64,000 nucleotides of DNA from Chloroflexota bacterium (GTDB lineage: Bacteria; Chloroflexota; Limnocylindria; Limnocylindrales; CSP1-4): NCBI GenBank assembly GCA_029778235.1, contig JAKOQS010000168.1, positions 7,690 through 71,689 on the forward strand, in the 5' to 3' direction. Both the position numbers and the translations under genes were made by a program. Numbering within the stretch: position 1 is the first letter of the stretch; the number at the start of each line of letters is the position of its first letter. This document shows, in pieces, positions 1 through 64,000 of the stretch. The notes beneath the pieces are model-generated. The model was not told where the DNA came from, did not search any database, and saw only the letters and a program-made list of their open reading frames with translations.

Positions 1-125
1 CCTGACGTCGGCCGCCTCGCCCCGCTGTGTGGGATGGCGGCCCGTCGTCGGCCGCCTCGCGCCGCCCTCCTGCTGGTAGACTGGCCGGACAGCGACCCGC
101 GTGTGCCCGGGTCCCGGAGGGATGG

Positions 126-794
126 ATGACGATCGCGACCCCGCGCCTCGTCCGCGTGCCCGCTGCGGAGCGAGGGATCACGATCGGGGACTTCCTCGTC
201 CCGGTGCGGATGGGCGAGCGGATGTCCTCGCGGATGCGCCACGTCGGCCTCGTCGTGCTCGGCGCGCTCCTCATCGCGCTCACGGCGAACATCGCCGTGC
301 CGATCCCGGGCACGCCCGTCCCGGTGACGGGCCAGACGTTCGGCGTCCTCGTCGTCGGCAGCGCGCTCGGGTTCCGTCGCGGGATCATGGCCGCGGCCCT
401 CTACCTGCTCCTGGGGGTCGTCGGCCTGCCGGTCTACGCGGGGCAGGCGTCCGGTGCGGACACCTTCGGCTCGCTCGCCGGTGGGATCCACCTCGCGCCG
501 ACGGGCGGCTACCTCATCGGATTCGTGGTCGCGGCCGGACTCGTGGGTCGTCTCGCGGAGCTCGGCTGGGACCGGACCCCCGGCGGGGCGGTGGCGGCGA
601 TGACCCTGGGGACGCTCGCGATCTACGCGGTCGGCGTCCCGTGGCTCGCGATCTCGCTGGACGTCCCGCTCGGGGAGGCCGTCGGTCTCGGCCTCGTCCC
701 GTTCCTCCTTGGCGACGTGCTGAAGGTCGTCCTCTCCGCCGGCGCGCTCCGGGCGAGCTGGTGGCTCATCGACCGGCGGTCGGCCGACCGCTGA
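126..794 (+). CDS. bioY: Biotin transporter BioY (ECF S-component)
   Basis: Multi-TM protein with the BioY-typical core VPIPGTPVPVTGQTFGVLVVGSALGFRRG...YLLLGVVGLPVYAG. ATG at 126 chosen; alternatives at 27 and 210. Confidence 0.85.
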   Translation: MTIATPRLVRVPAAERGITIGDFLVPVRMGERMSSRMRHVGLVVLGALLIALTANIAVPIPGTPVPVTGQTFGVLVVGSALGFRRGIMAAALYLLLGVVGLPVYAGQASGADTFGSLAGGIHLAPTGGYLIGFVVAAGLVGRLAELGWDRTPGGAVAAMTLGTLAIYAVGVPWLAISLDVPLGEAVGLGLVPFLLGDVLKVVLSAGALRASWWLIDRRSADR

Positions 795-796
795 CG

Positions 797-2242
797 GTGC
801 CCGGCCCCGTCGAGCCGATCGGTGGCGGGCGCACCGCCGCCGCCCCTCCGCCCGACCCCGCGCGGTCCGCCGCCTTCCTCTCCGCCCTCGCGGCGCGCCT
901 GCCCGGCCTCGCGGTCCGCACGGATCCCGCGGATCTCGAGGCTCACCGACGCGACGAGACGGTCAACCTGGAGCCGCCGCTGCCGCTCGCCGTCGCCTCG
1001 CCGTCCTCCGCCGGCGAGGTCGCGGAGATCGTCCGGCTCGCCGCCGCGCACCGCGTCCCGATCGTCCCGCGCGGGGAGGGGAGCGGGCTCTCCGGCGGCG
1101 CGGCCGCGGTCGCCGGCGGGCTGACGCTGACGTTCAGGCGGATGGCGAGCGTCGTCTCGATCGACCCGGCGGACCTCGTCGCGACAGTCCAGCCCGGGCT
1201 CATCAACGCCACGTTCAAGGCGCTCGTCGCCGAGGAGGGTCTCTTCTATCCGCCGGACCCCGCGAGCCAGGACATCTGCTCGCTCGGCGGGAACGTGGGC
1301 ACGAACGCCGGCGGGCTCTGCTGCGTGAAGTACGGCGTCACGCGCGAGTCGGTCCTGTCTCTCGAGGTCGTTCTCGCCGACGGCAGCATCATCCGGACGG
1401 GCGGCGCGACCATGAAGGACGTGGCGGGCTACGACCTCACGCGGCTCTTCGTCGGGTCGCAGGGGACGCTGGGGGTCGTGACGGAGATCACGGTCCGCCT
1501 GCGCCCCGCCCCGCCGCCGAAGCTCACCATGCTCGCGTTCTTCGCGACGCTCCCCCATGCGGGTGACGCGGTCGCCCGGATCACCGCGTCCCGGGTGGTC
1601 CCCTGCACGCTGGAGATGATGGACGGCTTCACGATCCGTGCCGTCGAGGAGTACGGCCACTTCGGCTTCGACACCACCGCCGCGGCGATGCTCATGGTGG
1701 AGTCGGACGCGCCCGGCCGCGCCGCGGCCGAGGAGCTCGCCGTGGCGGAGCGCGCCTGCCGCGACGCGGGCTCCACCTTCACCGTCTCGTCGACCGATCC
1801 CGTGGAGGCGGATCTCCTCCGACAGGGGCGCCGATCCGCCTGGTGGGCGATCGAGCGCCTGGGGCTCGCCCGCATGGAGGACGTCGCGGTCCCGCGCTCC
1901 CGCATGGCCGACCTCGTCGCCGAGGTGGAGCAGGTCCTCGACGCCGAGGGGATGCCCGGCGGCACGTTCGGGCACGTCGGCGACGGGAACCTCCACCCGA
2001 GCTTCATCGTCGCCCGCGACGACCCCGACGGCACCGAGCGGATCGACCGCGCGCGGCAGCGGGTCTACGCCGCGGCGATCGCGCTCGGCGGGACCGTCAC
2101 CGGTGAGCACGGGATCGGCCTCGCGAAGCGGGACTGGCTCGAGCGGACGCGCGGAGAGGGTGCGGTGCGCGCCATGCGCGCCGTCAAGGGCGCGCTCGAC
2201 CCGCTCGGGATCATGAACCCCGGCAAGGTCCTGCCGGACTGA
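797..2242 (+). CDS. FAD-binding oxidase, GlcD / D-lactate dehydrogenase family
   Basis: FAD_binding_4-type motifs (VPRGEGSGLSGGA, GGNVGTNAGG) and C-terminal GTVTGEHGIGLAKR...DPLGIMNPGKV. GTG at 797 follows the bioY stop; the upstream part of ORF 101..2242 is a shadow of bioY. Confidence 0.9.
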   Translation: MPGPVEPIGGGRTAAAPPPDPARSAAFLSALAARLPGLAVRTDPADLEAHRRDETVNLEPPLPLAVASPSSAGEVAEIVRLAAAHRVPIVPRGEGSGLSGGAAAVAGGLTLTFRRMASVVSIDPADLVATVQPGLINATFKALVAEEGLFYPPDPASQDICSLGGNVGTNAGGLCCVKYGVTRESVLSLEVVLADGSIIRTGGATMKDVAGYDLTRLFVGSQGTLGVVTEITVRLRPAPPPKLTMLAFFATLPHAGDAVARITASRVVPCTLEMMDGFTIRAVEEYGHFGFDTTAAAMLMVESDAPGRAAAEELAVAERACRDAGSTFTVSSTDPVEADLLRQGRRSAWWAIERLGLARMEDVAVPRSRMADLVAEVEQVLDAEGMPGGTFGHVGDGNLHPSFIVARDDPDGTERIDRARQRVYAAAIALGGTVTGEHGIGLAKRDWLERTRGEGAVRAMRAVKGALDPLGIMNPGKVLPD

Positions 2243-2253
2243 CGGGGTTCGGC

Positions 2254-3261
2254 ATGCGCGCGCTCGTCGTCCAACGCCCCGCGCCGGCGGCCCCCGGCCC
2301 GGAGGGCCCGCTGCGCCTTCTCGACCTGCCGGATCCGGTCGCGGGCCCCGGCGAGATCGTCGTCCGCGTCGCCGCGTGCGGCGTGTGCCGGACGGACCTG
2401 CAGATCGCGGAAGGGGACATCCCGGCGCGGCGGCTGCCGATCGTGCCCGGCCACCAGCCGGTGGGCCGCGTGGAGGCCGTGGGGCCTGGTGTCGCGGGCT
2501 GGGCCGTCGGCGACCGGGCCGGGGCGGGGTGGTTCGGCGGCGCGTGCGGGACGTGCGCGCGGTGTCGCGCAGGCCGCGAGAACCTCTGCGACGCCGCCGT
2601 CTTCACCGGATGGGACCGCGACGGCGGCTTCGCGGAGCGGATCGCCGTCCGCGCGGACGCGGCCCTCCGGATCCCCGACGGCTTCGCGGACATCGACGCG
2701 GCGCCGCTGCTCTGCGGCGGCGTCATCGGCTACCGCGCGCTGCGGCTGTCGGGGATCGCGCCGGGCGGCCGGCTCGGGCTGTACGGGTTCGGCGCGTCGG
2801 CGCTGATCGCGATCCAGGTCGCCCGCCACTGGGGCTGCGAGGTCCACGTGGCCACGCGGTCGGCACGGGAGCAGGAGCGCGCCCTCGCGCTCGGGGCCGC
2901 GTCGGTGGGCGGCTACGACGACCCGCCGCCCGCTCCGCTCGACGCGGCAGTGACGTTCGCGCCGGCAGGCTCCGTCGTGGTGGCGGCGCTCCGGGCGCTC
3001 GACCGGGGCGCGACGGTGGCGATCAACGCGATCCATCTCGACGGGATCCCCGCCTTCGACTACGACCTGCTGTGGTGGGAGCGGTCGATCCGCTCGGTCG
3101 CGAACTTCACGCGGCGGGATGCGGAGGAGCTCGTCGCGCTCGCGGCCGCCATCCCGATCCGCACGGCCGTGGACCGGTTCCCGCTCGCGGCCGGGAACGT
3201 CGCGCTGGCGCGCCTGGCAGCGGGAGAGGTCGAGGGGGCGGCCGTCCTGGAGATCCCGTGA
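2254..3261 (+). CDS. Zinc-dependent alcohol dehydrogenase family protein
   Basis: ACGVCRTDLQIAEGD, PGHQPVGRV, structural-zinc cysteines CGTCARCRAGRENLC, and a Rossmann segment LYGFGASA. Confidence 0.9.
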   Translation: MRALVVQRPAPAAPGPEGPLRLLDLPDPVAGPGEIVVRVAACGVCRTDLQIAEGDIPARRLPIVPGHQPVGRVEAVGPGVAGWAVGDRAGAGWFGGACGTCARCRAGRENLCDAAVFTGWDRDGGFAERIAVRADAALRIPDGFADIDAAPLLCGGVIGYRALRLSGIAPGGRLGLYGFGASALIAIQVARHWGCEVHVATRSAREQERALALGAASVGGYDDPPPAPLDAAVTFAPAGSVVVAALRALDRGATVAINAIHLDGIPAFDYDLLWWERSIRSVANFTRRDAEELVALAAAIPIRTAVDRFPLAAGNVALARLAAGEVEGAAVLEIP

Positions 3262-3406
3262 GCCGCCAGCAGCCGCGATCTCGGGCGGTCCGGCGCGCCC
3301 GGGCGGGCCTGCCGGCGGTGCGCGCGTCCGTTCGGCGCCCGACGGCGCCCCGGGACGGCTCCCGATGGGGGCCGCTGGCCACGCCCGCAGGCCGCGGGGC
3401 CGCCCG

Positions 3407-4231
3407 GTGACGGCCGTCGTCCTGGGCCTCGCCGCGGCGCTCGCCAACGCCGCCGGGATGCTCATGAGCAAGGACTTCACACGACGCTTCCCGGCACGCC
3501 AGATGATCGGCCCGCTCTACCTCCTCAACTGCGCGCTCGTCCTCCCCTTCGCCCCGTTCGCCGAGTGGACCTGGAGCCCCGCGATCGTCGCGCTCCACCT
3601 CTGTGCCGTCGGGGCGATGCTCGTGAACGCGCTGGCGAGCTGGGACCTCCTCGCCCATGGCCCCGCCTCGTCCCAGCTGACCGCGGTGGCGCTCGCGCCC
3701 CTCCCCGCCGTCGTCCTCACCGGCCTCCTCCTGCCGGGGACGCTCCACCCGGTCCAGGTCGTCGCCGCGGTGGTCGTCGTGATCGGCGTCGTCCTCGCAC
3801 TCCGGGACGCCTTCGGCTCGCTCGGCCGGCGCGGCGCCGTCCTCCGGATCGTCGCCGTGGCGACGATGACGGCCGCGCTGACGATGACCGCGAAGCTCCT
3901 CGCCGACGAGGGCGTCGGCGTGGTGGAGACGTACGTCGTCCGGACCGCGATCGCGGGCGTGATCTTCACCCTCGCGATCCGGCCGCGCGACGTGGACTTC
4001 CGCGAGGCGCCGCGGATGGTCGTGCGCGCGGCCGCGATCACCGCGTACTTCGTCCTCGTCATCGTGGCGGTGGGGCAGGGGAGCCCGGCCGTCGTCCAGA
4101 CGATGGTCGCCACGACCCCGCTCTGGGCCCTCGTCTACGAGTGGGGCCGCGAGGGCACGCGGCCGCGGAGCGCGACGCTCGGGGCGGCCGTGCTCGTCCT
4201 CGCAGGGGTCGCGATCACGCTGCTCGCCTGA
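3407..4231 (+). CDS. EamA/DMT family transporter
   Basis: About 10 hydrophobic segments and two EamA-like halves. GTG 3407 or ATG 3365 are possible starts; the upstream ORF portion is Arg-rich shadow. Confidence 0.7.
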   Translation: MTAVVLGLAAALANAAGMLMSKDFTRRFPARQMIGPLYLLNCALVLPFAPFAEWTWSPAIVALHLCAVGAMLVNALASWDLLAHGPASSQLTAVALAPLPAVVLTGLLLPGTLHPVQVVAAVVVVIGVVLALRDAFGSLGRRGAVLRIVAVATMTAALTMTAKLLADEGVGVVETYVVRTAIAGVIFTLAIRPRDVDFREAPRMVVRAAAITAYFVLVIVAVGQGSPAVVQTMVATTPLWALVYEWGREGTRPRSATLGAAVLVLAGVAITLLA

Positions 4232-4272
4232 AGGCCCCGCGGCGGGGTGGCCGACCGTGTCTCCCGCGCCCT

Positions 4273-4677
4273 CTACCCCGCCCGCCCCCACGCCTCGCGC
4301 AGCCAGGCCTCGACCTCGTCGTCCAGCTCGCCGGCGTCCCGGATCTCCAGGTGATGGACCCAGTGGCGCGGGGACGGGTGCACCACCTCCTTGAACCGCG
4401 GCGAACCGTCCTGCCGCCCGAGGGCGATCGTGAGCACGACCTCGGCCGTCGGCCGCGCCAGGTACCGGCCCGGGTCCCACAGCCACGCGAATCCGCGCGT
4501 GCGCCGGAACGCGACCTGGCTCCTCGTCGCCCGGACGACGTACGGGCCGGTCGCGTCGAGGATCGTCCGGACGCGCGCGAGCGTCGCGAGCGCGACCGGC
4601 CGCCCGACGAAGTGCGCCTCCGCCGGATCCGGGAGGCCGCCCGCGCCGGTCGACTCCGGGATGCCGCCCGTCTCCGT
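4273..4677 (-). CDS. DUF5655-like conserved hypothetical protein; no canonical start codon found, possibly a pseudogene
   Basis: Manual minus-strand translation gives ...AEAHFVGRPVALATLARVRTILDATGPYVVRATRSQVAFRRTRGFAWLWDPGRYLARPTAEVVLTIALGRQDGSPRFKEVVHPSPRHWVHHLEIRDAGELDDEVEAWLREAWGRAG*. It is protein-like with high GC3. It is absent from the ORF track because there is no ATG/GTG/TTG near its 5' end. Confidence 0.4.
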   Translation of the reverse strand, partial: TETGGIPESTGAGGLPDPAEAHFVGRPVALATLARVRTILDATGPYVVRATRSQVAFRRTRGFAWLWDPGRYLARPTAEVVLTIALGRQDGSPRFKEVVHPSPRHWVHHLEIRDAGELDDEVEAWLREAWGRAG

Positions 4678-4678
4678 C

Positions 4679-5995
4679 CTATCGATCGCGCAGGATCCGG
4701 ACGTCGAGGAAGTGCGTCGCGCAGCTGATACATGGGTCGTAGCTCCGGATCAGCTGCTCCAGGCGCAAGGTGGCCGCGTCGTCCGGCAGGTCGAGCACCG
4801 AGGGCGCGAAAGCCCGCAGGTCGTCCTCGATCGCGCCCTGGTTCTGGCTGGTCGGCGGGACGATCTGGGCCTTCGCCACGCGTCCGCGCTCGTCCACCTC
4901 GTAGCGATGGAAGAGGAGGCCGCGCGGCGCCTCCGTCGCCCACGCCGCCACGCCGGGTCGGGCGGTCCAGGCCGTCCGCGACTCGATCGGCGGCCGGTAT
5001 CCGTCGATCAGGTCGATCGCCTCGGCGATCGCGTGGAGCAGCTCGATCGCCCGGGCCAGGATGCTCCAGTAGATGTTCGTCCTGATCGCGTCCGCCATCC
5101 CTGTCGCCGCGAGCGCCTCGCGCGCGAGTGGGTGCAGCCGGTCGGCGTCGAGCGCGATGCGCGACGCGGGTCCGAGCAGGTACGTCCCGCCGTCCTTCGT
5201 TCGTGCGTGCAGCGCCATGGACCCTTCCACCTGGACCTCTCGGAAGGCGCGATCCCAGTCGGAGGGGCGGAGGTCCAGCCCGTCGGAGCTGACGATGTGG
5301 CCGTTGTTGTACGGGTACTCGTCCGGGTGGTGGAGCGCCACCATGCGGGGCTCCCGCTCGAACGTCGGGGCGGACAGGCCGGCGACCAGCCGGACGGTCT
5401 CCTTCGCGTCGTCGAGCGCCCTGGCCAGCGGGGCGCGCAGCGGCTCGAGCTCGGCGCGACGCGGCACCCGGCTGAAGCCCCCGACGCGGACGCTGACCGG
5501 GTGGATCGGCCGGCCCCCGAGGACCGCAAGGATCTCGTTGCCCGCCTTCTTCATCCGGAGGCCGCGCTCCACTGCGGGCCGGTCGTCCTGCGCGAGCGCG
5601 ATGGCCGAGTCGTAGCCGAGGAAGTCCGGCAGGTGGAGCAGGTAGATGTGCAGGGCGTGGCTCTCGATCCACTCCCCGCAGTAGAGCAGCCGACGCAGGG
5701 CGCGGACCTCTGGGTCCACCTTGACGCCGAAGCAGTCCTCGAAGGCGTGCACCGCGCTCATCTGGTACGCGACCGGGCAGATGCCGCAGATGCGAGCGAC
5801 GATGTCGATGACCTCGTCGGGGGTGCGCTCCACGACGATCTGCTCGAAGTAGCGCGGCGCCTCGAAGATCTTCAGGCGGGCCTCGACGACCTTGCCCTTG
5901 CGGACCTGGAGGACGAGCGAGCCCTCGCCCTCCACGCGGGTGAGCTCGTCGACCTCGTATGTCTTCTCGCGGGAAGGGGACTCAGCGGTCGTCAT
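4679..5995 (-). CDS. [NiFe]-hydrogenase large (alpha) subunit, group 3b-like (HyhL/HydA type)
   Basis: N-terminal Ni-binding motif RICGICPVAY and C-terminal DPCISCATH followed by a 10-residue tail, as expected for protease processing. ATG at 5995 overlaps the small-subunit stop by 14 nt. Confidence 0.93.
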   Translation of the reverse strand: MTTAESPSREKTYEVDELTRVEGEGSLVLQVRKGKVVEARLKIFEAPRYFEQIVVERTPDEVIDIVARICGICPVAYQMSAVHAFEDCFGVKVDPEVRALRRLLYCGEWIESHALHIYLLHLPDFLGYDSAIALAQDDRPAVERGLRMKKAGNEILAVLGGRPIHPVSVRVGGFSRVPRRAELEPLRAPLARALDDAKETVRLVAGLSAPTFEREPRMVALHHPDEYPYNNGHIVSSDGLDLRPSDWDRAFREVQVEGSMALHARTKDGGTYLLGPASRIALDADRLHPLAREALAATGMADAIRTNIYWSILARAIELLHAIAEAIDLIDGYRPPIESRTAWTARPGVAAWATEAPRGLLFHRYEVDERGRVAKAQIVPPTSQNQGAIEDDLRAFAPSVLDLPDDAATLRLEQLIRSYDPCISCATHFLDVRILRDR

Positions 5996-6944
5996 CGTCG
6001 TTCCCCTCCATCCACCGGCCCCGCGGCATGAGGCCGGTGCGGCCCGCCCCGGCGCCGCCGGCGGCCATGAACCCGCCGCCGCCCGTCCGTCTCGCGCCTC
6101 GGGTGCCGCCCAGGTCCGTGATCGCACTGCGGAACGGCTCCGCGTACGCGGTGAAGCCGGCGAACAGCTGGCCCACCTCCTCCGCCGATCGCTCGCCGGA
6201 CGCCTGGAACCATCGGGCGAGCCCCGCCGCGTTCGCCTGCTCGCGCGGGCCGAAGCAGCCGTAGCAGCCGCGTCCCATCCGCGGGCAGATCGCGCCGCAG
6301 CCGGTCTGCGTGACCTGGCCGAGGCAGGCGATCCCCTGAGCGGTCATCACGCAGACGACCCCGCGCCGCTTGCACTCCATGCAGACCGCCTCATCACGCA
6401 GCTGCGGGCGCCGCCCGGTCACGAGCGCCGTCAGCAGCTCGACCAGCTGGTCGGGGCTGATGGGGCAGCCTCGGAGCTCGAAGTCCACCGGGACGTGCTC
6501 CGCGATCGGGGTGGAGCGGGCGAGCGACTCGACGTACTCCGGCGTCGGATAGACGGCTGCCCGGTACGCGTCGTGGTCGGCCCAGTTGCGCAGGGCCTGG
6601 ATGCCGCCCGAGGTCGCGCATGCGCCGATGGTCACGAGGACGCGGGCCTGGCGCCGCAGCTCCTCCACGCGCCGGAGATGGTCGGGCGTGCTGACCGAGC
6701 CCTCGACGAACAGGACGTCGTACGGGCCGCCGGAGCGTGCCGAGCTGGCCTCGGGGAAGTCCACGATCTCGAAGTGGTCGGAGAGGTCGAGCAGGTGGTC
6801 CTCGAGGTCCAGGATCGTCAGCTGGCAGCCGTCGCAGCTCGCGAGCTTCACCACGCCGACGCGCGGTCGAGGAGCCCCGCCCCTCGCGGTCCGGCCATGC
6901 TCGCCCTGGCGGCCGCGATCGGCCGGATGCGCCGTGGCAGCCAT
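5982..6944 (-). CDS. [NiFe]-hydrogenase small (delta) subunit, group 3b-like (HyhS/HydD type)
   Basis: VKLASCDGCQLTILD, GACATSGGIQ, and distal cluster cysteines CMECKRRGVVC...CLGQVTQTGCGAICP...GCYGC. Its ATG shares ATGA with the upstream gene stop at 6944. Confidence 0.9.
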   Translation of the reverse strand: MAATAHPADRGRQGEHGRTARGGAPRPRVGVVKLASCDGCQLTILDLEDHLLDLSDHFEIVDFPEASSARSGGPYDVLFVEGSVSTPDHLRRVEELRRQARVLVTIGACATSGGIQALRNWADHDAYRAAVYPTPEYVESLARSTPIAEHVPVDFELRGCPISPDQLVELLTALVTGRRPQLRDEAVCMECKRRGVVCVMTAQGIACLGQVTQTGCGAICPRMGRGCYGCFGPREQANAAGLARWFQASGERSAEEVGQLFAGFTAYAEPFRSAITDLGGTRGARRTGGGGFMAAGGAGAGRTGLMPRGRWMEGNDDDDR

Positions 6945-8941
6945 CAGATGCCCTCCCGGCCGAACGTGTCGCCGAGCTGCTCGAGCGAGAAGACGGGGCC
7001 ATCCCGACAGACGAAGAAGCGTCCCATCTGGCAGTGGCCGCAGAGGCCGATGCCGCACTCCATGTGCCGCTCGAGCGTGACGTAGATCCGGGAGGTGGTG
7101 ACGCCGCGGCCGGCGAGCGTGTTCGCCGTGGCCTGCATCATCCGCTCCGGCCCGCACACGAAGGCGATCGCGTTCGCGCCCTCCCACTGGGCCTGGTCGA
7201 ACAGCTGGGTGACGACGCCGACGCGTCCCTCCCACTCGGGACCGGCGCGGTCCACCGTGAGGTGGACCTCGATGCCGCCCCGCGATGCCCAGCGCTCCAT
7301 CTCCTCGCGGTAGAGGATGTCCGCCGGCGTGCGCGCGCCGTAGTAGAGGCGGACGTCGCCGAAGCGACGGCGGTCGGCCGCGAGGGCGTGGATGACCGGC
7401 CGCAGCGGCGCGAGGCCGATCCCGCCGGTGACGATGACGAGGTCGCGGCCGACGGCGCGGTCGATCGGCCAGTTGTTGCCGAGCGGCCCGCGGAGGCCAA
7501 GCTGGTCGCCGACCTTCAGGGCGCACATGGCCTTGGTCGCAGGTCCGGCGCCGCGGATCGTCAGCTCGATCCCGTCCACCGTGAACCGGCTGATCGAGAT
7601 CGGCAGCGGCGGGAAGCCCGGGATGGCGACCATCGCGAACTGGCCCAGGCTCCCCTTGCTGAAGGCGGGGTCCGCCCCCGACAAGGTGAGCGTCACCGTG
7701 TCCGCCGTCTCGTGACGGGTGGCCACCACCTGGGCGACCACGAAGTCGTCGAAGCTCGCGGCGACCGGCTCCACCCGCTGAGGCTCGGGCGACAGCGCGA
7801 TCGGTGGAGCGATCGCAACGAGCTCCTCCCGAACGTCGATCCCGACCGGGCACCAGGTGACGCACCGGCCGCAGCCGACGCACCCCGAGGTGCCGAACTG
7901 GTCCCACCAGGTGCCGAACTTGTGCGTCAGCCACTGCCGGTACCGGTCGCGCGGACGGCTCCGGAAGGAGCCGCCCGCCACGCGGGCGAACCCAGGGCTG
8001 AAGCAGCTGTCCCAGGAGCGCTCGTTCGTCGCCGCCTGGCCCTCCATATCCGTCTTCTGGATGACGCTCGTGCAGAAGCACGTGGGACAGGCGAGGGTGC
8101 AGTTGCCGCACGTGATGCACCGCTCGGCGATCTGCGCCCAGCGCGGGTTGTCCAGCTGCGCGAGGAGCCGGTCATGCAGTCCCGCCGTCGGCAGCGGGTC
8201 GCCGATCCGGGCCCGGGTCGCGGCGACGTCCGCCGCAGCCGTGTAGACCTCGACCGGCGTCGCGGGGCGCAGCGCCTTCCCCAGCGGCCCGTCCACGAGC
8301 TCCTGGCCGGCGGGCGAGCCCACGTCGAGGAGGAACCCCTCGTCGAGCTCCGTGAGCGAGATGTCGTAGCCGCGGTCCACCTCGGGGCCGGTCCCCATCG
8401 ACGTGCAGAAGCAGGTCGGCTCCGCGGTGGTGCACTGGACCGCCACGATGAACGCAGAGCTGCGGCGGGCCGCGTAGTCGGCGTCGCGGAAGGGCCCCGC
8501 GTCGAGCACGCGGTCCTGCACGTCGAACGCTGCGATCTCGCAGGCGCGCACGCCGACGAACGCCAGCCGCTGCGCCTGCGGGCGGACGGGTGCGAACTCC
8601 ACGCGGTGGCCGGCGCGGCGGCCGGTGTTCAGCTCGATGGTGGGCGGGAAGACCCACCGCTTCCAGCTGGTGGGTCCCACGACGTAGCCGAACGCCCTTG
8701 CGTCGTCGCGCCTGGTGAGGCGGTACCGGCCCGCAGCCTGGACGTCGCCCACGCCGTGCGGCAGCTCCCCGGCTCCGCGGATCTCGTCGTAGACGATGGC
8801 GCCGTCCGCCACCGTGGGCCCGATGACCGTCCGGCCGTCGGCGCGCAGCGCGGCGACGAGGTCCTCGAGGCCGGAGCGCTCGAGGTACCAGCGTCCGGCC
8901 GTCGTCGTCCGCTCGGGTCGCGTGATCTCGGTCGTCATCAT
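6944..8941 (-). CDS. Fused hydrogenase beta-gamma subunit (4Fe-4S HydB/AsrA-like N-half plus FAD/NAD(P)- and 2Fe-2S-binding HydG/AsrB-like C-half)
   Basis: N-half: CFCTSMGTGP, CITCGNCTLACPTCFCTS, CVGCGRCVTWCPVGID. C-half: ferredoxin-reductase fold (ISISR, GGIGLAPLRPV) and terminal CGIGLCGHCQMG. Confidence 0.88.
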   Translation of the reverse strand: MMTTEITRPERTTTAGRWYLERSGLEDLVAALRADGRTVIGPTVADGAIVYDEIRGAGELPHGVGDVQAAGRYRLTRRDDARAFGYVVGPTSWKRWVFPPTIELNTGRRAGHRVEFAPVRPQAQRLAFVGVRACEIAAFDVQDRVLDAGPFRDADYAARRSSAFIVAVQCTTAEPTCFCTSMGTGPEVDRGYDISLTELDEGFLLDVGSPAGQELVDGPLGKALRPATPVEVYTAAADVAATRARIGDPLPTAGLHDRLLAQLDNPRWAQIAERCITCGNCTLACPTCFCTSVIQKTDMEGQAATNERSWDSCFSPGFARVAGGSFRSRPRDRYRQWLTHKFGTWWDQFGTSGCVGCGRCVTWCPVGIDVREELVAIAPPIALSPEPQRVEPVAASFDDFVVAQVVATRHETADTVTLTLSGADPAFSKGSLGQFAMVAIPGFPPLPISISRFTVDGIELTIRGAGPATKAMCALKVGDQLGLRGPLGNNWPIDRAVGRDLVIVTGGIGLAPLRPVIHALAADRRRFGDVRLYYGARTPADILYREEMERWASRGGIEVHLTVDRAGPEWEGRVGVVTQLFDQAQWEGANAIAFVCGPERMMQATANTLAGRGVTTSRIYVTLERHMECGIGLCGHCQMGRFFVCRDGPVFSLEQLGDTFGREGI

Positions 8942-8963
8942 GGACGCGGCCTCCGAACGCGTG

Positions 8964-9446
8964 TCACGCTCCGGCCGTCGCGTCGCGCGCGAAGAGGTCG
9001 AGGAGCTGGAGCCGCGATGCCGCGAGGCGGCGCGAGACCGCCACGAGGATCCGCGGATAGAGGACCTGGGCGAGGTGCGGGTCCTCGCGCAGTGCGATGC
9101 GCAGTGCCGCGCCCTCGAAGACGACCGACGTCACGGGCTCGATCGTGACCACCGTGGATGTCCCGCGGTACGGCGGGACGATGGCCGACCAGCCCCAGAT
9201 GTCGCCGGGTTCGATCGTCAGGATGGTCACCATCCCGCGTTCCGGGACGAGCGTCCGGAGCGCCATGCGGCCGGCGATGACGACGCCGACCTCCTCGCAG
9301 ACCTCTCCCTCGGTGAGGAGCTCCGTGCCCGTGGGGTACGTCTCCAGGCGCCCCATGTCCGCCAGACGCGTCTGCGCGTCGGGCGGCAGTCCTGAACCGA
9401 ACCACGTCGCGTTGAGCGCCGCGACGAGCGCCGCCGGGTCTCCCAT
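8964..9446 (-). CDS. Cyclic-nucleotide-binding domain protein (stand-alone CAP effector domain, no HTH)
   Basis: cNMP-binding beta-barrel pattern (ELLTEGEVCEEVGVVIAGRMALRT..., GDIWGWSAIV, RLAASRLQLLDLF). About 160 aa from ATG 9446, so no DNA-binding domain is present. Confidence 0.7.
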   Translation of the reverse strand: MGDPAALVAALNATWFGSGLPPDAQTRLADMGRLETYPTGTELLTEGEVCEEVGVVIAGRMALRTLVPERGMVTILTIEPGDIWGWSAIVPPYRGTSTVVTIEPVTSVVFEGAALRIALREDPHLAQVLYPRILVAVSRRLAASRLQLLDLFARDATAGA

Positions 9447-9705
9447 GCTCCGGAGGCTAGGCGCGCGCTCCCGGTGAGGCGAGAGCCGAACGATGCGGGC
9501 CCCGGGGCCCCATGGCACGACCGGCCCGGACCATCTCTGCGGACGGGCGACGGCCGTCGTACGCGCGGGTCACGGCCGTCGGTCCGCCGGTGGCGGGCGT
9601 CGCCAGTGCGCCCGGCGGACGTCCCTCGGGCAGAACTCGCCGCGCCGCGTCTGTGCGGGGCGGCCGCGGGCCGATGGGCGCAGGCAGGGCGGCCGTCCCC
9701 GGGCG

Positions 9706-10173
9706 TCACCCGTGCGGGCGCAGGATCTCCTCCACCAGCCGGTCCACGAGGAGGGGCAACGCGGCCGCGACCTCGGGCGAGAAGGCCGCACCGATCCCGA
9801 ACGCACGTCCGCCGATCCCCACGAAGGTGCCCTCGGGCGGCCGGCCGCGGAGCGCGGCCGCGAGGCTGATCGCCTGGTCCGGGGGCATCGTGTGCGACGA
9901 GCGGGGCGCTCCGCCGCCCGTGCGGACGGCGACATCGGCGAGGGGGATCGTGACGATCGTCCCGGGAGCCACCCCGACGGCCGCGTCCACGACGATGCAC
10001 CGCGCGCCGTCCGGCACCGCCAGGAGGTGGTCCACCTCCAGCTGGCCGCAGTGGACGATCGTCACCCGGGTGGCGACCAGCGGCGGCAGCGCGGCGACCG
10101 CCGCCGCGGCGGCGGCATCGTCGCCGCGCTCGGGCTCGCCGCAGACGAGCAGGGTGGTGCGATGCGCGCTCAC
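9706..10173 (-). CDS. Hydrogenase maturation endopeptidase (HycI/HoxW family)
   Basis: LLVCGEPERGDDAAA near the N-terminus, VVDA and SSHTMPP metal-ligand-type positions, about 155 aa, first gene of the hydrogenase operon. Confidence 0.75.
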   Translation of the reverse strand: MSAHRTTLLVCGEPERGDDAAAAAAVAALPPLVATRVTIVHCGQLEVDHLLAVPDGARCIVVDAAVGVAPGTIVTIPLADVAVRTGGGAPRSSHTMPPDQAISLAAALRGRPPEGTFVGIGGRAFGIGAAFSPEVAAALPLLVDRLVEEILRPHG

Positions 10174-10214
10174 GCGGACAGGATGCCCGCTCCGCCGCGG
10201 ACACGCCGCCCTGT

Positions 10215-11624
10215 ATGGTTCGCGGCGTGAAGCGCACCGTCCGTCCGTTCGTCCCGCCGCCCCCGACCCGGCTCCCGCTGCGCTCCGACGCCGACCGCTC
10301 CGCCCGGTACGACGCCGGGCGCGCGCTGCGGGACCGGGCGCCGCGCGAGGCGCACGCCGAGTGGCGGCCGGCGCCCGATCGCCCCGATCCGATCGCCCTC
10401 CTCCAGGAGCAGGCCGCGACGCGGGTCCCCGACCTCGTGCCGATCCGGTACGGCCGCATGGTCGCCTCGCCGTTCTCCTTCCTGCGCGGCGCCGCGCTCG
10501 TGATGGCCGCCGACCTGGCGCCCACGCCCTCGAGCGGGATCCGGGTCCAGCTCGCCGGCGACGCGCACGTCGCGAACTTCGGCTTCTACGCCTCCCCCGA
10601 GCGCGACCTGCTGTTCGACGTCAACGACTTCGACGAGACCCTCCCCGGGCCCTGGGAGTGGGACGTGAAGCGGCTCGCGGCGAGCGCCGTCGTCGCCTCG
10701 CGCTCGATGGGGCATCCCCGGGCGCAGGGGCTCGCTGCGGCGCGCGGTGCGACGGAAGCCTACCGGCGGGTGACGCGGTCGCTCGCCCGCCTGCGCAGGC
10801 TCGACGTGTGGTACGCCCATATCGACGAGTCCGAGATCGCGGCCGCGGCGCACGGGCCGGCGGCGCGGATGCTCGAGGAAGTGGTCGGGAAGGCCCTGGA
10901 GCGCGACACGACCCACGCGGTGGACCTGCGGACCGACCCCGCGACAGGCGAGGAGCGCATCGCGGACGCGCCGCCGCTCATCGTCCACCGGCCGGACCTC
11001 GTCGACCTCGACCGGCTGGGGCGACGCTTCGAGCGGTATCGCCGGACGCTCGTGAGCGACCGTCGCGCGCTGCTCGCCCGATACCGTCTCGCGGATGTGG
11101 CGCTGAAGGTGGTGGGCGTCGGGTCCGTCGGGACGCGGTGCTTCGTCGCGTACCTGTCGGCCGGCCGGGACGACCCCCTGTTCCTCCAGGTCAAGGAGGC
11201 GCAGGCGTCCGTGCTCGAGCGGTTCCTGGGCCGCAGCCGGCTCCGGAGCCACGGCGAGCGGGTCGTCGCCGGGCAGCGGATCGTCCAGGCGGCCTCGGAC
11301 GCGTTCCTCGGGTGGGGCTGGGACGAGGACGGCCATGACTATTACTGGCGACAGCTGCGCGACTGGAAGGGCAGCTTCGACGTCGCGACGATGAGGCCGG
11401 TCGATCTCGACGCGTACGCGCGGCTCTGCGGCGCGGCGCTCGCCCGGGCGCACGCCCGGTCGGGCGACCCCGTGATGCTCGCGGGGTACCTGGGATCGGG
11501 CACGGCGTTCGAGCGGTCCGTCGCGGCCTTCGCCGACGCCTACGCGGACCAGACGGAGCGGGACCTCGCCGAGCTGAAGGCGGCGGTGGCCGACGGAAGG
11601 ATCGAGGCCCGCACGGGGGTGTAG
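10215..11624 (+). CDS. DUF2252 domain-containing protein
   Basis: Characteristic LVPIRYGRMVASPFSFLRGAA...AGDAHVANFGFYASPERDLLFDVNDFDET...WDVKRLAAS. An alternative leaderless GTG start lies at 10227. Confidence 0.85.
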   Translation: MVRGVKRTVRPFVPPPPTRLPLRSDADRSARYDAGRALRDRAPREAHAEWRPAPDRPDPIALLQEQAATRVPDLVPIRYGRMVASPFSFLRGAALVMAADLAPTPSSGIRVQLAGDAHVANFGFYASPERDLLFDVNDFDETLPGPWEWDVKRLAASAVVASRSMGHPRAQGLAAARGATEAYRRVTRSLARLRRLDVWYAHIDESEIAAAAHGPAARMLEEVVGKALERDTTHAVDLRTDPATGEERIADAPPLIVHRPDLVDLDRLGRRFERYRRTLVSDRRALLARYRLADVALKVVGVGSVGTRCFVAYLSAGRDDPLFLQVKEAQASVLERFLGRSRLRSHGERVVAGQRIVQAASDAFLGWGWDEDGHDYYWRQLRDWKGSFDVATMRPVDLDAYARLCGAALARAHARSGDPVMLAGYLGSGTAFERSVAAFADAYADQTERDLAELKAAVADGRIEARTGV

Positions 11625-11729
11625 GCGCGTGGGCCTTCCGGCGCGCGGCGCATCGCGGGCGCACCCCGGGGTGCGTCCAGCGATCCGCGTGCCATCCGAC
11701 CTGTCACGGGGGCGACGCAGCCTCGTGCC

Positions 11730-12377
11730 ATGGGTGACGCACTCCCGGCCCGCGGTCAGGTCCCACATCGGCCCGCCGACCCCGCCGACCCCACCGATCC
11801 CGGTCGTGCGCGCCTGACCGTGGCCGCGGCCATCGCCGGACTCCGGCCCATCGCCACGCAGTCGCACGACGGGCTGACGCTCGTGCTGCTCGGCGCCGGG
11901 CGCGGCGAGCCGGGCGGCACCCACCGGGCGGCCTCCGGCACCGCGCTCGACGACCCGGTCGCGGCGGTCTTCGCCCTGCCGCCGGGCGTGACCGGGGTCG
12001 CCGTCGGCGTCTTCGACCGCATCGTCTCCCTCCACGCGTTCGACGGGCACGATGCGCTCGCCGCGGCATGGGACGACCTCGTCGCGTGCGCGGTCGAGGC
12101 CTGGCGCGCCGAACGGGACGCCGTGGCCGCGGGGTCGACTCCTCCGCCCGGCCGCCGGTCGCCGGACGACGGCGCGGCCGTGCGCCTCCTGCGGCGCGCG
12201 GCGATCGCACTCGACGGGGCGACGATCGCGCCGCGTCTCGGCGCGACCCCGGGATCCGAGGTGCGGATCGTCGGCGAACGGGTCCAGGGAGTGGCTCGCG
12301 TCGCGGACGGCCGCGCCGTGCAGCTCGCGCTCCTCCCACGCGAGCCGGACGACCCATCGGACGGGCTGGTCCCGTGA
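11730..12377 (+). CDS. Hypothetical protein
   Basis: High GC3 and protein-like composition from about 11820 onward (GTG 11820 is an alternative start). Opposite-strand ORFs here are Arg-rich shadows. A faint, unverified resemblance to DUF6569-type proteins. Confidence 0.5.
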   Translation: MGDALPARGQVPHRPADPADPTDPGRARLTVAAAIAGLRPIATQSHDGLTLVLLGAGRGEPGGTHRAASGTALDDPVAAVFALPPGVTGVAVGVFDRIVSLHAFDGHDALAAAWDDLVACAVEAWRAERDAVAAGSTPPPGRRSPDDGAAVRLLRRAAIALDGATIAPRLGATPGSEVRIVGERVQGVARVADGRAVQLALLPREPDDPSDGLVP

Positions 12378-12574
12378 GGCGACCAGCGACGACGGCGAGG
12401 AGCCAAGCGGCGCGATGTCCACGCCCGGCCCGGCGCCGGGCACATGCGGGGCGGCCGGCAGAGGGGGCACCCGGCCGTCCCGCACCAGCCGCGATGCGCT
12501 CGCGGTCCGACCGCGGCCGGAGGGCGGCGTCGCGGCGATCCGCGGGTGAGCCACGCGCGGTACGCTCCATCTCG

Positions 12575-14365
12575 ATGCGATCCGCCTCTCCGCGGACGCG
12601 TGCACGGGGGGCGTCCGTGGATCCTGACGCGACGGCCGGAGGCGGGCCTGGGGGCGACGCCGCATCGCCGGAGGACCTTGTCTTCGACCGGCTCCGCTCG
12701 GCCCTGCCCGGCGCCGTGCGGATCTACCGCAACGTCCGCTGGATCGCGGCGCCGGAGGACGGGGGGCCCAACGCGGACGGCGAGACGGACCTGCTGGTCG
12801 TCGACCCGGACCGCGGGATCCTCGTCGTCGAGGTGAAGGGCGGGGTCGTGGACGCGGACGCCTACGGCCGCTGGTACGCGGGGCGTAGGGCACTGCAGAT
12901 GTCACCGTTCGCCCAGGCGGAGCGCGGCAAGCATCGCCTCGTGCGTCTGCTCACGGCCGACCCCGACTGGCTCGGTCCGGAGCCAGCCGCCGGCCACGTC
13001 GTGGCCTTCCCGGGCGTGGACTGGACCACCGCCGGCCCGGGCGTCCGTGCACTCGGGGCGGACGCGCCCCGCGCCATCTGCCTGGACGCGGCGGACCTCG
13101 CATCCGATGCGGCGGCTTCGGCGGGGATCGAGCGCGCATGGGCGTTCTGGCTCGGCGCCGGCGGCGGTCGCCCCATCCCGCCCCGGTCGCTCGAGGTGAT
13201 CGCCAGGGCGGTCGCGCGTCCGGTCGCGTTGCGGCCCCTCCTCCGCCGCGCCGTCGAGGCCGGCGAGGGCGAGACCCGCACGATGACGGAGCACCAGGCC
13301 CGGATCCTGGAGGGGCTGTGCGCCGTCAATCGCCGCGCGTCCATCTCGGGCGGCGCCGGGACGGGCAAGACCCAGCTCGCCATGGAGCGTGCCCGCAGGC
13401 TCGCGCGCGACGGCTTCCGGACGCTCCTCGTGTGCTTCAACCAGCCCCTGGCGCGGGCGTTCTCACGCGACCCTGCGCTCGCCGCCCTGATCGACGCCGG
13501 GATGCTCGAGGCCCATACGTTCCACGACCTCGCCCGGCGCCTGGAGGAGGAGGCGGGCATCCTCCCGCCGGTCCCGGGGGCATCCGACGGTCCGGCGGAC
13601 CTCGCGGCATGGTTCGACGCCATCGCGGACCGGTTCCTCGACGCCGTCGAGCGGGTCCCGCTCCGGTTCCACGCCATCGTGGTGGACGAGGGCCAGGACT
13701 TCGCCCGCGCCTGGCTCGAGTCGCTGCCGTTCCTGCTCGACGACCCTGCGGAGGACCCGCTGTACGTCTTCCACGATCCAGGCCAGGGGCTCTACCGGAC
13801 GGACGAGGTCGCGGCGCTGGGACTCACCCCCTACGTCCTGCAGGAGGACTGCCGCAACGCCGGCGACATCCACGACCTCGCCGAGCGGTTCGGCGGCCGC
13901 GCCACGGCCACCGTCGCGCTCCGCGAGCTGCCGGGCGGGGTGGAGGTGGTCTCGGCCGAGCCCGGCGCGCAGACGGTCGATGCCGTCCGGCGCGCGCTGC
14001 ACGCGGTCATCGACGACGGGCGCGTCCCGCCGGGCGACGTGGTCGTGCTCGTGGGGATGGCCCTGCATCGCAGCGACGTGTGGAGGGCCCGCGTGTTCGG
14101 CAACCAGGTCCTCTGGAACGGGAGCGTGGCCGACGACGGACACCAGCTGGGCCTCGCCGCGGACGCCGTCCCGGAGCAGCCGATGGACACCGTCCTGTGC
14201 GAGACGATCCACCGGTTCAAGGGCCTCGACGAGAAGGTCGCCATCCTCGCGGACCTGCGGGCGGACGACCCGCGGCTGGACCAGCTGCTCTACGTCGGCA
14301 TCACCCGCGCGCGTGACCACCTGATCGTGGTCGCACCGCCAGCCGTCGCCCGGAGGCTCGCGTGA
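12575..14365 (+). CDS. NERD-domain nuclease fused to SF1 (UvrD_C/AAA_19-type) helicase
   Basis: N-terminal NERD-type (D/E)xK segment GETDLLVVDPDRGILVVEVKGG. Walker A ISGGAGTGKTQ, Walker B VVDEGQDF, TIHRFKGLDEKV, LLYVGITRARDHLIVV. ATG 12575 lies 8 nt after a TACGCT -10. Confidence 0.85.
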   Translation: MRSASPRTRARGASVDPDATAGGGPGGDAASPEDLVFDRLRSALPGAVRIYRNVRWIAAPEDGGPNADGETDLLVVDPDRGILVVEVKGGVVDADAYGRWYAGRRALQMSPFAQAERGKHRLVRLLTADPDWLGPEPAAGHVVAFPGVDWTTAGPGVRALGADAPRAICLDAADLASDAAASAGIERAWAFWLGAGGGRPIPPRSLEVIARAVARPVALRPLLRRAVEAGEGETRTMTEHQARILEGLCAVNRRASISGGAGTGKTQLAMERARRLARDGFRTLLVCFNQPLARAFSRDPALAALIDAGMLEAHTFHDLARRLEEEAGILPPVPGASDGPADLAAWFDAIADRFLDAVERVPLRFHAIVVDEGQDFARAWLESLPFLLDDPAEDPLYVFHDPGQGLYRTDEVAALGLTPYVLQEDCRNAGDIHDLAERFGGRATATVALRELPGGVEVVSAEPGAQTVDAVRRALHAVIDDGRVPPGDVVVLVGMALHRSDVWRARVFGNQVLWNGSVADDGHQLGLAADAVPEQPMDTVLCETIHRFKGLDEKVAILADLRADDPRLDQLLYVGITRARDHLIVVAPPAVARRLA

Positions 14366-17300
14366 CGGGGATCGCTCCGGGCGTCAGGACGGCACTCGTC
14401 CCGACGGCGGAGCAGCGGGCGATCGTCGAATGGCGCGGCGGGCCCCTCATGGTCCTCGCGGGCGCCGGCACCGGGAAGACCACGGTCATCGTCGAGCGCG
14501 TCCGCCACCTGCTCGCGACGGAGCCCGGCCTGCAGCCCGAGGGCATCCTGGTCCTCACGTACAACGTGAAGGCGACCGAGGAGCTCCTCGGACGGTTCGA
14601 GCGCGCTCTCGGCCTCGAGGTCGCCCGGCGGCTCACAGTCGAGAACTTCCACGGCTTCGGCTTCGGCATCGTGCGGAGGCACTGGCGCGAGCTGGGCCTG
14701 CCGGCCGACCCGATGGTGCTCGACGAGGTGGGCCAGCGTCTCCTGCTGCAGGGTCTGCGCGGGGGGATCCGGTTCCGCCTGTATGACGGGTGGGGCTGGC
14801 ACCAGGCGGAGCTCCGCGAGCTGATCGCCTCGATCGACCGGGCTCGCGACGAGGGCGTGACCTCCGACGACTACCGCGCCGTGGCGCAGGCGGGCCTCGA
14901 AGCGGTGGCAGCGGAGCTCGGGGAGGACCGGTACGCGGCGGCGCTCGCCGCCCTGGACCGGCCGGACGGCCTGGCCGCCGCCAAGGCGACGCATGCCAGG
15001 CAGCAGGCCGACGATCCGGCGTCGATCGTCGCGATCGCCCGACGGATCGTCCGCGGCGACGGCCGGGACGCGGCCGGCGGCATGACCACGGAGCAGCTCC
15101 GCGCGGCCGACGAGCTCGCCGGTCGGCTGGACGACCAGGCGTGCGTGCTCGCGGCGCTCGGGGTGCTGGAGGAGGCCGTCGCGTACGAGGAGTACGCGGC
15201 CGAGCTCGTCCGGACCGGCGCCGTGGACTTCGCCGAGCAGATCCGGCTGGCCGCGCTCCTCCTGCGGGAGCGCCCGGAGGTGCGCTGGGAGCACCTGGAC
15301 CGATACCGGCACGTGCTGGTGGACGAGTTCCAGGACGCGAACGTCGCGCAGATCGACCTGCTCGAGCTCGTCACCCTCGCGCCCGGGCACGTGCCGGACG
15401 TGACCGTCGTCGGCGACGACGACCAGTCGATCTACCGGTTCCGCGGCGCCAGCTACGCGGCGTTCGACGAGTTCGCCGCGCGGTTCGGGCGTCGCCGTGA
15501 CGGCGACCCCGCCAGCCTCGAGCGCGTGGTCGCGAGGCTGCCGTTGCTCGAGAACCGCCGGTCCGTGGCGCCGGTCGTCACGGCCGCGTCGCGGCTCATC
15601 GAGCGGAGCGCCCGGCGCCTCAAGGAGGACCTCCGCCTCGACGCGCTCCGTGGGGCGGGAGCCCCCGTCGAGCTGGTCGTCTCAGACACCGCGGAGCGCG
15701 AGGCCGAGCTGCTCGGCGCGCGCATCGACGCGCTGCGCGCCACGGGCACGGTCGCCGTCCTCGTGCGGAAGCGCCGGCACGCCGACGCGCTCGTTGCGAC
15801 CCTGCGTCGGCGCGGGATCGACGTGGACGTGGAGGCCCGGCCCGACGCGCTCGCCTCGCCGGACGTCGCGGACATCGTGGCGCTCCTCCGTGCGGCGAAC
15901 GACCCGGCCGACGACATCGCCACCGCGCGGGTCCTGCTCGCGGGCCCGTGGGCGCTCGGCAACAAGGGGTTCGCCCGGTTCCTGCGCGAGCGCCCTGCGC
16001 GGGGACGCACGCTGCTCGACGGGGCTCGGCTCTTCGCCGAGGATCGGCCTGCCGACGAGTCGGATCCCGCGCCCGACGCCGCAGCAACCGGCCCGATGCC
16101 GGCCACCCGCCGGGCCGCCGCGTGGCCGGACCCGGAGCTCGACGCGCTCCGCGCCCGGGTCCGCGCGGCCGTGGCCGCGGTCGACGAGGTGGCCGCTCTC
16201 GCGCGCGTCGACACGGGCTACGCGGCCGCGGTGCGCGCCACGGCCCTGCTGCGCTCGGTGGCGGAGGCGCTCGCGGCACCGGCCGCGGGCGAGCCGGCCC
16301 CGGGCGACGACGCAGGGGCGTCGCCGACGCTCGCGGACCTCGGCTCGGTCACGCGGCTGCGGGCCATCGCCCGGTTCCTCACGTACGCGGGCGACGTCGC
16401 GGGAGGGCGACGACCGCTGCCGCTGCACGCCCTCATCCGCCACCTCGACGACCTCGCGCAGGTCGGCGGCACCCTCGAGGTGGAGGATGCCACGCCCCCG
16501 GCGCCCTCGGCGGTCCGCGTGATGACGATCCACCAGGCCAAGGGCCTCGAGTTCGACGCGGTCGTCGTCCCGCGCGTGTGCGCGGGCGAGCTGCCCGACG
16601 AGCGGGCCGAGGCGCTCCCGATCCCCGTCGCCCTGCTCCGCCAGCAGCCCGAGCCGGGGTTCGAGGTGGACGAGGAGCGTCGCCTGCTGTACGTCGCCAT
16701 GACGCGGGCACGGGACCGGCTGATCGTCTCCACGGTGGACGCCCTGTCGCCCGGCCGCGGGGCGCAGCGCCGCAGCGCGTTCGTGGACGACCTGCTCGGC
16801 ATCGACCGCGACGTCTCGGCCGCCGGGACGCTCCCGGCGGACGAGCTGTTCGCCGGGAGCGTGCCCTCGGACGTCACGCTGCGCGACGCGCGCCGCGACC
16901 AGATGCCGGATGCGCTCGATCGCGCCGCCGCCCTCGCGGCCATGGGGCTCACCCACGCGGTCGGGGCCACGGACCCGTCACTCGGCCGTGCGCGCATGGT
17001 CCTCGGGATCCTCGCCCTGCTCGACGACCCGCGCACCGACCCGGCCGCCCGCGAGGCCCTTCGCTCCGACCTGCTGCGGACGCTCGACGGGCCGACGCCG
17101 GGCCGCGTGGACATCGCGCCCCCACCCAGCTACGCCGACCTGCTGCGGGAGAAGCAGAGCCACTCGTCGCTGTCCGAGTACCGCGCGTGCCCCCTGCGGT
17201 ACGCGTTCCGCTACCTCTACCTCCTGCGGCCGCCGCAGCACGCGTACCTCACCTTCGGCTCCAGCGTGCACGAGGTCCTCGAGGCGGACGTCCGGGCCCG

Positions 17301-17952
17301 GATCGCCGCCCGGCGGACGGGGGAGGCGGCCGCCCCCGGCGCGCTGGACGCGCTCGCGGACCGCTTCGCACGGGTCTGGCTCGACTCGTCCACCGGCGAG
17401 GCCACCCCCGTCGAGCGGGACGACTTCCATCGGCGCGCCCGGGTCGCGTTCGAGCAGTATCTCGGGCACGAGGGACGCCGCGACGCGCAGCCGGTCGCCG
17501 TGGAGGCGCGGTTCGACTTCGTCGTCCCGGGCGAGGGCGACGGCCCGCCCATCCGCGTCCACGGCGCGATCGACCGCATCGACCGGCGAGGGGACGGGCG
17601 CATCGAGATCGTGGACTACAAGACGGGGCGCGCGAAGACCCCCGCACAGGTGGACCACGACGACCAGCTCACGCTGTACGCGCTCGCCGTGGCCGACGGC
17701 GCGGTCAGCGACGAGGTGACCGGCGAGACCATCCCTGCACCCGACCTGCTCACGCTCTTCTTCGTCGAGCACGGCCTGTGGGTCACCACCACCCGCACGC
17801 CCGTCCAGCTCGACGCGATGCGCGCGTGGATCGCGGCGACGGTCGCGCGGATGCGCGCCGGCGACTTCGCGGCCACGCCGTCGGACCAGGCGTGCAGTCG
17901 CTGCGACTACGCCGCGCTGTGCCCGGACCGCTACACGGGGCCGGCCACGTGA
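14362..17952 (+). CDS. UvrD/AddA-like SF1 helicase with C-terminal PD-(D/E)XK Cas4/AddB-type Fe-S nuclease
   Basis: All SF1 motifs are intact: AGAGTGKTT, VLVDEFQDAN, VVGDDDQSIYRFRGA, LLENRRS, TIHQAKGLEFD, LLYVAMTRARDRL. Nuclease domain: YRACPLRY...IDRIDRRGDGRIEIVDYKTG...QLTLYALA...CSRCDYAALCP. The GTG start overlaps the upstream stop (GTGA). Confidence 0.9.
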   Translation: MTGIAPGVRTALVPTAEQRAIVEWRGGPLMVLAGAGTGKTTVIVERVRHLLATEPGLQPEGILVLTYNVKATEELLGRFERALGLEVARRLTVENFHGFGFGIVRRHWRELGLPADPMVLDEVGQRLLLQGLRGGIRFRLYDGWGWHQAELRELIASIDRARDEGVTSDDYRAVAQAGLEAVAAELGEDRYAAALAALDRPDGLAAAKATHARQQADDPASIVAIARRIVRGDGRDAAGGMTTEQLRAADELAGRLDDQACVLAALGVLEEAVAYEEYAAELVRTGAVDFAEQIRLAALLLRERPEVRWEHLDRYRHVLVDEFQDANVAQIDLLELVTLAPGHVPDVTVVGDDDQSIYRFRGASYAAFDEFAARFGRRRDGDPASLERVVARLPLLENRRSVAPVVTAASRLIERSARRLKEDLRLDALRGAGAPVELVVSDTAEREAELLGARIDALRATGTVAVLVRKRRHADALVATLRRRGIDVDVEARPDALASPDVADIVALLRAANDPADDIATARVLLAGPWALGNKGFARFLRERPARGRTLLDGARLFAEDRPADESDPAPDAAATGPMPATRRAAAWPDPELDALRARVRAAVAAVDEVAALARVDTGYAAAVRATALLRSVAEALAAPAAGEPAPGDDAGASPTLADLGSVTRLRAIARFLTYAGDVAGGRRPLPLHALIRHLDDLAQVGGTLEVEDATPPAPSAVRVMTIHQAKGLEFDAVVVPRVCAGELPDERAEALPIPVALLRQQPEPGFEVDEERRLLYVAMTRARDRLIVSTVDALSPGRGAQRRSAFVDDLLGIDRDVSAAGTLPADELFAGSVPSDVTLRDARRDQMPDALDRAAALAAMGLTHAVGATDPSLGRARMVLGILALLDDPRTDPAAREALRSDLLRTLDGPTPGRVDIAPPPSYADLLREKQSHSSLSEYRACPLRYAFRYLYLLRPPQHAYLTFGSSVHEVLEADVRARIAARRTGEAAAPGALDALADRFARVWLDSSTGEATPVERDDFHRRARVAFEQYLGHEGRRDAQPVAVEARFDFVVPGEGDGPPIRVHGAIDRIDRRGDGRIEIVDYKTGRAKTPAQVDHDDQLTLYALAVADGAVSDEVTGETIPAPDLLTLFFVEHGLWVTTTRTPVQLDAMRAWIAATVARMRAGDFAATPSDQACSRCDYAALCPDRYTGPAT

Positions 17953-19130
17953 CGGTGCGCTTCATCCACACCGCTGATTGGCAGCTCGGGATGACGCGTC
18001 ATTTCCTCTCGGGTGAGGCGCAGGCCCGGTTCGCCCAGGCCCGGCTCGACGCCATCGCCCGGATCGGCGCTCTCGCGCGCGAGCATCGCGTCGAGTTCGT
18101 CGTGGTGGCAGGCGACGTCTTCGAGACGAACCAGGTGACGCGCCAGACGGTCCTCCGGGCGTGCGACGCGCTCCGGTCGATCGACGTCCCGGTCTTCCTC
18201 CTGCCCGGGAACCACGAGCAGCTCGACGCCACGAGCGTCTTCCGCCAACCCACGTTCGCGCGGTCGGCCCCGCCGAACGTCGTCGTCATCGACTCGACCG
18301 AGCCCCGGCGGATCGACGGCCGGCCCGGGCTGGAGGTCGTGGGCGCCCCGCGGATGACCAAGCGGACCCTCGGCGACCCGCTCGAGCCGGGGTACTCCGC
18401 GCTCGCCCCGGCGCCCGGCGTGACCCGGATCCTGGTCGGCCACGGGATCGTGGACGCGGTCATGCCGGTCGGGGATGCGCCCGACGAGGAGACCCGGATC
18501 CGCCTCTCGCCGGTCCAGGCGGCCATCGCCGACGGCCGCGTGGCATACGTCGCGCTCGGCGACCGCCACTCCACCACCCGCGTGGACGCCGCAGGGCGCG
18601 CCTGGTACGCGGGCGCCCCGGAGCCCACCGCCTACGTCGAGACCGACGCCGGCAACGTGCTGCTCGTGGAGATCGACGAATCGGGGGCGGGGACGCCGGC
18701 CGCTGCCGCCGCGCCCTGTGCCGTGACGCCGCTCCGGGTCGGGACCTGGCGGTTCGTGCTCGGCGACCACCGACTCGACGGCCCAGCGGACCTGGAGGCC
18801 CTGGGGCGCTGGTTCGCGGCGATGCCCGGGAAGGAGCGGACCGTCGTGAAGGTGACGCTCCGCGGCACCCTGGCGCTGCGGGACAAGGCGCGCCTCGACG
18901 CGCTCCTCGCCGAGGAGCGCGAGCGGTTCGCCGCGATCGAGGAGTGGGAGCGCCACGCGGACCTGGTCGTCATCCCCGACGACGCGGACTTCGCCGACCT
19001 GGACCTCGGCGGGTACGCGGCCGACGCGGTGGCGGAGCTCCGACGCGCCGCGGACGGCGGGGTCGCGGATGCAGCCACGGCAGCCGACGCACTGGCGCTT
19101 CTCGTGCGCCTCGCCGGGAGGCCCGCGTGA
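17949..19130 (+). CDS. sbcD: SbcD/Mre11-like metallophosphoesterase (DNA repair exonuclease)
   Basis: Calcineurin-type motifs IHTADWQLG, VVVAGDVFE, LLPGNHE, VGHG. The GTG start overlaps the helicase-nuclease stop (GTGA). Confidence 0.85.
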   Translation: MTVRFIHTADWQLGMTRHFLSGEAQARFAQARLDAIARIGALAREHRVEFVVVAGDVFETNQVTRQTVLRACDALRSIDVPVFLLPGNHEQLDATSVFRQPTFARSAPPNVVVIDSTEPRRIDGRPGLEVVGAPRMTKRTLGDPLEPGYSALAPAPGVTRILVGHGIVDAVMPVGDAPDEETRIRLSPVQAAIADGRVAYVALGDRHSTTRVDAAGRAWYAGAPEPTAYVETDAGNVLLVEIDESGAGTPAAAAAPCAVTPLRVGTWRFVLGDHRLDGPADLEALGRWFAAMPGKERTVVKVTLRGTLALRDKARLDALLAEERERFAAIEEWERHADLVVIPDDADFADLDLGGYAADAVAELRRAADGGVADAATAADALALLVRLAGRPA

Positions 19131-19212
19131 GCGGGGTCCGACCGAGCGGACGCGGCCGGCCGAGCGGACGCCGCGGACGCGGCGGCCGGGGCACCGCCAC
19201 GGGGACTCGGGC

Positions 19213-21885
19213 GTGAGCGGCCCGCTCCGGATCGAGCGGATCCGGGTCACGGACTTCCGCGGCGTCCGCGAGCGCGAGGTCCGCTTCGCCGAAGCCGGGG
19301 TCACCGTCGTGGAGGGGCCCAACGAGACCGGCAAGTCGAGCCTCGCCGATGCGCTCGACATGCTCCTCGACTTCCGCGACGCGTCGCGGCACCGCGACGT
19401 CCTCGCCGCCCAGCCGGTCGGCACCGACGCGGGCCCGATGGTGGAGGCCGACCTTCGTGCCGGGCCCTGGCGCTTCACCTACCGGAAGCGATGGATCCGC
19501 GATCGGGCGACCACGCTCGTGGTGCGCGAGCCGCGCGCGGAGCAGCACGTCGGCGACGCCGCGCACGACCGCGTGCACGCGATCCTCGCCGAGCAGGCGG
19601 ACCTCGGCCTCTGGCGCGCCCTCCGCCTGATGCAGGGCGAGAAGGTGGCTCCCGCGCATGTCGAGGCGGCCGGCTCGCTCGGGGCCGCCCTGGAACGCGC
19701 CGCCGGGGGCTCCGACCCCTCCGACGGCGCCGGGCTGTTCGAGCGCGCCCGGGCGGAGAGCGAGATCTACTGGACGGCGACGGGCCGCGCCCGCGACCCG
19801 CTGACGGCCGGCGAGACCGCGGTCGCCGCCGCCGAGCGCACGGTCGCGGATCTCCGCTCGTCGATCGCGGCCGTTGACGCGGACGCCGATGCGCTCGCCC
19901 GCGCCTCGGCCGAGCTGGCGGGCATGCGCGAGGCGATCGCTGCACAGGAGGCCGCGGTCCACGAGCGCGAGGCACGCGCTGCCGAGGTGGACAGGCTCGC
20001 AGCCGCGGCCCAGGTCCACAAGGCGGCATTCGACGCCGCGACCGCCCGGTCGGCCGAGGTCGCCGCGATCGCCCGCCGTCGCGAGGAGCTGACGACCGCG
20101 CTCGCGGACGCGACGCAGCGCCGCGACGCCCTCTCGGTCGCGGATGCCGCTGCCCGCGACCGCATGGTCGAGCTGGACGCAGCGCTCGGGTCGGCGTCGA
20201 GGGCCCTGGCGGACGCGCGGGGTGCGCGCCTGTCCGCGGCCGCCCTGGTGACGCGGCGCCGAGCCGAGCGCGACCTTCTGCGGGACCGCGGTGATCTGGG
20301 CTCGGCGCTCGAGCAGAAGGCGCGGCTGGACCGCCAGGCCGAGGAGGGTCGGGCCGCGCAGGCCGCTGCGGACGCGAACCCCGTCACGGACGAGGTGCTG
20401 CGCCGCGTCGAGGATGCGGCCCGCCGCCTGGAGCTCGCCCGCGCGCGCCTCGACGCAGGCGCCGGCGAGCTGCGGATCGCCGCGATCGCGCCCGTCACGC
20501 CGGTCGTGGACGGCGCGCCGGTCCATCTCGCGCCGGGTGAGGAGGCAGTCCGGCCCATCGGCGAGGGCATCGCGGTGGAGATCCCCGGCGTCGCCCGCAT
20601 CGTCGCCAGGCCCGGCGGCTCGGTCGCGGCGCTCCGGGCGGAGATCGCCGACGCGGACTCCGCGCTCGCCACCGGCCTCGCCGCCGCCGGCAGCGTGGAC
20701 GTCGCCGAGGCGCGCGCCCGCGCCGCCGACCGGCTCCGCAACGAGGAGGCGGCTCGTCGCGCGCGCGAGGCCGCGACCGCGATCCTCGCCGGCGAGCGTC
20801 CGCTCGCGCTGGAGCAGCGGATCGCGACCCTGCGCGCACGGGTGGAGGAGGCCGAGTCGAGCCTGGGAGGGGACGGCGCCGTGCCGGGCCTCGGCGTGCC
20901 GGGCCTCGCCGCGCAGGCCGACACCGTCCGGGCGGCGGCTGACCTCGAGGCCGCCGAGACGGCCGACCGGGCCGCGGCCGCCGACCTCGCTGTGGCCGAG
21001 GAGGCCGAGCGTGCTGCGCGTGCGGCCGCGGACGCGGAGCGCGCCGCGGGCCAGGAGCGCAGGGTGGAGCTCGGCGTCGCCGCCGCTCGCGCCCGGGAGG
21101 CGGAGGCGGCCCTGGCCGCCGAGCGAGCGACGCTGCCGGACGACCAGCTCGCGCTGCGCTCGGCATCCGCCGAGGCGGAGGTCCGCGACGCCGCCGCCGC
21201 GCGGGCCGCCGCGGACGTCGCGCTCGCCGAGGCCAATCCCGACCAGGCCCGCGCTCTCGCGGAGAACGCGCGCCGGACCCTCGAGACGATCCACGCTCGG
21301 CGACAGCAGCTCGTCGTGGACCAGGCGCGCCTCTCGGGCTCGCTGGCGCGCAGCGGGGAGGATGGGCTCGGCGAGCGCCTCGAGGAGGCCGAGGCCGCCG
21401 CCGAGCGGGCCCGCGACGACCTCGCCCGCCTCCGCCGTCGGGCCGACGCGGCCCGTCTCCTCCACGACACGCTCCGGCGCCACCGCGACGCCGCCCGGCG
21501 GCGCTACGTCCTGCCGCTCACCGAGCGCCTCGAGTCCCTCGGGCGGATCGTCTTCGGCCCGGATGTCGCCGTGGACGTCTCCGACGAGCTCGCGGTCTCC
21601 AGCCTCACCCGCGGAGGTCGGACGATCGCCTGGGATCAGCTGAGCGTCGGGACCCGAGAGCAGCTCGGCGTGCTCGTCCGCGTCGCATGCGCGGAGATCG
21701 TCGCGCCGGATGGCGGCGTCCCCGTGATGCTCGATGACGCGCTCGGGTGGTCGGACCCGGAGCGCCTCGAGGCCATGGGCGCGGTCCTGGCGCGTGCGGG
21801 CGCCTCCACCCAGGTCATCGTCCTCACCTGCTTCCCTGACCGGTACGTCCACGTGGGCGGGGCCACCGTGGTGCGGCTCGGATAG
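19213..21885 (+). CDS. sbcC: SbcC/Rad50-like SMC-type ATPase lacking a CxxC zinc hook
   Basis: Walker A VVEGPNETGKSS, about 650 aa of Ala/Arg/Glu-rich coiled coil, signature LSVGTREQL, Walker B/D-loop VPVMLDDALG. GTG 19213 places Walker A about 35 aa from the N-terminus. Confidence 0.85.
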   Translation: MSGPLRIERIRVTDFRGVREREVRFAEAGVTVVEGPNETGKSSLADALDMLLDFRDASRHRDVLAAQPVGTDAGPMVEADLRAGPWRFTYRKRWIRDRATTLVVREPRAEQHVGDAAHDRVHAILAEQADLGLWRALRLMQGEKVAPAHVEAAGSLGAALERAAGGSDPSDGAGLFERARAESEIYWTATGRARDPLTAGETAVAAAERTVADLRSSIAAVDADADALARASAELAGMREAIAAQEAAVHEREARAAEVDRLAAAAQVHKAAFDAATARSAEVAAIARRREELTTALADATQRRDALSVADAAARDRMVELDAALGSASRALADARGARLSAAALVTRRRAERDLLRDRGDLGSALEQKARLDRQAEEGRAAQAAADANPVTDEVLRRVEDAARRLELARARLDAGAGELRIAAIAPVTPVVDGAPVHLAPGEEAVRPIGEGIAVEIPGVARIVARPGGSVAALRAEIADADSALATGLAAAGSVDVAEARARAADRLRNEEAARRAREAATAILAGERPLALEQRIATLRARVEEAESSLGGDGAVPGLGVPGLAAQADTVRAAADLEAAETADRAAAADLAVAEEAERAARAAADAERAAGQERRVELGVAAARAREAEAALAAERATLPDDQLALRSASAEAEVRDAAAARAAADVALAEANPDQARALAENARRTLETIHARRQQLVVDQARLSGSLARSGEDGLGERLEEAEAAAERARDDLARLRRRADAARLLHDTLRRHRDAARRRYVLPLTERLESLGRIVFGPDVAVDVSDELAVSSLTRGGRTIAWDQLSVGTREQLGVLVRVACAEIVAPDGGVPVMLDDALGWSDPERLEAMGAVLARAGASTQVIVLTCFPDRYVHVGGATVVRLG

Positions 21886-21963
21886 GGGAGGGGCGATGCG
21901 GCTGTTGACCTGCACGTCCGGCCGATCCATGCTCGCCCGAGGCAGCACGAGCGAGGTCCGACG

Positions 21964-22218
21964 GTGAGCAGCGTGGACGAGCGGGGCCGGATCACCATCG
22001 AGAAGGCCATCCGCGAGGAGCTCGGCATCCACGCCGGGGACGAGACCGTCCAGCGCGTGGAGAACGGCAGCATCGTGATCGACGTCGTGCCCGGACGGCA
22101 CCGCCGATCATCGTTCGCCTCGCTGGCGACCCCGGGTCAGCCGCCGGCCGACGCGTCGGGGGTCGCGGTGCCCGAGCCCCGGCGGAGGACGAGGGACCCC
22201 GGCCCGCGGCAGGGCTGA
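21964..22218 (+). CDS. AbrB/MazE/SpoVT-family DNA-binding protein (antitoxin-like, no cognate toxin adjacent)
   Basis: N-terminal swapped-hairpin signature VDERGRITIEKAIREELGIHAGDE and a disordered C-terminal tail. A TTGACC-17-CATGCT promoter-like element lies upstream. Confidence 0.6.
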   Translation: MSSVDERGRITIEKAIREELGIHAGDETVQRVENGSIVIDVVPGRHRRSSFASLATPGQPPADASGVAVPEPRRRTRDPGPRQG

Positions 22219-22233
22219 TCAGGCTCGCTGCCG

Positions 22234-22665
22234 TCAGTCGGGCGCGCGAGCCCCGTCGACGACCGCGGGGATGTCGAGGCCCAGGTGGTGCGCCAGCGCG
22301 CGGCGCACGGCGGCGCGGGTCGCCGCGGACGTCACGAACCCGTCGGGAGCCCGGCCGGCCAGCCGGTCCAGCGGGATCGTCCGGACCTGGTGGCAGAGGA
22401 TCACCCCCGGCCGCACCTGGCCGGCTTCACCCACGGGCAGCACCACCTCACCCGGGTAGCGCGGCTCGTCGCGGACGGCCGTGATCGGCAGGACGGTGGC
22501 CATCCGCGCCCGGTGCACGGCCTCCATCGAGACCACCAGGGCACGCCGATCCCCCGCGTGCTGCCGCCGGACCCCAGGCTCCGGCGCGATCCGGACGACG
22601 CCCCATCTCAGCCGATCCGGCGTGGTGGGCGGCACGGCCGAGGCGCGGGTCACCATGAGCGCCAT
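22234..22665 (-). CDS. mazF: PemK/MazF-family type II toxin (endoribonuclease)
   Basis: RWGVVRIAPEPG...DRRALVVS...ATVLPITAV...PGVILCHQVRTIPLDRL matches the MazF/PemK layout. Its start overlaps the stop of the upstream RHH gene. Confidence 0.7.
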   Translation of the reverse strand: MALMVTRASAVPPTTPDRLRWGVVRIAPEPGVRRQHAGDRRALVVSMEAVHRARMATVLPITAVRDEPRYPGEVVLPVGEAGQVRPGVILCHQVRTIPLDRLAGRAPDGFVTSAATRAAVRRALAHHLGLDIPAVVDGARAPD

Positions 22666-22910
22666 GAGTCGCGCTCGGCCGGCGTGACCTCGCGCTCGAT
22701 CGACCGGCTCTCGGCCGCGAACTCGGCGTCGGTGGCGGCCCCAGCCCAGATGCGAGCCTCGTCCGCCTCGACGAGGTGGCGCGCGAGCTCGTCCACCGCC
22801 AGCTCCACGATCCCATCCTGCGTCTCCGCGAGACCGTGGACCGCCGCGAGGTCACGCACGAGCCGGACCGTCCGCTCGGGGAGGTTGTACGTCCGCTTCA
22901 CGCGTGTCAC
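22650..22910 (-). CDS. Ribbon-helix-helix (CopG-like) antitoxin
   Basis: N-terminal KRTYNLPERTVRLVRDLA (RHH beta-strand plus helix), about 86 aa, immediately upstream of mazF. GTG starts are possible at 22913, 22910 and 22901. Confidence 0.65.
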   Translation of the reverse strand: MTRVKRTYNLPERTVRLVRDLAAVHGLAETQDGIVELAVDELARHLVEADEARIWAGAATDAEFAAESRSIEREVTPAERDSWRSW

Positions 22911-22960
22911 CACGCGAGTGTGTGACACCCGAAATGACGTGTCAATCCGGGTGTCATGCG
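22899..22960 (-). promoter_or_regulatory. Putative mazEF promoter/operator with GTGTCA/TGACAC repeats
   Basis: On the minus strand, TTGACA-17 nt-CACACT lies just upstream of the GTG starts. The hexamer TGACAC occurs three times directly and once inverted within about 60 bp. Confidence 0.5.
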
Positions 22961-23197
22961 CCTGGCCAGCAGGCGCGGAGCTGCGAACCTGGCTGGGCCT
23001 TCCTCGCAGGAGACGCGGGAGGACTCCATCGTCCTCGACTCGAAGCCCGGCATCCGATGCGGCGACAGCCGGGACGGGAGGCCCTCCTCCTGGTGCCGGG
23101 TCTTCCGAGGGGCGGTCAACGAGCGAAACAGGGCATGTCGTGCCACACGGCTGACACGGGAGCGGCCCATCCTGCGGGAAGGAGGTACCGAGGCCGG

Positions 23198-23500
23198 ATG
23201 CCATTCGACGTCGATCTGACCGACCCGGAGGACCTGACGCTCATCGTGGCCGCAGTCGACGATAAACCGGCCGGCGATGGGTCGGGCATGCCAGGGCCGC
23301 CGCCAGGGCCACGGCCGCGGTCGGGCTGCGCGGGATGCGGCTGCGCCGGCTGCCTGACGCTCGCGCTCGTGATCGCCGCTGCGAGGTCGGCGGCGGGTGC
23401 CATGTTCGTCGCGATGCCGCTCGCCCTCGGCGCGCTGGTGCTGGCCGTGGCGGGCCGACTCGTCGACGGCGCGCATCGGATCGGCGACGAGGAGCGCTGA
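23198..23500 (+). CDS. Small hypothetical membrane protein with a CAGCGCAGC cysteine motif
   Basis: Strong SD GGAAGGAGG about 12 nt upstream of the ATG, high GC3, and a C-terminal hydrophobic segment (LTLALVIAA...MFVAMPLALGALVLAVAG). Confidence 0.45.
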   Translation: MPFDVDLTDPEDLTLIVAAVDDKPAGDGSGMPGPPPGPRPRSGCAGCGCAGCLTLALVIAAARSAAGAMFVAMPLALGALVLAVAGRLVDGAHRIGDEER

Positions 23501-23886
23501 GGTGCGAGGTCCGCGGGTTCGTCGTGGAGCCAGGCGATCGTCGCTCGGCCCGGCGATCACGGCGCCCCGGCAGGCGCGTCGTGCTACGCCGGACGACTCG
23601 CCCGGGGCTGCGTCACCCCAGCGCGGCCGGCCGTCGCCGGTCGCGCGGTCCGGACCACTCCGTGGCATCCGACCGGCACGCGCGGCCCGGGACAGATGGC
23701 TCCCGCACGTTCGACCAAGGTCAGGGTTGCACGGTCAACCACGGGCTGGTATATTTGGTCCGTACCAAACGCGGCGAGCGCGCCGCGGACCCGAAACCGA
23801 AGAACTGGAGAGTGAGCGTCCTCCCCGCACACTCTCGCCTCATCGGGCGGCGCGTCCCTCGGACCGCCCCGAGCGTCCCGATGATC

Positions 23887-23917
23887 CCGAAGCCCCGGCC
23901 TCCCTCCGGGGCTTCGG
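23887..23917. terminator. Perfect 12-bp stem hairpin (CCGAAGCCCCGG-7 nt-CCGGGGCTTCGG), candidate bidirectional terminator
   Basis: Seen directly in the sequence. It lies 73 nt downstream of the stop of the minus-strand gene 23990..25252, and is followed by tgcttctc on the plus strand. Confidence 0.55.
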
Positions 23918-23989
23918 TGCTTCTCGGCGCCGGCTCCCGGCGCGAGTCGGCCAGCGCCCGCGTCCGGCGCCCAGCGGGTCCCCGCGGCC

Positions 23990-25252
23990 CTACTTGACGA
24001 CGACCGTGACCGACGAGCTCGAACCGTCGAAGACGAGCGACTGGCCGCCCACGTAGGCGCGCAGGACGTATGAGCCTTTCGCCGTCGGCTTCCACGCGTA
24101 CGAGTACGCGCCCGTGGAGTTCACTGTCACGGACGTCAGGGTCTTCCAGGTCGAGCCGACCTTGCGCTGGATCTGGACCTTCGCGCCCGGATCGACCGGC
24201 CCGGCCGTCCCGGAGATCAGCACCTTCTTGCCGACCGTCGTCTTCTTCGTCGACGCCTTGATCGTGACCTTCGCATGGACGTAGAGGACGACGGGGACGC
24301 TCACGTTGTCGCCCGACCTCGTGCGATACGTGGTCCCGACCGTCGGGGTCAGCGTCAGGGAGTACGACCCGTCGGGCTGTGCGGCGATGATCTCGCCGTG
24401 CACGTCCAGCCAGTCGGCCGACGGCTGGTCGTAGTACTGCATGCGGATGTCCGCGCCCGGCGTCGTGCGCCCCGACACGGTCACCTGGCCACCATAGGTG
24501 AGCGAGGTCGGGAAGACCTCGAAGGTGACGATCTGCTCGGGGTCCGAGTCGGACTCCGCCGACACGTAGATCGTCGGGGTGTACGACAGTCGCAGATGCG
24601 ACACGTCCATCGAGAATGTCGTGCTGCCGCCCGCCGTGATGGTGCCCGGCAGATCGACGTAGCCGGCGCCGACGACGTTGAGGTCCGGGTCGTACATGGT
24701 GGCGACCACGCGCACGTCGCGCGCGTCGACGGTGTTGAGGTTCTTCACCGAGCCCTGGACCCGGTCGGTGTACGTGTCCACGGTGGTGAACGTCCCCGAC
24801 GCGCTGAAGTAGTGGTTGGCGACGATCGAGGACTGGTCCCAGTCGTCGACCCAGACGCTGACCCTGCTGATCGTGCCGGCGAGCCGGGCGTCCACCTGGA
24901 ACGTCCCGTATTCGCCGGGATCGAGGCGACCGAACATCAGGTAGTCGGTGCCCTCTGCGACGACCGAATCGTCAGCGGCATACGCGGCGCTGTGCACCTT
25001 GACGCTCATGACGGGGACGTCCAGGTAGTTGCGGACGTCACCCACCACCGAGAAGGTCGTGCCGTTGAACCACCACTCGAAGGAATCGACGACGACCGCG
25101 TACGGAGGTGCGTCGGCGGATCGCACGCTGGATCGAACCTCGTGACTCGGCGATGCGCCTGGCCGCGGTCCGGCGGCCGACGCCGGCGCGGCGAGCGCCG
25201 GGAGCAGCAGGGAGACCGCGGCGACCGCGGCCACGAGACGCAGGGAACGCAT
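23990..25252 (-). CDS. Secreted hypothetical protein (Sec signal peptide, beta-rich Ig-like repeats)
   Basis: N-terminal MRSLRLVAAVAAVSLLLPALAAPASA signal. The Ser/Thr/Val/Tyr-rich mature part has repeated beta-strand patterns. GC content is visibly lower than in the neighbours. Confidence 0.8.
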   Translation of the reverse strand: MRSLRLVAAVAAVSLLLPALAAPASAAGPRPGASPSHEVRSSVRSADAPPYAVVVDSFEWWFNGTTFSVVGDVRNYLDVPVMSVKVHSAAYAADDSVVAEGTDYLMFGRLDPGEYGTFQVDARLAGTISRVSVWVDDWDQSSIVANHYFSASGTFTTVDTYTDRVQGSVKNLNTVDARDVRVVATMYDPDLNVVGAGYVDLPGTITAGGSTTFSMDVSHLRLSYTPTIYVSAESDSDPEQIVTFEVFPTSLTYGGQVTVSGRTTPGADIRMQYYDQPSADWLDVHGEIIAAQPDGSYSLTLTPTVGTTYRTRSGDNVSVPVVLYVHAKVTIKASTKKTTVGKKVLISGTAGPVDPGAKVQIQRKVGSTWKTLTSVTVNSTGAYSYAWKPTAKGSYVLRAYVGGQSLVFDGSSSSVTVVVK

Positions 25253-26004
25253 GGGCGCATCTCCCGGTGCCGGTGTCCCGCCCGGCGGGTCGCGATGGGC
25301 CGCGACCCGTGCAGTATCAACCCGCCGTCCAGCCGGGGCCGCCGGGTGATCACCCGTCCGGGACTGGGCGGCTGCCGCCTGGCGACGCCGCTCGCGGGCG
25401 TGGCCCGATCTTGCCCTCGCCTTCGACCCGCGGCCCGCGGGGGCCTCGCGGGTCCAGGGGTCGGACCTGTGGCGGGTGCGGGCCGTCGATCTCCGAGTCG
25501 TCTACGCAGTCGACAATCCTGCGCGCGAGGTGGTCGTGCTGCGCGTCGCGCGCCGCTCCGAGAGCACCTACCGCCGCGTCCGCTAGACGCGAAGAGGCCC
25601 GGCGGTCGCCCGCCGGGCCTCTTCCGTGCGCTGTCCGGGGCGCTCACCGCCCCGCGCCGCTTGCGGCGGCTGGCGAAGCAGTCGTTGCAGTAGACCGGCT
25701 TCCCGCTCGTCGGGCGGAAGGGGACCTGCGCCTCGCGGCCGCAGCTGGAGCACGTCGCCGTGAACATCTCGCGCGGACCGCGCGAGCTGTATCCACCGCC
25801 GCCGCCGTACCCGCCGCCGGAGCCGTAGCTGCTCCCGCCGCCGTACCCGCCGGAGTCGCCGCGCGCCGCCTTCCGGCTGGCGCGACAGGACGAGCACCGA
25901 CGCGGCTCCGTGAAGCCGCGACCTGCGTAGAACTCCTGCTCGCTCGCCGTGAAGACGAACTGCTGGCCACAGTCGGCGCAGGTCAGGGTCTTGTCCGTAT
26001 ACAC
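25006..26004 (-). CDS. Double zinc-ribbon protein (CxxC-x17-CxxC type with Gly-rich linker); 3' end anomalous
   Basis: GTG 26004 preceded by SD GAAGGAG. Reads VYTDKTLTCADCGQQFVFTASEQEFYAGRGFTEPRRCSSCR...GGYGGG...FTATCSSCGREAQVPFRPTSGKPVYCNDCFASRR. The recognisable protein ends near 25650, but the frame stays open to 25006, running through the terminator hairpin and into the next gene. Confidence 0.6.
   Translation of the reverse strand: MYTDKTLTCADCGQQFVFTASEQEFYAGRGFTEPRRCSSCRASRKAARGDSGGYGGGSSYGSGGGYGGGGGYSSRGPREMFTATCSSCGREAQVPFRPTSGKPVYCNDCFASRRKRRGAVSAPDSARKRPGGRPPGLFASSGRGGRCSRSGARRAARPPRAQDCRLRRRLGDRRPAPATGPTPGPARPPRAAGRRRGQDRATPASGVARRQPPSPGRVITRRPRLDGGLILHGSRPIATRRAGHRHREMRPCVPCVSWPRSPRSPCCSRRSPRRRRPPDRGQAHRRVTRFDPACDPPTHLRTRSSSIPSSGGSTARPSRWWVTSATTWTSPS
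25350..25586 (+). pseudogene. RelE/ParE-family toxin remnant (5'-truncated or frameshifted)
   Basis: Frame ending at TAG 25584-25586 reads ...LALAFDPRPAGASRVQGSDLWRVRAVDLRVVYAVDNPAREVVVLRVARRSESTYRRVR*, the typical RelE/ParE C-terminal two-thirds. There is no start codon in frame. A neighbouring frame reads GRLPPGDAARGRG, possibly the shifted N-terminal part. Confidence 0.45.
25591..25624. terminator. Perfect 15-bp stem hairpin GAAGAGGCCCGGCGG-TCGC-CCGCCGGGCCTCTTC
   Basis: Seen directly in the sequence. It sits just 3' of the RelE remnant stop (plus strand) and 3' of the zinc-ribbon domains (minus strand). Confidence 0.65.
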
Positions 26005-26007
26005 CAA

Positions 26008-26072
26008 GAACACTCCTTCTCGGACCGGCTTCCGCGACCTCGTGTCTCGCGGAAACCGTGAGAGGAGTGTTC
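26008..26072 (-). promoter_or_regulatory. SD-sequestering stem-loop in the zinc-ribbon gene leader
   Basis: In the minus-strand mRNA, GAACACTCCT (26072-26063) is the perfect complement of AGGAGTGTTC (26017-26008), which contains the SD 3 nt upstream of the GTG. A nested 6-bp hairpin CCGCGA/TCGCGG lies in between. Confidence 0.45.
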
Positions 26073-26277
26073 GAACCGCCGGGCCATCGCCGTCCATCCC
26101 TGTCGGACGGTCGCGAGGAGGCTACCACGCCCGATGCGCGCTCGCCAAGCCCCGATTTTCGCCGAGTCGTGGCACGATACGCGGCGACCGACGCGCGCCT
26201 CCGGACGCGGGCGCGCACGAGGCCCGGCCGCCTGCCCATCGGCACCGTCCGTCCCGCGGCCACCAGGACCGGAAGAG

Positions 26278-27756
26278 ATGACCCGCCACACACGCCCGAT
26301 CCGCCGCTCCGCCCTCGTCGGCGGCCTCGTCGCCGCCGTGCTCGCGGTCGGCACGCTCGCCACCGCCGTCCCCGTCCGCGCGGAGGAGCCTCCGCCCGAC
26401 CCTGGGGCGTCCCCGAGCCCCGTCGCGACGCCCGCCCCGACTCCGGCCCCCGTCCCGGTCGGCACGCCGGAGGAGCAGGTGGCCCGGATGACGGCCGCGC
26501 CACTCGTGGTCGTCGGGCCGGACGGGTTCGCCGTCCAGATCGAGGTGGAGACGCTGTCCGCGTGGGTCACGGTCGGCCCGGTGGCGTCCCCCACGCCGCC
26601 GCCCGATCCGCTCGCTTCCCCGACCACCACGCCCGATCCCCTCGCCGAGCCCACGCCTCAGCCGACGGTCGATCCCCTGGCGACGCAGGTGACGATCGAC
26701 CGCCAGTCGATCGTCACCTGGCTGACGCAGTACCTGCCGCAGTACGCGGTCCCCGGGCGCAATGCCGCGTGGCGGATGGACACGGCCGGCCGGTTCATCA
26801 AGGTCGTGCCGTCGAAGGAAGGGCGCGGGCTCATCCGGTCCGCGTCCGCCCGGTCGATCATGGACGCGCTCTGGCGCCGCGCCGCCCTCGACTGGTCGGA
26901 CGACCTCGCCGCCTTCGTGGTCGGCCCGGTCAAGCCCGCCCTCACGACCGAGAAGGCGACCGAGATGATGCCGAAGCTCCGGCGCATCTCCGCCTGGACG
27001 ACGCACTGGCAGGTTGGGGAGAACAACGGCTTCGGCGCGAACATCATCATCCCGGCGAAGAAGATCAACGCGACGATCGTCATGCCCGGCGAGACGTTCG
27101 ACTTCTGGAAGGTCGTCGGCACGCCCACCGCGAAGGACGGCTACAAGGCCGGCGGCGCGATCATCAACGGCAAGAGCGAGCCCACCGGGGCGTTCGCCGG
27201 CGGGATCTGCTCGACCTCCACCACGATCTTCAACGCGGCCCTGCGCGCGGGCTTCCCGATACTGAGCCGCGTCCCCCACTACTACTACATCGACCGCTAC
27301 CCGCTGGGCCTGGACGCCACGGTCTGGATCGACGGCGGCTCGAAGCAGTCCGTGAAGTGGCGCAACGACTCGACCGCCCCGGTCTATATCCGGGCCATCG
27401 CGAAGCCGGGGATCGTCACCTTCGAGCTGTACTCGCTGCCGCTCGGCCGCAAGGTGACCTTCTCCAGCCCGAAGGTCAGCGGGCGGGTGGCCGCGGGCGA
27501 CTACACGGAGTACACGAGCTCGCTGCCGGCGGGGGCCGTCAAGCGGCTCGAGTTCCCGCACCCGGGGATGTACGTGGAGGTGACCCGGACGGTCACCGAC
27601 CGGTCCGGCACGGTGCTCCACCGCGAGGTCTGGAAGAGCCGCTACAACAAGGTGGACGGCCGGGTGCTGGTCGGGAAGTCGTCGGCGCCGCCGACCACGG
27701 CACCGAGTCCGACGGGCGCGATCGGCGGCGGCGGCCCGCCCGGCGGCGCACGCTAG
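26278..27756 (+). CDS. VanW family protein (secreted or membrane-anchored)
   Basis: N-terminal TM/signal RRSALVGGLVAAVLAVGTLATAV and a Pro-rich linker. VanW core: GFGANIIIPAKKINATIVMPGETFDFW...GGICSTSTTIFNAALRAGFPI...HYYYIDRYPLGLDATV. ATG 26278 follows GGAAGAG. Confidence 0.85.
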   Translation: MTRHTRPIRRSALVGGLVAAVLAVGTLATAVPVRAEEPPPDPGASPSPVATPAPTPAPVPVGTPEEQVARMTAAPLVVVGPDGFAVQIEVETLSAWVTVGPVASPTPPPDPLASPTTTPDPLAEPTPQPTVDPLATQVTIDRQSIVTWLTQYLPQYAVPGRNAAWRMDTAGRFIKVVPSKEGRGLIRSASARSIMDALWRRAALDWSDDLAAFVVGPVKPALTTEKATEMMPKLRRISAWTTHWQVGENNGFGANIIIPAKKINATIVMPGETFDFWKVVGTPTAKDGYKAGGAIINGKSEPTGAFAGGICSTSTTIFNAALRAGFPILSRVPHYYYIDRYPLGLDATVWIDGGSKQSVKWRNDSTAPVYIRAIAKPGIVTFELYSLPLGRKVTFSSPKVSGRVAAGDYTEYTSSLPAGAVKRLEFPHPGMYVEVTRTVTDRSGTVLHREVWKSRYNKVDGRVLVGKSSAPPTTAPSPTGAIGGGGPPGGAR

Positions 27757-27806
27757 CACCGCCCCACCCCGGCGCGTGCCCCGCGCCAGGGACGGCCTGA
27801 CGTCGC

Positions 27807-29357
27807 CTACAGGCGCCCGGCCTCGTCCCGATCGGGCGAGCGGGCCTTCTCGCCGGCCAGCTCGTCCACGTTCCACACCATCGTCGCGTTCGACCAGGAG
27901 TCGGAGACCTCGACGAACGGGATGAGCACGACCCGGATGAGGCCGGAGACCGCGAACAGGATGGCGAACGCCGGGTAGCCGACGGGCAGCAGCGCGAGGA
28001 CGGTCGCGCTGGAGAACTGGCCGCCCGTCGCGCCGATCGCGGTCCCCGCCACGAAGCTGCCCTGGGCGCGGATGAGCTGCGGGCCCGACGCGAGGCGCAG
28101 GAGACGCTCGTTGGAGGCGAGGACGCCCGCCGAGTAGCCCGCGCTCACCACGACCGCGAGCACCGCCATGATCAGGGGCGCGAATGGATTGAGGGGGAAG
28201 GCGAGCAGGCCCAGCAGCAGCGTGCCGCCGCGGAGGAGGAACGAGAGGCGCAGCAGGCGCGAGGACGAGCCGCGGTGCAGCCAGCCGCCGATGACGGCCG
28301 ACGAGACGAGCGCCGACGCGGACGACAGCGCCGACAGCAGGATCGCGAACGACGCCGGCATGTGCAGGATGCTGATCACGTAGATCGAGAAGTAGGGGCC
28401 GAAGCCCGCCCCGAACGCCGCGATCGTGATGATGCGGAGGAAGCGCCGGAGCGAAGCCGAGAATGGCCCGGTCGGCGAGGCGCGCCGGACGCCGCTCGAG
28501 ACGGCGGCTGTGGCCGCGCCGCCAGACGGGGCACCGGCGTCGCCCGACGGGGCTCCGGCGCCACTCGTGCCGGGGCCGGATGCCGCCCGGGACGTGGAGG
28601 CGCTCGTGCCCGCGTCCGGACCGGGCGCCTCGCCGGACCGGGCGGCGCCAGCGTCGGGAGCGGGCGCCTCCTCGTGGACGACCACGCGGCCCGGCCGACG
28701 CAGCCGGAGGACGGCCGCGAGCTCGCCGACGCCCACGATCCCCGCGACGACGAAGACCCACGCGTAGACGACCGTCCCGAACTGCGGGAAGGCCCACTGG
28801 ATGAGCAGCGCGGTCGGCAGGAGGATGACCGAGCCGAGCCCCAGGTTGGTCGCGACGACCTTGGGCGCCACGAAGCGCCGGTCGTTCTCGGGCAGGACGG
28901 CCCCGTACCACGCCTGGAGGTTCGTGCCGCCGATCGTGCCCGCGGCCCCGGCGAGCCCCATCACGGCCGCGATCAGGACGATCGCGGCCTGGTTCGGGAT
29001 CGTCCCGGTCGCCGACAGGAGCGTGATGACGGCCAACCAGAAGCCCCGCAGCTCGCCGACCGCGAGGATGGCGAGCGTGACGCCGCGGAGATCGCCATGC
29101 GCCTTCCGCAGCAGCCAGGGGACGCCCAGCTGGGCGACCGAGCCGGCGACCGGCAGTGCGCCGATCGCGGTCGCGGCCGCGGCCGGCGTGCCGAGCGCGA
29201 GGAGGAGGGGGATCGTCAGGCTGTCGCCGGCGAGCGATGTGACCCCGGCCTGGGAGACGCCCACGGCGGCGTACTTCCGGTACCGGCCGGCGAAGAGTCG
29301 CCAGTCGGCGAGTGCGGCGGGGGAGCGGGCGGAGCGCGACACGAGGAGCCCGAGCAT
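27807..29357 (-). CDS. MFS transporter with a long Ala/Gly/Ser/Pro-rich central loop
   Basis: Two six-TM-like halves separated by about 80 low-complexity residues (APAPDAGAARSGEAPGPDAG...GAPSGDAGAPSGGAA). ATG 29357; the upstream ORF portion is shadow. Confidence 0.7.
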   Translation of the reverse strand: MLGLLVSRSARSPAALADWRLFAGRYRKYAAVGVSQAGVTSLAGDSLTIPLLLALGTPAAAATAIGALPVAGSVAQLGVPWLLRKAHGDLRGVTLAILAVGELRGFWLAVITLLSATGTIPNQAAIVLIAAVMGLAGAAGTIGGTNLQAWYGAVLPENDRRFVAPKVVATNLGLGSVILLPTALLIQWAFPQFGTVVYAWVFVVAGIVGVGELAAVLRLRRPGRVVVHEEAPAPDAGAARSGEAPGPDAGTSASTSRAASGPGTSGAGAPSGDAGAPSGGAATAAVSSGVRRASPTGPFSASLRRFLRIITIAAFGAGFGPYFSIYVISILHMPASFAILLSALSSASALVSSAVIGGWLHRGSSSRLLRLSFLLRGGTLLLGLLAFPLNPFAPLIMAVLAVVVSAGYSAGVLASNERLLRLASGPQLIRAQGSFVAGTAIGATGGQFSSATVLALLPVGYPAFAILFAVSGLIRVVLIPFVEVSDSWSNATMVWNVDELAGEKARSPDRDEAGRL

Positions 29358-29467
29358 AGCGCGGACGGTCGCGGGCGAACGTGGCCGGGGCCTCGCCGGA
29401 AGCGGTCCCGGCGACCCCGGGCTATCCTCTCGGGGCCGCCGGGTCGGCGGCCACCACGGAGTCACGC

Positions 29468-30130
29468 ATGCGCCGCCTCCTCGCTCTTCCCCTCCTCGCC
29501 GTGCTCGTCCTTGCCGCGTGCGGGTCCACCACGACCTCGCCCTCCGCATCGGCGAGTGGACCTGCGACGTCCTCCTCCGCTCCTTCGGCATCCCCCGGCT
29601 CGTCGGCCGCACCGGACGCCTCCGGCTCGGTCGGCCCCGAGGCCTCCCCGTCCGCATCGGTCGACCCGAACGCCGAGCCCACGCCGCCGGCGGACGACAC
29701 GGGCGAGATCCCGTCGGACGCGCCCACGCCCCAGCCGACGGCCAGCCCGAACGCGTCGCCCACGCCGCCGCTGCGGACGCAGTGCCAGAAGATCAACGAC
29801 GCCATCGACACCATCGACCTCTATCTGCAGTTCTTCACCATGGCCGACGAGACGACCTGGGAGGACATGACGGGCCCCGAGTCGCCCATCGAGTTCGACC
29901 GCACGAAGTTCACCAAGGCCATCGCGGTGGTGCGGCCCGATCCCGCGATGAAGAACGCCGCTCCTCTGCTCCGCTCGCTCGACAGGACGCTGGGGCTCGC
30001 GTTGGAGAGCGACGCCCCGTTCGCCTCGGCCACGGCACCCGGGTCCGTCCTGGTCCGTGCCGCCAACAAGAACTTCGTGCAGATCGAGAACGCGCTGGTG
30101 GCCGTCCGGACCGCGCAGGGGTGCGGCTGA
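29468..30130 (+). CDS. Lipoprotein, hypothetical
   Basis: MRRLLALPLLAVLVLAACGS lipobox signal, a Ser/Pro-rich linker, then a globular C-terminal domain. Confidence 0.75.
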   Translation: MRRLLALPLLAVLVLAACGSTTTSPSASASGPATSSSAPSASPGSSAAPDASGSVGPEASPSASVDPNAEPTPPADDTGEIPSDAPTPQPTASPNASPTPPLRTQCQKINDAIDTIDLYLQFFTMADETTWEDMTGPESPIEFDRTKFTKAIAVVRPDPAMKNAAPLLRSLDRTLGLALESDAPFASATAPGSVLVRAANKNFVQIENALVAVRTAQGCG

Positions 30131-30241
30131 CGCCCACGGACGCCGGGAACCCCGGGTCGCAGGCCGACGACTGACGCCCACGGGCCCTGGCCCGACGCAG
30201 GCCCGCCCCCACGCCGGCGGCCCGCTCGCTACACTCGCGCG

Positions 30242-31009
30242 GTGACCGACGCGCCCGTGCCCGACATCGTCCTCGGCGAGATCCATGCGGAGGCCGAGAG
30301 GCTGGGCCGCGAGGTCGTCGCCGCGGGCGTCCCGCTCCGGCTCATGGGCGGCCTCGCCATCTGGCTGACCTCCCCCTCGGTGCGCGAGGGCCCGTTCGCG
30401 CGCCCCTATCGCGACATGGACTTCGCGGGCGACAAGAAGGGCGTGTCGCGGATCAAGCAGTTCTTCTCCGACGAGGGCTACGTCCCCGAGAAGCTGTTCA
30501 ACGCCCTCCACGGCGCCACGAGGCTCAACTTCTGGGCGCCCGACGGCCGCTGGACCGTGGACGTGGTGCTCGACGAGCTGTCGATGTCCCACAAGCTCGA
30601 CCTCCGCGGCCGCACCTCCGGCACCGGGCCCACGATCGACCTGGCCGACCTCCTCCTGACGAAGCTCCAGATCTGGGAGATCAACCGCAAGGACCTCGGC
30701 GACGCGCTCTGCCTTCTGGCCGACCACCCCCTCGCCGAGCACGACGCCGACGCGATCGACCTGCGGCGCATCCGGGAGGTCCTCGGATCCGACTGGGGGT
30801 TCTGCCACACGGTCGAGCGGAACCTGGGCCTCGTGGCCGGCCTCTGGCGCGAGCAGCCGGTCCACGGAGTCCCGTTCGCCGTCGACGCCCAGGTGGCCGC
30901 GCTGCTCGACGCGATCGAGAGTTCGCCGAAGTCCGCGCGCTGGAAGGCCCGGGCCCGCGTGGGCGAGCGGATGCGCTGGTACGAGACCCCCGAGGAGGTC
31001 CGGCACTAG
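30242..31009 (+). CDS. Nucleotidyltransferase-fold protein, hypothetical
   Basis: Minimal NTase pattern LMGGLAIWLTS...RPYRDMDFAG (GG-x-DxD). GTG 30242 lies 6 nt after TACACT. Confidence 0.6.
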   Translation: MTDAPVPDIVLGEIHAEAERLGREVVAAGVPLRLMGGLAIWLTSPSVREGPFARPYRDMDFAGDKKGVSRIKQFFSDEGYVPEKLFNALHGATRLNFWAPDGRWTVDVVLDELSMSHKLDLRGRTSGTGPTIDLADLLLTKLQIWEINRKDLGDALCLLADHPLAEHDADAIDLRRIREVLGSDWGFCHTVERNLGLVAGLWREQPVHGVPFAVDAQVAALLDAIESSPKSARWKARARVGERMRWYETPEEVRH

Positions 31010-31016
31010 GTCGGAC

Positions 31017-31799
31017 GTGACCGATCAGGACTGGTCCGAGGTGAGCCTGCGCGCGCTCCATGTGAGCGTCCTCTTCGACGTGGACGACCGGGGCCGCCTG
31101 CTGCGGACGAACGAGCCCGAGCCGGAGGCCCCACCCAGGCTCTACCTGGTCCGCGGGCCGGACGGCGTGCGGGCCTGGTTGGGCGCCGACGTGTCGCCGG
31201 GGACGGCGGCGCGCTGCGGCGCCGCCGTCCGGGATCTGCCCGCTTGGGACGGACGCGAGCCGGACCCGTCGGTCTTCGAGCCTGTCCGACGCGCGCTCGC
31301 CACCGACAGAGCGGTCACGGAGGAGTGGGGCGGGCCGGCGTCCCGGTCGGTCCCCGGGACCGAGCCATCGGCGCGTGGCCTCGCGACGGAGCGCGCCGCG
31401 CCGGTGAGCCGCGGTGGCATGCCCGCCGGCGGCTCCGCGCGCGTGGAGCCGGTGCTGGTGGGCGCCGCGTCCGCACACGTCCTCGATCGCCACTTCCCCT
31501 ACACCCGCGACCACCTCGAGGTGCGGGCGCCCGTCGCGGCGCTGCTGGTCGACGGCATCGCCGTGGCGGCCTGCTACTGCGCGCGGCGGCGCCCGACGGC
31601 CGCGGAGGCCGGCGCAGCGACGGTCGACGCGTATCGTGGGCGCGGGTTCGCCGCACGGGTCGTCGCAGCCTGGCGGGCCGCTGTCGAGGCGTCGGGCCGC
31701 ACGGCGCTCTACAGCACGACCTGGGACAACGTGGCGTCGCGCCGGCTCGCGGAGCGCCTCAGCTTCCACGCGTACGCGGACACGCGATCCTTCGACTGA
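31017..31799 (+). CDS. GNAT-family N-acetyltransferase (C-terminal domain)
   Basis: C-terminal VDAYRGRGFAARVVAAW...TTWDNVASRRLAERLSF resembles the acetyl-CoA-binding R/Q-x-x-G-x-G/A motif region. Confidence 0.6.
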   Translation: MTDQDWSEVSLRALHVSVLFDVDDRGRLLRTNEPEPEAPPRLYLVRGPDGVRAWLGADVSPGTAARCGAAVRDLPAWDGREPDPSVFEPVRRALATDRAVTEEWGGPASRSVPGTEPSARGLATERAAPVSRGGMPAGGSARVEPVLVGAASAHVLDRHFPYTRDHLEVRAPVAALLVDGIAVAACYCARRRPTAAEAGAATVDAYRGRGFAARVVAAWRAAVEASGRTALYSTTWDNVASRRLAERLSFHAYADTRSFD

Positions 31800-31806
31800 G
31801 ACGGCC

Positions 31807-32730
31807 TCAGACCGTGACGCCCCGGGCGGCGAGCGCCTCGCGCCAGTAGGCGACCGACGCGGCCATGTCCGCGAGGACCGCGTCGTCGTCCTGCTCGAAG
31901 GGCGGGATCACCTCCAGGACCAGGGCGATCTCGGCCGCGCCCGACGCCTCGAGCGCGTCGAGCAGCCGGCCGGCCTCGACGCGGCCCGCCGCGTTGGCCG
32001 CCTCGGTGAACGGCCAGTGGTGGTCGCCGTCCGCGTCGGATTGCTGCAGCTGGACGATGGGCGCCGCGGCTCCGAGCGCCCGTGCCCATGCATAGGGGTC
32101 TCGCTCATCGCCGCTCGTCCCGGGCACGCACATGTGGCCGACGTCCAGGCAGAGCCGCACCGGCACCCGGCCTGTGTCCCCGTCGTCGAGCAGCGCACGG
32201 ACGTCCGCCATCGTCGCGGGCTCGCGGGCGGCCGCGAGGTTCTCGACCACGAGGTAGGCGAGGCCCGCATCCCGGGCGCGACCGGCCAGGCGCGCCAGGC
32301 GCGCGCGGAGGTCGTCCGCGAGCGCAGCGCGCCGCGCGGGGTCGCGCGCGTCCGGGACCGAGTACGCACCGACGTGGCCGCCGGTGGCGATCCCTCCCGC
32401 GGCGGCGGTGAACGCGATGGCGCGGGCGAACCACGCCTCGGCGCGATCGCGCGCGACGGGGTCGGGGTGGAGCAGGAGGTTCGAGGAGTAGGCGGCGAGG
32501 CCGGTGAAGGTCGAGTGCAACGTGAGGCCGTGCGCCCGCGCGACGGCGCCGGCGGCCGCCCCGGCGTCCGCGATCGCCGCGTCCGGCGCGTCGAGGTCCT
32601 CCAGGTCGAGGGAGTGCTGGACGCGCTCGACCCCGAGGTCCCGCACGACCGGCGCCCAGTCGGCCGGCCTCGGCCACCGCTTGACCGCGAAGCAATCGTT
32701 GACGCCCAGCGACCAGCGCACCCCGGCCAT
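31807..32730 (-). CDS. Sugar phosphate isomerase/epimerase (xylose-isomerase-like TIM barrel)
   Basis: AP-endonuclease-2/TIM pattern: ...LVVENL..., CLDVGHM, and a metal-ligand type E/D/H/E arrangement. Last gene of the minus-strand operon. Confidence 0.75.
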   Translation of the reverse strand: MAGVRWSLGVNDCFAVKRWPRPADWAPVVRDLGVERVQHSLDLEDLDAPDAAIADAGAAAGAVARAHGLTLHSTFTGLAAYSSNLLLHPDPVARDRAEAWFARAIAFTAAAGGIATGGHVGAYSVPDARDPARRAALADDLRARLARLAGRARDAGLAYLVVENLAAAREPATMADVRALLDDGDTGRVPVRLCLDVGHMCVPGTSGDERDPYAWARALGAAAPIVQLQQSDADGDHHWPFTEAANAAGRVEAGRLLDALEASGAAEIALVLEVIPPFEQDDDAVLADMAASVAYWREALAARGVTV

Positions 32731-32741
32731 CGTCGTCCTCC

Positions 32742-34286
32742 TCAGCGCCGGACCACCGCCGACTCGATGAGCGTCCGGTATGCCCGGTACAGGTCGTCAT
32801 ACCGCGCCCGCCTCCGGGCGTCCGGCTCCACGGCGGGATCCGCGTGCACGCAGCGCCGCACAGCGTCAGCGACGTCGCGGTAGACGCCCGCGCCGATGCC
32901 CGCGAGCATCGCCACGCCGGTCACCGCTGCATCGCCCGGGATGGCGACGACGGGCAGTCCGGTCACGTCGGCCTTGATCCGGTTCCATGTCGTCAGCCGC
33001 GCGTCGCCGCCCGAGACGCGGAGCTCGTCCACGCGGGCGCCGCCCGAGCGCACGAGGTCGATCTGCTCGCGGATCTCGCATGCGACGCCCTCCAGCACCG
33101 CGCGCGCCAGGTGGGCCCGCCCGTGGCGCAGCGAGAGGCCGGTGAACGCGCCGCGCAGGTCCGGGTCGGTCCGCTCGCCGTCGCCGAGGACGGGGATCGC
33201 CACGACGCCCGCGCTGCCCGGCTCCACGTCCGCCACCTCGCGGTCCAGGCGTGCCCAGTCCGCGGCCCGGGGCCGTCCGGGCCGACCGCCGTACGCGAGG
33301 CGCGCGACCCAGTCGATCGCGAGCCCGGTCGTGTTGATGCCGGTCTCCGTCGTGTACGGGCCCGGCACCACGTGCGGGTAGTGGGTGACCAGGAGGACGG
33401 GCAGGGGGTAGTCCACGACGGCGTTGAGACAGGTGGACGAGCCGGCCATCTCGCTGATCGTCCCCGGCGCCACGACGCCCGCCCCCAGGGCGCAGGCCTG
33501 GCTGTCGGCACCGCCGAGCACGACCGGCACGCCCCCGGGGAGCCCCAGCCGCCGCGCGATGCCGGGCCCGACCTCGCCCACGACCTCCCAGGAGCCGCGG
33601 ACCGTCGGGAAGACGTCGCGCTCGAGGTCCCATGCATCGAGCAGGTCGTCCGCCCATGCCCGCGTCCGGATGTCGAAGAAGAGGGTGGCCGACGCGTGCG
33701 TCCCGTCCGTCACCTCCTCGCCGGTCAGGGCCCGGACGACGAGGTCCCGCGGCTGCAGGAACCGCCGCGTCGCCGCGAACTGGTCCGGCCGGTGGCCGCG
33801 CAGCCACAGGACCTTGGCCCCCACGTGGAACGCCGCCGGCAGGTGCCCGGTCCGCGCGTGGATCCCCGCGTCGCCGTAGAGGCCGCGCAGCTGGTCCGCC
33901 TCGGCGACCGCGCGGTTGTCGCGGTAGATCAGCCCGGGGCCGGTCGGCTCGCCGCGTGCGGCCACGCCGACGACGGAGGGGCACTGGCCCGTCAGGCCGA
34001 TGGCCCGGACCCGCGTCCCCGGCGCGAGCGCGGCGACCGCGCCGCGCACCGCCGACAGCGAGCAGCTTCGCCAGAGTCGGGCGTCCTGCTCGGCCCAGCC
34101 CTCGTGGGGCGCGACCGTCGGGTAGGCGCGGCGGACCTCGAGGAGGCGATGCCCGTCGAGGTCGAAGACCGCGGCCCGCGCTCCGGACGTGCCGACGTCG
34201 ATCGCGAGGAGCACGTCGCCGGCCTGCACGCGACTCCCCGGCACCGCCCGGCCCGCCGTCCCCCGTCCCGGGCCGGGCGCGGTCAT
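32742..34286 (-). CDS. FGGY-family carbohydrate kinase (xylulokinase-like)
   Basis: LLAIDVGTSGARAAVFD, GWAEQDARLW, GGADSQACALGAG, VSGGDARLTTWNRIKADVTG. ATG 34286 overlaps the upstream stop (ATGA). Confidence 0.88.
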   Translation of the reverse strand: MTAPGPGRGTAGRAVPGSRVQAGDVLLAIDVGTSGARAAVFDLDGHRLLEVRRAYPTVAPHEGWAEQDARLWRSCSLSAVRGAVAALAPGTRVRAIGLTGQCPSVVGVAARGEPTGPGLIYRDNRAVAEADQLRGLYGDAGIHARTGHLPAAFHVGAKVLWLRGHRPDQFAATRRFLQPRDLVVRALTGEEVTDGTHASATLFFDIRTRAWADDLLDAWDLERDVFPTVRGSWEVVGEVGPGIARRLGLPGGVPVVLGGADSQACALGAGVVAPGTISEMAGSSTCLNAVVDYPLPVLLVTHYPHVVPGPYTTETGINTTGLAIDWVARLAYGGRPGRPRAADWARLDREVADVEPGSAGVVAIPVLGDGERTDPDLRGAFTGLSLRHGRAHLARAVLEGVACEIREQIDLVRSGGARVDELRVSGGDARLTTWNRIKADVTGLPVVAIPGDAAVTGVAMLAGIGAGVYRDVADAVRRCVHADPAVEPDARRRARYDDLYRAYRTLIESAVVRR

Positions 34287-35233
34287 CCGCGGACGAGCTG
34301 GTGGGCGGCGACCTTGTCGCGCTCGAGGGTGATCAGCGCGCCGTTGAGCGTGCCGGTCGAGTAGTCGCTGCCCGGGTTGATCACGATCGTCCGGCCGATC
34401 CGCTTGATCCCCGACGCCTCGTGGATGTGTCCGTGGAGGCCCAGGAGCGGCTGCATCGCCTGGATCAGGTCGAGCACGGCCGTGCTCCCGACCGGCGCGA
34501 ACTTCACCTGGCCCAGCTGGGTCTGCACCTGGAGGTCCTGGAGGACCGGGGCGTCGTCGAGGCCCGAGCCGTACGGCGGGACGTGCGCGTTGACGACCGT
34601 CCTGGCAGGGTCGCGGACCTTGCCCGCCATGGTGGCGAGGGACGCTGCGAGCTGCTCCTCCGTCTGCTCGCGGTGGCTGTGCCACGGCGTCACGTTGCTG
34701 AAGCCCCAGCTGATCATCTCGTGGTCGTCGTCGAGCGCGATGACCTTCCCCTCGGCGTGGACGCCCCACGGCGCGGCGTCGAGGAGGGTCCGGAGGCTCA
34801 CCGGGTCGTCGTTGCCCAGCATGAGGAAGAGGCGCCGCCCGGCCGGGCGCAGGCGCCCGTCGGCGAGCGCCAGCCAGCCCTCCAGCCGCTCGTTCATCAG
34901 GCGCTCGAAGACGGCGTCGATCTCGCCGGAGGCGACGAGCGCGTCGAGCTCGCCCGGCTCCGCGCGGTACGGGTAATAGCCGTGGTCGGCGATGAGCTTC
35001 TCCAGGGCCTCGAGCTCCGCACCGTCCGCGACGTCGTACCGGGTGCCGATGAACTCGCACGTCCAGCGGTCGCCCGGCTGGCGGACGATCGTCTGGAGCG
35101 CCTTGCCCGCGACGTCGCCGCCCAGGACGAGCACGTCGGCGCCGTACACGCCCCCCGCGTTGATGAACTTGCGGAAGCACTTGCTCGACCCGTGCAGGTC
35201 GGTCGCGAAGTAGACCTTGGTCTTCTTCCCCAT
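34283..35233 (-). CDS. Metallophosphoesterase family protein
   Basis: KVYFATDLHGS, LVLGGDVAGK, LMLGNDD, GLHGHIHE: calcineurin-like phosphoesterase motifs. Confidence 0.8.
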   Translation of the reverse strand: MGKKTKVYFATDLHGSSKCFRKFINAGGVYGADVLVLGGDVAGKALQTIVRQPGDRWTCEFIGTRYDVADGAELEALEKLIADHGYYPYRAEPGELDALVASGEIDAVFERLMNERLEGWLALADGRLRPAGRRLFLMLGNDDPVSLRTLLDAAPWGVHAEGKVIALDDDHEMISWGFSNVTPWHSHREQTEEQLAASLATMAGKVRDPARTVVNAHVPPYGSGLDDAPVLQDLQVQTQLGQVKFAPVGSTAVLDLIQAMQPLLGLHGHIHEASGIKRIGRTIVINPGSDYSTGTLNGALITLERDKVAAHQLVRG

Positions 35234-35246
35234 CCGTCGGCCGCCG

Positions 35247-36050
35247 TCAGGCGCGCGCCGCGCGCGCGGCGTCGACCAGGCGGCGGGCCCGGTCCGGGTC
35301 CACCTCGTTCCAGATGTGGCCGTCACGCTTGAGGCTGGTGCCCACGATCGCCCCGTCGGCGACCGTGAAGATGTCGGCGATCGTCTCCGCCCGGACGCCC
35401 GTGTTGGCGACCACGTCGGCCTCGGGGACCGCTTCCTTGGCCGCCCGCAGGTCGCTCATGGCGAACTGCGTCCCGGCGGCGGGGCCGCTGATGAGGATCG
35501 CGTCCACGCCCAGGAAGTGCGCGCCCTTCGCGCGGTCCGCGACCGAGCGCGACCCCACGGCGCTGGCGAACTCCGGCGCGATGTTGTCGAACAGCGCGAC
35601 GTCGCCCGCGCCGATCCGCATGCGGTAGTCGGCGATCTCGCCGATGCGGGGCTCGATCATCCCCAGGTCGCTCTCGTACACCCCGGTGAGCACCTCCCGG
35701 ATGAACGCGGCCCCGGTCGCGCGGGCGACCGCGAGCGACGCCTTCGCGTCCCACAGGAGGTTCGCGCCGAAGGGGACCCGCACGTCGCGGCGGAGCTCCC
35801 CGATGACCGCAGCCATCGCGGCGACCGTCTCCTGGCCGACCCCCAGATGGTACGGGACGTCCTGCTCGTTGCAGAAGAGCACGCCGTCCACGCCGGCGTC
35901 CTGCAGCACGGCGAGGTCGCGCCCGACGACGTCCACCAGCCGCGTACGACCCGCCCCGACGTCGTGCCACGGCCGTCCCGGCAGCCCCGGGAAGTGGAGC
36001 ATCGCGATGACGGGCTTGCGCACCCCGAAGATCCGCTCGAGCGTCCCCAT
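35247..36050 (-). CDS. BtpA/SgcQ family protein (TIM barrel)
   Basis: IFGVRKPVIAMLHFPGLPG...VDGVLFCNEQDVPY...GANLLWD...FIR...ANTGV...ADGAIVGTSLK matches the BtpA family layout. Confidence 0.8.
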   Translation of the reverse strand: MGTLERIFGVRKPVIAMLHFPGLPGRPWHDVGAGRTRLVDVVGRDLAVLQDAGVDGVLFCNEQDVPYHLGVGQETVAAMAAVIGELRRDVRVPFGANLLWDAKASLAVARATGAAFIREVLTGVYESDLGMIEPRIGEIADYRMRIGAGDVALFDNIAPEFASAVGSRSVADRAKGAHFLGVDAILISGPAAGTQFAMSDLRAAKEAVPEADVVANTGVRAETIADIFTVADGAIVGTSLKRDGHIWNEVDPDRARRLVDAARAARA

Positions 36051-36052
36051 CC

Positions 36053-36859
36053 TCACGTCCCTCCGGCGGCCGCGGCCGCGTGCTCCCTGGGTGCGGCGCG
36101 GGCCGCGAGCACGACCTCCACGCCCAGCGCTTCGATCTCGTCCCGCATCTCGGCCGGCGCCGTGGGATCGGTCACGATCGTCGTCGCGAGCGTCACGGGC
36201 CCCACCACCGCCGCAGCCACGTGCCCGAACTTCGTGCCGTGAGCGAGCACGACCGTCCGCGCCGCGCGTTCCAGGGCGACCCGATTCACCTCGGCATCCT
36301 CGTCGGCGAGCTCGGTGAACCCCCAGCGTGCCGACACGCCCGCCACGCCGACGACCGCGAGGTCGAACCGGTAGCGGGCGAGGGTGGCGAGCGCGATCGG
36401 TCCGACGCACGTGAGCTCCTCGCGGCGGACGGTCCCGCCGAGCACCACGGTCCGCACAGGCCGTGTCCCCAGCAGGCTCGCCACCACCACGGACGCCGTC
36501 ACGATCGTCTGCTCCGGACGGACCGGCACGTATCGGGCGAACTGCTCCACCGTCGTGCCGACGCCCAGGTAGATCGTCGTCGCGTCGCCGACCAGGTCCG
36601 CCGCGCGCATCGCGATCAGCCGCTTCTCGCGTGCCGAGTGGAGCGCGCGGGCATTGAAGGACAGGTCGAACGAGCGGGTCACATGGGCGGTCGCGCCACC
36701 GTAGGTCTGCTTGAGGAAGCCGTCGCGCTCGAGCCTGCGGATGTCGCGCCGGACGGTCATCTCCGAGACGCCGAAGTGCGCCGCCAGCTCGCTCACGTGG
36801 ATCGACTGGTCTTCCGCGACCTGCTCGAGGATCCTCAGCCGCCGATCGACCGCGAGCAT
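36053..36859 (-). CDS. DeoR/GlpR-family transcriptional regulator
   Basis: N-terminal wHTH RRLRILEQVAEDQSIHVSELAAHFGVSEMTVRRDIRRLERDGFL, plus a DeoR C-terminal sensor domain. Confidence 0.9.
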   Translation of the reverse strand: MLAVDRRLRILEQVAEDQSIHVSELAAHFGVSEMTVRRDIRRLERDGFLKQTYGGATAHVTRSFDLSFNARALHSAREKRLIAMRAADLVGDATTIYLGVGTTVEQFARYVPVRPEQTIVTASVVVASLLGTRPVRTVVLGGTVRREELTCVGPIALATLARYRFDLAVVGVAGVSARWGFTELADEDAEVNRVALERAARTVVLAHGTKFGHVAAAVVGPVTLATTIVTDPTAPAEMRDEIEALGVEVVLAARAAPREHAAAAAGGT

Positions 36860-36953
36860 CGGTCCGCACCGCCCTCCCGTGCTGCCCGCCGGCTGGTGCC
36901 GGCGCCGGCCGTCCGGGGGCATGGACGGCCGGCGCACGACATGCAACAGCGAC

Positions 36954-37010
36954 AGCCTAGCAGATTGACACGATCAGTTGACAACGGGTGTTCGTTGTTG
37001 TCACCATCGT
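36954..37010. promoter_or_regulatory. Divergent promoter/operator region (DeoR operon / APC permease)
   Basis: Two TTGACA hexamers (36965, 36978), a 7-bp inverted repeat TGACAAC-11 nt-GTTGTCA (36979-37003), and a TAGGCT -10-like hexamer on the minus strand (36959-36954). Confidence 0.4.
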
Positions 37011-37165
37011 CAGCGGAGCGCCACGCGGCCGCGTCGGTGGTCCGAGCACCCGTGGCCGTGAGCCGCTCTCGCGCCCGATCCACCCGGTCCCGACCGGGTG
37101 GTGGCCTCAAGGCGAGGCCGGGGCGATGCCCCTGCGTGGGCGCGCGACGAGGGAGGTGGCCAAGG

Positions 37166-38797
37166 GTGGCAGTCCAGTCGGACGGCAAGAGTCAGCTCTT
37201 CGTCCGCCAGAGCACGGGCCTCGTGAGAGAGGCGAACGCGCTCGACGCGACGATCTTCAACGCGGTGTTCTCGGCGCCGGTCGGTGCCACCCTCGCGTGG
37301 GGCATCTTCGCCGCGCTGAGCATGTTCCCCGGCGCGGACCTCGTGACCGCGACCGTCATCGCCGGGATCATCAACATCCCGGTCCTCATCATGATGGCGC
37401 TGCTCGCGTCGAGCATGCCCCGGACCGGCGGCGACTACGTCTGGGTGAGCCGGATCCTGTCGCCCCCGCTGGCGCTCATCAGCAACTTCGCCGCGGCGTT
37501 GTCGGCCACGATCGGCGCGACGTACTGGGCGCGGTACTTCCCGGTCTTCGCGCTGGGCCCGATCCTCGTGACGCTGGGCATCACGTTCGACAACCAGGAC
37601 CTCATCACCTGGGGCACGAACTTCCAGACGGACAGCACCTGGATCTTCGCCGGCGCGATGGTGATGGTCATCCTCATGGGCCTGATCCTCACCGCCGGCC
37701 TGCGGATGACCTTCGCGTGGCAGAACACCTTCTGGATCATCGCGTCCGTCGGGACGTTCATCGCGTTCGCTGTCCTGCTGATCGGGACGAACGCCGACTT
37801 CGTGAAGAACTTCGGCGAGATGAACGCCAAGTTCGGCGGCGGCACCGCGCAGGACGTGATCAACGCGGCGGGCGTCGCGGGGGTGACGCCCGACCCGACG
37901 AAGCTGGACGCGACGCTGCCCACCGTCTTCATCGTCATGACGTTCATGATGTGGAACTGGTGGTCGGTGTACCTCAGCGGCGAGCTGAAGACCGCCTCCA
38001 ACCGCCGCCGGCAGCTGTCGATCATGTTCGGCGCACTCGCGTGGGACGTGATCTTCATCGCGCTCGGCGCCCTGCTCCTGTTCAAGGTCACCGGCTACGA
38101 CTTCATGGTCGCGGTGAACACGGCGGGGAACGCCGCGTACGCGTTGCCCACCGGTCCCTGGTACCACTTCATGGCGTCGCTGGTCTACGCGGCGCCGGCA
38201 CTCACGTTCATCATCGTCGGCTCCTTCCTCTTCTGGAGCCTCCCGGCGATGGTCGGCAACACGTTCATGCCGATCCGCACGATGTTCGCGTGGTCGTTCG
38301 ACCGGCTCCTCCCGGAGAAGCTCTCCGAGGTGAACGAGCGCACCCACTCGCCGGTCTGGGCGATCTGGGCCGAGATGATCATCATCACTGCGATGCTCAT
38401 CTGGAGCATCGCGACCACCGACTTCATCACCTGGCTCACGCTCGGCGTGCTGGCCGGCGTGGTGACGGTGGTGATCGTCGCGATCGCCGCGCTCGTCTTC
38501 CCGACGCGGCGGCCGGACCTCTACCAGGCGTCGCCGGCGAACGTGAAGTTCCTCGGCATCCCGGTCCTGTACATCGTGGCGCCGCTCTCGATCCTGTGCA
38601 TGCTGTTCCTGGTCTGGTGCACGGTCGCGTACCCGGCGCTCGTGATGATGGGGAACCCGGACAACATCTGGTGGATCCCCGCCTTCATCGGGATGATCAT
38701 CGTGATCGGCCTCGTCGTGTACTTCGGCGCGAAGTTCATCCGCCGGAGCCAGGGCGTGGACATCGACCTCGTCTACAAGGAGCTCCCGCCCGAGTAG
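37166..38797 (+). CDS. APC-superfamily amino acid/polyamine-type permease
   Basis: About 12-13 TM segments and an N-terminal [17 protein letters not shown]...[13 protein letters not shown] typical of APC permeases. GTG 37166 lies 9 nt after GGGAGG. Confidence 0.85.
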
Positions 38798-38820
38798 GCC
38801 ACCGATCGTCCGTACCTCGC

Positions 38821-38848
38821 GGGGCCCCGGTCCGCCGGCCGGGGCCCC
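38821..38848 (+). terminator. 10-bp GC stem hairpin GGGGCCCCGG-8 nt-CCGGGGCCCC after the permease gene
   Basis: Seen directly in the sequence, 24 nt after the stop. There is no U-tract, as is common in high-GC actinobacteria. Confidence 0.45.
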
Positions 38849-38921
38849 ATCGCGTCCCGGACAGGGCACCCCCGGAGCGGCCGGGTCCTCCGCCGGGCAC
38901 CGGCCGTACACTCGACGCCTG

Positions 38922-41138
38922 ATGAGCGGCGACCACGGGACCGGACCGGCGAACCGCCTCGCCGGCGAGACCAGCCCGTATCTCCTGCAGCACGCCCACG
39001 ACCCCGTGGACTGGTATCCGTGGGGCCCGGAGGCCCTCGCCCGCGCCCGCGCCCTCGACCGTCCGATCTTCCTCTCGATCGGCTACGCCGCGTGCCACTG
39101 GTGCCACGTGATGGCCCGCGAGTCCTTCCGCGACCCGGTGACCGCCGCCCGCCTGAACGAGGCGTTCGTCTCGATCAAGGTGGACCGCGAGGAGCGACCC
39201 GACCTCGACGCGATCTACATGGACGCGGTCCAGGCGCTCACCGGGAGCGGCGGCTGGCCGATGTCGGTCTTCCTCACGCCGGACGGGCGCCCGTTCTACG
39301 GCGGCACATACTTCCCGCCGGAGCGACGGCATGGCCTGCCGAGCTTCGGCGACGTGCTCGCCGCGATCGAGGAGGCGTGGCGCGAGCGGCGGAGCGACAT
39401 CGAGGAGGCGGGCTCTGCCGTGGCCGACGCCGTCGCCCGGCAGATGGCCGCGCGACCCGCACCGGACGGGGGCGCGGGTCCCGGCGTGCTCCGCGCCGCG
39501 TGCGCCGCCCTCGCGACGGCGTTCGACCCGCGCGATGGCGGCTGGGGCGGCGCGCCGAAGTTCCCCCAGCCCATGGCCATCGAGTGGCTGCTCCGGCACC
39601 ACGCGGCGACGGGCGACGCAGAGGCCCTCGCGATGGCGCTCCGCACGCTCGACCGGATGGCGGACGGGGGCATCCGCGACCACCTGGGCGGCGGGTTCGC
39701 GCGGTACGCGACCGATGCCGTCTGGCTGGTGCCGCACTTCGAGAAGATGCTCTACGACAACGCGCAGCTCGCCCGGGTCTACCTCCACGCCTGGCTCGTC
39801 ACGCACGAGGCGCGGTATCTCCAGGTCGCCCTGGACACGCTCGACTTCCTGCTCCGGGAGATACGACTCCCCGACGGCGCGTTCGCCGCGAGCCTCGACG
39901 CGGACACGGACGGCGTGGAGGGGGCGACGTACACCTGGACGGCCGACGAGGTGGAGGAGGTCCTCGCGGGCGTGGGTGGGCCGGAGGCGGAGGACCCGCA
40001 GGCCACCGGAGACGGGCCCGGGGACCAGGATGGCCGGCCCGCGGGGCCGGGCGACGGCCGGGCGCCGGGGACGCTGGCGGCCCTCTTCCGCGACGCGTAC
40101 GGCGTGAGCGACGGGGGCAACTGGGAGGGGCGCACGGTGCTCTCGCGGGTCCGTGACGACGCCACGCTCGCGACACGACACGGGGTGGCGCCGGACGAGG
40201 TGGCGCGTCGCCTGGCGCAGGCTCGGGCGGCGCTGCTCGCCCGCCGGGACGCCCGTCCGCAGCCGGCCCGCGACGACAAGGCGATCGTGGCCTGGAACGG
40301 CCTCGTGATCGGCGCGCTCGCGGACGCAGCCCGGCTCCTCGCCGATGGGCCGGAACGGAGACGGGCGGAGGCGTACGGTGCCGCTGCGGTCGCCGCCGCC
40401 GAGGCGGTCCTCGCGTCCGCGGTCGGCGCGGACGGGCGACTGCGCCGGTCGTGGAAGGACGGGCGGGCGGGTAGCGCGGCCACGCTCGAGGATGAGGCCG
40501 ACCTCGCGGACGGGCTCCTGGCGGTGTATGCGGCCACGTTCGACGAGCGCTGGTACCGGGCGGCGCACGAGCGGGGCGCCGCGATCCTGGCGCACTTCCG
40601 CGATCCGGCGGGCGGGTTCTTCGACACCGCGGACGACGCGGAGGCGCTCGTCGTGCGGCCGAAGTCGCTGCAGGACAACGCGGTCCCGTCGGGCGGAGCG
40701 ATGGCCGCGTCGGTCCTGCTGCGGCTGGCGGCCTACTGCGGCGAGGCGGAGGAGGCGCGCGCGGCGGCGTCGGCGATCGACGGGGTGGGGGACCTCGCCG
40801 GCCGCCACCCGCTCGCGTTCGCATGGTGGCTCGTGGCCATGGACATGGCGGTGCGGGGCGTGGACGAGGTCGCGATCGTGGGTGATGCGTCGGATCCCGC
40901 GACGGCGGCGCTGCTCGCCGTGACGCGACGGTCCCTCCTGCCTCGGGTCGTCGTCGCCTGTGGCCCCGAGCCCGCTGCCAGCGCCGTCCCGCTCCTGCAG
41001 GCGCGCTTCGCCCTGGACGGGCGACCGACGGCGTTCGTCTGCCGCGATTTCGCGTGCCGGAGGCCGGTGACGCAGCCGGAGGCGCTCGAGGCGCTGCTCG
41101 CGGCCGAGGCGCCGCCGCCCGCCTTCGCCGCGCCCTGA
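38922..41138 (+). CDS. Thioredoxin-domain protein, DUF255/YyaL family (with six-hairpin glycosidase-like C-domain)
   Basis: [29 protein letters not shown]...[22 protein letters not shown]...[24 protein letters not shown] is the hallmark N-terminus of this family. Confidence 0.9.
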
Positions 41139-41308
41139 GGGCGCCGCGGAGGCCGCGCCCAGTTGCCCGCCGCGGCCCCGGCCCGGTGACGGACCTGCCC
41201 GGGGTGGACGCGATCCGCCGTCCTTGGCACTATCGGTGGTGGCCGACGCGCGTCCCCCGTCGGGGGTACGGTCCTGCGCCGCGCCTTCGACGGAAGGGGA
41301 AGCATCGG

Positions 41309-41926
41309 ATGGTCATCACCAATCCCTGGCACGCACGCGGCGCCGCGCTCCTGCGCGTCGTCGTGGGCATCGTCATGCTCTGGGCCGGACTCGAGAAGCT
41401 CATCGGCACCCCGGGTGGGTGGACCGCCGCGGGCTTCCTCAAGTTCGCCACCGCGGGGACTCTCGGCTGGCCGTTCGTCAGCGGCGAGCCGGCCGAGGGC
41501 ACGATCTTCAACCCGCTCCACGACTTCTGGGTGGGCCTCGCGGGCAACGCGACCGCCATGCAGGCGGTGGACGCCCTCGTCATCGGCGGGGAGCTCCTGA
41601 TCGGTGTCGCGCTGGTCCTCGGGATCCTCACCCGCCTCTCGTCGATCCTGGGCGCGCTGATGATGTTCATCTTCTTCCTCGCGTCCTGGGACTTCGCGTA
41701 CGGGATCGTCAACCAGCAGCTGACGTATGCGGTCGTCTTCCTCGCCATCGGCGGGATGGGCGCCGGCAAGTACTACGGGCTCGACGCGTGGGCGGGCCGG
41801 ACCGCGTTCGCGACGCGGAACCGCTGGTTCCGCACGTGGTTCCTCTCCGGCGACCCGGCCGACGACCAGCGCGGCCGCTCGATCGAGGTCCCGGGCACCG
41901 TCGCCGAGGCCCCTGCGGCGGCCTGA
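41309..41926 (+). CDS. DoxX-family membrane protein
   Basis: LLRVVVGIVMLWAGLEKL... four TM segments. SD GGAAGGGGA upstream of ATG 41309. Confidence 0.7.
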   Translation: MVITNPWHARGAALLRVVVGIVMLWAGLEKLIGTPGGWTAAGFLKFATAGTLGWPFVSGEPAEGTIFNPLHDFWVGLAGNATAMQAVDALVIGGELLIGVALVLGILTRLSSILGALMMFIFFLASWDFAYGIVNQQLTYAVVFLAIGGMGAGKYYGLDAWAGRTAFATRNRWFRTWFLSGDPADDQRGRSIEVPGTVAEAPAAA

Positions 41927-42024
41927 CACTTCCGGATCCACGACGGACGAGGGTGGGGCGGCCGGTGGGGGCAGCCGCTCCGCCTTCTCCGAACTAGAAC
42001 GGATGGTCTGATTCGACGCCGCGG

Positions 42025-46668
<4,644 letters not shown>

Positions 46669-46691
46669 CGGCGCACCGGCCGGAGCGATCG

Positions 46692-47543
46692 ATGCCCGAG
46701 GGCGACACGCTCTTCCGCACGGCAGCGGGGCTGCGGCCGTACCTGGTCGGCCGACAGGTCGTCGCCGCGCACGCGCGCCAGCCGGGACCCCGGGCGGACC
46801 TCCTGGTCGGGCGGTCGGTCACCGAGGTCCTCGCGATCGGGAAGAACCTCGTCATCCGGTTCGATTCGGGCGTGGAGCTGCGGACGCACCTCGGGATGCG
46901 GGGCTCGTGGCACCGGTACCGGCCCGGCGAGCGGTGGCGCCGCCCGCCCGCCCGCGCCCGCATCGCGCTGGAGGTCCCCGGCGCCGTCGCCGTCTGCTTC
47001 GACGCGCCGACCGCCGAGATCCTCGAGACGCGCGCGGAGGTCGTGCACCCCCCGCTCGGGCGGCTCGGGCCGGATCTGCTTTCGCCGGCGTTCGACGCGG
47101 AGGAGGCCGTGCGTCGGCTCCGCGCCCCGGAGCGGGCCGGCCTGTCGATCGCCTCCGCGCTCCTTGACCAGCGGGCCCTCGCGGGGATCGGCAACGTCTA
47201 CTGCGACGAGACGCTGTTCCTGGAGCGGGTGGACCCCTTCGCGCCGGTGGGCGACCTGCCGGGGACGACGATCGAGCGGCTCGTCGGAAGAGCCCGCGAC
47301 CTTCTGCGGGCGAACCGCGAGAGCGCGATCCGCACCACGACGCCAGGGCCGATGGCAGCCCGGGGCCACCGCCTCTGGGTCTACGGACGCGCGGGCCGAC
47401 CCTGCCGGCGGTGCGGCACGACCCTGCTCGCGCGGCGCCACGGCGACCTTCCGCGACGGCGCACCTGGTGCCCGCGATGCCAGGCGCCGGGGTCGGGGAC
47501 GGAGGCCCGCGTCGAGTCGCGCGACGCGGCCGGCTCGAGCTGA
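46692..47543 (+). CDS. nei: Fpg/Nei-family DNA glycosylase (endonuclease VIII-like)
   Basis: N-terminal MPEGDT(L) catalytic Pro-Glu, H2TH GIGNVYCDETLF, and a C-terminal zinc finger CRRCGTTL...WCPRCQ. Confidence 0.88.
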   Translation: MPEGDTLFRTAAGLRPYLVGRQVVAAHARQPGPRADLLVGRSVTEVLAIGKNLVIRFDSGVELRTHLGMRGSWHRYRPGERWRRPPARARIALEVPGAVAVCFDAPTAEILETRAEVVHPPLGRLGPDLLSPAFDAEEAVRRLRAPERAGLSIASALLDQRALAGIGNVYCDETLFLERVDPFAPVGDLPGTTIERLVGRARDLLRANRESAIRTTTPGPMAARGHRLWVYGRAGRPCRRCGTTLLARRHGDLPRRRTWCPRCQAPGSGTEARVESRDAAGSS

Positions 47544-47664
47544 CCCGCGCCCCACCGCCGCCCACGACCCGGGCGGGCCGGCGCCGTTCCCGGCGACGCG
47601 GCGTGGCCGACGGGTACGGCACCGAGCCCCGGGACGGCGGCCCGCCCGGGTATCATCGCCGCCC

Positions 47665-48354
47665 ATGTGCGAGCAGTTCGTCGCCCGCTCGGATCGGCCG
47701 TTCCGGATCGACAGCCTCTGGTCGTTCGCCGAGAAGCTGGAGCGCTTCGGGATCGCCGGGTTCGGGTGGGGCGCCGCGTGGATCGCCGGGGACGGCTCCC
47801 TCGGGGTCCACCGCGACCTCGGCACGTTCCGGGACGACCCGGCCCTGGAGCGCATCGGCTCGATCGAGACGCGGAGTCTCCTCGTCCACCTCCGGCGTCC
47901 GTCCAGGCTGTCCACCCTCACGGACGCCGACACGCAGCCGTTCGTCGATCCGGGCGCCCGCTTCGTCCTCAGCCACAACGGCGACCTCCGCGAGCACCGC
48001 CATCTTCGCGAGCGCTACCGCGCCCAGAGCCGGATCCACGGACGCGCGGACTCGGAGGTCGCGGCCCGCTGGCTGGAGGACGAGTGGCAGGCGGGGGAGA
48101 AGCCGGCCCACCTTCTCGGCGCGCTGCACGACGCCCTCGGCGGCGAGGCGAACTTCGCGGTGCTGCTCCCGGACGGGAGCGTCCACCACTACGCGGGCAA
48201 CCCCGAGAACCCCGTGTTCGGCTTCCGCCTCGGGACGGTCCACGTCCTCTCGACGGGGATCTACTCCGTCGACCGCTCGCTCTTCCGATACGTCTGCCCG
48301 GAGGCGCGCGACCGGCGGGTCGTCCGGCAGAACCGGACCGCCTCGCTCGACTGA
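47665..48354 (+). CDS. Class II (Ntn) glutamine amidotransferase domain protein
   Basis: Starts MCEQF (catalytic Cys2), ...LLVHLRRPS...TQPF...LSHNGDL. ATG lies 8 nt after TATCAT. Confidence 0.7.
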   Translation: MCEQFVARSDRPFRIDSLWSFAEKLERFGIAGFGWGAAWIAGDGSLGVHRDLGTFRDDPALERIGSIETRSLLVHLRRPSRLSTLTDADTQPFVDPGARFVLSHNGDLREHRHLRERYRAQSRIHGRADSEVAARWLEDEWQAGEKPAHLLGALHDALGGEANFAVLLPDGSVHHYAGNPENPVFGFRLGTVHVLSTGIYSVDRSLFRYVCPEARDRRVVRQNRTASLD

Positions 48355-48474
48355 CCCGGATCCGCGCACCTGGCCCGCGCGAGCATCGCGACGCGCGGCT
48401 CTTGACTGCCGGACCCACCGCGGGGAAGGTCGCTGCGACGACCTCATCGTCAGCCGACGGGAGAAGCTCGGACC

Positions 48475-49845
48475 ATGGCCGATGCCATCGCGGGGCCGCT
48501 CGCCGCCGCCGGGGAGGACGCCCGTCCGACGCGCCCGCTCCCGCTCCGCCAGCTCTTCGACATCTCGGTCTACTGGCTGGGCCTGAGCTGCATCTTCACC
48601 GGCCTCGACTACATCCTCGGCGGTCGACTCGAGTACGAGGAGCTGGTCCCCGCCGGGACGGAGGGGCAGGCCCTCGTCCAGATGACGATCGTGGGCTCGA
48701 TCATCGCGGCGGTCCTCCAGCCGACCGTCGGCGCGATCAGCGACTACACGGCGAGCCGCTGGGGTCGCCGCAAGCCCTACATCCTCGTCGGATCGCTTCT
48801 CGACGTGCTCTTCCTGGCCGGGATCGCGACGTCGAACACCGTCCTGATGATCGCGGCGTTCTTCCTGCTGCTCCAGGTGAGCTCGAACGTCGCCCAGGGT
48901 CCGTTCCAGGGCTACGTGCCGGACCTCGTCCCCGAGCCGCAGGTCGGGCTCGCATCGGCATTCCTGGGCATCTTCCAGGTCCTCGGCAACGTCACCGGCG
49001 TCATCGTCGGGAACCTCGGCGTCTCCACCGGCCAGTACGCCCTCGCGACGATCGGGCTCGGGATCATCGAGGTGACCACGATGCTCGTGGTGTTCTTCCG
49101 TGTCCAGGAGGGTCGCGGCGCCAAGGATCGGGCGGGGAGGTCGTGGCTCGCGGTCGCCCGGTCGGCGTGGGGCGCGGACATCCTCCACGAGCACAGCTTC
49201 CTCTGGCTCCTCGGCTCGCGATTCTTCTTCCTCCTGGCCGGCGGGATCCTCCTGAACCTGTCGCTCTTCTACCTGTCGCGTGCCCAGGGGCTGCCGCAGG
49301 AGGACGTGGGGACGGTCGGCATCCTCGTCGGGGTGATGGTCGCGGGCTTCACCGTCCTCTCGATCGTCCCATCCGCGCGGCTCTCCGACCGGGTCGGCCG
49401 CAAGCCGGTCATCTGGGCCGCGACCGCGATCGGGATGATCGCGTTCGCCGTCCTCGTCGTCGCACCGAGCGTCCCGGTCGCGCTGCCGGGCGTCGCGCTC
49501 TACGGCATCGCGAACGGCGTCTTCCTCGCCGTGGACTGGGCCCTCATGACGGACATCATCCCCAAGGCCTCCTCCGGACGGTACATGGGCCTCTCGAACG
49601 TCGCGACGGCGGCCTCCGGCATCATCGGACTCGCTCTCGGCGGCATCGTCATGGACCTTGTCGGCGGCCCCGCGCAGGCCGGGTCCGGTCCGCGCGCGGC
49701 GTTCGCCGTGTCGATCGTCGCGTACGCCGTCGCGGCGATGCTGCTCGTCCCCGTCCGCGAGCCGCGCCGTCGGCGCGATGGCGGCGGGGTGGCGGCCGGC
49801 GCCGATCCAGGGGCCGGGCTCCCCACCGCCCCGCCGGTCTCCTGA
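48475..49845 (+). CDS. MFS transporter (GPH-like)
   Basis: 12 predicted TM segments, ISDYTASRWGRRKPYIL loop motif, and SDRVGRKPV in the second half. Confidence 0.85.
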   Translation: MADAIAGPLAAAGEDARPTRPLPLRQLFDISVYWLGLSCIFTGLDYILGGRLEYEELVPAGTEGQALVQMTIVGSIIAAVLQPTVGAISDYTASRWGRRKPYILVGSLLDVLFLAGIATSNTVLMIAAFFLLLQVSSNVAQGPFQGYVPDLVPEPQVGLASAFLGIFQVLGNVTGVIVGNLGVSTGQYALATIGLGIIEVTTMLVVFFRVQEGRGAKDRAGRSWLAVARSAWGADILHEHSFLWLLGSRFFFLLAGGILLNLSLFYLSRAQGLPQEDVGTVGILVGVMVAGFTVLSIVPSARLSDRVGRKPVIWAATAIGMIAFAVLVVAPSVPVALPGVALYGIANGVFLAVDWALMTDIIPKASSGRYMGLSNVATAASGIIGLALGGIVMDLVGGPAQAGSGPRAAFAVSIVAYAVAAMLLVPVREPRRRRDGGGVAAGADPGAGLPTAPPVS

Positions 49846-49919
49846 CCCTCCGTTCGGCCTGCCAGCGATCCGTCGATCGGCGCGCCGCGGTCACGGTCGC
49901 CCGCTCCGGGCGCCGCGCC

Positions 49920-50035
49920 TCAGGCGGCGACGATCCCGAACCACGCGAGGACGGTCCTCCGCGATGCGCGAAGGGCCTCAGGCGGTGACGACCCCGAACC
50001 ACGCGAGGACGGTCCTCCGCGATGCGCGAAGGGCC
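49920..50035. repeat. Tandem 58-bp duplication covering the 3' end and stop of the GT87 gene
   Basis: 49920-49977 and 49978-50035 differ at only 2 positions. Each copy begins with the tca (TGA on the minus strand) stop triplet. Confidence 0.9.
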
Positions 50036-50943
50036 TCGCGCGCCGTCCCGCCCCGGTCCGCCCGGAACCGTCCCCGCCATCCCCCCGTCCAGGCGGCCGC
50101 GGCCCCGCGCATCCCCGGCCATCGCGACGGCCGGGCCCACCAGAAGGGATCGGGGTGGTTCCAGATCCACGGGATCGCCGCCCACAGCAGCACGAGGTAG
50201 TCGATCCGCGCCGGGCGTGGGAAGGCGAAGACCGTCTGGACCTGGACGATCGTGGCGGGCAGCGTCGCGAGGGTGAGGATGGCCGCCAGCCCGAGCCAGG
50301 CCATGCCCCATCCCCGTGCCCGCGGCGCGAGGAGCGGCAGGAAGACGACGGGGACCCACTTCATCGCGGTCGCCAGCGCCCACAGCAGTCCGGCGATGGT
50401 CGGCCGTACCACCTGGGCCGCCCAGAGCATGAAGGCGAGCACGAGGTTGATGTTCCCGGTGTCCACGTTCGCCGCGATCGGGAAGGACAGGAGCAGCACC
50501 GCGGCCGCGGTCGCGAGCGGATGCCGGCGATACGCCCAGCCCGCCGTCCAGAAGAGCAGCAGGACCGTCGCACCGCGCCAGACGAACCAGGCGACATCCC
50601 ACGGCAGCAGCGCCCATGGGAGGAACAGCGGGAGCATCCACGGGGCGTACACGTACGGCATGAAGGGCCCCACCGCCGCGTACGGGTCGCCCCCCGCGAG
50701 CCAGATCCGGACGCCTGCCCAGTAGGCGCGGGCGTCGGCGCCGGCGGCCTCGCCCCGCGCGAGGAGCCCGGCCGAGAAGACGCCGAGGACGATCCCCAGG
50801 ATGACGATCGCGGCCAGGCGCCGCGGGTCGCGGAGCCGTCCGACCTCGCGGCGGAAGGCCCGCCGCCAGACGCCCGCGTGCGCGCGGGAGCGGCGCGCCA
50901 GCGCGTCCCCGCGCGTGCGGATCCCCGGGGCCCCGACGACCAC
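49978..50943 (-). CDS. GT87 / DUF2029-family integral-membrane glycosyltransferase
   Basis: Polytopic protein with DARAYWAG...GGDPY...PYVYAPW, typical of DUF2029 mannosyltransferase-like proteins. The start is uncertain (GTG 50943 chosen; the ORF extends to 51075). Confidence 0.7.
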   Translation of the reverse strand: MVVGAPGIRTRGDALARRSRAHAGVWRRAFRREVGRLRDPRRLAAIVILGIVLGVFSAGLLARGEAAGADARAYWAGVRIWLAGGDPYAAVGPFMPYVYAPWMLPLFLPWALLPWDVAWFVWRGATVLLLFWTAGWAYRRHPLATAAAVLLLSFPIAANVDTGNINLVLAFMLWAAQVVRPTIAGLLWALATAMKWVPVVFLPLLAPRARGWGMAWLGLAAILTLATLPATIVQVQTVFAFPRPARIDYLVLLWAAIPWIWNHPDPFWWARPSRWPGMRGAAAAWTGGWRGRFRADRGGTAREALRASRRTVLAWFGVVTA

Positions 50944-51226
50944 GTCCTCCTCCCGGCAGGTCCGCCGGCGCACGCCGCGCCGCTCGCCGCATGATGGTCG
51001 GAGGGGCGGCGGGCGCGCAAGCGTGCGGAGGCCGCGCACGCGCACGCGAACGGGTCCTCGCGCGGCGGGCGCCACGTCGCGCCGCGGGAGCCACCTCGCG
51101 CCGCGTGCGCGCGACCACGCCGCGGCGCCCGGCGGGCGCGACCATGCCGCGGCGCGCGGAGGGCGGCGCGCGCGTCATACACTCGACCGTCCGCGGCGCA
51201 CCTGCCGCGCCGGAGCCGGAGGAGCA

Positions 51227-52441
51227 GTGACCCCCGACGTCGAGACCGCCGTGACGCCCGCCGAGATCGAGGCGCTCGGCCGCGCCATCGCGGCCGCCGA
51301 GCCGGCGTTCCTCGCCGAGCTCGAGGCCCTCGTCTCCATCGACTGCGGGACCCACACGAAGGCGGGCGTGGACGCGGTCGGCGTCCGGGTGGCGGCCCTC
51401 CTCCGGGGCCTCGGCGGGACCGTGGCGGTCCAGCCGCACGCCGAGATGGGCGACTCCCTGACGGCGACCTTCCCGGGCGACCCGGCGCGACCCCGGCTCC
51501 TCCTGCTCGCACACCTCGACACCGTCTTCGACGAGGGCACGGCCGCGGCGCGTCCGTTCAGGATCGCCGACGGCATCGCGACCGGGCCGGGCGTGGCCGA
51601 CATGAAGGCCGGGCTCCTCGCGGGGATCCACGCGCTCGCCGCGGTCCGGTCCGTCCTGCCCGGGACCCTGGGTGACGTGGTCTACCTCGCGAACGCCGAC
51701 GAGGAGGTCGGCTCGCCGACATCCACCCCCCTGATCCGGTCGGAGGCGGAGCGGGCCGACGTCGCCCTCGTGCTCGAGTGCGCGCGCGCGAGCGGCGCCA
51801 TCGTGTCGTCTCGGAAGGGGACGATCGACCTGCGCATCGAGATCGCCGGTCGCGCCGCGCATGCCGGCGTTGAGCCGGAGCAGGGCCGGAGCGCGATCCT
51901 CGCCGCGGCCCACCTCGTCACCGAGCTCCACGCGCTGCCCGCGCGCTACGCCACGGTCACCTGCAACGTGGGCGTGATCGCCGGCGGGACGCGGCCGAAC
52001 GTCGTGGCCGAGCGTGCGGCCCTCCACGTGGACCTCCGGGCGGCGACCGGCGTGGAGCTCGACGCTGCGCTGGCGGAGGTCCGGGCGCAGGCGGCCGGCC
52101 TGGCGGTCCCCGACGTGACCGCGGAGGTGACAGCGACGTCGAGCTGGCGGCCGATGGAGAAGACGCCGGCGGCCGGCCGGCTGGCGACGCACGCCCGCGC
52201 CATCGCGGCCCGGATCGGCTTCGACCTCGACGACGTGGCGACCGGCGGCGCGTCGGACGGGAACACGACATCCGGGATGGGCGTGCCCACGCTCGACGGG
52301 CTCGGGCCGATCGGCGGGTCGGACCACGCGCCGTCCGAGTACGTCGAGGTCGCGTCGATCGTGCCGCGGACGACGCTCCTCGCCGCGCTGATGATCGCGG
52401 TCGCCCGCGACGCCACGTTCGCCCCGCGGGGCGCCCGGTGA
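51227..52441 (+). CDS. M20-family metallopeptidase (carboxypeptidase G2 / glutamate carboxypeptidase-like)
   Basis: LLLLAHLDTVF, GPGVADMKAG, NADEEVGSP, RAAHAGVEPEQG, GGASDGN. GTG 51227 follows GGAGGAG. Confidence 0.85.
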   Translation: MTPDVETAVTPAEIEALGRAIAAAEPAFLAELEALVSIDCGTHTKAGVDAVGVRVAALLRGLGGTVAVQPHAEMGDSLTATFPGDPARPRLLLLAHLDTVFDEGTAAARPFRIADGIATGPGVADMKAGLLAGIHALAAVRSVLPGTLGDVVYLANADEEVGSPTSTPLIRSEAERADVALVLECARASGAIVSSRKGTIDLRIEIAGRAAHAGVEPEQGRSAILAAAHLVTELHALPARYATVTCNVGVIAGGTRPNVVAERAALHVDLRAATGVELDAALAEVRAQAAGLAVPDVTAEVTATSSWRPMEKTPAAGRLATHARAIAARIGFDLDDVATGGASDGNTTSGMGVPTLDGLGPIGGSDHAPSEYVEVASIVPRTTLLAALMIAVARDATFAPRGAR

Positions 52442-52875
52442 GCGGGGCGCGCCGTCGGATCTCGTCGGGCGGCCCGTGGGAGGCGGCGGTCGGGTACAGC
52501 CGCGCGATCGTGGTCGGGGACCGGGTCCTCGTCTCGGGCACGACGGATGCAGGCCCGGACGGGCGGTCGCTGCATCCTGGCGACGCGGGCGCCCAGGCGC
52601 GGGCTGCGTTCGGCATCGTCGCGCGCGCCCTCGCCGAGGCGGGCGCGAGCCTCGACGACGTAGTCCGGACGCGGATGTACGTCGTGGACCCCGGCGACGT
52701 CGCGGCGGTCACGGCGGTCCACGGCGATCTGTTCGCGACGGCCCGGCCCGCCGCCACGCTGGTGATCGTGGCGGGGCTCATCGACCCGACGCTGCGGGTG
52801 GAGGTCGAGGCGGAGGCGCACCTGGCGGCCGGAGGCGCGCCCGGAGCCGCCACGGCCTCCGTGGTCGGCGACTAG
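52438..52875 (+). CDS. RidA/YjgF (Rid) family protein
   Basis: YSRAIVVGDRVLVSGTT..., RTRMYV, EVEAEA C-terminal pattern. The GTG overlaps the peptidase stop (GTGA). Confidence 0.8.
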   Translation: MSGARRRISSGGPWEAAVGYSRAIVVGDRVLVSGTTDAGPDGRSLHPGDAGAQARAAFGIVARALAEAGASLDDVVRTRMYVVDPGDVAAVTAVHGDLFATARPAATLVIVAGLIDPTLRVEVEAEAHLAAGGAPGAATASVVGD

Positions 52876-53207
52876 GCGAGGCCCAGCGCCCGCGCCCCGG
52901 CGACGACGACGACCGCGACGACGATCGCGGGCAGGAGCAGCGTCCGGCGCCACGCGACGATCGCCACGGCCACGGCAACCGCCGCCGCCTCGATCCCCAG
53001 GTGCAGCTGCGGGGTTCCGTCCGGGGTGACGAGGACAAGGGCGTTGACTGCGGCGAGCGAGGCGAGGACGGCCGGCCCGACCAGCCGGAGGTAGGCGAGG
53101 ACGACCGGCGGCATGCGCTCGAGCCCGGGCGCGAGGAGCGGGATCGCGCGCGACGGGTACGTCACGGCGCCCATGAGCAGCGCGAGGACGACCAGGTCGA
53201 GGCTCAC
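52872..53207 (-). CDS. azlD: AzlD branched-chain amino acid transport protein
   Basis: About 110 aa, starts MSLDLVVLALLMGAVTYPSRAIPLL, 3-4 TM segments, and overlaps the azlC stop. Confidence 0.85.
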   Translation of the reverse strand: MSLDLVVLALLMGAVTYPSRAIPLLAPGLERMPPVVLAYLRLVGPAVLASLAAVNALVLVTPDGTPQLHLGIEAAAVAVAVAIVAWRRTLLLPAIVVAVVVVAGARALGLA

Positions 53208-54001
53208 GGCGCCACCCCGATCGCCTCGTCGTGCCCGTTTGCGGACGGCGCGCCGTCCGGCGCGTCGCCGGGACGGTGCGGGATCGCCAGGCCCACGAGC
53301 GGCCCGGCGAGGCCGCCCACGATCACGCCGGCGGACATGGACGTCGCGAGCGCGACCGTGACCCCGATCACCGCGCCCGCCACGCCCGCGGTCACCTCGC
53401 GCCGCCCCGACATCACCCCGACCGCGAGCGCGCCCATGGCGGCCGGGAACACGACGTCGAGCCCGAGCACGGTGGGATCCGGGACCAGCTCACCGCCGAC
53501 GTACCCGCCGATCGTGGCCAGCTGCCAGGGGATGAGGATGAGGAGCGCGCCGATCCAGTACCCCGGGACGTCGGCGCGGCCGAGACGCCGGAAGTGCGAC
53601 AGGCCGACCGCGAAGGACTCGTCCGTCAGCACGTGCGCCATCACCGCGCGCTCGCCGCGCCCCGTCCGCTGGAGCCACGGCGCGAGTGCGGCGGAGTAGA
53701 GGAGGTGGCGCGCGTTGAGCAGGAACGTCAGCACCACGATCGCCAGCCACGGCATCCCCTGGGCGACGAACCCGACGGCGGCGAACTGCGCCGCGCCCGC
53801 GAAGACGAAGATGCTCATCGCCGCGGCCTCGACGACGGAGAAGCCGGCGCCGCGGGCGGCGAGGCCGTAGACGATCCCGAACGCGACGGCAGCGATCGCC
53901 ATCCCGCTCGCGTCGAGCGCGGCCCGGCGTCGGGAGAGGCGGAGGGCGTCCGGCGCAGGGGCGCCCCCGGTCAGGTCCGCGGCCGACGGCGGAGACGACA
54001 C
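53204..54001 (-). CDS. azlC: AzlC-family branched-chain amino acid permease subunit
   Basis: FGIVYGLAARGAGFS...MSIFVFAGAAQFAAV...LNARHLLYSAAL. GTG 54001 lies 5 nt after the upstream stop. Confidence 0.85.
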   Translation of the reverse strand: MSSPPSAADLTGGAPAPDALRLSRRRAALDASGMAIAAVAFGIVYGLAARGAGFSVVEAAAMSIFVFAGAAQFAAVGFVAQGMPWLAIVVLTFLLNARHLLYSAALAPWLQRTGRGERAVMAHVLTDESFAVGLSHFRRLGRADVPGYWIGALLILIPWQLATIGGYVGGELVPDPTVLGLDVVFPAAMGALAVGVMSGRREVTAGVAGAVIGVTVALATSMSAGVIVGGLAGPLVGLAIPHRPGDAPDGAPSANGHDEAIGVAP

Positions 54002-54005
54002 CCGG

Positions 54006-54275
54006 TCAGCGCAGCGAGGTGGACCCGCAGACGTCGCAGACGACGAAGACCGCGCGGTTCTCGCGGGCGTACCCGGCCGCATGCACGACCCCGCCGCACC
54101 CGCGCTTCCGGCAGCGCCACGTCCACCAGCGAGCCTCGTCCCCGAGCGGCGTCGTCTCAGCGGCGATCGTGTCCGCGAGCCCATCGTGTGCGGCGAGGAT
54201 GGCGTCCACCGCGGCCGATCGCTCCGCCTCGGTCTCGCTGGAGTACGGGTAGTTCTGGCCGATGTTCGAGGACAC
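54006..54275 (-). CDS. Small zinc-ribbon-like hypothetical protein
   Basis: 89 aa with CRKRGCGG...CDVCG (4 Cys). SD GGAGG upstream of GTG 54275, and a TACACT -10-like hexamer at 54328-54323 on the minus strand. Confidence 0.55.
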   Translation of the reverse strand: MSSNIGQNYPYSSETEAERSAAVDAILAAHDGLADTIAAETTPLGDEARWWTWRCRKRGCGGVVHAAGYARENRAVFVVCDVCGSTSLR

Positions 54276-54344
54276 GCGCGCCTCCGGGATGGGCAGGTGG
54301 CGGCGCCGCTCGCCGCGGCCCGAGTGTACGACGCCGGAGGGCCG

Positions 54345-54890
54345 TCAGGAGGGGAGGTCGCCGACGGCGCGGCGCCACGGCGCGGTCAACGCATCCTCGA
54401 TCTCATGGGGGATCCGGCCCCGCATCCAGACGGCGCAGCCCGCGTTCCAGGCGGCGACGATGATCGGCCGGGTCTCCGCCGGCGCGACCGACGTCTCGAG
54501 GATCCGGACCGCGAACTCGCCCAGCTCGTTGCGCTGCTGGTACGGCAGGAAGAGTTGCTTGATCGAATCGGTGAGGCCGCCCTTCGCCCGCCGGTCCGGG
54601 ACGAGCATGTGCGGGTCCGTCCCGGAGACCGCGAGGGCGAGCGACGCCATCACCTCCTGGAAGTAGTCGCCGAATGCGCGCGACTCCGCGTCCGAGAGGC
54701 GTGGCCCCTCATACCAGGCGAAGAGGTAGCCCTTCGTCGTCCGCTCGCGATCCGCGCCTTCGGCGACGAGCGAGGCCACGGCCTCGCCGAGCGCGAGCAC
54801 CTGCTCGCGCGAGAGGCTCGCCGCCCGCGCGAGGAACAGGCGCAGCGCCCGCTCGCCGCCGGCCTCGCCGCCGAGGGGTCCGTCGGCCAT
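54345..54890 (-). CDS. Hypothetical protein
   Basis: 181 aa with protein-like composition. ATG 54890 overlaps the ggt stop (ATGA), implying translational coupling. Confidence 0.6.
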   Translation of the reverse strand: MADGPLGGEAGGERALRLFLARAASLSREQVLALGEAVASLVAEGADRERTTKGYLFAWYEGPRLSDAESRAFGDYFQEVMASLALAVSGTDPHMLVPDRRAKGGLTDSIKQLFLPYQQRNELGEFAVRILETSVAPAETRPIIVAAWNAGCAVWMRGRIPHEIEDALTAPWRRAVGDLPS

Positions 54891-56608
54891 CACCACGCGG
54901 CCGGCGCCCCTTCCGAGCGGGGGTCGGTGGCCGCCGCCAGCGTGCCTCCCCGCGCGGGCCCGCCGTCGACGAGCTCGATCGCATGGCAGTGCCCGAGACC
55001 GGCGTCGAACGGCGCGGCCTCGACGACCTCGTGGCCGCGCGCCCGTAGCCCGTCGATGGTCCCCGGACCGGCCCGCGGCTCGACGCGGACGAGGCGCGGC
55101 GGGGCGTAGTGGTCCACCGGATCCACGAACCAGCGCGGCATCGCGACCGCCGCGGCGGGCGAGAGGCCGCCGTCCACCAGCGCCGGGATCACCTGGGCGT
55201 GGACCTGCGGCTGGGCATCGCCCCCCATCGAGCCGACGACGACCCACGGCCGACCGCCGCGCAGCAGCATGGCCGGCATCAGCGTGTGGAGCGTCCGCTT
55301 CCGTGGCGCGAGGCGGTTCGCGCGCGCCTGGTCGAGGCTGAAGTAGCCCCCGCGGTTCTGGTAGGCGATGCCGGTCGCCGGGTCCACGACGCCGGACCCG
55401 AAGCCGAGGTAGTTCGACTCGATGAGGCTGACGGCATCGCCGGTGCGGTCGACCACGCCCAGGAAGATCGTGCCGCCGCCCCGTGGCAGGAGCGACGGCG
55501 CCGGGTCTGCCGCTCGCCCCGGGTCGATCGACGCGGCAAGCTCGGCGACGTGCGCGTCCGCGAGGAGCTCGGCCGCCGGGAACGGCAGTGCATCGGGGTC
55601 CGTGAGGAACGCGTCGCGGTCGGCGAACGCCCGCCGCGCCGCCTCGACCCCCAGGTGGCTCCACGGCCCGCCCGCGCCCCGGCCCGTCGCGTACGCGGCC
55701 GGGTCCGGCTCCCCGAGGCGTTCGAGCACGCGGAGGATCTCGAGCGCGACGATGCCGGAGCTGTTCGGCGGGTGCGTCGCCACGACCACGTCGCGGTAGG
55801 GTGCGGTCAGGGGCTCACCGACGTCCGTCCGGTGGGCGGCGAGGTCCGCCGCGTCGATGGGGGAGCCCGCCGCGGCCAACCCTGCGGCCTGGCGCTCGGC
55901 CAGCTCACCCGCGTAAAGGTCGGATGGGCCGGCGTCAGCCAGGCGGCGCAGCGTCCGCCCGAGGGCCGGAAGCCGCACGCGCTCGCCGGGGCGCCAGGGC
56001 CGGCCGGCCGGCCGGTAGGCCGCGGCCCACGGGCGGGGATCCAGGCCGTGCATCGCCGAGTCGCCGGACGGCGCTGCGCCGAATGTCGCGAACCCCGACT
56101 CGACCGAGGCGATCCATCCGTCCGACGCGGGGAACCCGCCCTCCGCGAGCTCGATCGCGGGTGCCAGGAGGTCGGCCCACGGCAGGCGGCCCCATCGCGC
56201 GTGGGCCTCGCCCCAGCTCGCCACCGCCCCCGGCACCGTGATCGCGAGCGGGCCGCGCAGCGGCATCCGGTCGAGGCCGGCCGCCCGCACGGCATCCGGG
56301 TGGCGCGCCGCGCTGCGCCCCGACCCGTTGAGGGCGGTGAGGGTCGCGGACGACTCCCGCCACACGAGCCAGAACGCATCGCCGCCGAGGCCGCAGGCGC
56401 CACCCATCACGACGGCCAGCGTGGCGTTCGTCGCGATCGCGGCGTCCACCGCGGATCCGCCCGCGCGCAGGATCCCGAGGCCGGCCGCGGTGGCCAGGTG
56501 GTGGGGTGCGACGACCGCGCCCGAGGCGCCGCGCGCGAGCTGCGCAGGGACCAAGGGCCGGCCGTCGGGAAGGATCGCGGGCGTGCCGGGAGTGGCATCG
56601 GGCTGCAT
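54890..56608 (-). CDS. ggt: Gamma-glutamyltransferase family protein
   Basis: VAPHHLATAAGLGILRAGGSAVDAAIA, GGDAF, the autoprocessing site region PRGGGTIFLGVVD (catalytic Thr), and GSMGGDAQPQ. ATG 56608 lies 6 nt after TACGAT. Confidence 0.88.
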   Translation of the reverse strand: MQPDATPGTPAILPDGRPLVPAQLARGASGAVVAPHHLATAAGLGILRAGGSAVDAAIATNATLAVVMGGACGLGGDAFWLVWRESSATLTALNGSGRSAARHPDAVRAAGLDRMPLRGPLAITVPGAVASWGEAHARWGRLPWADLLAPAIELAEGGFPASDGWIASVESGFATFGAAPSGDSAMHGLDPRPWAAAYRPAGRPWRPGERVRLPALGRTLRRLADAGPSDLYAGELAERQAAGLAAAGSPIDAADLAAHRTDVGEPLTAPYRDVVVATHPPNSSGIVALEILRVLERLGEPDPAAYATGRGAGGPWSHLGVEAARRAFADRDAFLTDPDALPFPAAELLADAHVAELAASIDPGRAADPAPSLLPRGGGTIFLGVVDRTGDAVSLIESNYLGFGSGVVDPATGIAYQNRGGYFSLDQARANRLAPRKRTLHTLMPAMLLRGGRPWVVVGSMGGDAQPQVHAQVIPALVDGGLSPAAAVAMPRWFVDPVDHYAPPRLVRVEPRAGPGTIDGLRARGHEVVEAAPFDAGLGHCHAIELVDGGPARGGTLAAATDPRSEGAPAAW

Positions 56609-56758
56609 CCGCCGATCGTACGCGTGCGATCGTATGCGTGCGCGCGGTCGCGCGCCGGTCCGGGGCCCGGCCCCGGCCCCCGATCCGCGCTTCCTGCGGC
56701 CCCGATCCGCGCCCCGGGCAGGCCCACCCGCCTGCGCTCGCCCCGGTAGGCTGCGTGG

Positions 56759-58048
56759 GTGCAGCGCTCGCTCTGGGCCGTCATCGTCGGGACCTTCACC
56801 CTCCGGTTCAGCACGGGCCTGACGGGCACGCTGCTGGTCTACTACCTCGCGGACCTCCCGAAGCACGGCGGAGAGCCCGTGAGCCCGCTGGTGGTCGGCG
56901 TCTTCGGCGCGGTCTTCTTCGCCGCCGAGCTGCTCCTCTCGCCGGCGTTCGGGAGCCTGGGAGACCGCGTCGGCTACCACCGGGTGATGGAGCTGGGCCC
57001 GTTCTTCGGCTTCGTGGCCGTGATCATGACCGGCCTCACCACGAACACGTTCCTGCTGGGCATCACCCGGGCGCTCGAGGGCGCGTCCTCGGCGGCGAGC
57101 GTCCCCTCGATCCTCGGCTACATCGCCCTTGCCACCGCCGGCGACGTGGCGCTGCGCGGGAAGGCGTCGGCCCGCTTCGAGGCCGCGACCCTCGCCGGGC
57201 TCGGCGCGGGCATGGTCGTCGCGGGCCCCCTGTGGACCCTCGTGGGACCGGTCGCGTTCTTCATGAACGCCGCGATGTACGTGGGGTCCTGGGCGATCTA
57301 CCGCTTCGGCGTGATCGACGCCCGGGCGGACCACGCGGTCCATCACGAGCACCGGCCGGGGAGCCCGCGCCGCTACATCGCGATCCTCCGCGCCTCGCAC
57401 GTCTGGCTTCTCGCCCCGACATGGGTCGCGGTGAACGCCGCCATCGGCCTGTGGACCGGCCAGTCGATCTTCCAGCTCGTCCGCGAGCCCCCGCCGCAGT
57501 TCGCCGACCAGGCGCTCATGGGAGGGTTCTCGCCGGTCGCCATCAGCGCCGGGTTCGTCGTGGCCGGGGTCGTCTTCTTCGCCGGACTGATCTGGTGGGG
57601 GAACCGGTTCAAGAAGTTCCGGCGCACGACGATCATCGGCCTCGGCGTCGCCGGAGGCGCGGCGCTCGCCGTGGCCGGCCTGATCGTCAACCGCGGCGCC
57701 GACGCCTCGTGGCTGGTCCTCGGCGCGGCCGTGGTCGTCGCTGCAGTCGGCCTCTTCGTGCTCGCCGGCGCGACCCCGGCGGCACTGGGTCTCCTGGCCG
57801 ACATGTCGGAGGCGTACCCGCACGACCGGGGGGCGATCATGGGCCTCTACTCCGTCTTCCTCGCGCTCGGCCAGATCGGCGGCAGCCTCCTCGGCGGTGT
57901 GGCGGCCGACCTCCGCGGGATCGACGGCCTCCTCATCGCGACCCTCGTGCTCCTCGCGATCGCGGTGCTGCCGCTCTGGCGGCTGCGTGCCTACGAGCAC
58001 CGGATCGAGCCGACGCCGGACACGCCGCCCGTCACGGCCGCCGACTGA
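56759..58048 (+). CDS. MFS transporter
   Basis: 12 TM segments and the GSLGDRVGYHRV loop motif. GTG 56759 lies 6 nt after TAGGCT. Confidence 0.85.
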   Translation: MQRSLWAVIVGTFTLRFSTGLTGTLLVYYLADLPKHGGEPVSPLVVGVFGAVFFAAELLLSPAFGSLGDRVGYHRVMELGPFFGFVAVIMTGLTTNTFLLGITRALEGASSAASVPSILGYIALATAGDVALRGKASARFEAATLAGLGAGMVVAGPLWTLVGPVAFFMNAAMYVGSWAIYRFGVIDARADHAVHHEHRPGSPRRYIAILRASHVWLLAPTWVAVNAAIGLWTGQSIFQLVREPPPQFADQALMGGFSPVAISAGFVVAGVVFFAGLIWWGNRFKKFRRTTIIGLGVAGGAALAVAGLIVNRGADASWLVLGAAVVVAAVGLFVLAGATPAALGLLADMSEAYPHDRGAIMGLYSVFLALGQIGGSLLGGVAADLRGIDGLLIATLVLLAIAVLPLWRLRAYEHRIEPTPDTPPVTAAD

Positions 58049-58049
58049 A

Positions 58050-58111
58050 CCCGGGGACGTGTCGCGGGCCCGGGGACGTGTCGCGGGCCCGGGGACGTGT
58101 CGCGGGCCCGG
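58050..58111. repeat. 19-bp tandem repeat CCCGGGGACGTGTCGCGGG x3 plus a partial copy
   Basis: Three perfect copies at 58050-58106, then CCCGG before a TATCAT hexamer. Intergenic, between the MFS gene and degV. Confidence 0.9.
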
Positions 58112-58187
58112 GTATCATCCCGCCACCGACGTCGTCGGACCGCGGGCCCCCGGCGCACGGGGCGCCGACCACCGCCTGGAGGGGACA

Positions 58188-59036
58188 GTGGCCAGGGTCT
58201 CGATCGTCACCGACTCCGCGAGCGACCTCGCACCCGAGACCGCCGCCGCGGCAGGGATCACCGTCGTCCCGCTGGTCGTCCGGTTCGGCGACGAGGAGTA
58301 CGAGGCGGGGACGGAGCTGTCGGCCGATGCCTTCTGGGAGAAGATGCTCGCCCCCGGCGCTCCGTTGCCCACCACCGCCGCGGCCAGCGCGGGGACGTTC
58401 AAGGAAGCGTACGACCGGCTGTTCGACGAGGGCGCCGACGCGATCGTCTGCGTGACCGTCGGCAGCAAGCTGTCGGCGACCCACAAGAGCGCGACCATCG
58501 CCCGCGACATGCTCCCCGACCGGGACATCGAGGTGGTTGACTCGGCCAACGCATCGATGGGGATCGGGATCCTGGCCCTCATGGCGGCGGAGATGGCGGC
58601 CGCGGGGTCGGACGCGGCGACGATCGCGGCAACGCTCCGCAGCCGCGTGCCGGACCTGGACCTCTACGTGGCCCTGGACACGCTCGAGTACCTCAGGCGC
58701 GGCGGCCGGATCTCGGGCGCCCGTGCGGCGGTCGGCGAGATCCTGTCCGTCAAGCCGATCATCGCGATCCGCGACGGCGAGGTCGTGCAGGCGGAGCGCG
58801 TGCGCACGCGGTCGAAGGCGCGGGCGCGCGTGGTCGAGCTGTTCACCGAGCGGCCCGTCGAACGGATCGCGCTCCTGTCGGGCCCCGGGTCGGAGGTCGA
58901 GGCGCTTCGCGCCGACGTGATGCGGAAGCTGCCCGACCTGGATCCCGCCCGGATCCTCGTCGAGACGGTGGGACCGTCGATCGGGCCCCACGTGGGACCG
59001 GGCTTCGCCGGCGGGATCGTCCTCCGGCGCCACTGA
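58188..59036 (+). CDS. DegV-family fatty-acid-binding protein
   Basis: VSIVTDSASDL...TTAAASAGTF...VTVGSKLSATHKSA...LEYLRRGGRI...GPHVGPG. GTG 58188 follows GGAGGGGA. Confidence 0.88.
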   Translation: MARVSIVTDSASDLAPETAAAAGITVVPLVVRFGDEEYEAGTELSADAFWEKMLAPGAPLPTTAAASAGTFKEAYDRLFDEGADAIVCVTVGSKLSATHKSATIARDMLPDRDIEVVDSANASMGIGILALMAAEMAAAGSDAATIAATLRSRVPDLDLYVALDTLEYLRRGGRISGARAAVGEILSVKPIIAIRDGEVVQAERVRTRSKARARVVELFTERPVERIALLSGPGSEVEALRADVMRKLPDLDPARILVETVGPSIGPHVGPGFAGGIVLRRH

Positions 59037-59045
59037 GGAGCGCGG

Positions 59046-59090
59046 CGCCGCGCCGAACGCGCGCCGCCGCGCCGAACGCGCGCCGCCGAC
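59046..59090. repeat. 19-bp tandem repeat GCCGCGCCGAACGCGCGCC x2 plus a partial copy
   Basis: Perfect copies at 59046-59064 and 59065-59083, then GCCGACG. Starts 10 nt after the degV stop. Confidence 0.85.
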
Positions 59091-59383
59091 GCGGCAGGCG
59101 GGCCCTCGCGCGCCGACGTCGCCCCGGCAGCCGCTCGCCGGGGGTCCGTGAGCGCCCGTCGCGGCCCTGACGCCCGGCACGGGGGCGACGTGCCGGTCGG
59201 CCCCGGCGCCCCGCCCGGACGGCCCTGCCTCCGTGCCCACCACGCCCCCATATACTCGGCCGCATAAGAGGACGCGCAGGCCTCCCGGCGGACACGTGGA
59301 GGTCGGCGTGGGTGTCGGCCGTCCCCCCGACGGCCCGTAGCCACGTGTCCCGGCAGGGCACGTGACGGGAGGTTCCCCTCTCC

Positions 59384-60649
59384 ATGACCACGGAAAAGGG
59401 CGCCGCGACGCTCAACGCGTGGGCCGTCGCCCAGCACCAGTTCGACCTCGCGGCCGAGAAGCTCGGCCTCGACCCGGGCATGCGCAAGGTCCTCCGTGAG
59501 CCCCGGCGCGAGCTCACCGTGCACTTCCCGGTGCACATGGACGATGGCTCGGTCCAGGTCTACACGGGCTACCGCGTCCAGCACAACCTGAGCCGCGGCC
59601 CGGCCAAGGGCGGGATCCGGTACCACCAGGACGTCACCCTCGACGAGGTCAAGGCCCTCGCGATGTGGATGACCTGGAAGTGCGCCGTCGTGGGCATCCC
59701 GTACGGCGGTGGCAAGGGCGGCGTCGTCGTCGACCCGAAGAAGCTCTCGGCCAAGGAAGTGGAGGCCCTGAGCCGCCGCTACTTCACCGAGATCTCGATC
59801 CTCATCGGCCCGGAGCGCGACATCCCGGCGCCGGACGTGAACACGACGCCCCAGATCATGTCGTGGTTCATGGACACGTACTCGATGCACGTCGGGTACA
59901 CGGTCCCGGCCGTCGTGACCGGCAAGCCGATCAGCCTCGGCGGCTCCGAGGGACGCAATGAGGCCACGGCCCGCGGCTGCGTCTACACGATCGTGGACGC
60001 CGCCCCGCGGCTCGGCATCGACCTCAAGAAGGCGACCGTCGCCGTCCAGGGCTTCGGCAACGCCGGCCGCATCGCCGCCGAGCTCATGGTCGAGGAAGGC
60101 TCCACGGTCATCGCCGTGAGCGACTCGACCGGCGGGATCTTCAAGGCCGACGGCCTCGACATCGCGAGGGTGGGGGCCTGGAAGAAGGAGCACGGCACCG
60201 TCGTCGGCTTCCCCGGCGCGAAGGAGATCTCGAACGCCGAGGTGCTCGAGGTCGAGTGCGACATCCTCATCCCCGCCGCCCTCGAGAACCAGATCACCGG
60301 CCAGAACGCCGGCCGGATCAAGGCCAAGGTCGTCGCCGAGGCCGCCAACGGCCCGACGACCCCCGAGGCGGACGAGATCCTCTACGAGAAGGGCGTCTTC
60401 CTCATCCCGGACATCCTGTGCAACGCCGGCGGCGTCACCGTCAGCTACTTCGAGTGGGTCCAGGACCTCAACCGGGACCACTGGAGCGAGGCGGTCGTCA
60501 ACGCGAAGCTCAAGGAGATCATGGACCGCGCCTTCTTCGAGACGGTCGCCGTCTCGGAGCGCGAGAAGGTGAACATGCGGACCGCCGCGTACCTCCTCGC
60601 GGTCAAGCGCGTCGCCGATGCCACCGGGATGCGCGGCCTCTATCCGTAG
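59384..60649 (+). CDS. gdhA: Glutamate dehydrogenase (Glu/Leu/Phe/Val dehydrogenase family)
   Basis: GPAKGGIRYH, the catalytic-Lys region PYGGGKGGV, the dinucleotide fold VAVQGFGNAG, and NAGGVTVSYFEWVQ. Confidence 0.95.
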   Translation: MTTEKGAATLNAWAVAQHQFDLAAEKLGLDPGMRKVLREPRRELTVHFPVHMDDGSVQVYTGYRVQHNLSRGPAKGGIRYHQDVTLDEVKALAMWMTWKCAVVGIPYGGGKGGVVVDPKKLSAKEVEALSRRYFTEISILIGPERDIPAPDVNTTPQIMSWFMDTYSMHVGYTVPAVVTGKPISLGGSEGRNEATARGCVYTIVDAAPRLGIDLKKATVAVQGFGNAGRIAAELMVEEGSTVIAVSDSTGGIFKADGLDIARVGAWKKEHGTVVGFPGAKEISNAEVLEVECDILIPAALENQITGQNAGRIKAKVVAEAANGPTTPEADEILYEKGVFLIPDILCNAGGVTVSYFEWVQDLNRDHWSEAVVNAKLKEIMDRAFFETVAVSEREKVNMRTAAYLLAVKRVADATGMRGLYP

Positions 60650-60677
60650 GTCGTCGCCCCACCACCACGCTGCCCAT

Positions 60678-60713
60678 GCCGGCGGCCGGACCCTCCGGGG
60701 TCCGGCCGCCGGC
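60678..60713 (+). terminator. Perfect 16-bp stem hairpin GCCGGCGGCCGGACCC-TCCG-GGGTCCGGCCGCCGGC after gdhA
   Basis: Seen directly in the sequence, 29 nt after the stop, followed by tcgtctcc. Confidence 0.7.
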
Positions 60714-60761
60714 TCGTCTCCCGGCGAGGATGTGCGCGGGGACGTACGATCGGCACGCCCC

Positions 60762-62375
60762 ATGACCGATCGCGACCCCCTCCCGCGCCGTGCGTTCCTG
60801 CGCCTCGCCGCCGGTGCGGGGCTCGCGCTCGGTGCCGCCGCGCTGGCTGCCTGCGAAGCGCCGCGACCACCCGCATCTCCGGCCGCTTCGTCGCTGCCCG
60901 CGCGGAGCGCCCCGACGCCCTCCGCGGCGTCCGTGGCCACACCGGGGCCGTCCGCGGTCCCCGGGCCGATCGGGACTCCATCGGCGTCGGTCGTCGCCGA
61001 GAACAGCCTCCCGGGGAGCCCGGGATGGGACGCGGGGATCGGCCGGCCCTCGTCGCTCGAGGCGTTCGCGGCTCCCGCGTCCGTCGAGCCCGGCGAGCGC
61101 ATCGCGCTCCACGTGAGCTCCCCGTCCGCGTACGACGTGGACTGGTACCGGCTCGGCTGGTACGGCGGCGCAGGGGCGCGCCGGGTCCACCGCGACTCCC
61201 GTGTCCCGGCCTCCCCCGCCGGGACGCTGCGGACCGACCCGGCGACCGGGCTCGTCGAGGCCGTCTGGCCCGAGGGCGCGGCGATCACGGTGCCCGACGC
61301 GTGGCCCAGCGGGATGTACGTGGCCGTCGTTCGGCCGCGCGACGGCTCGGCGCCGCGCGGGGTCCCGTTCGTCGTCCGTGCGCCGCTGCGGGCGATGGCG
61401 CCGGCGCTTTTCCTCTCGGCGCACGCCACGTGGCAGGCGTACAACGCGTGGGGCGGGAAGAGCCTCTATTCGTACAACTCCCGCGGCGCGCCGACGCCCA
61501 CTGGGACCACGGCCGCGGCGGTCGTGAGCTTCGACCGGCCGTACGACGTGGACGGCGGCCTCGGCCACCTCCGCCGGTGGGAGGCCCAGTTCGTGCGCTG
61601 GCTGGAGCGCACGGGCCGGGCGGTCGACTACGCGACCGACGTCGACCTGGAGGTGCGGCCGGAGGTGCTCGCCGGCCGTCGCCTCGTCGTCCTCGCCGGC
61701 CACCCGGAGTACTGGTCGCGCCCGATGCGCGGGGCGATGGAGGCCGCGGTCGCCGCCGGGACGAATGCGGCGTTCTTCACCGGCAACGAGATGTACTGGC
61801 AGGTCCGCCTGGACGCGTCGCCCCTGGGTGCCGGCCGTCGCGTGACCTGCTACAAGTCCGCGCTCCGCGATCCGATCACGCGGTCCAGGCCGGAGCTCGC
61901 CACCTGCCGCTGGCGCGAGGCGCCCGTCCTCGCGCCCGAGGCGACCTTCCTCGGGGTCATGTACGGCCACGTCGTCGCGCGTCCGGCCGACTGGATCGTC
62001 GCGGGATCGAGCCACTGGCTCTACGAGGGGACGGGCCTCCGCGACGGCGACGCGATCGAAGCACTGGTGGGACAGGAATACGACGCCTGGTTCCCGGAGC
62101 TCGCGCCGGCGGGCACGGAGGTCGTCGCCCGGTCCCCCGTCCGCTTCCGCGGCCGCGACCCGGACGGGGAAGGGAACGTGGTGAGCCCGCCGGTCCACTC
62201 CGCGGCGATCCGCGACCCGGCCGGCGGCCGCGGCGGCCTCTTCGCGGCGGGCACCTTCCAGTGGTCATGGGCGCTCGACGCATACGGCCTGCGGTCGTTC
62301 AACGGCCGGCGCACGCCCCTCGACTCGCGGGTGGCACGCATCACGGCGAACGTCCTCGACCGCTTCTCGGCCTGA
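60762..62375 (+). CDS. Tat-secreted protein, N,N-dimethylformamidase beta-subunit-like (DUF6605-type) domain
   Basis: Twin-arginine signal PRRAFLRLAAGAGLALGAAALAAC. Core motifs: ATWQAYNAWGGKSLY, GHPEYWSRPMR, AFFTGNEMYWQVR. Confidence 0.75.
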   Translation: MTDRDPLPRRAFLRLAAGAGLALGAAALAACEAPRPPASPAASSLPARSAPTPSAASVATPGPSAVPGPIGTPSASVVAENSLPGSPGWDAGIGRPSSLEAFAAPASVEPGERIALHVSSPSAYDVDWYRLGWYGGAGARRVHRDSRVPASPAGTLRTDPATGLVEAVWPEGAAITVPDAWPSGMYVAVVRPRDGSAPRGVPFVVRAPLRAMAPALFLSAHATWQAYNAWGGKSLYSYNSRGAPTPTGTTAAAVVSFDRPYDVDGGLGHLRRWEAQFVRWLERTGRAVDYATDVDLEVRPEVLAGRRLVVLAGHPEYWSRPMRGAMEAAVAAGTNAAFFTGNEMYWQVRLDASPLGAGRRVTCYKSALRDPITRSRPELATCRWREAPVLAPEATFLGVMYGHVVARPADWIVAGSSHWLYEGTGLRDGDAIEALVGQEYDAWFPELAPAGTEVVARSPVRFRGRDPDGEGNVVSPPVHSAAIRDPAGGRGGLFAAGTFQWSWALDAYGLRSFNGRRTPLDSRVARITANVLDRFSA

Positions 62376-62629
62376 CGGTCGGGATGGCGGCGATCCCGGC
62401 GCCGTGCCACTGCACGGGCGGCCGGGTCGCGGGTGGTGGGCGGCGAGCCCGGCTGGAGCGGCGAGCACCCGCGCAAGCGCCGCCGGTGCGGCTCCGCCGC
62501 CCGGCTGGCGCCAGCGGCGCAGCCGCGGAGAGCCGGGCTCGCCGGCCGACAGGACCCGCCCGGCCGCCGACGTCCCGCCGCCGTCGGGCCGTCGTCGGGC
62601 CTCACGGGGCGCGGTGTACCATCGCGGCC

Positions 62630-63235
62630 ATGCTCGACCACGAAGAGAAGTTCCTGTTCAAGGAGGAGATCCTGCACCTCGGCGACGCGCTCGCCGACGG
62701 AGCGGTCCTCGACAACGTCGAGGACCTCCTGACCGACGTCATCACGAGCCCGCGGTTCGACTCGGAGGTCTTCACGCTGGAGCGCTCGCTCCAGGTCATG
62801 CTCGGCGCACGTGCGGGGACGACGCTCGTGGGCCTCCTGACGGTCGCGCCCGAGATCTTCGACGAGGTCGCAGAGGTCCGCATCCCGCCCGAGGTGCACG
62901 AGCGCCTGGTCGCCTGGCGGGCGCGGTTCGGGCTGGCGATCGACAACGCCCTGAACTTCCTGAACAACCCCGACGGGATCCAGGGCCACTCGTTCGCGAC
63001 CCAGGTCGCGCACGTGGAGGAGCGGCGGGTCCTGCAGGGGCGGCTGACGCTCGTCCGCTACAACAACGAGCCGCAGTTCTTCGTCGCGGACGCCGGCGTC
63101 TTCGTGGCGCTCGCCGCCGACATCCTCGAGCGGCTCGGCCCGTACCTGGAGCCGGACGCGGTCGAGCCGGAGTCGATCACGCGCCTCCACGAGGCGGTCG
63201 CGCTCATCGACCGCAAGACCGCCCGCCGCGACTGA
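62630..63235 (+). CDS. Hypothetical protein
   Basis: 201 aa with acidic, helical composition and high GC3. ATG lies 7 nt after TACCAT. Confidence 0.6.
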   Translation: MLDHEEKFLFKEEILHLGDALADGAVLDNVEDLLTDVITSPRFDSEVFTLERSLQVMLGARAGTTLVGLLTVAPEIFDEVAEVRIPPEVHERLVAWRARFGLAIDNALNFLNNPDGIQGHSFATQVAHVEERRVLQGRLTLVRYNNEPQFFVADAGVFVALAADILERLGPYLEPDAVEPESITRLHEAVALIDRKTARRD

Positions 63236-63251
63236 CGCCCGCTCGCTGCGC

Positions 63252-64000
63252 ATGCGCCAGATCTACCTCGCCGCCACCGGCCAGAACCGCGGCAAGACCA
63301 CCGTCAGCCTCGGGCTCCTGGCCGCGCTGCTCGACCGCGACCTCCACACCGGGTTCATCAAGCCCGTCGGCCAGCGCTACGCGTACCTCGACGGCGTCCC
63401 GGCGGACGAGGACGCCATCCTCATGAAGCACGTCTTCGGGCTGCCGGACCCTCCGTCGTCGCTGAGCCCCGTCCACATCCCGCGCGGGTTCACCAAGGCG
63501 TTCATCAACGGGGAGGTCGTCGAGGACCTGGGCGCCCGCATCCTGGTCGGGTACGACGCGGTGGCCCGGGGCCGCGACGTGGTGCTCGTCGAAGGCACGG
63601 GGCACGCCGGCGTGGGGTCGGTCGTGAACCTGTCGAACGCCGCCGTGGCGCGGATGCTCGGCGCCCGGGCGCTCATCGTGAGCGAGGCGGGCGTGGGCCG
63701 TCCGATCGACGAGATCGTGCTCAACCGGGCGCTCTTCGCCCGGCACGGAGTGGACGTGGTGGGCGCCGTCGTGAACAAGGTGGACCAGGAGACGCACCCC
63801 ACGCTGCACGGCATCCTGGAGAAGGGCCTCGAGCTCCACGGGATCGAGCTGCTCGGCGTCCTCCCGTACGTCCCCCTGCTGTCGAACCCCACGCTCGCCA
63901 TCCTCACCGAGCAGATGCAGGGCGAGCTGATCCACCCCGGGATCGACCTCGACCGGCCGGTGGAGGACGTGACCATCGCCGCGATGCGGGCGGAGCACGC
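63252..64000 (+). CDS. BioD-like / CobQ-type P-loop ATPase domain protein (phosphotransacetylase N-terminal-like); 3' end beyond the window
   Basis: Manual translation: MRQIYLAATGQNRGKTTVSLGLLAAL...GFIKPVGQ...VLVEGTGHAGVGS...VNKV. It is not in the ORF track because no stop occurs before the window edge. Confidence 0.75.
   Translation, partial: MRQIYLAATGQNRGKTTVSLGLLAALLDRDLHTGFIKPVGQRYAYLDGVPADEDAILMKHVFGLPDPPSSLSPVHIPRGFTKAFINGEVVEDLGARILVGYDAVARGRDVVLVEGTGHAGVGSVVNLSNAAVARMLGARALIVSEAGVGRPIDEIVLNRALFARHGVDVVGAVVNKVDQETHPTLHGILEKGLELHGIELLGVLPYVPLLSNPTLAILTEQMQGELIHPGIDLDRPVEDVTIAAMRAEH

Follow-up and report, generated by a model that had tools for sequence, protein, structure and literature searches.

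A candidate DNA-end-processing operon in a Chloroflexota clade joins a NERD-helicase and an AddA/AdnA-class helicase-nuclease to a hook-less SbcCD-like pair

Introduction

To our knowledge, all characterised enzymes of the AddA/RecB class are heteromers that include a large partner (AddB, AdnA/AdnB or RecC), and we know of no experimental study of end resection in Chloroflexota. In the case of AdnAB, the heterodimer is made of two paralogous subunits of the 1,000-aa class whose genes lie side by side. In Bacillus subtilis, a putative addB-addA-sbcD-sbcC operon has been described (PMC1533848). In B. subtilis and further Gram-positive bacteria, SbcE (YhaN), which lacks the CxxC motif, is paired with the SbcD-like protein YhaO (SbcF), and SbcE/SbcF have a role in double-strand-break repair (PMC2811018). 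In the Nhi protein of Staphylococcus, one polypeptide begins with a PD-(D/E)XK-type nuclease and ends with an SF1 helicase; its homologues have been reported from Firmicutes, Bacteroidetes and Proteobacteria only, often on plasmids (bioRxiv 10.1101/776245).

Here we analyse a block of four genes, g1 to g4, in a 64,000-nucleotide stretch of DNA (the window) from a Chloroflexota bacterium. As in B. subtilis, genes of a helicase-nuclease of the end-resecting class are co-oriented and lie directly 5' of an SbcD-like and an SMC-like gene, a parallel that a preliminary description of this DNA had drawn and that is documented for Bacillus (PMC1533848). The two arrangements differ in that an AddB-like large partner is missing here and an optional NERD-SF1 helicase of 582 aa stands upstream instead, in that the putative Fe-S nuclease is carried by the active-motor subunit g2, unlike in AddAB, and in that g4 lacks the CxxC hook of B. 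subtilis SbcC. The present arrangement is restricted to one Chloroflexota clade. With respect to RecBCD, g2 has the architecture of RecB and its model matches RecB, while g1 is RecD-sized and its helicase matches AAA_19, AAA_30, UvrD_C_2 and, weakly, NCBIfam RecD2. However, no RecC-like gene is found here, and the NERD nuclease of g1 has no counterpart in RecD.

Results

A GC3-based gene call picked four plus-strand ORFs as coding frames, with GC3 values of 0.93-0.95. The first, g1 (12617..14365, with an alternative ATG at 12575), encodes a NERD nuclease fused to a compact SF1 helicase, and the second, g2 (14362..17952), a UvrD-type SF1 motor with a C-terminal four-Cys PD-(D/E)XK nuclease. They are followed by g3 (17949..19130), which encodes an SbcD/Mre11-like metallophosphoesterase, and by g4 (19213..21885), which encodes an SMC/Rad50-like ATPase without CxxC hook. 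Both GTGA overlaps claimed in the preliminary description were located, the one between g1 and g2 at 14362-14365 and the one between g2 and g3 at 17949-17952; the 4-nt g1/g2 overlap is also present in the related loci L086 and L001. The g3 and g4 genes of the window do not overlap. They are separated by an 86-nt insert between the g3 stop (19130) and the likely g4 GTG at 19213, with a copy of the direct repeat GCGTGAGCGG at either edge (19125-19134 and 19211-19220). The plus-strand spacer (19131..19212) arose by an 86-nt duplication or insertion. In relatives, g3 and g4 overlap by 4 nt at this place. The g4 ORF is open back to an ATG at 19069, but this extension has no counterpart in relatives, and alignment to the L001 and L081 orthologues indicates GTG 19213 as the likely start. 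The whole block occupies a fixed chromosomal site between hydrogenase and VanW genes, with a base composition that matches its surroundings. Upstream of it lies a small plus-strand ORF of 185 aa (11820..12377) with a marginal ARPP-1 match (28.3 bits, cut-off 27). Orthologues of this ORF are present in L001, L086 and L169 and absent in L081, on the P0133 contigs and in L087, the last of which nevertheless carries g1; the ORF is probably a variable neighbour outside the operon.

The preliminary description had proposed a leaderless-type start for g1 at ATG 12575, on the basis of the hexamer TACGCT (12561..12566, plus strand) located 8 nt before it. Alignment of relatives showed that this candidate -10 element, of the TANNNT type, is indeed conserved: it reads TACGCT in the window, L086 and L001, TAGGCT in L087 and TACCCT in L081. 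Since a sigma-70 consensus scan returned no site at the conserved hexamer, its role as a promoter element is one that we infer. Scans for sigma-70 promoters and for intrinsic terminators around the two block ends were likewise empty, as expected at a G+C content of 75%. The leaderless start itself was rejected on frame conservation, as L087 has no counterpart of ATG 12575 and the one in L001 lies in another reading frame than g1. A Shine-Dalgarno-like run GGGGGG (12606..12611, plus strand) was identified instead, 5 nt before a GTG at 12617, and in all four g1-carrying relatives a GTG or ATG in the g1 frame likewise comes after a G-run. This alignment suggests that the g1 mRNA is leadered and that a g1 protein of 582 aa (GTG 12617) is more likely than one of 596 aa (ATG 12575).

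In L081, g1 is absent and the TACCCT copy survives upstream of g2. This locus keeps the g1 promoter region and 5' codons directly upstream of g2 (72% identity over 266 nt), indicating that g1 was deleted there; an insertion of g1 in the window lineage was rejected on account of this remnant. As the g1 promoter region now stands immediately before g2, the block appears to be served by a single conserved promoter region.

The NERD and SF1 helicase calls for g1 were borne out by Pfam, with NERD, UvrD_C_2, AAA_19 and AAA_16 all above their gathering cut-offs. The NERD domain (PF08378) scored 39.8 bits against a cut-off of 22.1 over residues 33-145. Across 20 homologues, no variation was seen at its residues D72, E86 and K88, nor in the Walker A motif GxAGTGK, the DEGQD motif and R578 of the helicase. 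A PDB sequence search with g1 gave no match at E <= 0.01. Foldseek searches with an AF2 model (mean pLDDT 80.9) retrieved the helicase cores of SLFN11, UvrD, Upf1 and RecD2, matches that fail to separate SF1A from SF1B. The likeness to Nhi put forward in the preliminary description holds for the architecture, a nuclease followed by an SF1 helicase on a single chain, but not for family membership, which was rejected because the PADLOC Nhi model (E 8.9e-5) aligns to no more than about 50 residues near the P-loop of g1 (237-286). The g1 family further differs from Nhi in being chromosomal in Chloroflexota and in being linked to g2 in about one third of its loci. The best PADLOC match of g1 was RTasNERD-Hel (E 1.7e-47, near full length). 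Such a NERD-helicase is reported to be associated with the UG34 reverse transcriptase in just 7 of 17 UG34 members (PMC9226505). The scan of window genes near g1 revealed no reverse-transcriptase domain.

For g2, the call of a UvrD-type helicase with a Cas4-type nuclease was upheld by Pfam matches above gathering cut-offs (UvrD-helicase 170 bits, UvrD_C 123 bits, PDDEXK_1 152 bits) and by motor and nuclease motifs that are invariant in 30 homologues: GAGTGKT, DEFQDAN, GDDDQSIYRFRGA, MTRA and D1071/D1085/K1087. The four-Cys signature C943...C1178-x2-C1181-x5-C1187 is invariant in the same number of homologues. The motor matched UvrD/Rep/PcrA and AdnB (E ~1e-32 for the latter) in PDB sequence searches, while the nuclease domain aligned to that of AdnA only, with the CxxCx5C motif in register. 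With an AF2 model (pLDDT 78), the best Foldseek match was AddA (E 3.8e-37), followed by UvrD, AdnA, RecB and AddB. The NCBIfam models did not reach equivalog level (addA_Gpos 129.8, cut-off 707.65; recB 102.2, cut-off 696). PADLOC returned the GajB and RTasHel models, of which the GajB matches reflect generic UvrD homology. Judged from model and sequence, g2 is a single-chain member of the AddA/AdnA/RecB structural class with a putative Fe-S type nuclease. It shares with AdnAB a UvrD-type motor and a C-terminal PD-(D/E)XK nuclease; unlike in AdnAB, the AdnB-like active motor and the AdnA-like nuclease are encoded together in one gene, and no paralogue adjoins it in the loci examined. No second large (~1,000-1,200 aa) helicase-like or nuclease gene adjoined g2 in any locus examined, its neighbour being either the 582-aa g1 or none of this kind. 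Two g2 alleles only about 41% identical occur at one locus, where g3 is 78-89% identical, and the window-type allele has only three relatives above 46% identity among 5.8 billion proteins. Such divergence is more typical of conflict genes.

The SbcD-like phosphoesterase call for g3 agrees with a Pfam Metallophos match above the gathering cut-off (37.5 bits) and with PDB matches to SbcD and Mre11, while the NCBIfam sbcd score (43.5) remained under the cut-off of 77.65. The phosphoesterase motifs GD, GNH(D/E) and GH are present. Aligned to E. coli SbcD, g3 has Q where SbcD has H10, and D where SbcD has H222. H(T/S)ADWQLG was found in 99 of 120 g3 homologues and GDRHS in 118 of 120, so by alignment the two putative metal-ligand substitutions (D-W-Q in motif I, G-D-R-H in motif V) are family-wide.

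The g4 protein matched Pfam AAA_23 (29.3 bits, cut-off 27) and, marginally, AAA_27 (24.7 bits, cut-off 22), the latter being listed without a weak mark in the g4 relatives of L084 and L085. The preliminary description had called it a hook-less SbcC. In agreement with this, we found a Walker A motif (GPNETGKS), a signature motif (LSVGTREQL) and a Walker B motif (VMLDDALG), as well as a long coiled coil rich in Ala. The CxxC hook is missing from all five family members checked, g4 and four relatives. Lack of the hook is not new, since SbcE/YhaN is already without CxxC. With SbcCD/Mre11-Rad50, the pair shares the motifs GD, GNH(D/E) and GH of g3, ATPase motifs separated by a long coiled coil in g4, and gene adjacency with, in relatives, translational coupling; it differs by the missing zinc hook, by the replacement of the two SbcD histidines and by NCBIfam SbcD and Rad50 equivalog scores far under their cut-offs. 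With SbcE-SbcF (YhaN-YhaO), it shares an SbcD-like gene followed by one for a ~900-aa SMC-like ATPase without CxxC hook, as well as AAA_27, the YhaN-type N-terminal domain, in g4 and its relatives. This resemblance, which concerns gene order, the lack of CxxC and AAA_27, was drawn from the published description (PMC2811018), and the g3 family differs by its own conserved DWQ and GDRH metal-site variants.

All four genes occur together only in a narrow Limnocylindria-like Chloroflexota clade (window, L001, L086, L087/L088 and L169). Within it, g2-g3-g4 are contiguous in all members examined, with the same hydrogenase/DUF2252 synteny, and GTGA-type overlaps are present in most. The g1 gene stands beside them in most members but is missing in two, being deleted in L081 and absent on the P0133 contigs. 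The four-gene module of the preliminary description is thus contiguous within a narrow clade but is not conserved as such, g1 being missing from part of the clade and g3-g4 standing alone elsewhere. Judged by the standard set in that description, the conservation of gene 1 beside genes 2-4 in related genomes, the module is in part refuted. The g4 gene of L087/L088 and the g1 gene of L169 contain frameshifts; these contigs are probably long-read, and as the frameshifts may be assembly errors they were not taken as evidence for pseudogenes.

We then counted linkage between g1 and g2 over the 57 loci with enough downstream flank, using an interval of 6 kb. A same-strand g2 lay downstream of g1 within this distance in 19 loci, with several different upstream contexts, and the remaining 38 had none. 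Counted from either gene, g1 and g2 are unlinked in about two thirds of loci. Homologues of g2 without g1 were found in L095, L096, L113 and L170; in L105, the two genes are adjacent in reversed order. None of the distant g1 relatives in other phyla had g2 within 6 kb downstream, and g3-g4 were never adjacent to g2 homologues outside the clade.

The g3-g4 family (4,823 matches among the candidates scored) is widespread in Chloroflexota and Actinobacteria. Outside the clade, the two genes form a stand-alone pair, always adjacent with a 4-nt overlap, among metabolic genes and without helicases. Between Chloroflexota and Actinomarinicola, an actinobacterium, their products share about 55% identity. 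The pair behaves like a housekeeping pair. It is likely that one Limnocylindria-like clade assembled the operon from three units that are inherited separately elsewhere.

Discussion

The best explanation that we can offer, held at no better than even confidence, is that the block is a chromosomal DNA-end-processing operon for double-strand-break repair in which g1 is a facultative accessory; as an operon it would most likely be the analogue of addBA-sbcDC of Bacillus. We base this reading on the conservation of g3-g4 in core contexts, on the AddA/AdnA matches of g2 and the invariance of all its motifs, on the contiguity of g2-g3-g4 in the clade together with g1-g2 linkage beyond it, on Ku, LigD and UvrD neighbours, and on the precedents of the Bacillus operon and SbcE/SbcF. 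Homologues of g1 precede an RNase_H_2/AAA_11-12 helicase, Ku and LigD in L040 and L047, and in L015, L038 and L058 g2 is followed, after a few genes, by one for a plain UvrD. Several observations go against the repair reading: no large AddB/AdnA/RecC-like partner is encoded, g1 is facultative, defence-type genes are frequent neighbours, g2 has divergent alleles, and g3 lacks two canonical Mre11 histidines. Overall, genomic context leans toward repair for g2-g4 and is mixed for g1.

Family knowledge suggests how such an operon might act. The g3-g4 products, an ATPase-nuclease of the Mre11/Rad50 type that has no hook and most resembles SbcF-SbcE, would recognise blocked or hairpin-capped ends and open them. 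The g2 protein, in which an active UvrD-type motor is fused to a putative Fe-S nuclease of the AdnA/AddB type, would then load on the DNA end and move along it 3'->5'; by cleaving the displaced 5' strand it would provide RecA with a 3' tail. With its NERD nuclease and RecD-sized SF1 helicase, g1 would supply a second motor and a further nuclease as a dispensable auxiliary, possibly as a partner of g2. A stronger version, which we consider unlikely, is that g1 and g2 form a new two-motor helicase-nuclease without AddB/RecC-like scaffold, translationally coupled in one Limnocylindria-like clade to a hook-less SbcEF-type complex as a single-operon resection machine. Were it true, the divergent g2 alleles would reflect diversifying selection, for example by phage inhibitors like those directed at RecBCD.

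It is also improbable, in our estimate, that the whole block, or g1-g2 at the least, serves in defence against phages or plasmids. Like Nhi, Hachiman, Gabija or RecBCD, the NERD-helicase and the helicase-nuclease of such a system would sense linear DNA that is foreign or replicating and degrade it, the SbcCD-like pair adding end recognition. The gene-level matches (RTasNERD-Hel, which is defence-associated, for g1; GajB and RTasHel for g2) would fit, as would the variable presence of g1 among close relatives and the two very divergent g2 alleles at one locus. The immediate surroundings of the block also favour this possibility. The toxin-antitoxin patch reported in the preliminary description was recovered by Pfam: a MazE/AbrB-type antitoxin-like gene lies immediately 3' of g4 (21964..22218, plus strand; MazE_antitoxin 24.9 bits), followed on the minus strand by a PemK/MazF toxin gene (22234-22665; PemK_toxin 46.3 bits) and, upstream of the toxin gene and overlapping it, an 83-aa ORF (22650-22901) without Pfam match, presumed to be its antitoxin. 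The MazE-like gene is kept in L087, L088 and L169, with none called at the matching position of L081. The PemK/83-aa pair is present in the same three loci, and variable restriction-modification (RM) or SLFN-helicase genes lie beyond it. Across the loci, the defence-type neighbours comprise MazEF and BrnT, BglII/Vsr/Dcm, AspBHI/Mrr and HsdR, Fic, and SLFN-type and PLD-ResIII helicases; BrnT, AspBHI/Mrr and the PLD-ResIII helicase lie around g1..g2 loci, and Fic proteins and HsdR flank g1 in L003 and L031. However, PADLOC recognised no system, its matches showing generic domain homology only. Those to Nhi, AbiO, GajA and LmuB extend over no more than about 50 P-loop residues, as do those of g4 to GajA, LmuB and PtuA of Gabija, Lamassu and PtuAB, and the reverse transcriptase that could accompany RTasNERD-Hel was not seen among the window genes scanned near g1. 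The strong conservation of g3-g4 in core metabolic contexts without helicases, the fixed position between hydrogenase and VanW genes with unremarkable composition, the mostly metabolic flanks of the g1..g2 loci and the presence of Ku and LigD among g1 neighbours all speak against defence. Our literature searches brought up no account of the present arrangement.

Alternatively, only g2-g3-g4 or g3-g4 would be a repair unit, and g1 an independent Nhi-analogous enzyme that shares the promoter without any physical partnership with g2. This too we regard as doubtful. It would account for the deletion of g1 without loss of g2-g4, for the 38 unlinked loci and the unlinked distant relatives, for the many g2 homologues without g1, and for the small genes (YccF-like, BrnT or of unknown type), some on the opposite strand, that often part linked g1 and g2. 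On the other hand, linkage in 19 of 57 loci is far above chance for one to three such genes per genome, it is seen again where the flanks differ and even where the gene order is reversed, and the 4-nt g1/g2 overlap is shared by the window, L086 and L001. Finally, a neutral, lineage-specific juxtaposition of unrelated DNA-metabolism genes without joint function appears very unlikely: confinement of the four-gene order to one narrow clade with common ancestry and flanking synteny means that its conservation could be inertia, but two start/stop overlaps are kept in several members despite 41-80% protein divergence, the promoter region survives the g1 deletion in L081, and a comparable arrangement of a helicase-nuclease with sbcDC evolved independently in Bacillus.

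If g2 acts by itself or together with g1, it would represent the AddAB/AdnAB/RecBCD class in a minimal form, without a large scaffold partner and with its Fe-S nuclease on the active-motor subunit, and would inform on the evolution and minimal requirements of such machines. As all four genes belong to known families, the clade is narrow and a comparable Bacillus operon is already known, the finding refines existing knowledge and comes as no surprise.

The g3-g4 pair, whose members may be orthologues of Rv1277/Rv1278, for which we found only gene-list mentions in the literature, is notable beyond this locus: the family is widespread, has no zinc hook and conserves its non-canonical metal ligands.

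Gene calls, junctions and the start of the block

A GC3-based gene call selected four consecutive genes on the plus strand (GC3 0.93-0.95), in a window whose G+C content is about 75% throughout and within which the block makes no compositional break. These are g1 (~12575/12617-14365; Pfam NERD, UvrD_C_2, AAA_19 and AAA_16), g2 (14362-17952; UvrD-helicase, UvrD_C and PDDEXK_1), g3 (17949-19130; Metallophos) and g4 (probably from GTG 19213, to 21885; AAA_23 and AAA_27). Every domain predicted in the preliminary description was recovered in the Pfam search, and the GTGA overlaps between g1 and g2 and between g2 and g3 lie exactly as reported there. In the window the overlap is lacking between g3 and g4, and an insert of 86 nt lies between the g3 stop and GTG 19213. 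This insert (19125-19220) corresponds to an 86-nt duplication or insertion flanked by the 10-nt direct repeat GCGTGAGCGG; the g3 stop remains in one copy of the repeat and the g4 start in the other, so that the ancestral GTGA overlap is split. A 4-nt g3/g4 overlap is present in five loci of related genomes (L001, L081, L084, L085 and L086), and the split junction was seen in the window only.

Transcription had been proposed to start from a leaderless-type promoter, with TACGCT (12561-12566) located 8 nt 5' of ATG 12575. The hexamer is kept in relatives as TACGCT, TAGGCT or TACCCT. However, in L001 the counterpart of ATG 12575 does not share the reading frame of g1, and L087 has no such ATG; a leaderless start at this codon was abandoned. 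What all four g1-carrying relatives have in common is a G-run and, after it, a GTG or ATG in the frame of g1; in the window this codon is GTG 12617. The hexamer is a reasonable candidate for the -10 element of the block, but the mRNA would probably begin with a leader about 45 nt long, and the product of g1 would probably have 582 aa.

Properties of the four proteins

The NERD residues D72, E86 and K88, the Walker A motif and the DEGQD motif of g1 are invariant in 20 homologues. The architecture of g1 had previously been compared with that of the Nhi anti-phage system; the PADLOC Nhi model covers only about 50 residues of g1, and membership of the Nhi family was rejected. The best PADLOC match was the NERD-helicase found alongside some UG34 reverse transcriptases (PMC9226505); no reverse-transcriptase domain was detected among the neighbouring genes scanned around g1. 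The predicted structure of g1 (model m319be60847ea, pLDDT 81) matches the helicase cores of SLFN11, UvrD, Upf1 and RecD2, the top Foldseek PDB match being human Schlafen 11 (7zel_A, E 5.9e-16, TM ~0.42), ahead of UvrD. These matches between modelled and known structures do not discriminate between the possible polarities of g1. A Pfam SLFN-g3_helicase domain was found in some g1 homologues (P0084 and P0107).

In g2, the helicase motifs, the D...D-x-K nuclease motif and the cysteines C943 and C1178-x2-C1181-x5-C1187 are all invariant in 30 homologues. The AF2 model (pLDDT 78) matched AddA best (E 3.8e-37), followed by UvrD/Rep, AdnA, RecB, AdnB and AddB, while the motor is nearest by sequence to UvrD/Rep/PcrA and AdnB. 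The sole match of the nuclease domain was to that of AdnA, in an alignment that includes the Cys motif. Since AddA is the best match of the model and AdnA the only match of the nuclease, we assign g2, which scores far under the NCBIfam equivalog cut-offs for AddA and RecB, to the AddA/RecB class as a single-chain helicase-nuclease. In this protein, an apparently active motor would be followed by a predicted Fe-S nuclease of the AdnA/AddB type.

Alignment of g3 to E. coli SbcD revealed that Q replaces H10 and D replaces H222. Among 120 homologues (P0121-P0240), Q occupies the H10 position, within motif I H(T/S)ADWQLG, in 99, and D the H222 position, within motif V GDRHS, in 118. Both substitutions in the predicted metal site are family-wide and non-canonical. 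The Walker A, signature and Walker B motifs are present in g4; CxxC was found neither in g4 nor in four relatives. The protein is nearest in kind to SbcE/YhaN, which acts in double-strand-break repair; like g4, SbcE/YhaN is devoid of CxxC and its gene follows that of an SbcD-like protein, YhaO (PMC2811018).

Linkage of the genes in related genomes

The four genes had been described as one coupled module. They are joined only in a narrow clade, delimited by g3 identity of at least 78%; the units are separate outside this clade, and g1 is missing from L081 and from the contigs carrying the homologous protein P0133. The window, L001, L086, L087/L088 and L169 display the order g1-g2-g3(-g4), with a hydrogenase/DUF2252 synteny common to all, whereas L081 and the P0133 contigs display DUF2252-g2-g3-g4. 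In L081 the g1 upstream region lies directly 5' of g2 (5817-6076, 72% identity over 266 nt with window 12436-12692), and besides the hexamer and the G-run the remnant includes the GTG and some 25 of the first codons of g1. This remnant of promoter region and codons indicates that g1 was deleted there, leaving a scar; the putative g1 promoter region now stands ahead of g2. Frameshifts in some sister contigs are possibly assembly errors and were kept out of the evidence.

A search of 185,579 species genomes placed almost all g1 relatives in MAGs of Chloroflexota that bear the label Chloroflexia or Candidatus Limnocylindrales, a group to which the window very likely belongs. Of the 57 loci in which the flank downstream of g1 measured 5 kb or more, 19 had a same-strand g2 homologue within 6 kb downstream of g1; it lay upstream of g1 in four others, and of these loci only L001 contained g3-g4. 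The g1-g2 gap ranges from 0 to 5.4 kb and contains small genes (for example a YccF-like gene, an unknown 180-aa gene and a BrnT toxin-antitoxin pair). When metagenomes were scanned from g2, g1 adjoined it in L103, L105, L106 and L108, the order being reversed in L105; no g1 was detected in L095, L096, L113 and L170, and g3-g4 was adjacent to g2 in none of the scanned loci. Outside the clade, g3-g4 forms a stand-alone, translationally coupled pair amid metabolic genes, as in a Limnocylindrales chromosome whose g1 homologue is located about 36 kb off, and in the actinobacterium Actinomarinicola tropica. Identity of g3 between these phyla is about 55%, and 4,823 homologues were among the candidates scored. 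These patterns divide the block into three units, of which g1 and g2 are single genes and g3-g4 a pair. In all loci examined, g3 and g4 were linked to each other; the g1-g2 bond is recurrent yet facultative, and the bond of g2 to g3-g4 is clade-specific.

At one and the same locus, g2 occurs as two allelic types. The alleles of the window, L086 and L169 are 77-80% identical among themselves but only about 41-46% identical to those of L087, L001 and L081, whereas the g3 genes beside both types are 78-89% identical throughout. The window type is represented by only three sequences in a collection of 5.8 billion proteins, the next best match being 43-46% identical. Identity of g4 to the window is about 77% for L087 and about 57% for L001, out of step with the g2 types, which suggests that the locus was shaped by mosaic recombination.

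Flanking genes

The toxin-antitoxin patch noted after g4 was confirmed as a MazE-like gene and a PemK toxin gene directly downstream. This spot (21964-22901) is a small variable islet to which both the MazE-like gene and the PemK pair are common; beyond them, L087 (11082-14782) carries BglII/Vsr/Dcm restriction-modification genes, and L088 and L169 an SLFN-group-3-type helicase. Fic/DOC-domain genes lie on either side of the g1 homologues of L031 (8774-12964) and L003 (8556-16715); in L003, the second Fic gene is separated from g1 by a gene for a type I restriction HsdR protein. Upstream of g1, a 185-aa ORF (11820-12377) matched ARPP-1 marginally, at 28.3 bits where the cut-off is 27; this ORF is also present in L001, L086 and L169, and is absent in L081 and L087.

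Repair or defence

We favour, at about an even chance, the reading of the block as a repair operon of which g1 is a dispensable accessory. This reading is based on the housekeeping character of g3-g4, the AddA class of g2, the fixed chromosomal position of the block and the addB-addA-sbcD-sbcC arrangement of Bacillus (PMC1533848). It is also based on a plain UvrD gene near g2 in L015, L038 and L058, and on the Ku and LigD genes adjoining g1 homologues in two Limnocylindrales loci, L040 (9980-20526) and L047. There, four genes follow g1: a 1187-aa RNase_H_2 plus AAA_11/AAA_12 helicase, a polysaccharide deacetylase, Ku and full-length LigD, so that g1 stands in an NHEJ neighbourhood. A defence system, which we consider unlikely, would agree with the varying presence of g1, with the frequent occurrence of toxin-antitoxin, restriction, Fic and SLFN-helicase genes as neighbours of the block or its homologues, with the striking split of g2 alleles beside a conserved g3, and with the rarity of the window-type g2. 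That g1 is independent of the rest appears improbable to us, and a neutral juxtaposition of the genes very improbable.

Each of the four genes falls in a known family, and generic annotations exist already in public records (NERD domain protein, ATP-dependent DNA helicase, SbcD-like metallophosphoesterase). New are the facultative pairing of a NERD-helicase with an AddA-class protein in Limnocylindria-like genomes, the combination of a motor predicted to be active with a predicted Fe-S nuclease in a single chain without a large partner, and the coupling, within one clade, of g2 to an SbcEF-like pair that lacks the hook.

The window contains a second DNA-repair gene pair, formed by an Lhr-type helicase and a glycosylase. 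In mycobacteria, the partner of Lhr is the phosphoesterase MPE and not a glycosylase. The helicase gene of the window (42043-46668, plus strand) encodes 1541 aa with DEAD, WH_Lhr, DEAD_assoc and WH2-4_Lhr domains, and is followed after 24 nt by the gene for an Fpg/Nei-type DNA glycosylase (46692-47543, plus strand).

Follow-up and report, generated by a model that had tools for sequence, protein, structure and literature searches.

What is a NERD nuclease fused to a helicase doing immediately in front of a second helicase–nuclease? Fusions of a nuclease to a helicase have repeatedly served to recognise and destroy nucleic acids, examples being Nhi, Hna, the Schlafens and Dna2, and to our knowledge most bacterial families of such fusions lack assays. 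The window analysed here, a stretch of 64,000 nucleotides (nt) from a Chloroflexota MAG with 7.8% contamination, contains such a pair. A preliminary description had compared the first protein to the staphylococcal immunity protein Nhi and had noted that it sits where AddB or AdnA would be. We asked to which family the protein belongs, whether it is a fixed subunit of the machine encoded downstream, and whether that machine serves defence or repair.

A nuclease–helicase coupled to a second helicase–nuclease

The NERD–helicase open reading frame (ORF) occupies positions 12575–14365 of the + strand, and its coding strand is backed by the third-position GC frame plot. Translation from the ATG at 12575 would give 596 amino acids (aa), but the true start is probably the GTG at 12617 (582 aa), because the remnant of a deletion in G035, a genome of the same genus, keeps this codon together with its leader, and a run of G residues precedes the codon. 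Residues 1–27 are disordered in the AF2 model. The stop codon (TGA, 14363–14365) shares 4 nt, GTGA, with the GTG at 14362 that starts an ORF of 1196 aa, and the same two genes are overlapped in the relatives L001 and L100. Chance occurrence of the ORF is not an issue, as it has 732 homologues with E ≤ 1e-3, the best 120 of which span E values from 0 to about 1e-126.

The N-terminal domain (12671–13009, + strand; residues 33–145) is a NERD nuclease of the PD-(D/E)XK kind, matched by Pfam PF08378 with E = 7e-10 and 39.8 bits, the cut-off being 22.1. It contains the core string DLLVVDPDRGILVVEVKGG, and the predicted catalytic residues D72, E86 and K88 are invariant across 55 homologues, as are E70, G81 and G90. 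The beta strands of the domain are modelled with pLDDT > 90. Downstream lies an SF1 helicase core (13283–14344, + strand; residues ~237–590) in which we read GAGTGKT (Walker A, 259–266), CFNQPL, TFH, DEGQDF (371–376), FHDPxQ, CRN, R427, RFKGL (547–551) and YVGITRARDHL. Motifs I, Ia, II, III, IV, V and VI are thus all present, and because their key residues are invariant in the homologues the ATPase looks intact. Pfam matches in the core are AAA_19 and UvrD_C_2, both above their cut-offs, and UvrD-helicase. The protein is best described as an active-looking single-chain nuclease–helicase, with a compact UvrD/Schlafen-like SF1 motor following the NERD domain. ORF, Pfam and motif analyses therefore bear out what the preliminary description had read from the letters: a (D/E)xK NERD core and intact ATPase motifs in one chain, joined by a stop–start overlap to a larger helicase–nuclease.

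That larger protein (14362–17952, + strand) combines a UvrD-type SF1A helicase with a four-cysteine PD-(D/E)XK nuclease of the Cas4/AddB type, according to its Pfam matches (UvrD-helicase, E = 1e-49; UvrD_C; PDDEXK_1, E = 5e-44) and its legible motifs (GAGTGKT, DEFQD, TIHQAKGLEFD, EIVDYK and C...CSRCDYAALC). Earlier labelled AddA-like, the protein resembles UvrD, Rep and AdnB more than AddA: in the PDB it matches the AdnB chain 6ppu_B at 1e-32 and AddA (3u44_A) at 3e-17. A canonical AddA was rejected, since addA models reach 118–130 bits against cut-offs of 708–861.

Two further genes continue the operon. The first (17949–19130, + strand) encodes a 393-aa SbcD/Mre11-like metallophosphoesterase whose GTG start shares 4 nt with the stop of the UvrD–nuclease; it is backed by its ORF and the frame plot, by Pfam Metallophos (4e-9) and by TIGR00619 sbcd at 3e-11, below the cut-off. 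The second (19213–21885, + strand) encodes an 890-aa SbcC/Rad50-like ABC ATPase, with Pfam AAA_23, SMC_N and AAA_27 on its N-terminal P-loop only and weak NCBIfam matches to ASRP and Rad50. Assignment to canonical SbcCD was rejected because the NCBIfam sbcd and Rad50 scores fall far under their cut-offs. Lamassu, Gabija and Septu were likewise rejected for the ATPase, as the PADLOC matches to LmuB (2e-10), GajA and PtuA extend over no more than approximately the first 55 residues, the P-loop.

Directly upstream of the NERD–helicase lies a 215-aa ARPP-1-like gene (11730–12377, + strand). Its Pfam match to PF20208 covers the C-terminal part only (E = 2e-6, 27.7 bits against a cut-off of 27), and the L101 orthologue has a confident precomputed ARPP-1 match; orthologues in L001, L100 and L101 are 47–57% identical, and the gene is missing from L086. 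The leader between the two genes carries a GC-rich hairpin with a 14-bp stem (12445–12483, + strand; −45.6 kcal/mol, z −2.4); both L001 (89% over 56 nt) and the G035 remnant retain its sequence. Scanning positions 11600–12700 revealed neither a sigma-70 promoter nor a T-tailed terminator pattern.

Nhi-like architecture in a different family

The comparison with Nhi had been made on domain order. Nhi, 606 aa long, joins a PD-(D/E)XK domain at its N terminus to a DUF2075 helicase (10.1101/776245). The staphylococcal protein (SERP2475) and ours do share a length of about 600 aa, a PD-(D/E)XK nuclease ahead of an SF1 helicase, a patchy distribution and defence neighbours, and the motor of ours may likewise be of the DUF2075/Schlafen kind. 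However, the Nhi HMM (PADLOC PDLC02372) matches the NERD–helicase over residues 237–286 only, that is, the P-loop around Walker A, with E = 8.9e-5, and finds 35 of the family's 55 members (best 2.5e-6). By contrast, the PADLOC model RTasNERD-Hel (PDLC03813) fits full length (E = 1.7e-47, model positions 47–513 of 519) and matches all 55 family members (best 1.6e-68), as does the candidate model C3a187, 'NERD+UvrD'. PF09848 (DUF2075) is not found on the NERD–helicase at E ≤ 0.01 and occurs on two of the homologues listed, P0086 and P0109. The two proteins differ further in that the nuclease here is of the NERD subtype, the C-terminal glyoxalase-like domain of Nhi has no counterpart, the motor is SF1A-like by sequence whereas the reported structural homologues of Nhi are SF1B, and Nhi acts alone whereas the NERD–helicase gene is translationally coupled to others. 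By these profile comparisons the NERD–helicase shares the architecture of Nhi and is not a member of its family.

Searching the PDB with the NERD–helicase sequence alone gave no match, and a family profile was needed. The profile placed SLFN11 first (7.9e-16), followed by SLFN5 and then UvrD, PcrA and GajB; these SF1A matches lie at 1e-9 to 1e-7, the SF1B helicase Upf1 is at 3e-4, and RecD2 and Dna2 are not significant (E 0.2–0.25). Foldseek also ranked SLFN11 first (3.6e-16), with UvrD, Rep and PcrA at about 1e-11. The human group III Schlafens (11, 5 and 14) are thus the best PDB match of the helicase by both profile and fold; in them, too, a nuclease precedes an SF1 helicase, and motifs I, Ia, II and V/VI align. 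They are nevertheless eukaryotic, carry a Schlafen-core RNase instead of NERD and reach a full-length TM of only about 0.43. By sequence the motor is nearer to SF1A than to SF1B. A RecD-like 5′–3′ motor, which would form a RecBCD-style bipolar pair with the UvrD–nuclease, is disfavoured, since the protein is UvrD-like in motifs Ia, III and V and the family profile matches SF1A and Schlafen helicases better than RecD2 and Dna2; Foldseek alone is undecisive.

Members of the matching family have been proposed as partners of other systems. UG34 reverse transcriptases have NERD–helicases among their predicted partners (PMC9226505), and this is the context of RTasNERD-Hel (cluster 485, Mestre et al. 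2022). That model and the candidate C3a187 combine NERD with a helicase, as our protein does. These PADLOC entries are predicted only, and the partners here are a UvrD–Cas4 nuclease and an SbcCD-like pair; no reverse transcriptase lies among the genes between 10215 and 22218 (DUF2252, ARPP-1-like, NERD–helicase, UvrD–nuclease, SbcD-like, SbcC-like and MazE-like), and a reverse-transcriptase association was rejected for this locus. NERD–helicases are also predicted partners of type I-G Tiamat, the partner being a NERD plus SF1 (UvrD-like) helicase predicted to feed single-stranded DNA to a partner nuclease (bioRxiv 10.64898/2026.09.30.754977). By description this resembles our case, a helicase–nuclease added to another nuclease, but the locus has no Tiamat/GHKL ATPase. 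A PDB sequence search gave no solved structure of the NERD–helicase family, and the literature searched contained no assay of it and no paper on NERD together with UvrD and SbcCD.

An optional gene at the head of the operon

The operon invites comparison with AddAB, AdnAB and RecBCD. The partner unites an SF1 helicase with a RecB/Cas4-type nuclease, SbcD- and SbcC-like genes follow, and the gene before the helicase–nuclease also has motor and nuclease modules, so that the two proteins together would hold two motors and two nucleases, as in AdnAB. The NERD–helicase might then substitute for AddB or AdnA as the obligate second subunit of a stoichiometric heterodimer with the UvrD–nuclease. In favour of this arrangement, the GTGA overlap is kept in L001 and L100, the G035 remnant retains an ATGA overlap and linkage to the UvrD–nuclease is frequent in the clade. 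AddB and AdnA, however, begin with an SF1-like domain, often inactive, and end with a RecB/AddB nuclease, in about 1000–1200 aa. The NERD–helicase has the reverse domain order and half the size, its homology to AddB, AdnA and RecC is limited to the SF1 fold, and no addB model matches it, its sole NCBIfam match being RecD2 at E = 0.004.

The relatives also argue against an obligate subunit. L001 and L100 have the same gene order as the window, with all three junctions, including that from SbcD to SbcC, overlapped by 4 nt, and L101, in which there is an apparent frameshift, has the same order with the NERD–helicase/UvrD–nuclease junction overlapped. In G035, however, the NERD–helicase has been deleted along with the ARPP-1-like gene, and the UvrD–nuclease, SbcD and SbcC genes persist. 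In L046, a Thermomicrobiales MAG, the NERD–helicase is overlapped onto, and follows, a complete two-subunit AdnAB-like pair, so that both AdnAB-like subunits are present as well. UvrD–nuclease orthologues also occur alone, among metabolic genes. Among the genomes of the class, 12 have both genes, 16 the NERD–helicase only and 10 the UvrD–nuclease only. Co-occurrence is thus not obligate, and we regard the obligate heterodimer as improbable: the NERD–helicase is an optional add-on, not an obligate AddB/AdnA-like subunit. The resemblance to the place of AddB or AdnA comes down to a positional analogy, and of the earlier interpretation it is the Nhi-like domain order, the coupling and the intact ATPase motifs that stand, not membership of the Nhi family or the AddB/AdnA place.

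Optional as it is, the link to the UvrD–nuclease is real. In the Chloroflexota clade of NERD–helicases (37 entries, SH-aLRT 100; 30 scorable loci), 16 of the 30 loci have a same-strand UvrD–PDDEXK gene no more than 5 kb away, and none of 500 shuffles clustered the 'linked' label as strongly. At the level of whole genomes in the class, the two genes co-occur with an odds ratio of 8.5 (Fisher P = 3e-5, in a test that ignores phylogeny). About half of the clade's NERD–helicases have no UvrD–nuclease nearby, and a conserved third gene between the two was sought elsewhere and rejected, the intervening genes being mixed (YccF-like, ARG–phosphatase, HD and unknown); part of the linkage may for these reasons be inherited synteny and not function. 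Linkage to a RecB-family helicase–nuclease has nonetheless arisen at least twice, in different gene orders.

These observations also bear on whether the NERD–helicase acts independently, either as a single-gene immunity protein of the Nhi type or as the effector of an ARG/ARPP-type conflict system, and stands by chance before an unrelated repair operon. Family members are often stand-alone, the adjacent ARPP-1-like gene was lost together with the NERD–helicase in G035, ARG and PTP-SAK genes recur near homologues, and ARG-centred conflict systems with REase-plus-helicase and ARPP accessories are described (PMC9503650). Yet the overlap with the UvrD–nuclease is kept in three relatives, the linkage has more than one origin, and neither an ARG nor a phosphatase gene was found among the genes at the locus. 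Chance adjacency appears improbable to us.

Defence or repair

We propose that the NERD–helicase is a facultative nuclease–helicase effector on an accessory DNA-end-degrading module, for which defence is likelier than housekeeping repair; we give this reading a probability of about 0.5. From domain content, gene coupling, recurrent linkage and dispensability, which are observed, we infer the contacts between the proteins, their polarity and the biological target of the module. The NERD–helicase would have been recruited in a Chloroflexota lineage to head a translationally coupled operon, with the UvrD–Cas4-type helicase–nuclease and the divergent SbcD/SbcC-like pair as its other members and the ARPP-1-like gene just upstream. 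The SbcCD-like complex and the UvrD–nuclease would act on DNA ends or blocked ends and open them, the UvrD–nuclease would move 3′–5′ and cut, and the NERD–helicase, made in step with it, would contribute a second motor and a second nuclease. The predicted outcome is processive degradation of both strands of linear or foreign DNA.

In support of defence, the NERD–helicase family appears widespread, patchily inherited and associated with defence islands. Homologues have as neighbours McrBC and PIN/RHH; PemK; MvaI/BcnI plus a methylase; an Mrr/AspBHI-type endonuclease; Vsr; a type III methyltransferase and Res; and a type III-B CRISPR system. Another lies on a mobilizable plasmid beside DarT, UvrD, a YprA-like helicase and DUF1998. 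In phage genomes, one partial match was found among 50,697 records. All such defence calls are guilt by association, and the RTasNERD-Hel model itself rests on a predicted association with a reverse transcriptase that the locus does not have.

The same gene content would also suit double-strand-break resection. The four genes could form an end-resection machine for housekeeping or stress repair, similar to AddAB–SbcCD or archaeal HerA–NurA–Mre11–Rad50, with the NERD–helicase as the second motor–nuclease for long-range resection. Two SF1 helicase–nucleases and a Mre11/Rad50-like pair in overlapped cistrons fit this reading, and comparable arrangements exist: addB–addA–sbcD–sbcC are neighbours in Bacillus subtilis, the Firmicute arrangement, and thermophilic archaea have herA–mre11–rad50–nurA operons. 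The locus is chromosomal, with a hydrogenase operon next to it, and at least four relatives preserve its synteny, so short-term inheritance looks vertical, and in L046 the NERD–helicase and its AdnAB-like pair are flanked by metabolic genes.

Against repair, all components are rare in the class: the NERD–helicase is found in 28 of 151 genomes, patchily across 14 of 35 genera, this subtype of UvrD–nuclease in about 22 and the SbcC-like gene in just 3. The source genome encodes elsewhere a second UvrD–PDDEXK protein, whose type most genomes of the class have, and another SbcD/SMC-like pair. Module genes change faster than flanking genes (57–87% against 91–94% identity to L100), and the UvrD–nuclease has undergone allelic replacement or rapid divergence, its allele being only 41% identical to those of L001 and G035, with SbcD there near 80%. 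The deletion in the sister genome and the restriction–modification, CRISPR and toxin–antitoxin neighbourhoods of the homologues point the same way. On balance we consider a repair function possible but rather unlikely, and the whole module more probably serves nucleic-acid defence or the restriction of plasmids or phages than core double-strand-break repair. Were it merely an auxiliary repair operon, it would still be a new gene arrangement for Chloroflexota, of modest importance.

Two independent, translationally coupled joinings of the NERD–helicase family to RecB-type end-processing machines raise the question of whether accessory nuclease–helicases are optional subunits of resection complexes that turn repair machinery into defence. 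More speculatively, and in our estimate unlikely, NERD–helicases of this clade could be modular 'bolt-on' subunits that dock onto RecB-family helicase–nucleases (the single-chain UvrD–Cas4 enzyme in the window, the two-subunit AdnAB-like enzyme in L046) and arm end resection with hook-less SbcCD against foreign DNA. If so, they would form a class of composite end-degrading immune complex not described before. The window and G035 offer natural plus and minus variants for comparison. As context only, the module is flanked by a MazE/AbrB-type antitoxin-like gene (21964–22218, + strand; Pfam MazE_antitoxin, 2e-5); L101 keeps this gene behind its module, followed by one for a PemK toxin.

The NERD-helicase and its family

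The plus-strand open reading frame of the NERD-helicase, in a window of about 75% G+C, terminates at 14365 and encodes 596 residues when counted from the ATG at 12575, the numbering used here. As third-position GC climbs only past about 12600, and a GTG at 12617, preceded by a G-run, is conserved in relatives together with its leader, the protein probably starts at this GTG and comprises 582 residues. Residues 1–27 are disordered in the AlphaFold2 model (mean pLDDT 86.6). Pfam matches a NERD nuclease domain at residues 33–145 (E = 7e-10, exceeding the gathering score) and the SF1 helicase modules AAA_19 and UvrD_C_2. In an alignment of 55 family members, E70, D72, E86, K88 and G90 of the NERD core are invariant, and the same is true of the key positions in helicase motifs I, Ia, II, III, IV, V and VI. 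Every motif string quoted in the preliminary description was found in the protein, and its observation of a NERD-helicase is confirmed. The leader contains a hairpin with a 14-bp GC stem (12445–12483; −45.6 kcal/mol, z −2.4), which is kept in the syntenic relative L001 and in a gene remnant of a same-genus genome (G035) and may serve to terminate the upstream gene or have a regulatory role.

The PADLOC model RTasNERD-Hel matches all 55 family members, the window protein at E = 1.7e-47 over nearly its full length, and the candidate model C3a187 ('NERD+UvrD') likewise matches 55 of 55. RTasNERD-Hel represents a NERD-helicase cluster adjoining 7 of 17 UG34 reverse transcriptases (PMC9226505); no reverse transcriptase was found at the window locus. 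Searching the PDB with the single sequence gave no match. With the family profile, human SLFN11 (7.9e-16) and SLFN5 (2.7e-13) ranked on top, with motifs I/Ia, II and V/VI aligned, followed by UvrD, PcrA, GajB and HelD and, more weakly, Upf1; RecD2 and Dna2 gave no significant match in this search. Foldseek concurs, placing SLFN11 first (3.6e-16), then Upf1 and UvrD. The earlier label 'Nhi-like' is right on architecture and broad helicase class, because Nhi (606 residues) combines PD-(D/E)XK with a DUF2075 (Schlafen-type) helicase, but not on family, as the Nhi model (8.9e-5) matches the Walker A segment only, as does the AbiO model (1.5e-6). We regard the protein as a Nhi-class enzyme, a nuclease with a Schlafen/UvrD-like SF1 helicase, of a distinct family.

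Recurrent but facultative coupling to helicase–nucleases

The TGA of the NERD-helicase overlaps the GTG start (14362, plus strand) of a 1,196-residue helicase–nuclease, in agreement with the stop–start overlap described previously. This protein, hereafter the UvrD-nuclease, comprises a UvrD-type helicase (Pfam E = 1e-49) with intact motifs and a four-cysteine, Cas4/AddB-type PDDEXK_1 nuclease (E = 5e-44). The name 'AddA-like' is not the best fit: the UvrD-nuclease falls far short of the family cut-offs for addA and recB and is nearer to Rep, UvrD and PcrA (1e-40 to 1e-34) and to AdnB (1e-32) than to AddA (3e-17). An SbcD/Mre11-like metallophosphoesterase gene (17949–19130; 393 residues), whose start overlaps the UvrD-nuclease stop by 4 nt, and an SbcC/Rad50-like ATPase gene (19213–21885; 890 residues) complete the module. 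In the window, a gap of 82 nt (19131–19212) follows the SbcD-like stop, the SbcC-like gene probably beginning at GTG 19213; this junction is a 4-nt overlap in L001 and L100 and a 22-nt gap in L101.

These three syntenic relatives share the gene order. All three module junctions are 4-nt overlaps in L001 and L100, and the sole overlapped junction in L101 is that between NERD-helicase and UvrD-nuclease. A frameshift at about residues 385–393 breaks the L101 NERD-helicase (2664–4452) in two, through either genuine pseudogenization or an error in the long-read assembly. Within the window's Chloroflexota clade (37 rows, SH-aLRT 100), a UvrD-PDDEXK gene lies within 5 kb on the same strand at 16 of 30 scorable loci, compared with 1 of 29 outside it, and the linked state is more clustered than in 500 of 500 shuffles. 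Among the 151 genomes of the class, 12 carry both genes, 16 and 10 only one, and 113 neither (odds ratio 8.5, p = 3e-5, a statistic that ignores phylogeny). In an uncultured Thermomicrobiales MAG (L046, CAYWXR010000002.1), at 3965–11596 of the locus, the NERD-helicase is the third cistron, with a 4-nt overlap, behind a complete AdnAB-like pair (1,006 and 1,004 residues, each UvrD plus PDDEXK_1). This association is independent, because the gene order differs from that of the window; its flanks are metabolic genes.

The preliminary description had placed the gene where AddB/AdnA would be. That the NERD-helicase is an obligate substitute for AddB/AdnA would accord with such overlaps, but is quite unlikely. 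In G035, the order is DUF2252, 470 bp, UvrD-nuclease, SbcD and SbcC; the 470 bp still carry the hairpin of the leader, the GTG and some 20 NERD-helicase codons ('SSEDLV'), which read on into a 48-codon remnant still joined to the UvrD-nuclease start by an ATGA overlap. The remainder of the NERD-helicase and the ARPP-1-like gene are deleted, leaving a scar at 6548–7021 of this locus (L086, contig C84) that corresponds to window 11688–14365. Lone UvrD-nuclease orthologues also occur amid metabolic genes, and the genes between the two partners vary at linked loci of other genomes. No addB model matches the NERD-helicase, whose domain order is reversed relative to AddB/AdnA and which is half their size. 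Taken together, these data indicate that the NERD-helicase is coupled to RecB-family helicase–nucleases recurrently but facultatively.

Probable accessory character of the module

The SbcC-like gene occurs in 3 and the window's UvrD-nuclease subtype in about 22 of the 151 class genomes, most of which have a different UvrD-type match only. Elsewhere, the window's own genome encodes a second, solo UvrD-PDDEXK helicase–nuclease (C242:16835–20000; 1,135 residues, with DUF4446 and HAD genes as neighbours), a RecB-like exonuclease that stands alone (C88:8250–9050) and a second SbcD-like and SMC-like pair (C341:3125–5147); the MAG, 91% complete, yielded no AdnA/AdnB-type pair of adjacent genes. The genes of the module have diverged more quickly than those around it: between the window and L100, identity is 57% for ARPP, 77% for the UvrD-nuclease, 83% for the NERD-helicase and 87% for SbcD, against 91–94% for flanking genes. 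Moreover, two UvrD-nuclease alleles occupy one locus, one in the window, L100 and L101 (77–79% identical) and one in L001 and G035 (77%), with 41% identity between types, whereas SbcD is near 80% identical throughout, across both types. The slot spans 14362–17952 in the window, 11686–15432 in L001 and 2697–6590 in L086, between flanks of 75–90% identity. This suggests in-situ replacement or very fast divergence.

Rarity, second copies in the same genome, fast divergence and two alleles typify conflict or accessory loci, although they are not proof. We favour, at a probability of about 0.5, an accessory role for the module in degrading foreign DNA, to which the NERD-helicase would contribute a second motor and a second nuclease. 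The main rival, a dedicated double-strand-break repair operon, would suit the SbcCD-like and helicase–nuclease content but is less likely.

Distribution and conflict-gene neighbourhoods

The NERD-helicase family has hundreds of members, with identities of about 45–50% for those in Chloroflexota, falling to about 30% for those of cyanobacteria, proteobacteria, planctomycetes and others. Some are plasmid-borne, and essentially none were found in the phage genomes searched. In the class, 28 of 151 genomes and 14 of 35 genera carry it. Conflict genes abound around annotated homologues, including McrBC with PIN/RHH, PemK, an MvaI/BcnI-type restriction–modification system, an Mrr/AspBHI-like endonuclease, Vsr, a type III methylase with Res, type III-B CRISPR (Thermomicrobium roseum) and, on an Azospirillum plasmid, UvrD, a YprA-like helicase, DUF1998 and DarT. 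MazE-like and toxin–antitoxin genes lie downstream of the window module.

An ARPP-1-like gene (11730–12377; 215 residues) lies just upstream of the NERD-helicase, as at 1667–2449 of L101. The conflict systems centred on ARG that Iyer et al. (2022) predicted include ARPP, ARG and PTP-SAK among their components, and REase-plus-helicase accessories have been noted for them (PMC9503650); the window ARPP-1-like gene is predicted to belong to such systems. Homologues repeatedly have ARG and PTP-SAK ('Swiss Army Knife') phosphatase genes as neighbours (for example, L097 5730–7646 and L002 14094–15614), and neither an ARG nor a phosphatase gene is among those at the window locus. That the NERD-helicase is an ARG/ARPP effector, or an unrelated neighbour of the other module genes, has a low probability beside its recurrent linkage to helicase–nucleases.

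In L101, a 615-residue AAA_16 and SLFN-g3_helicase (PF09848) gene (13346–15193) lies just past a MazE/PemK pair downstream of the module; the corresponding window site holds no gene-sized open reading frame with coding-type third-position GC. A Chloroflexia MAG (L021) carries tandem NERD-helicase paralogues (7469–9136 and 10001–11689), with a UvrD-nuclease about 3 kb downstream.
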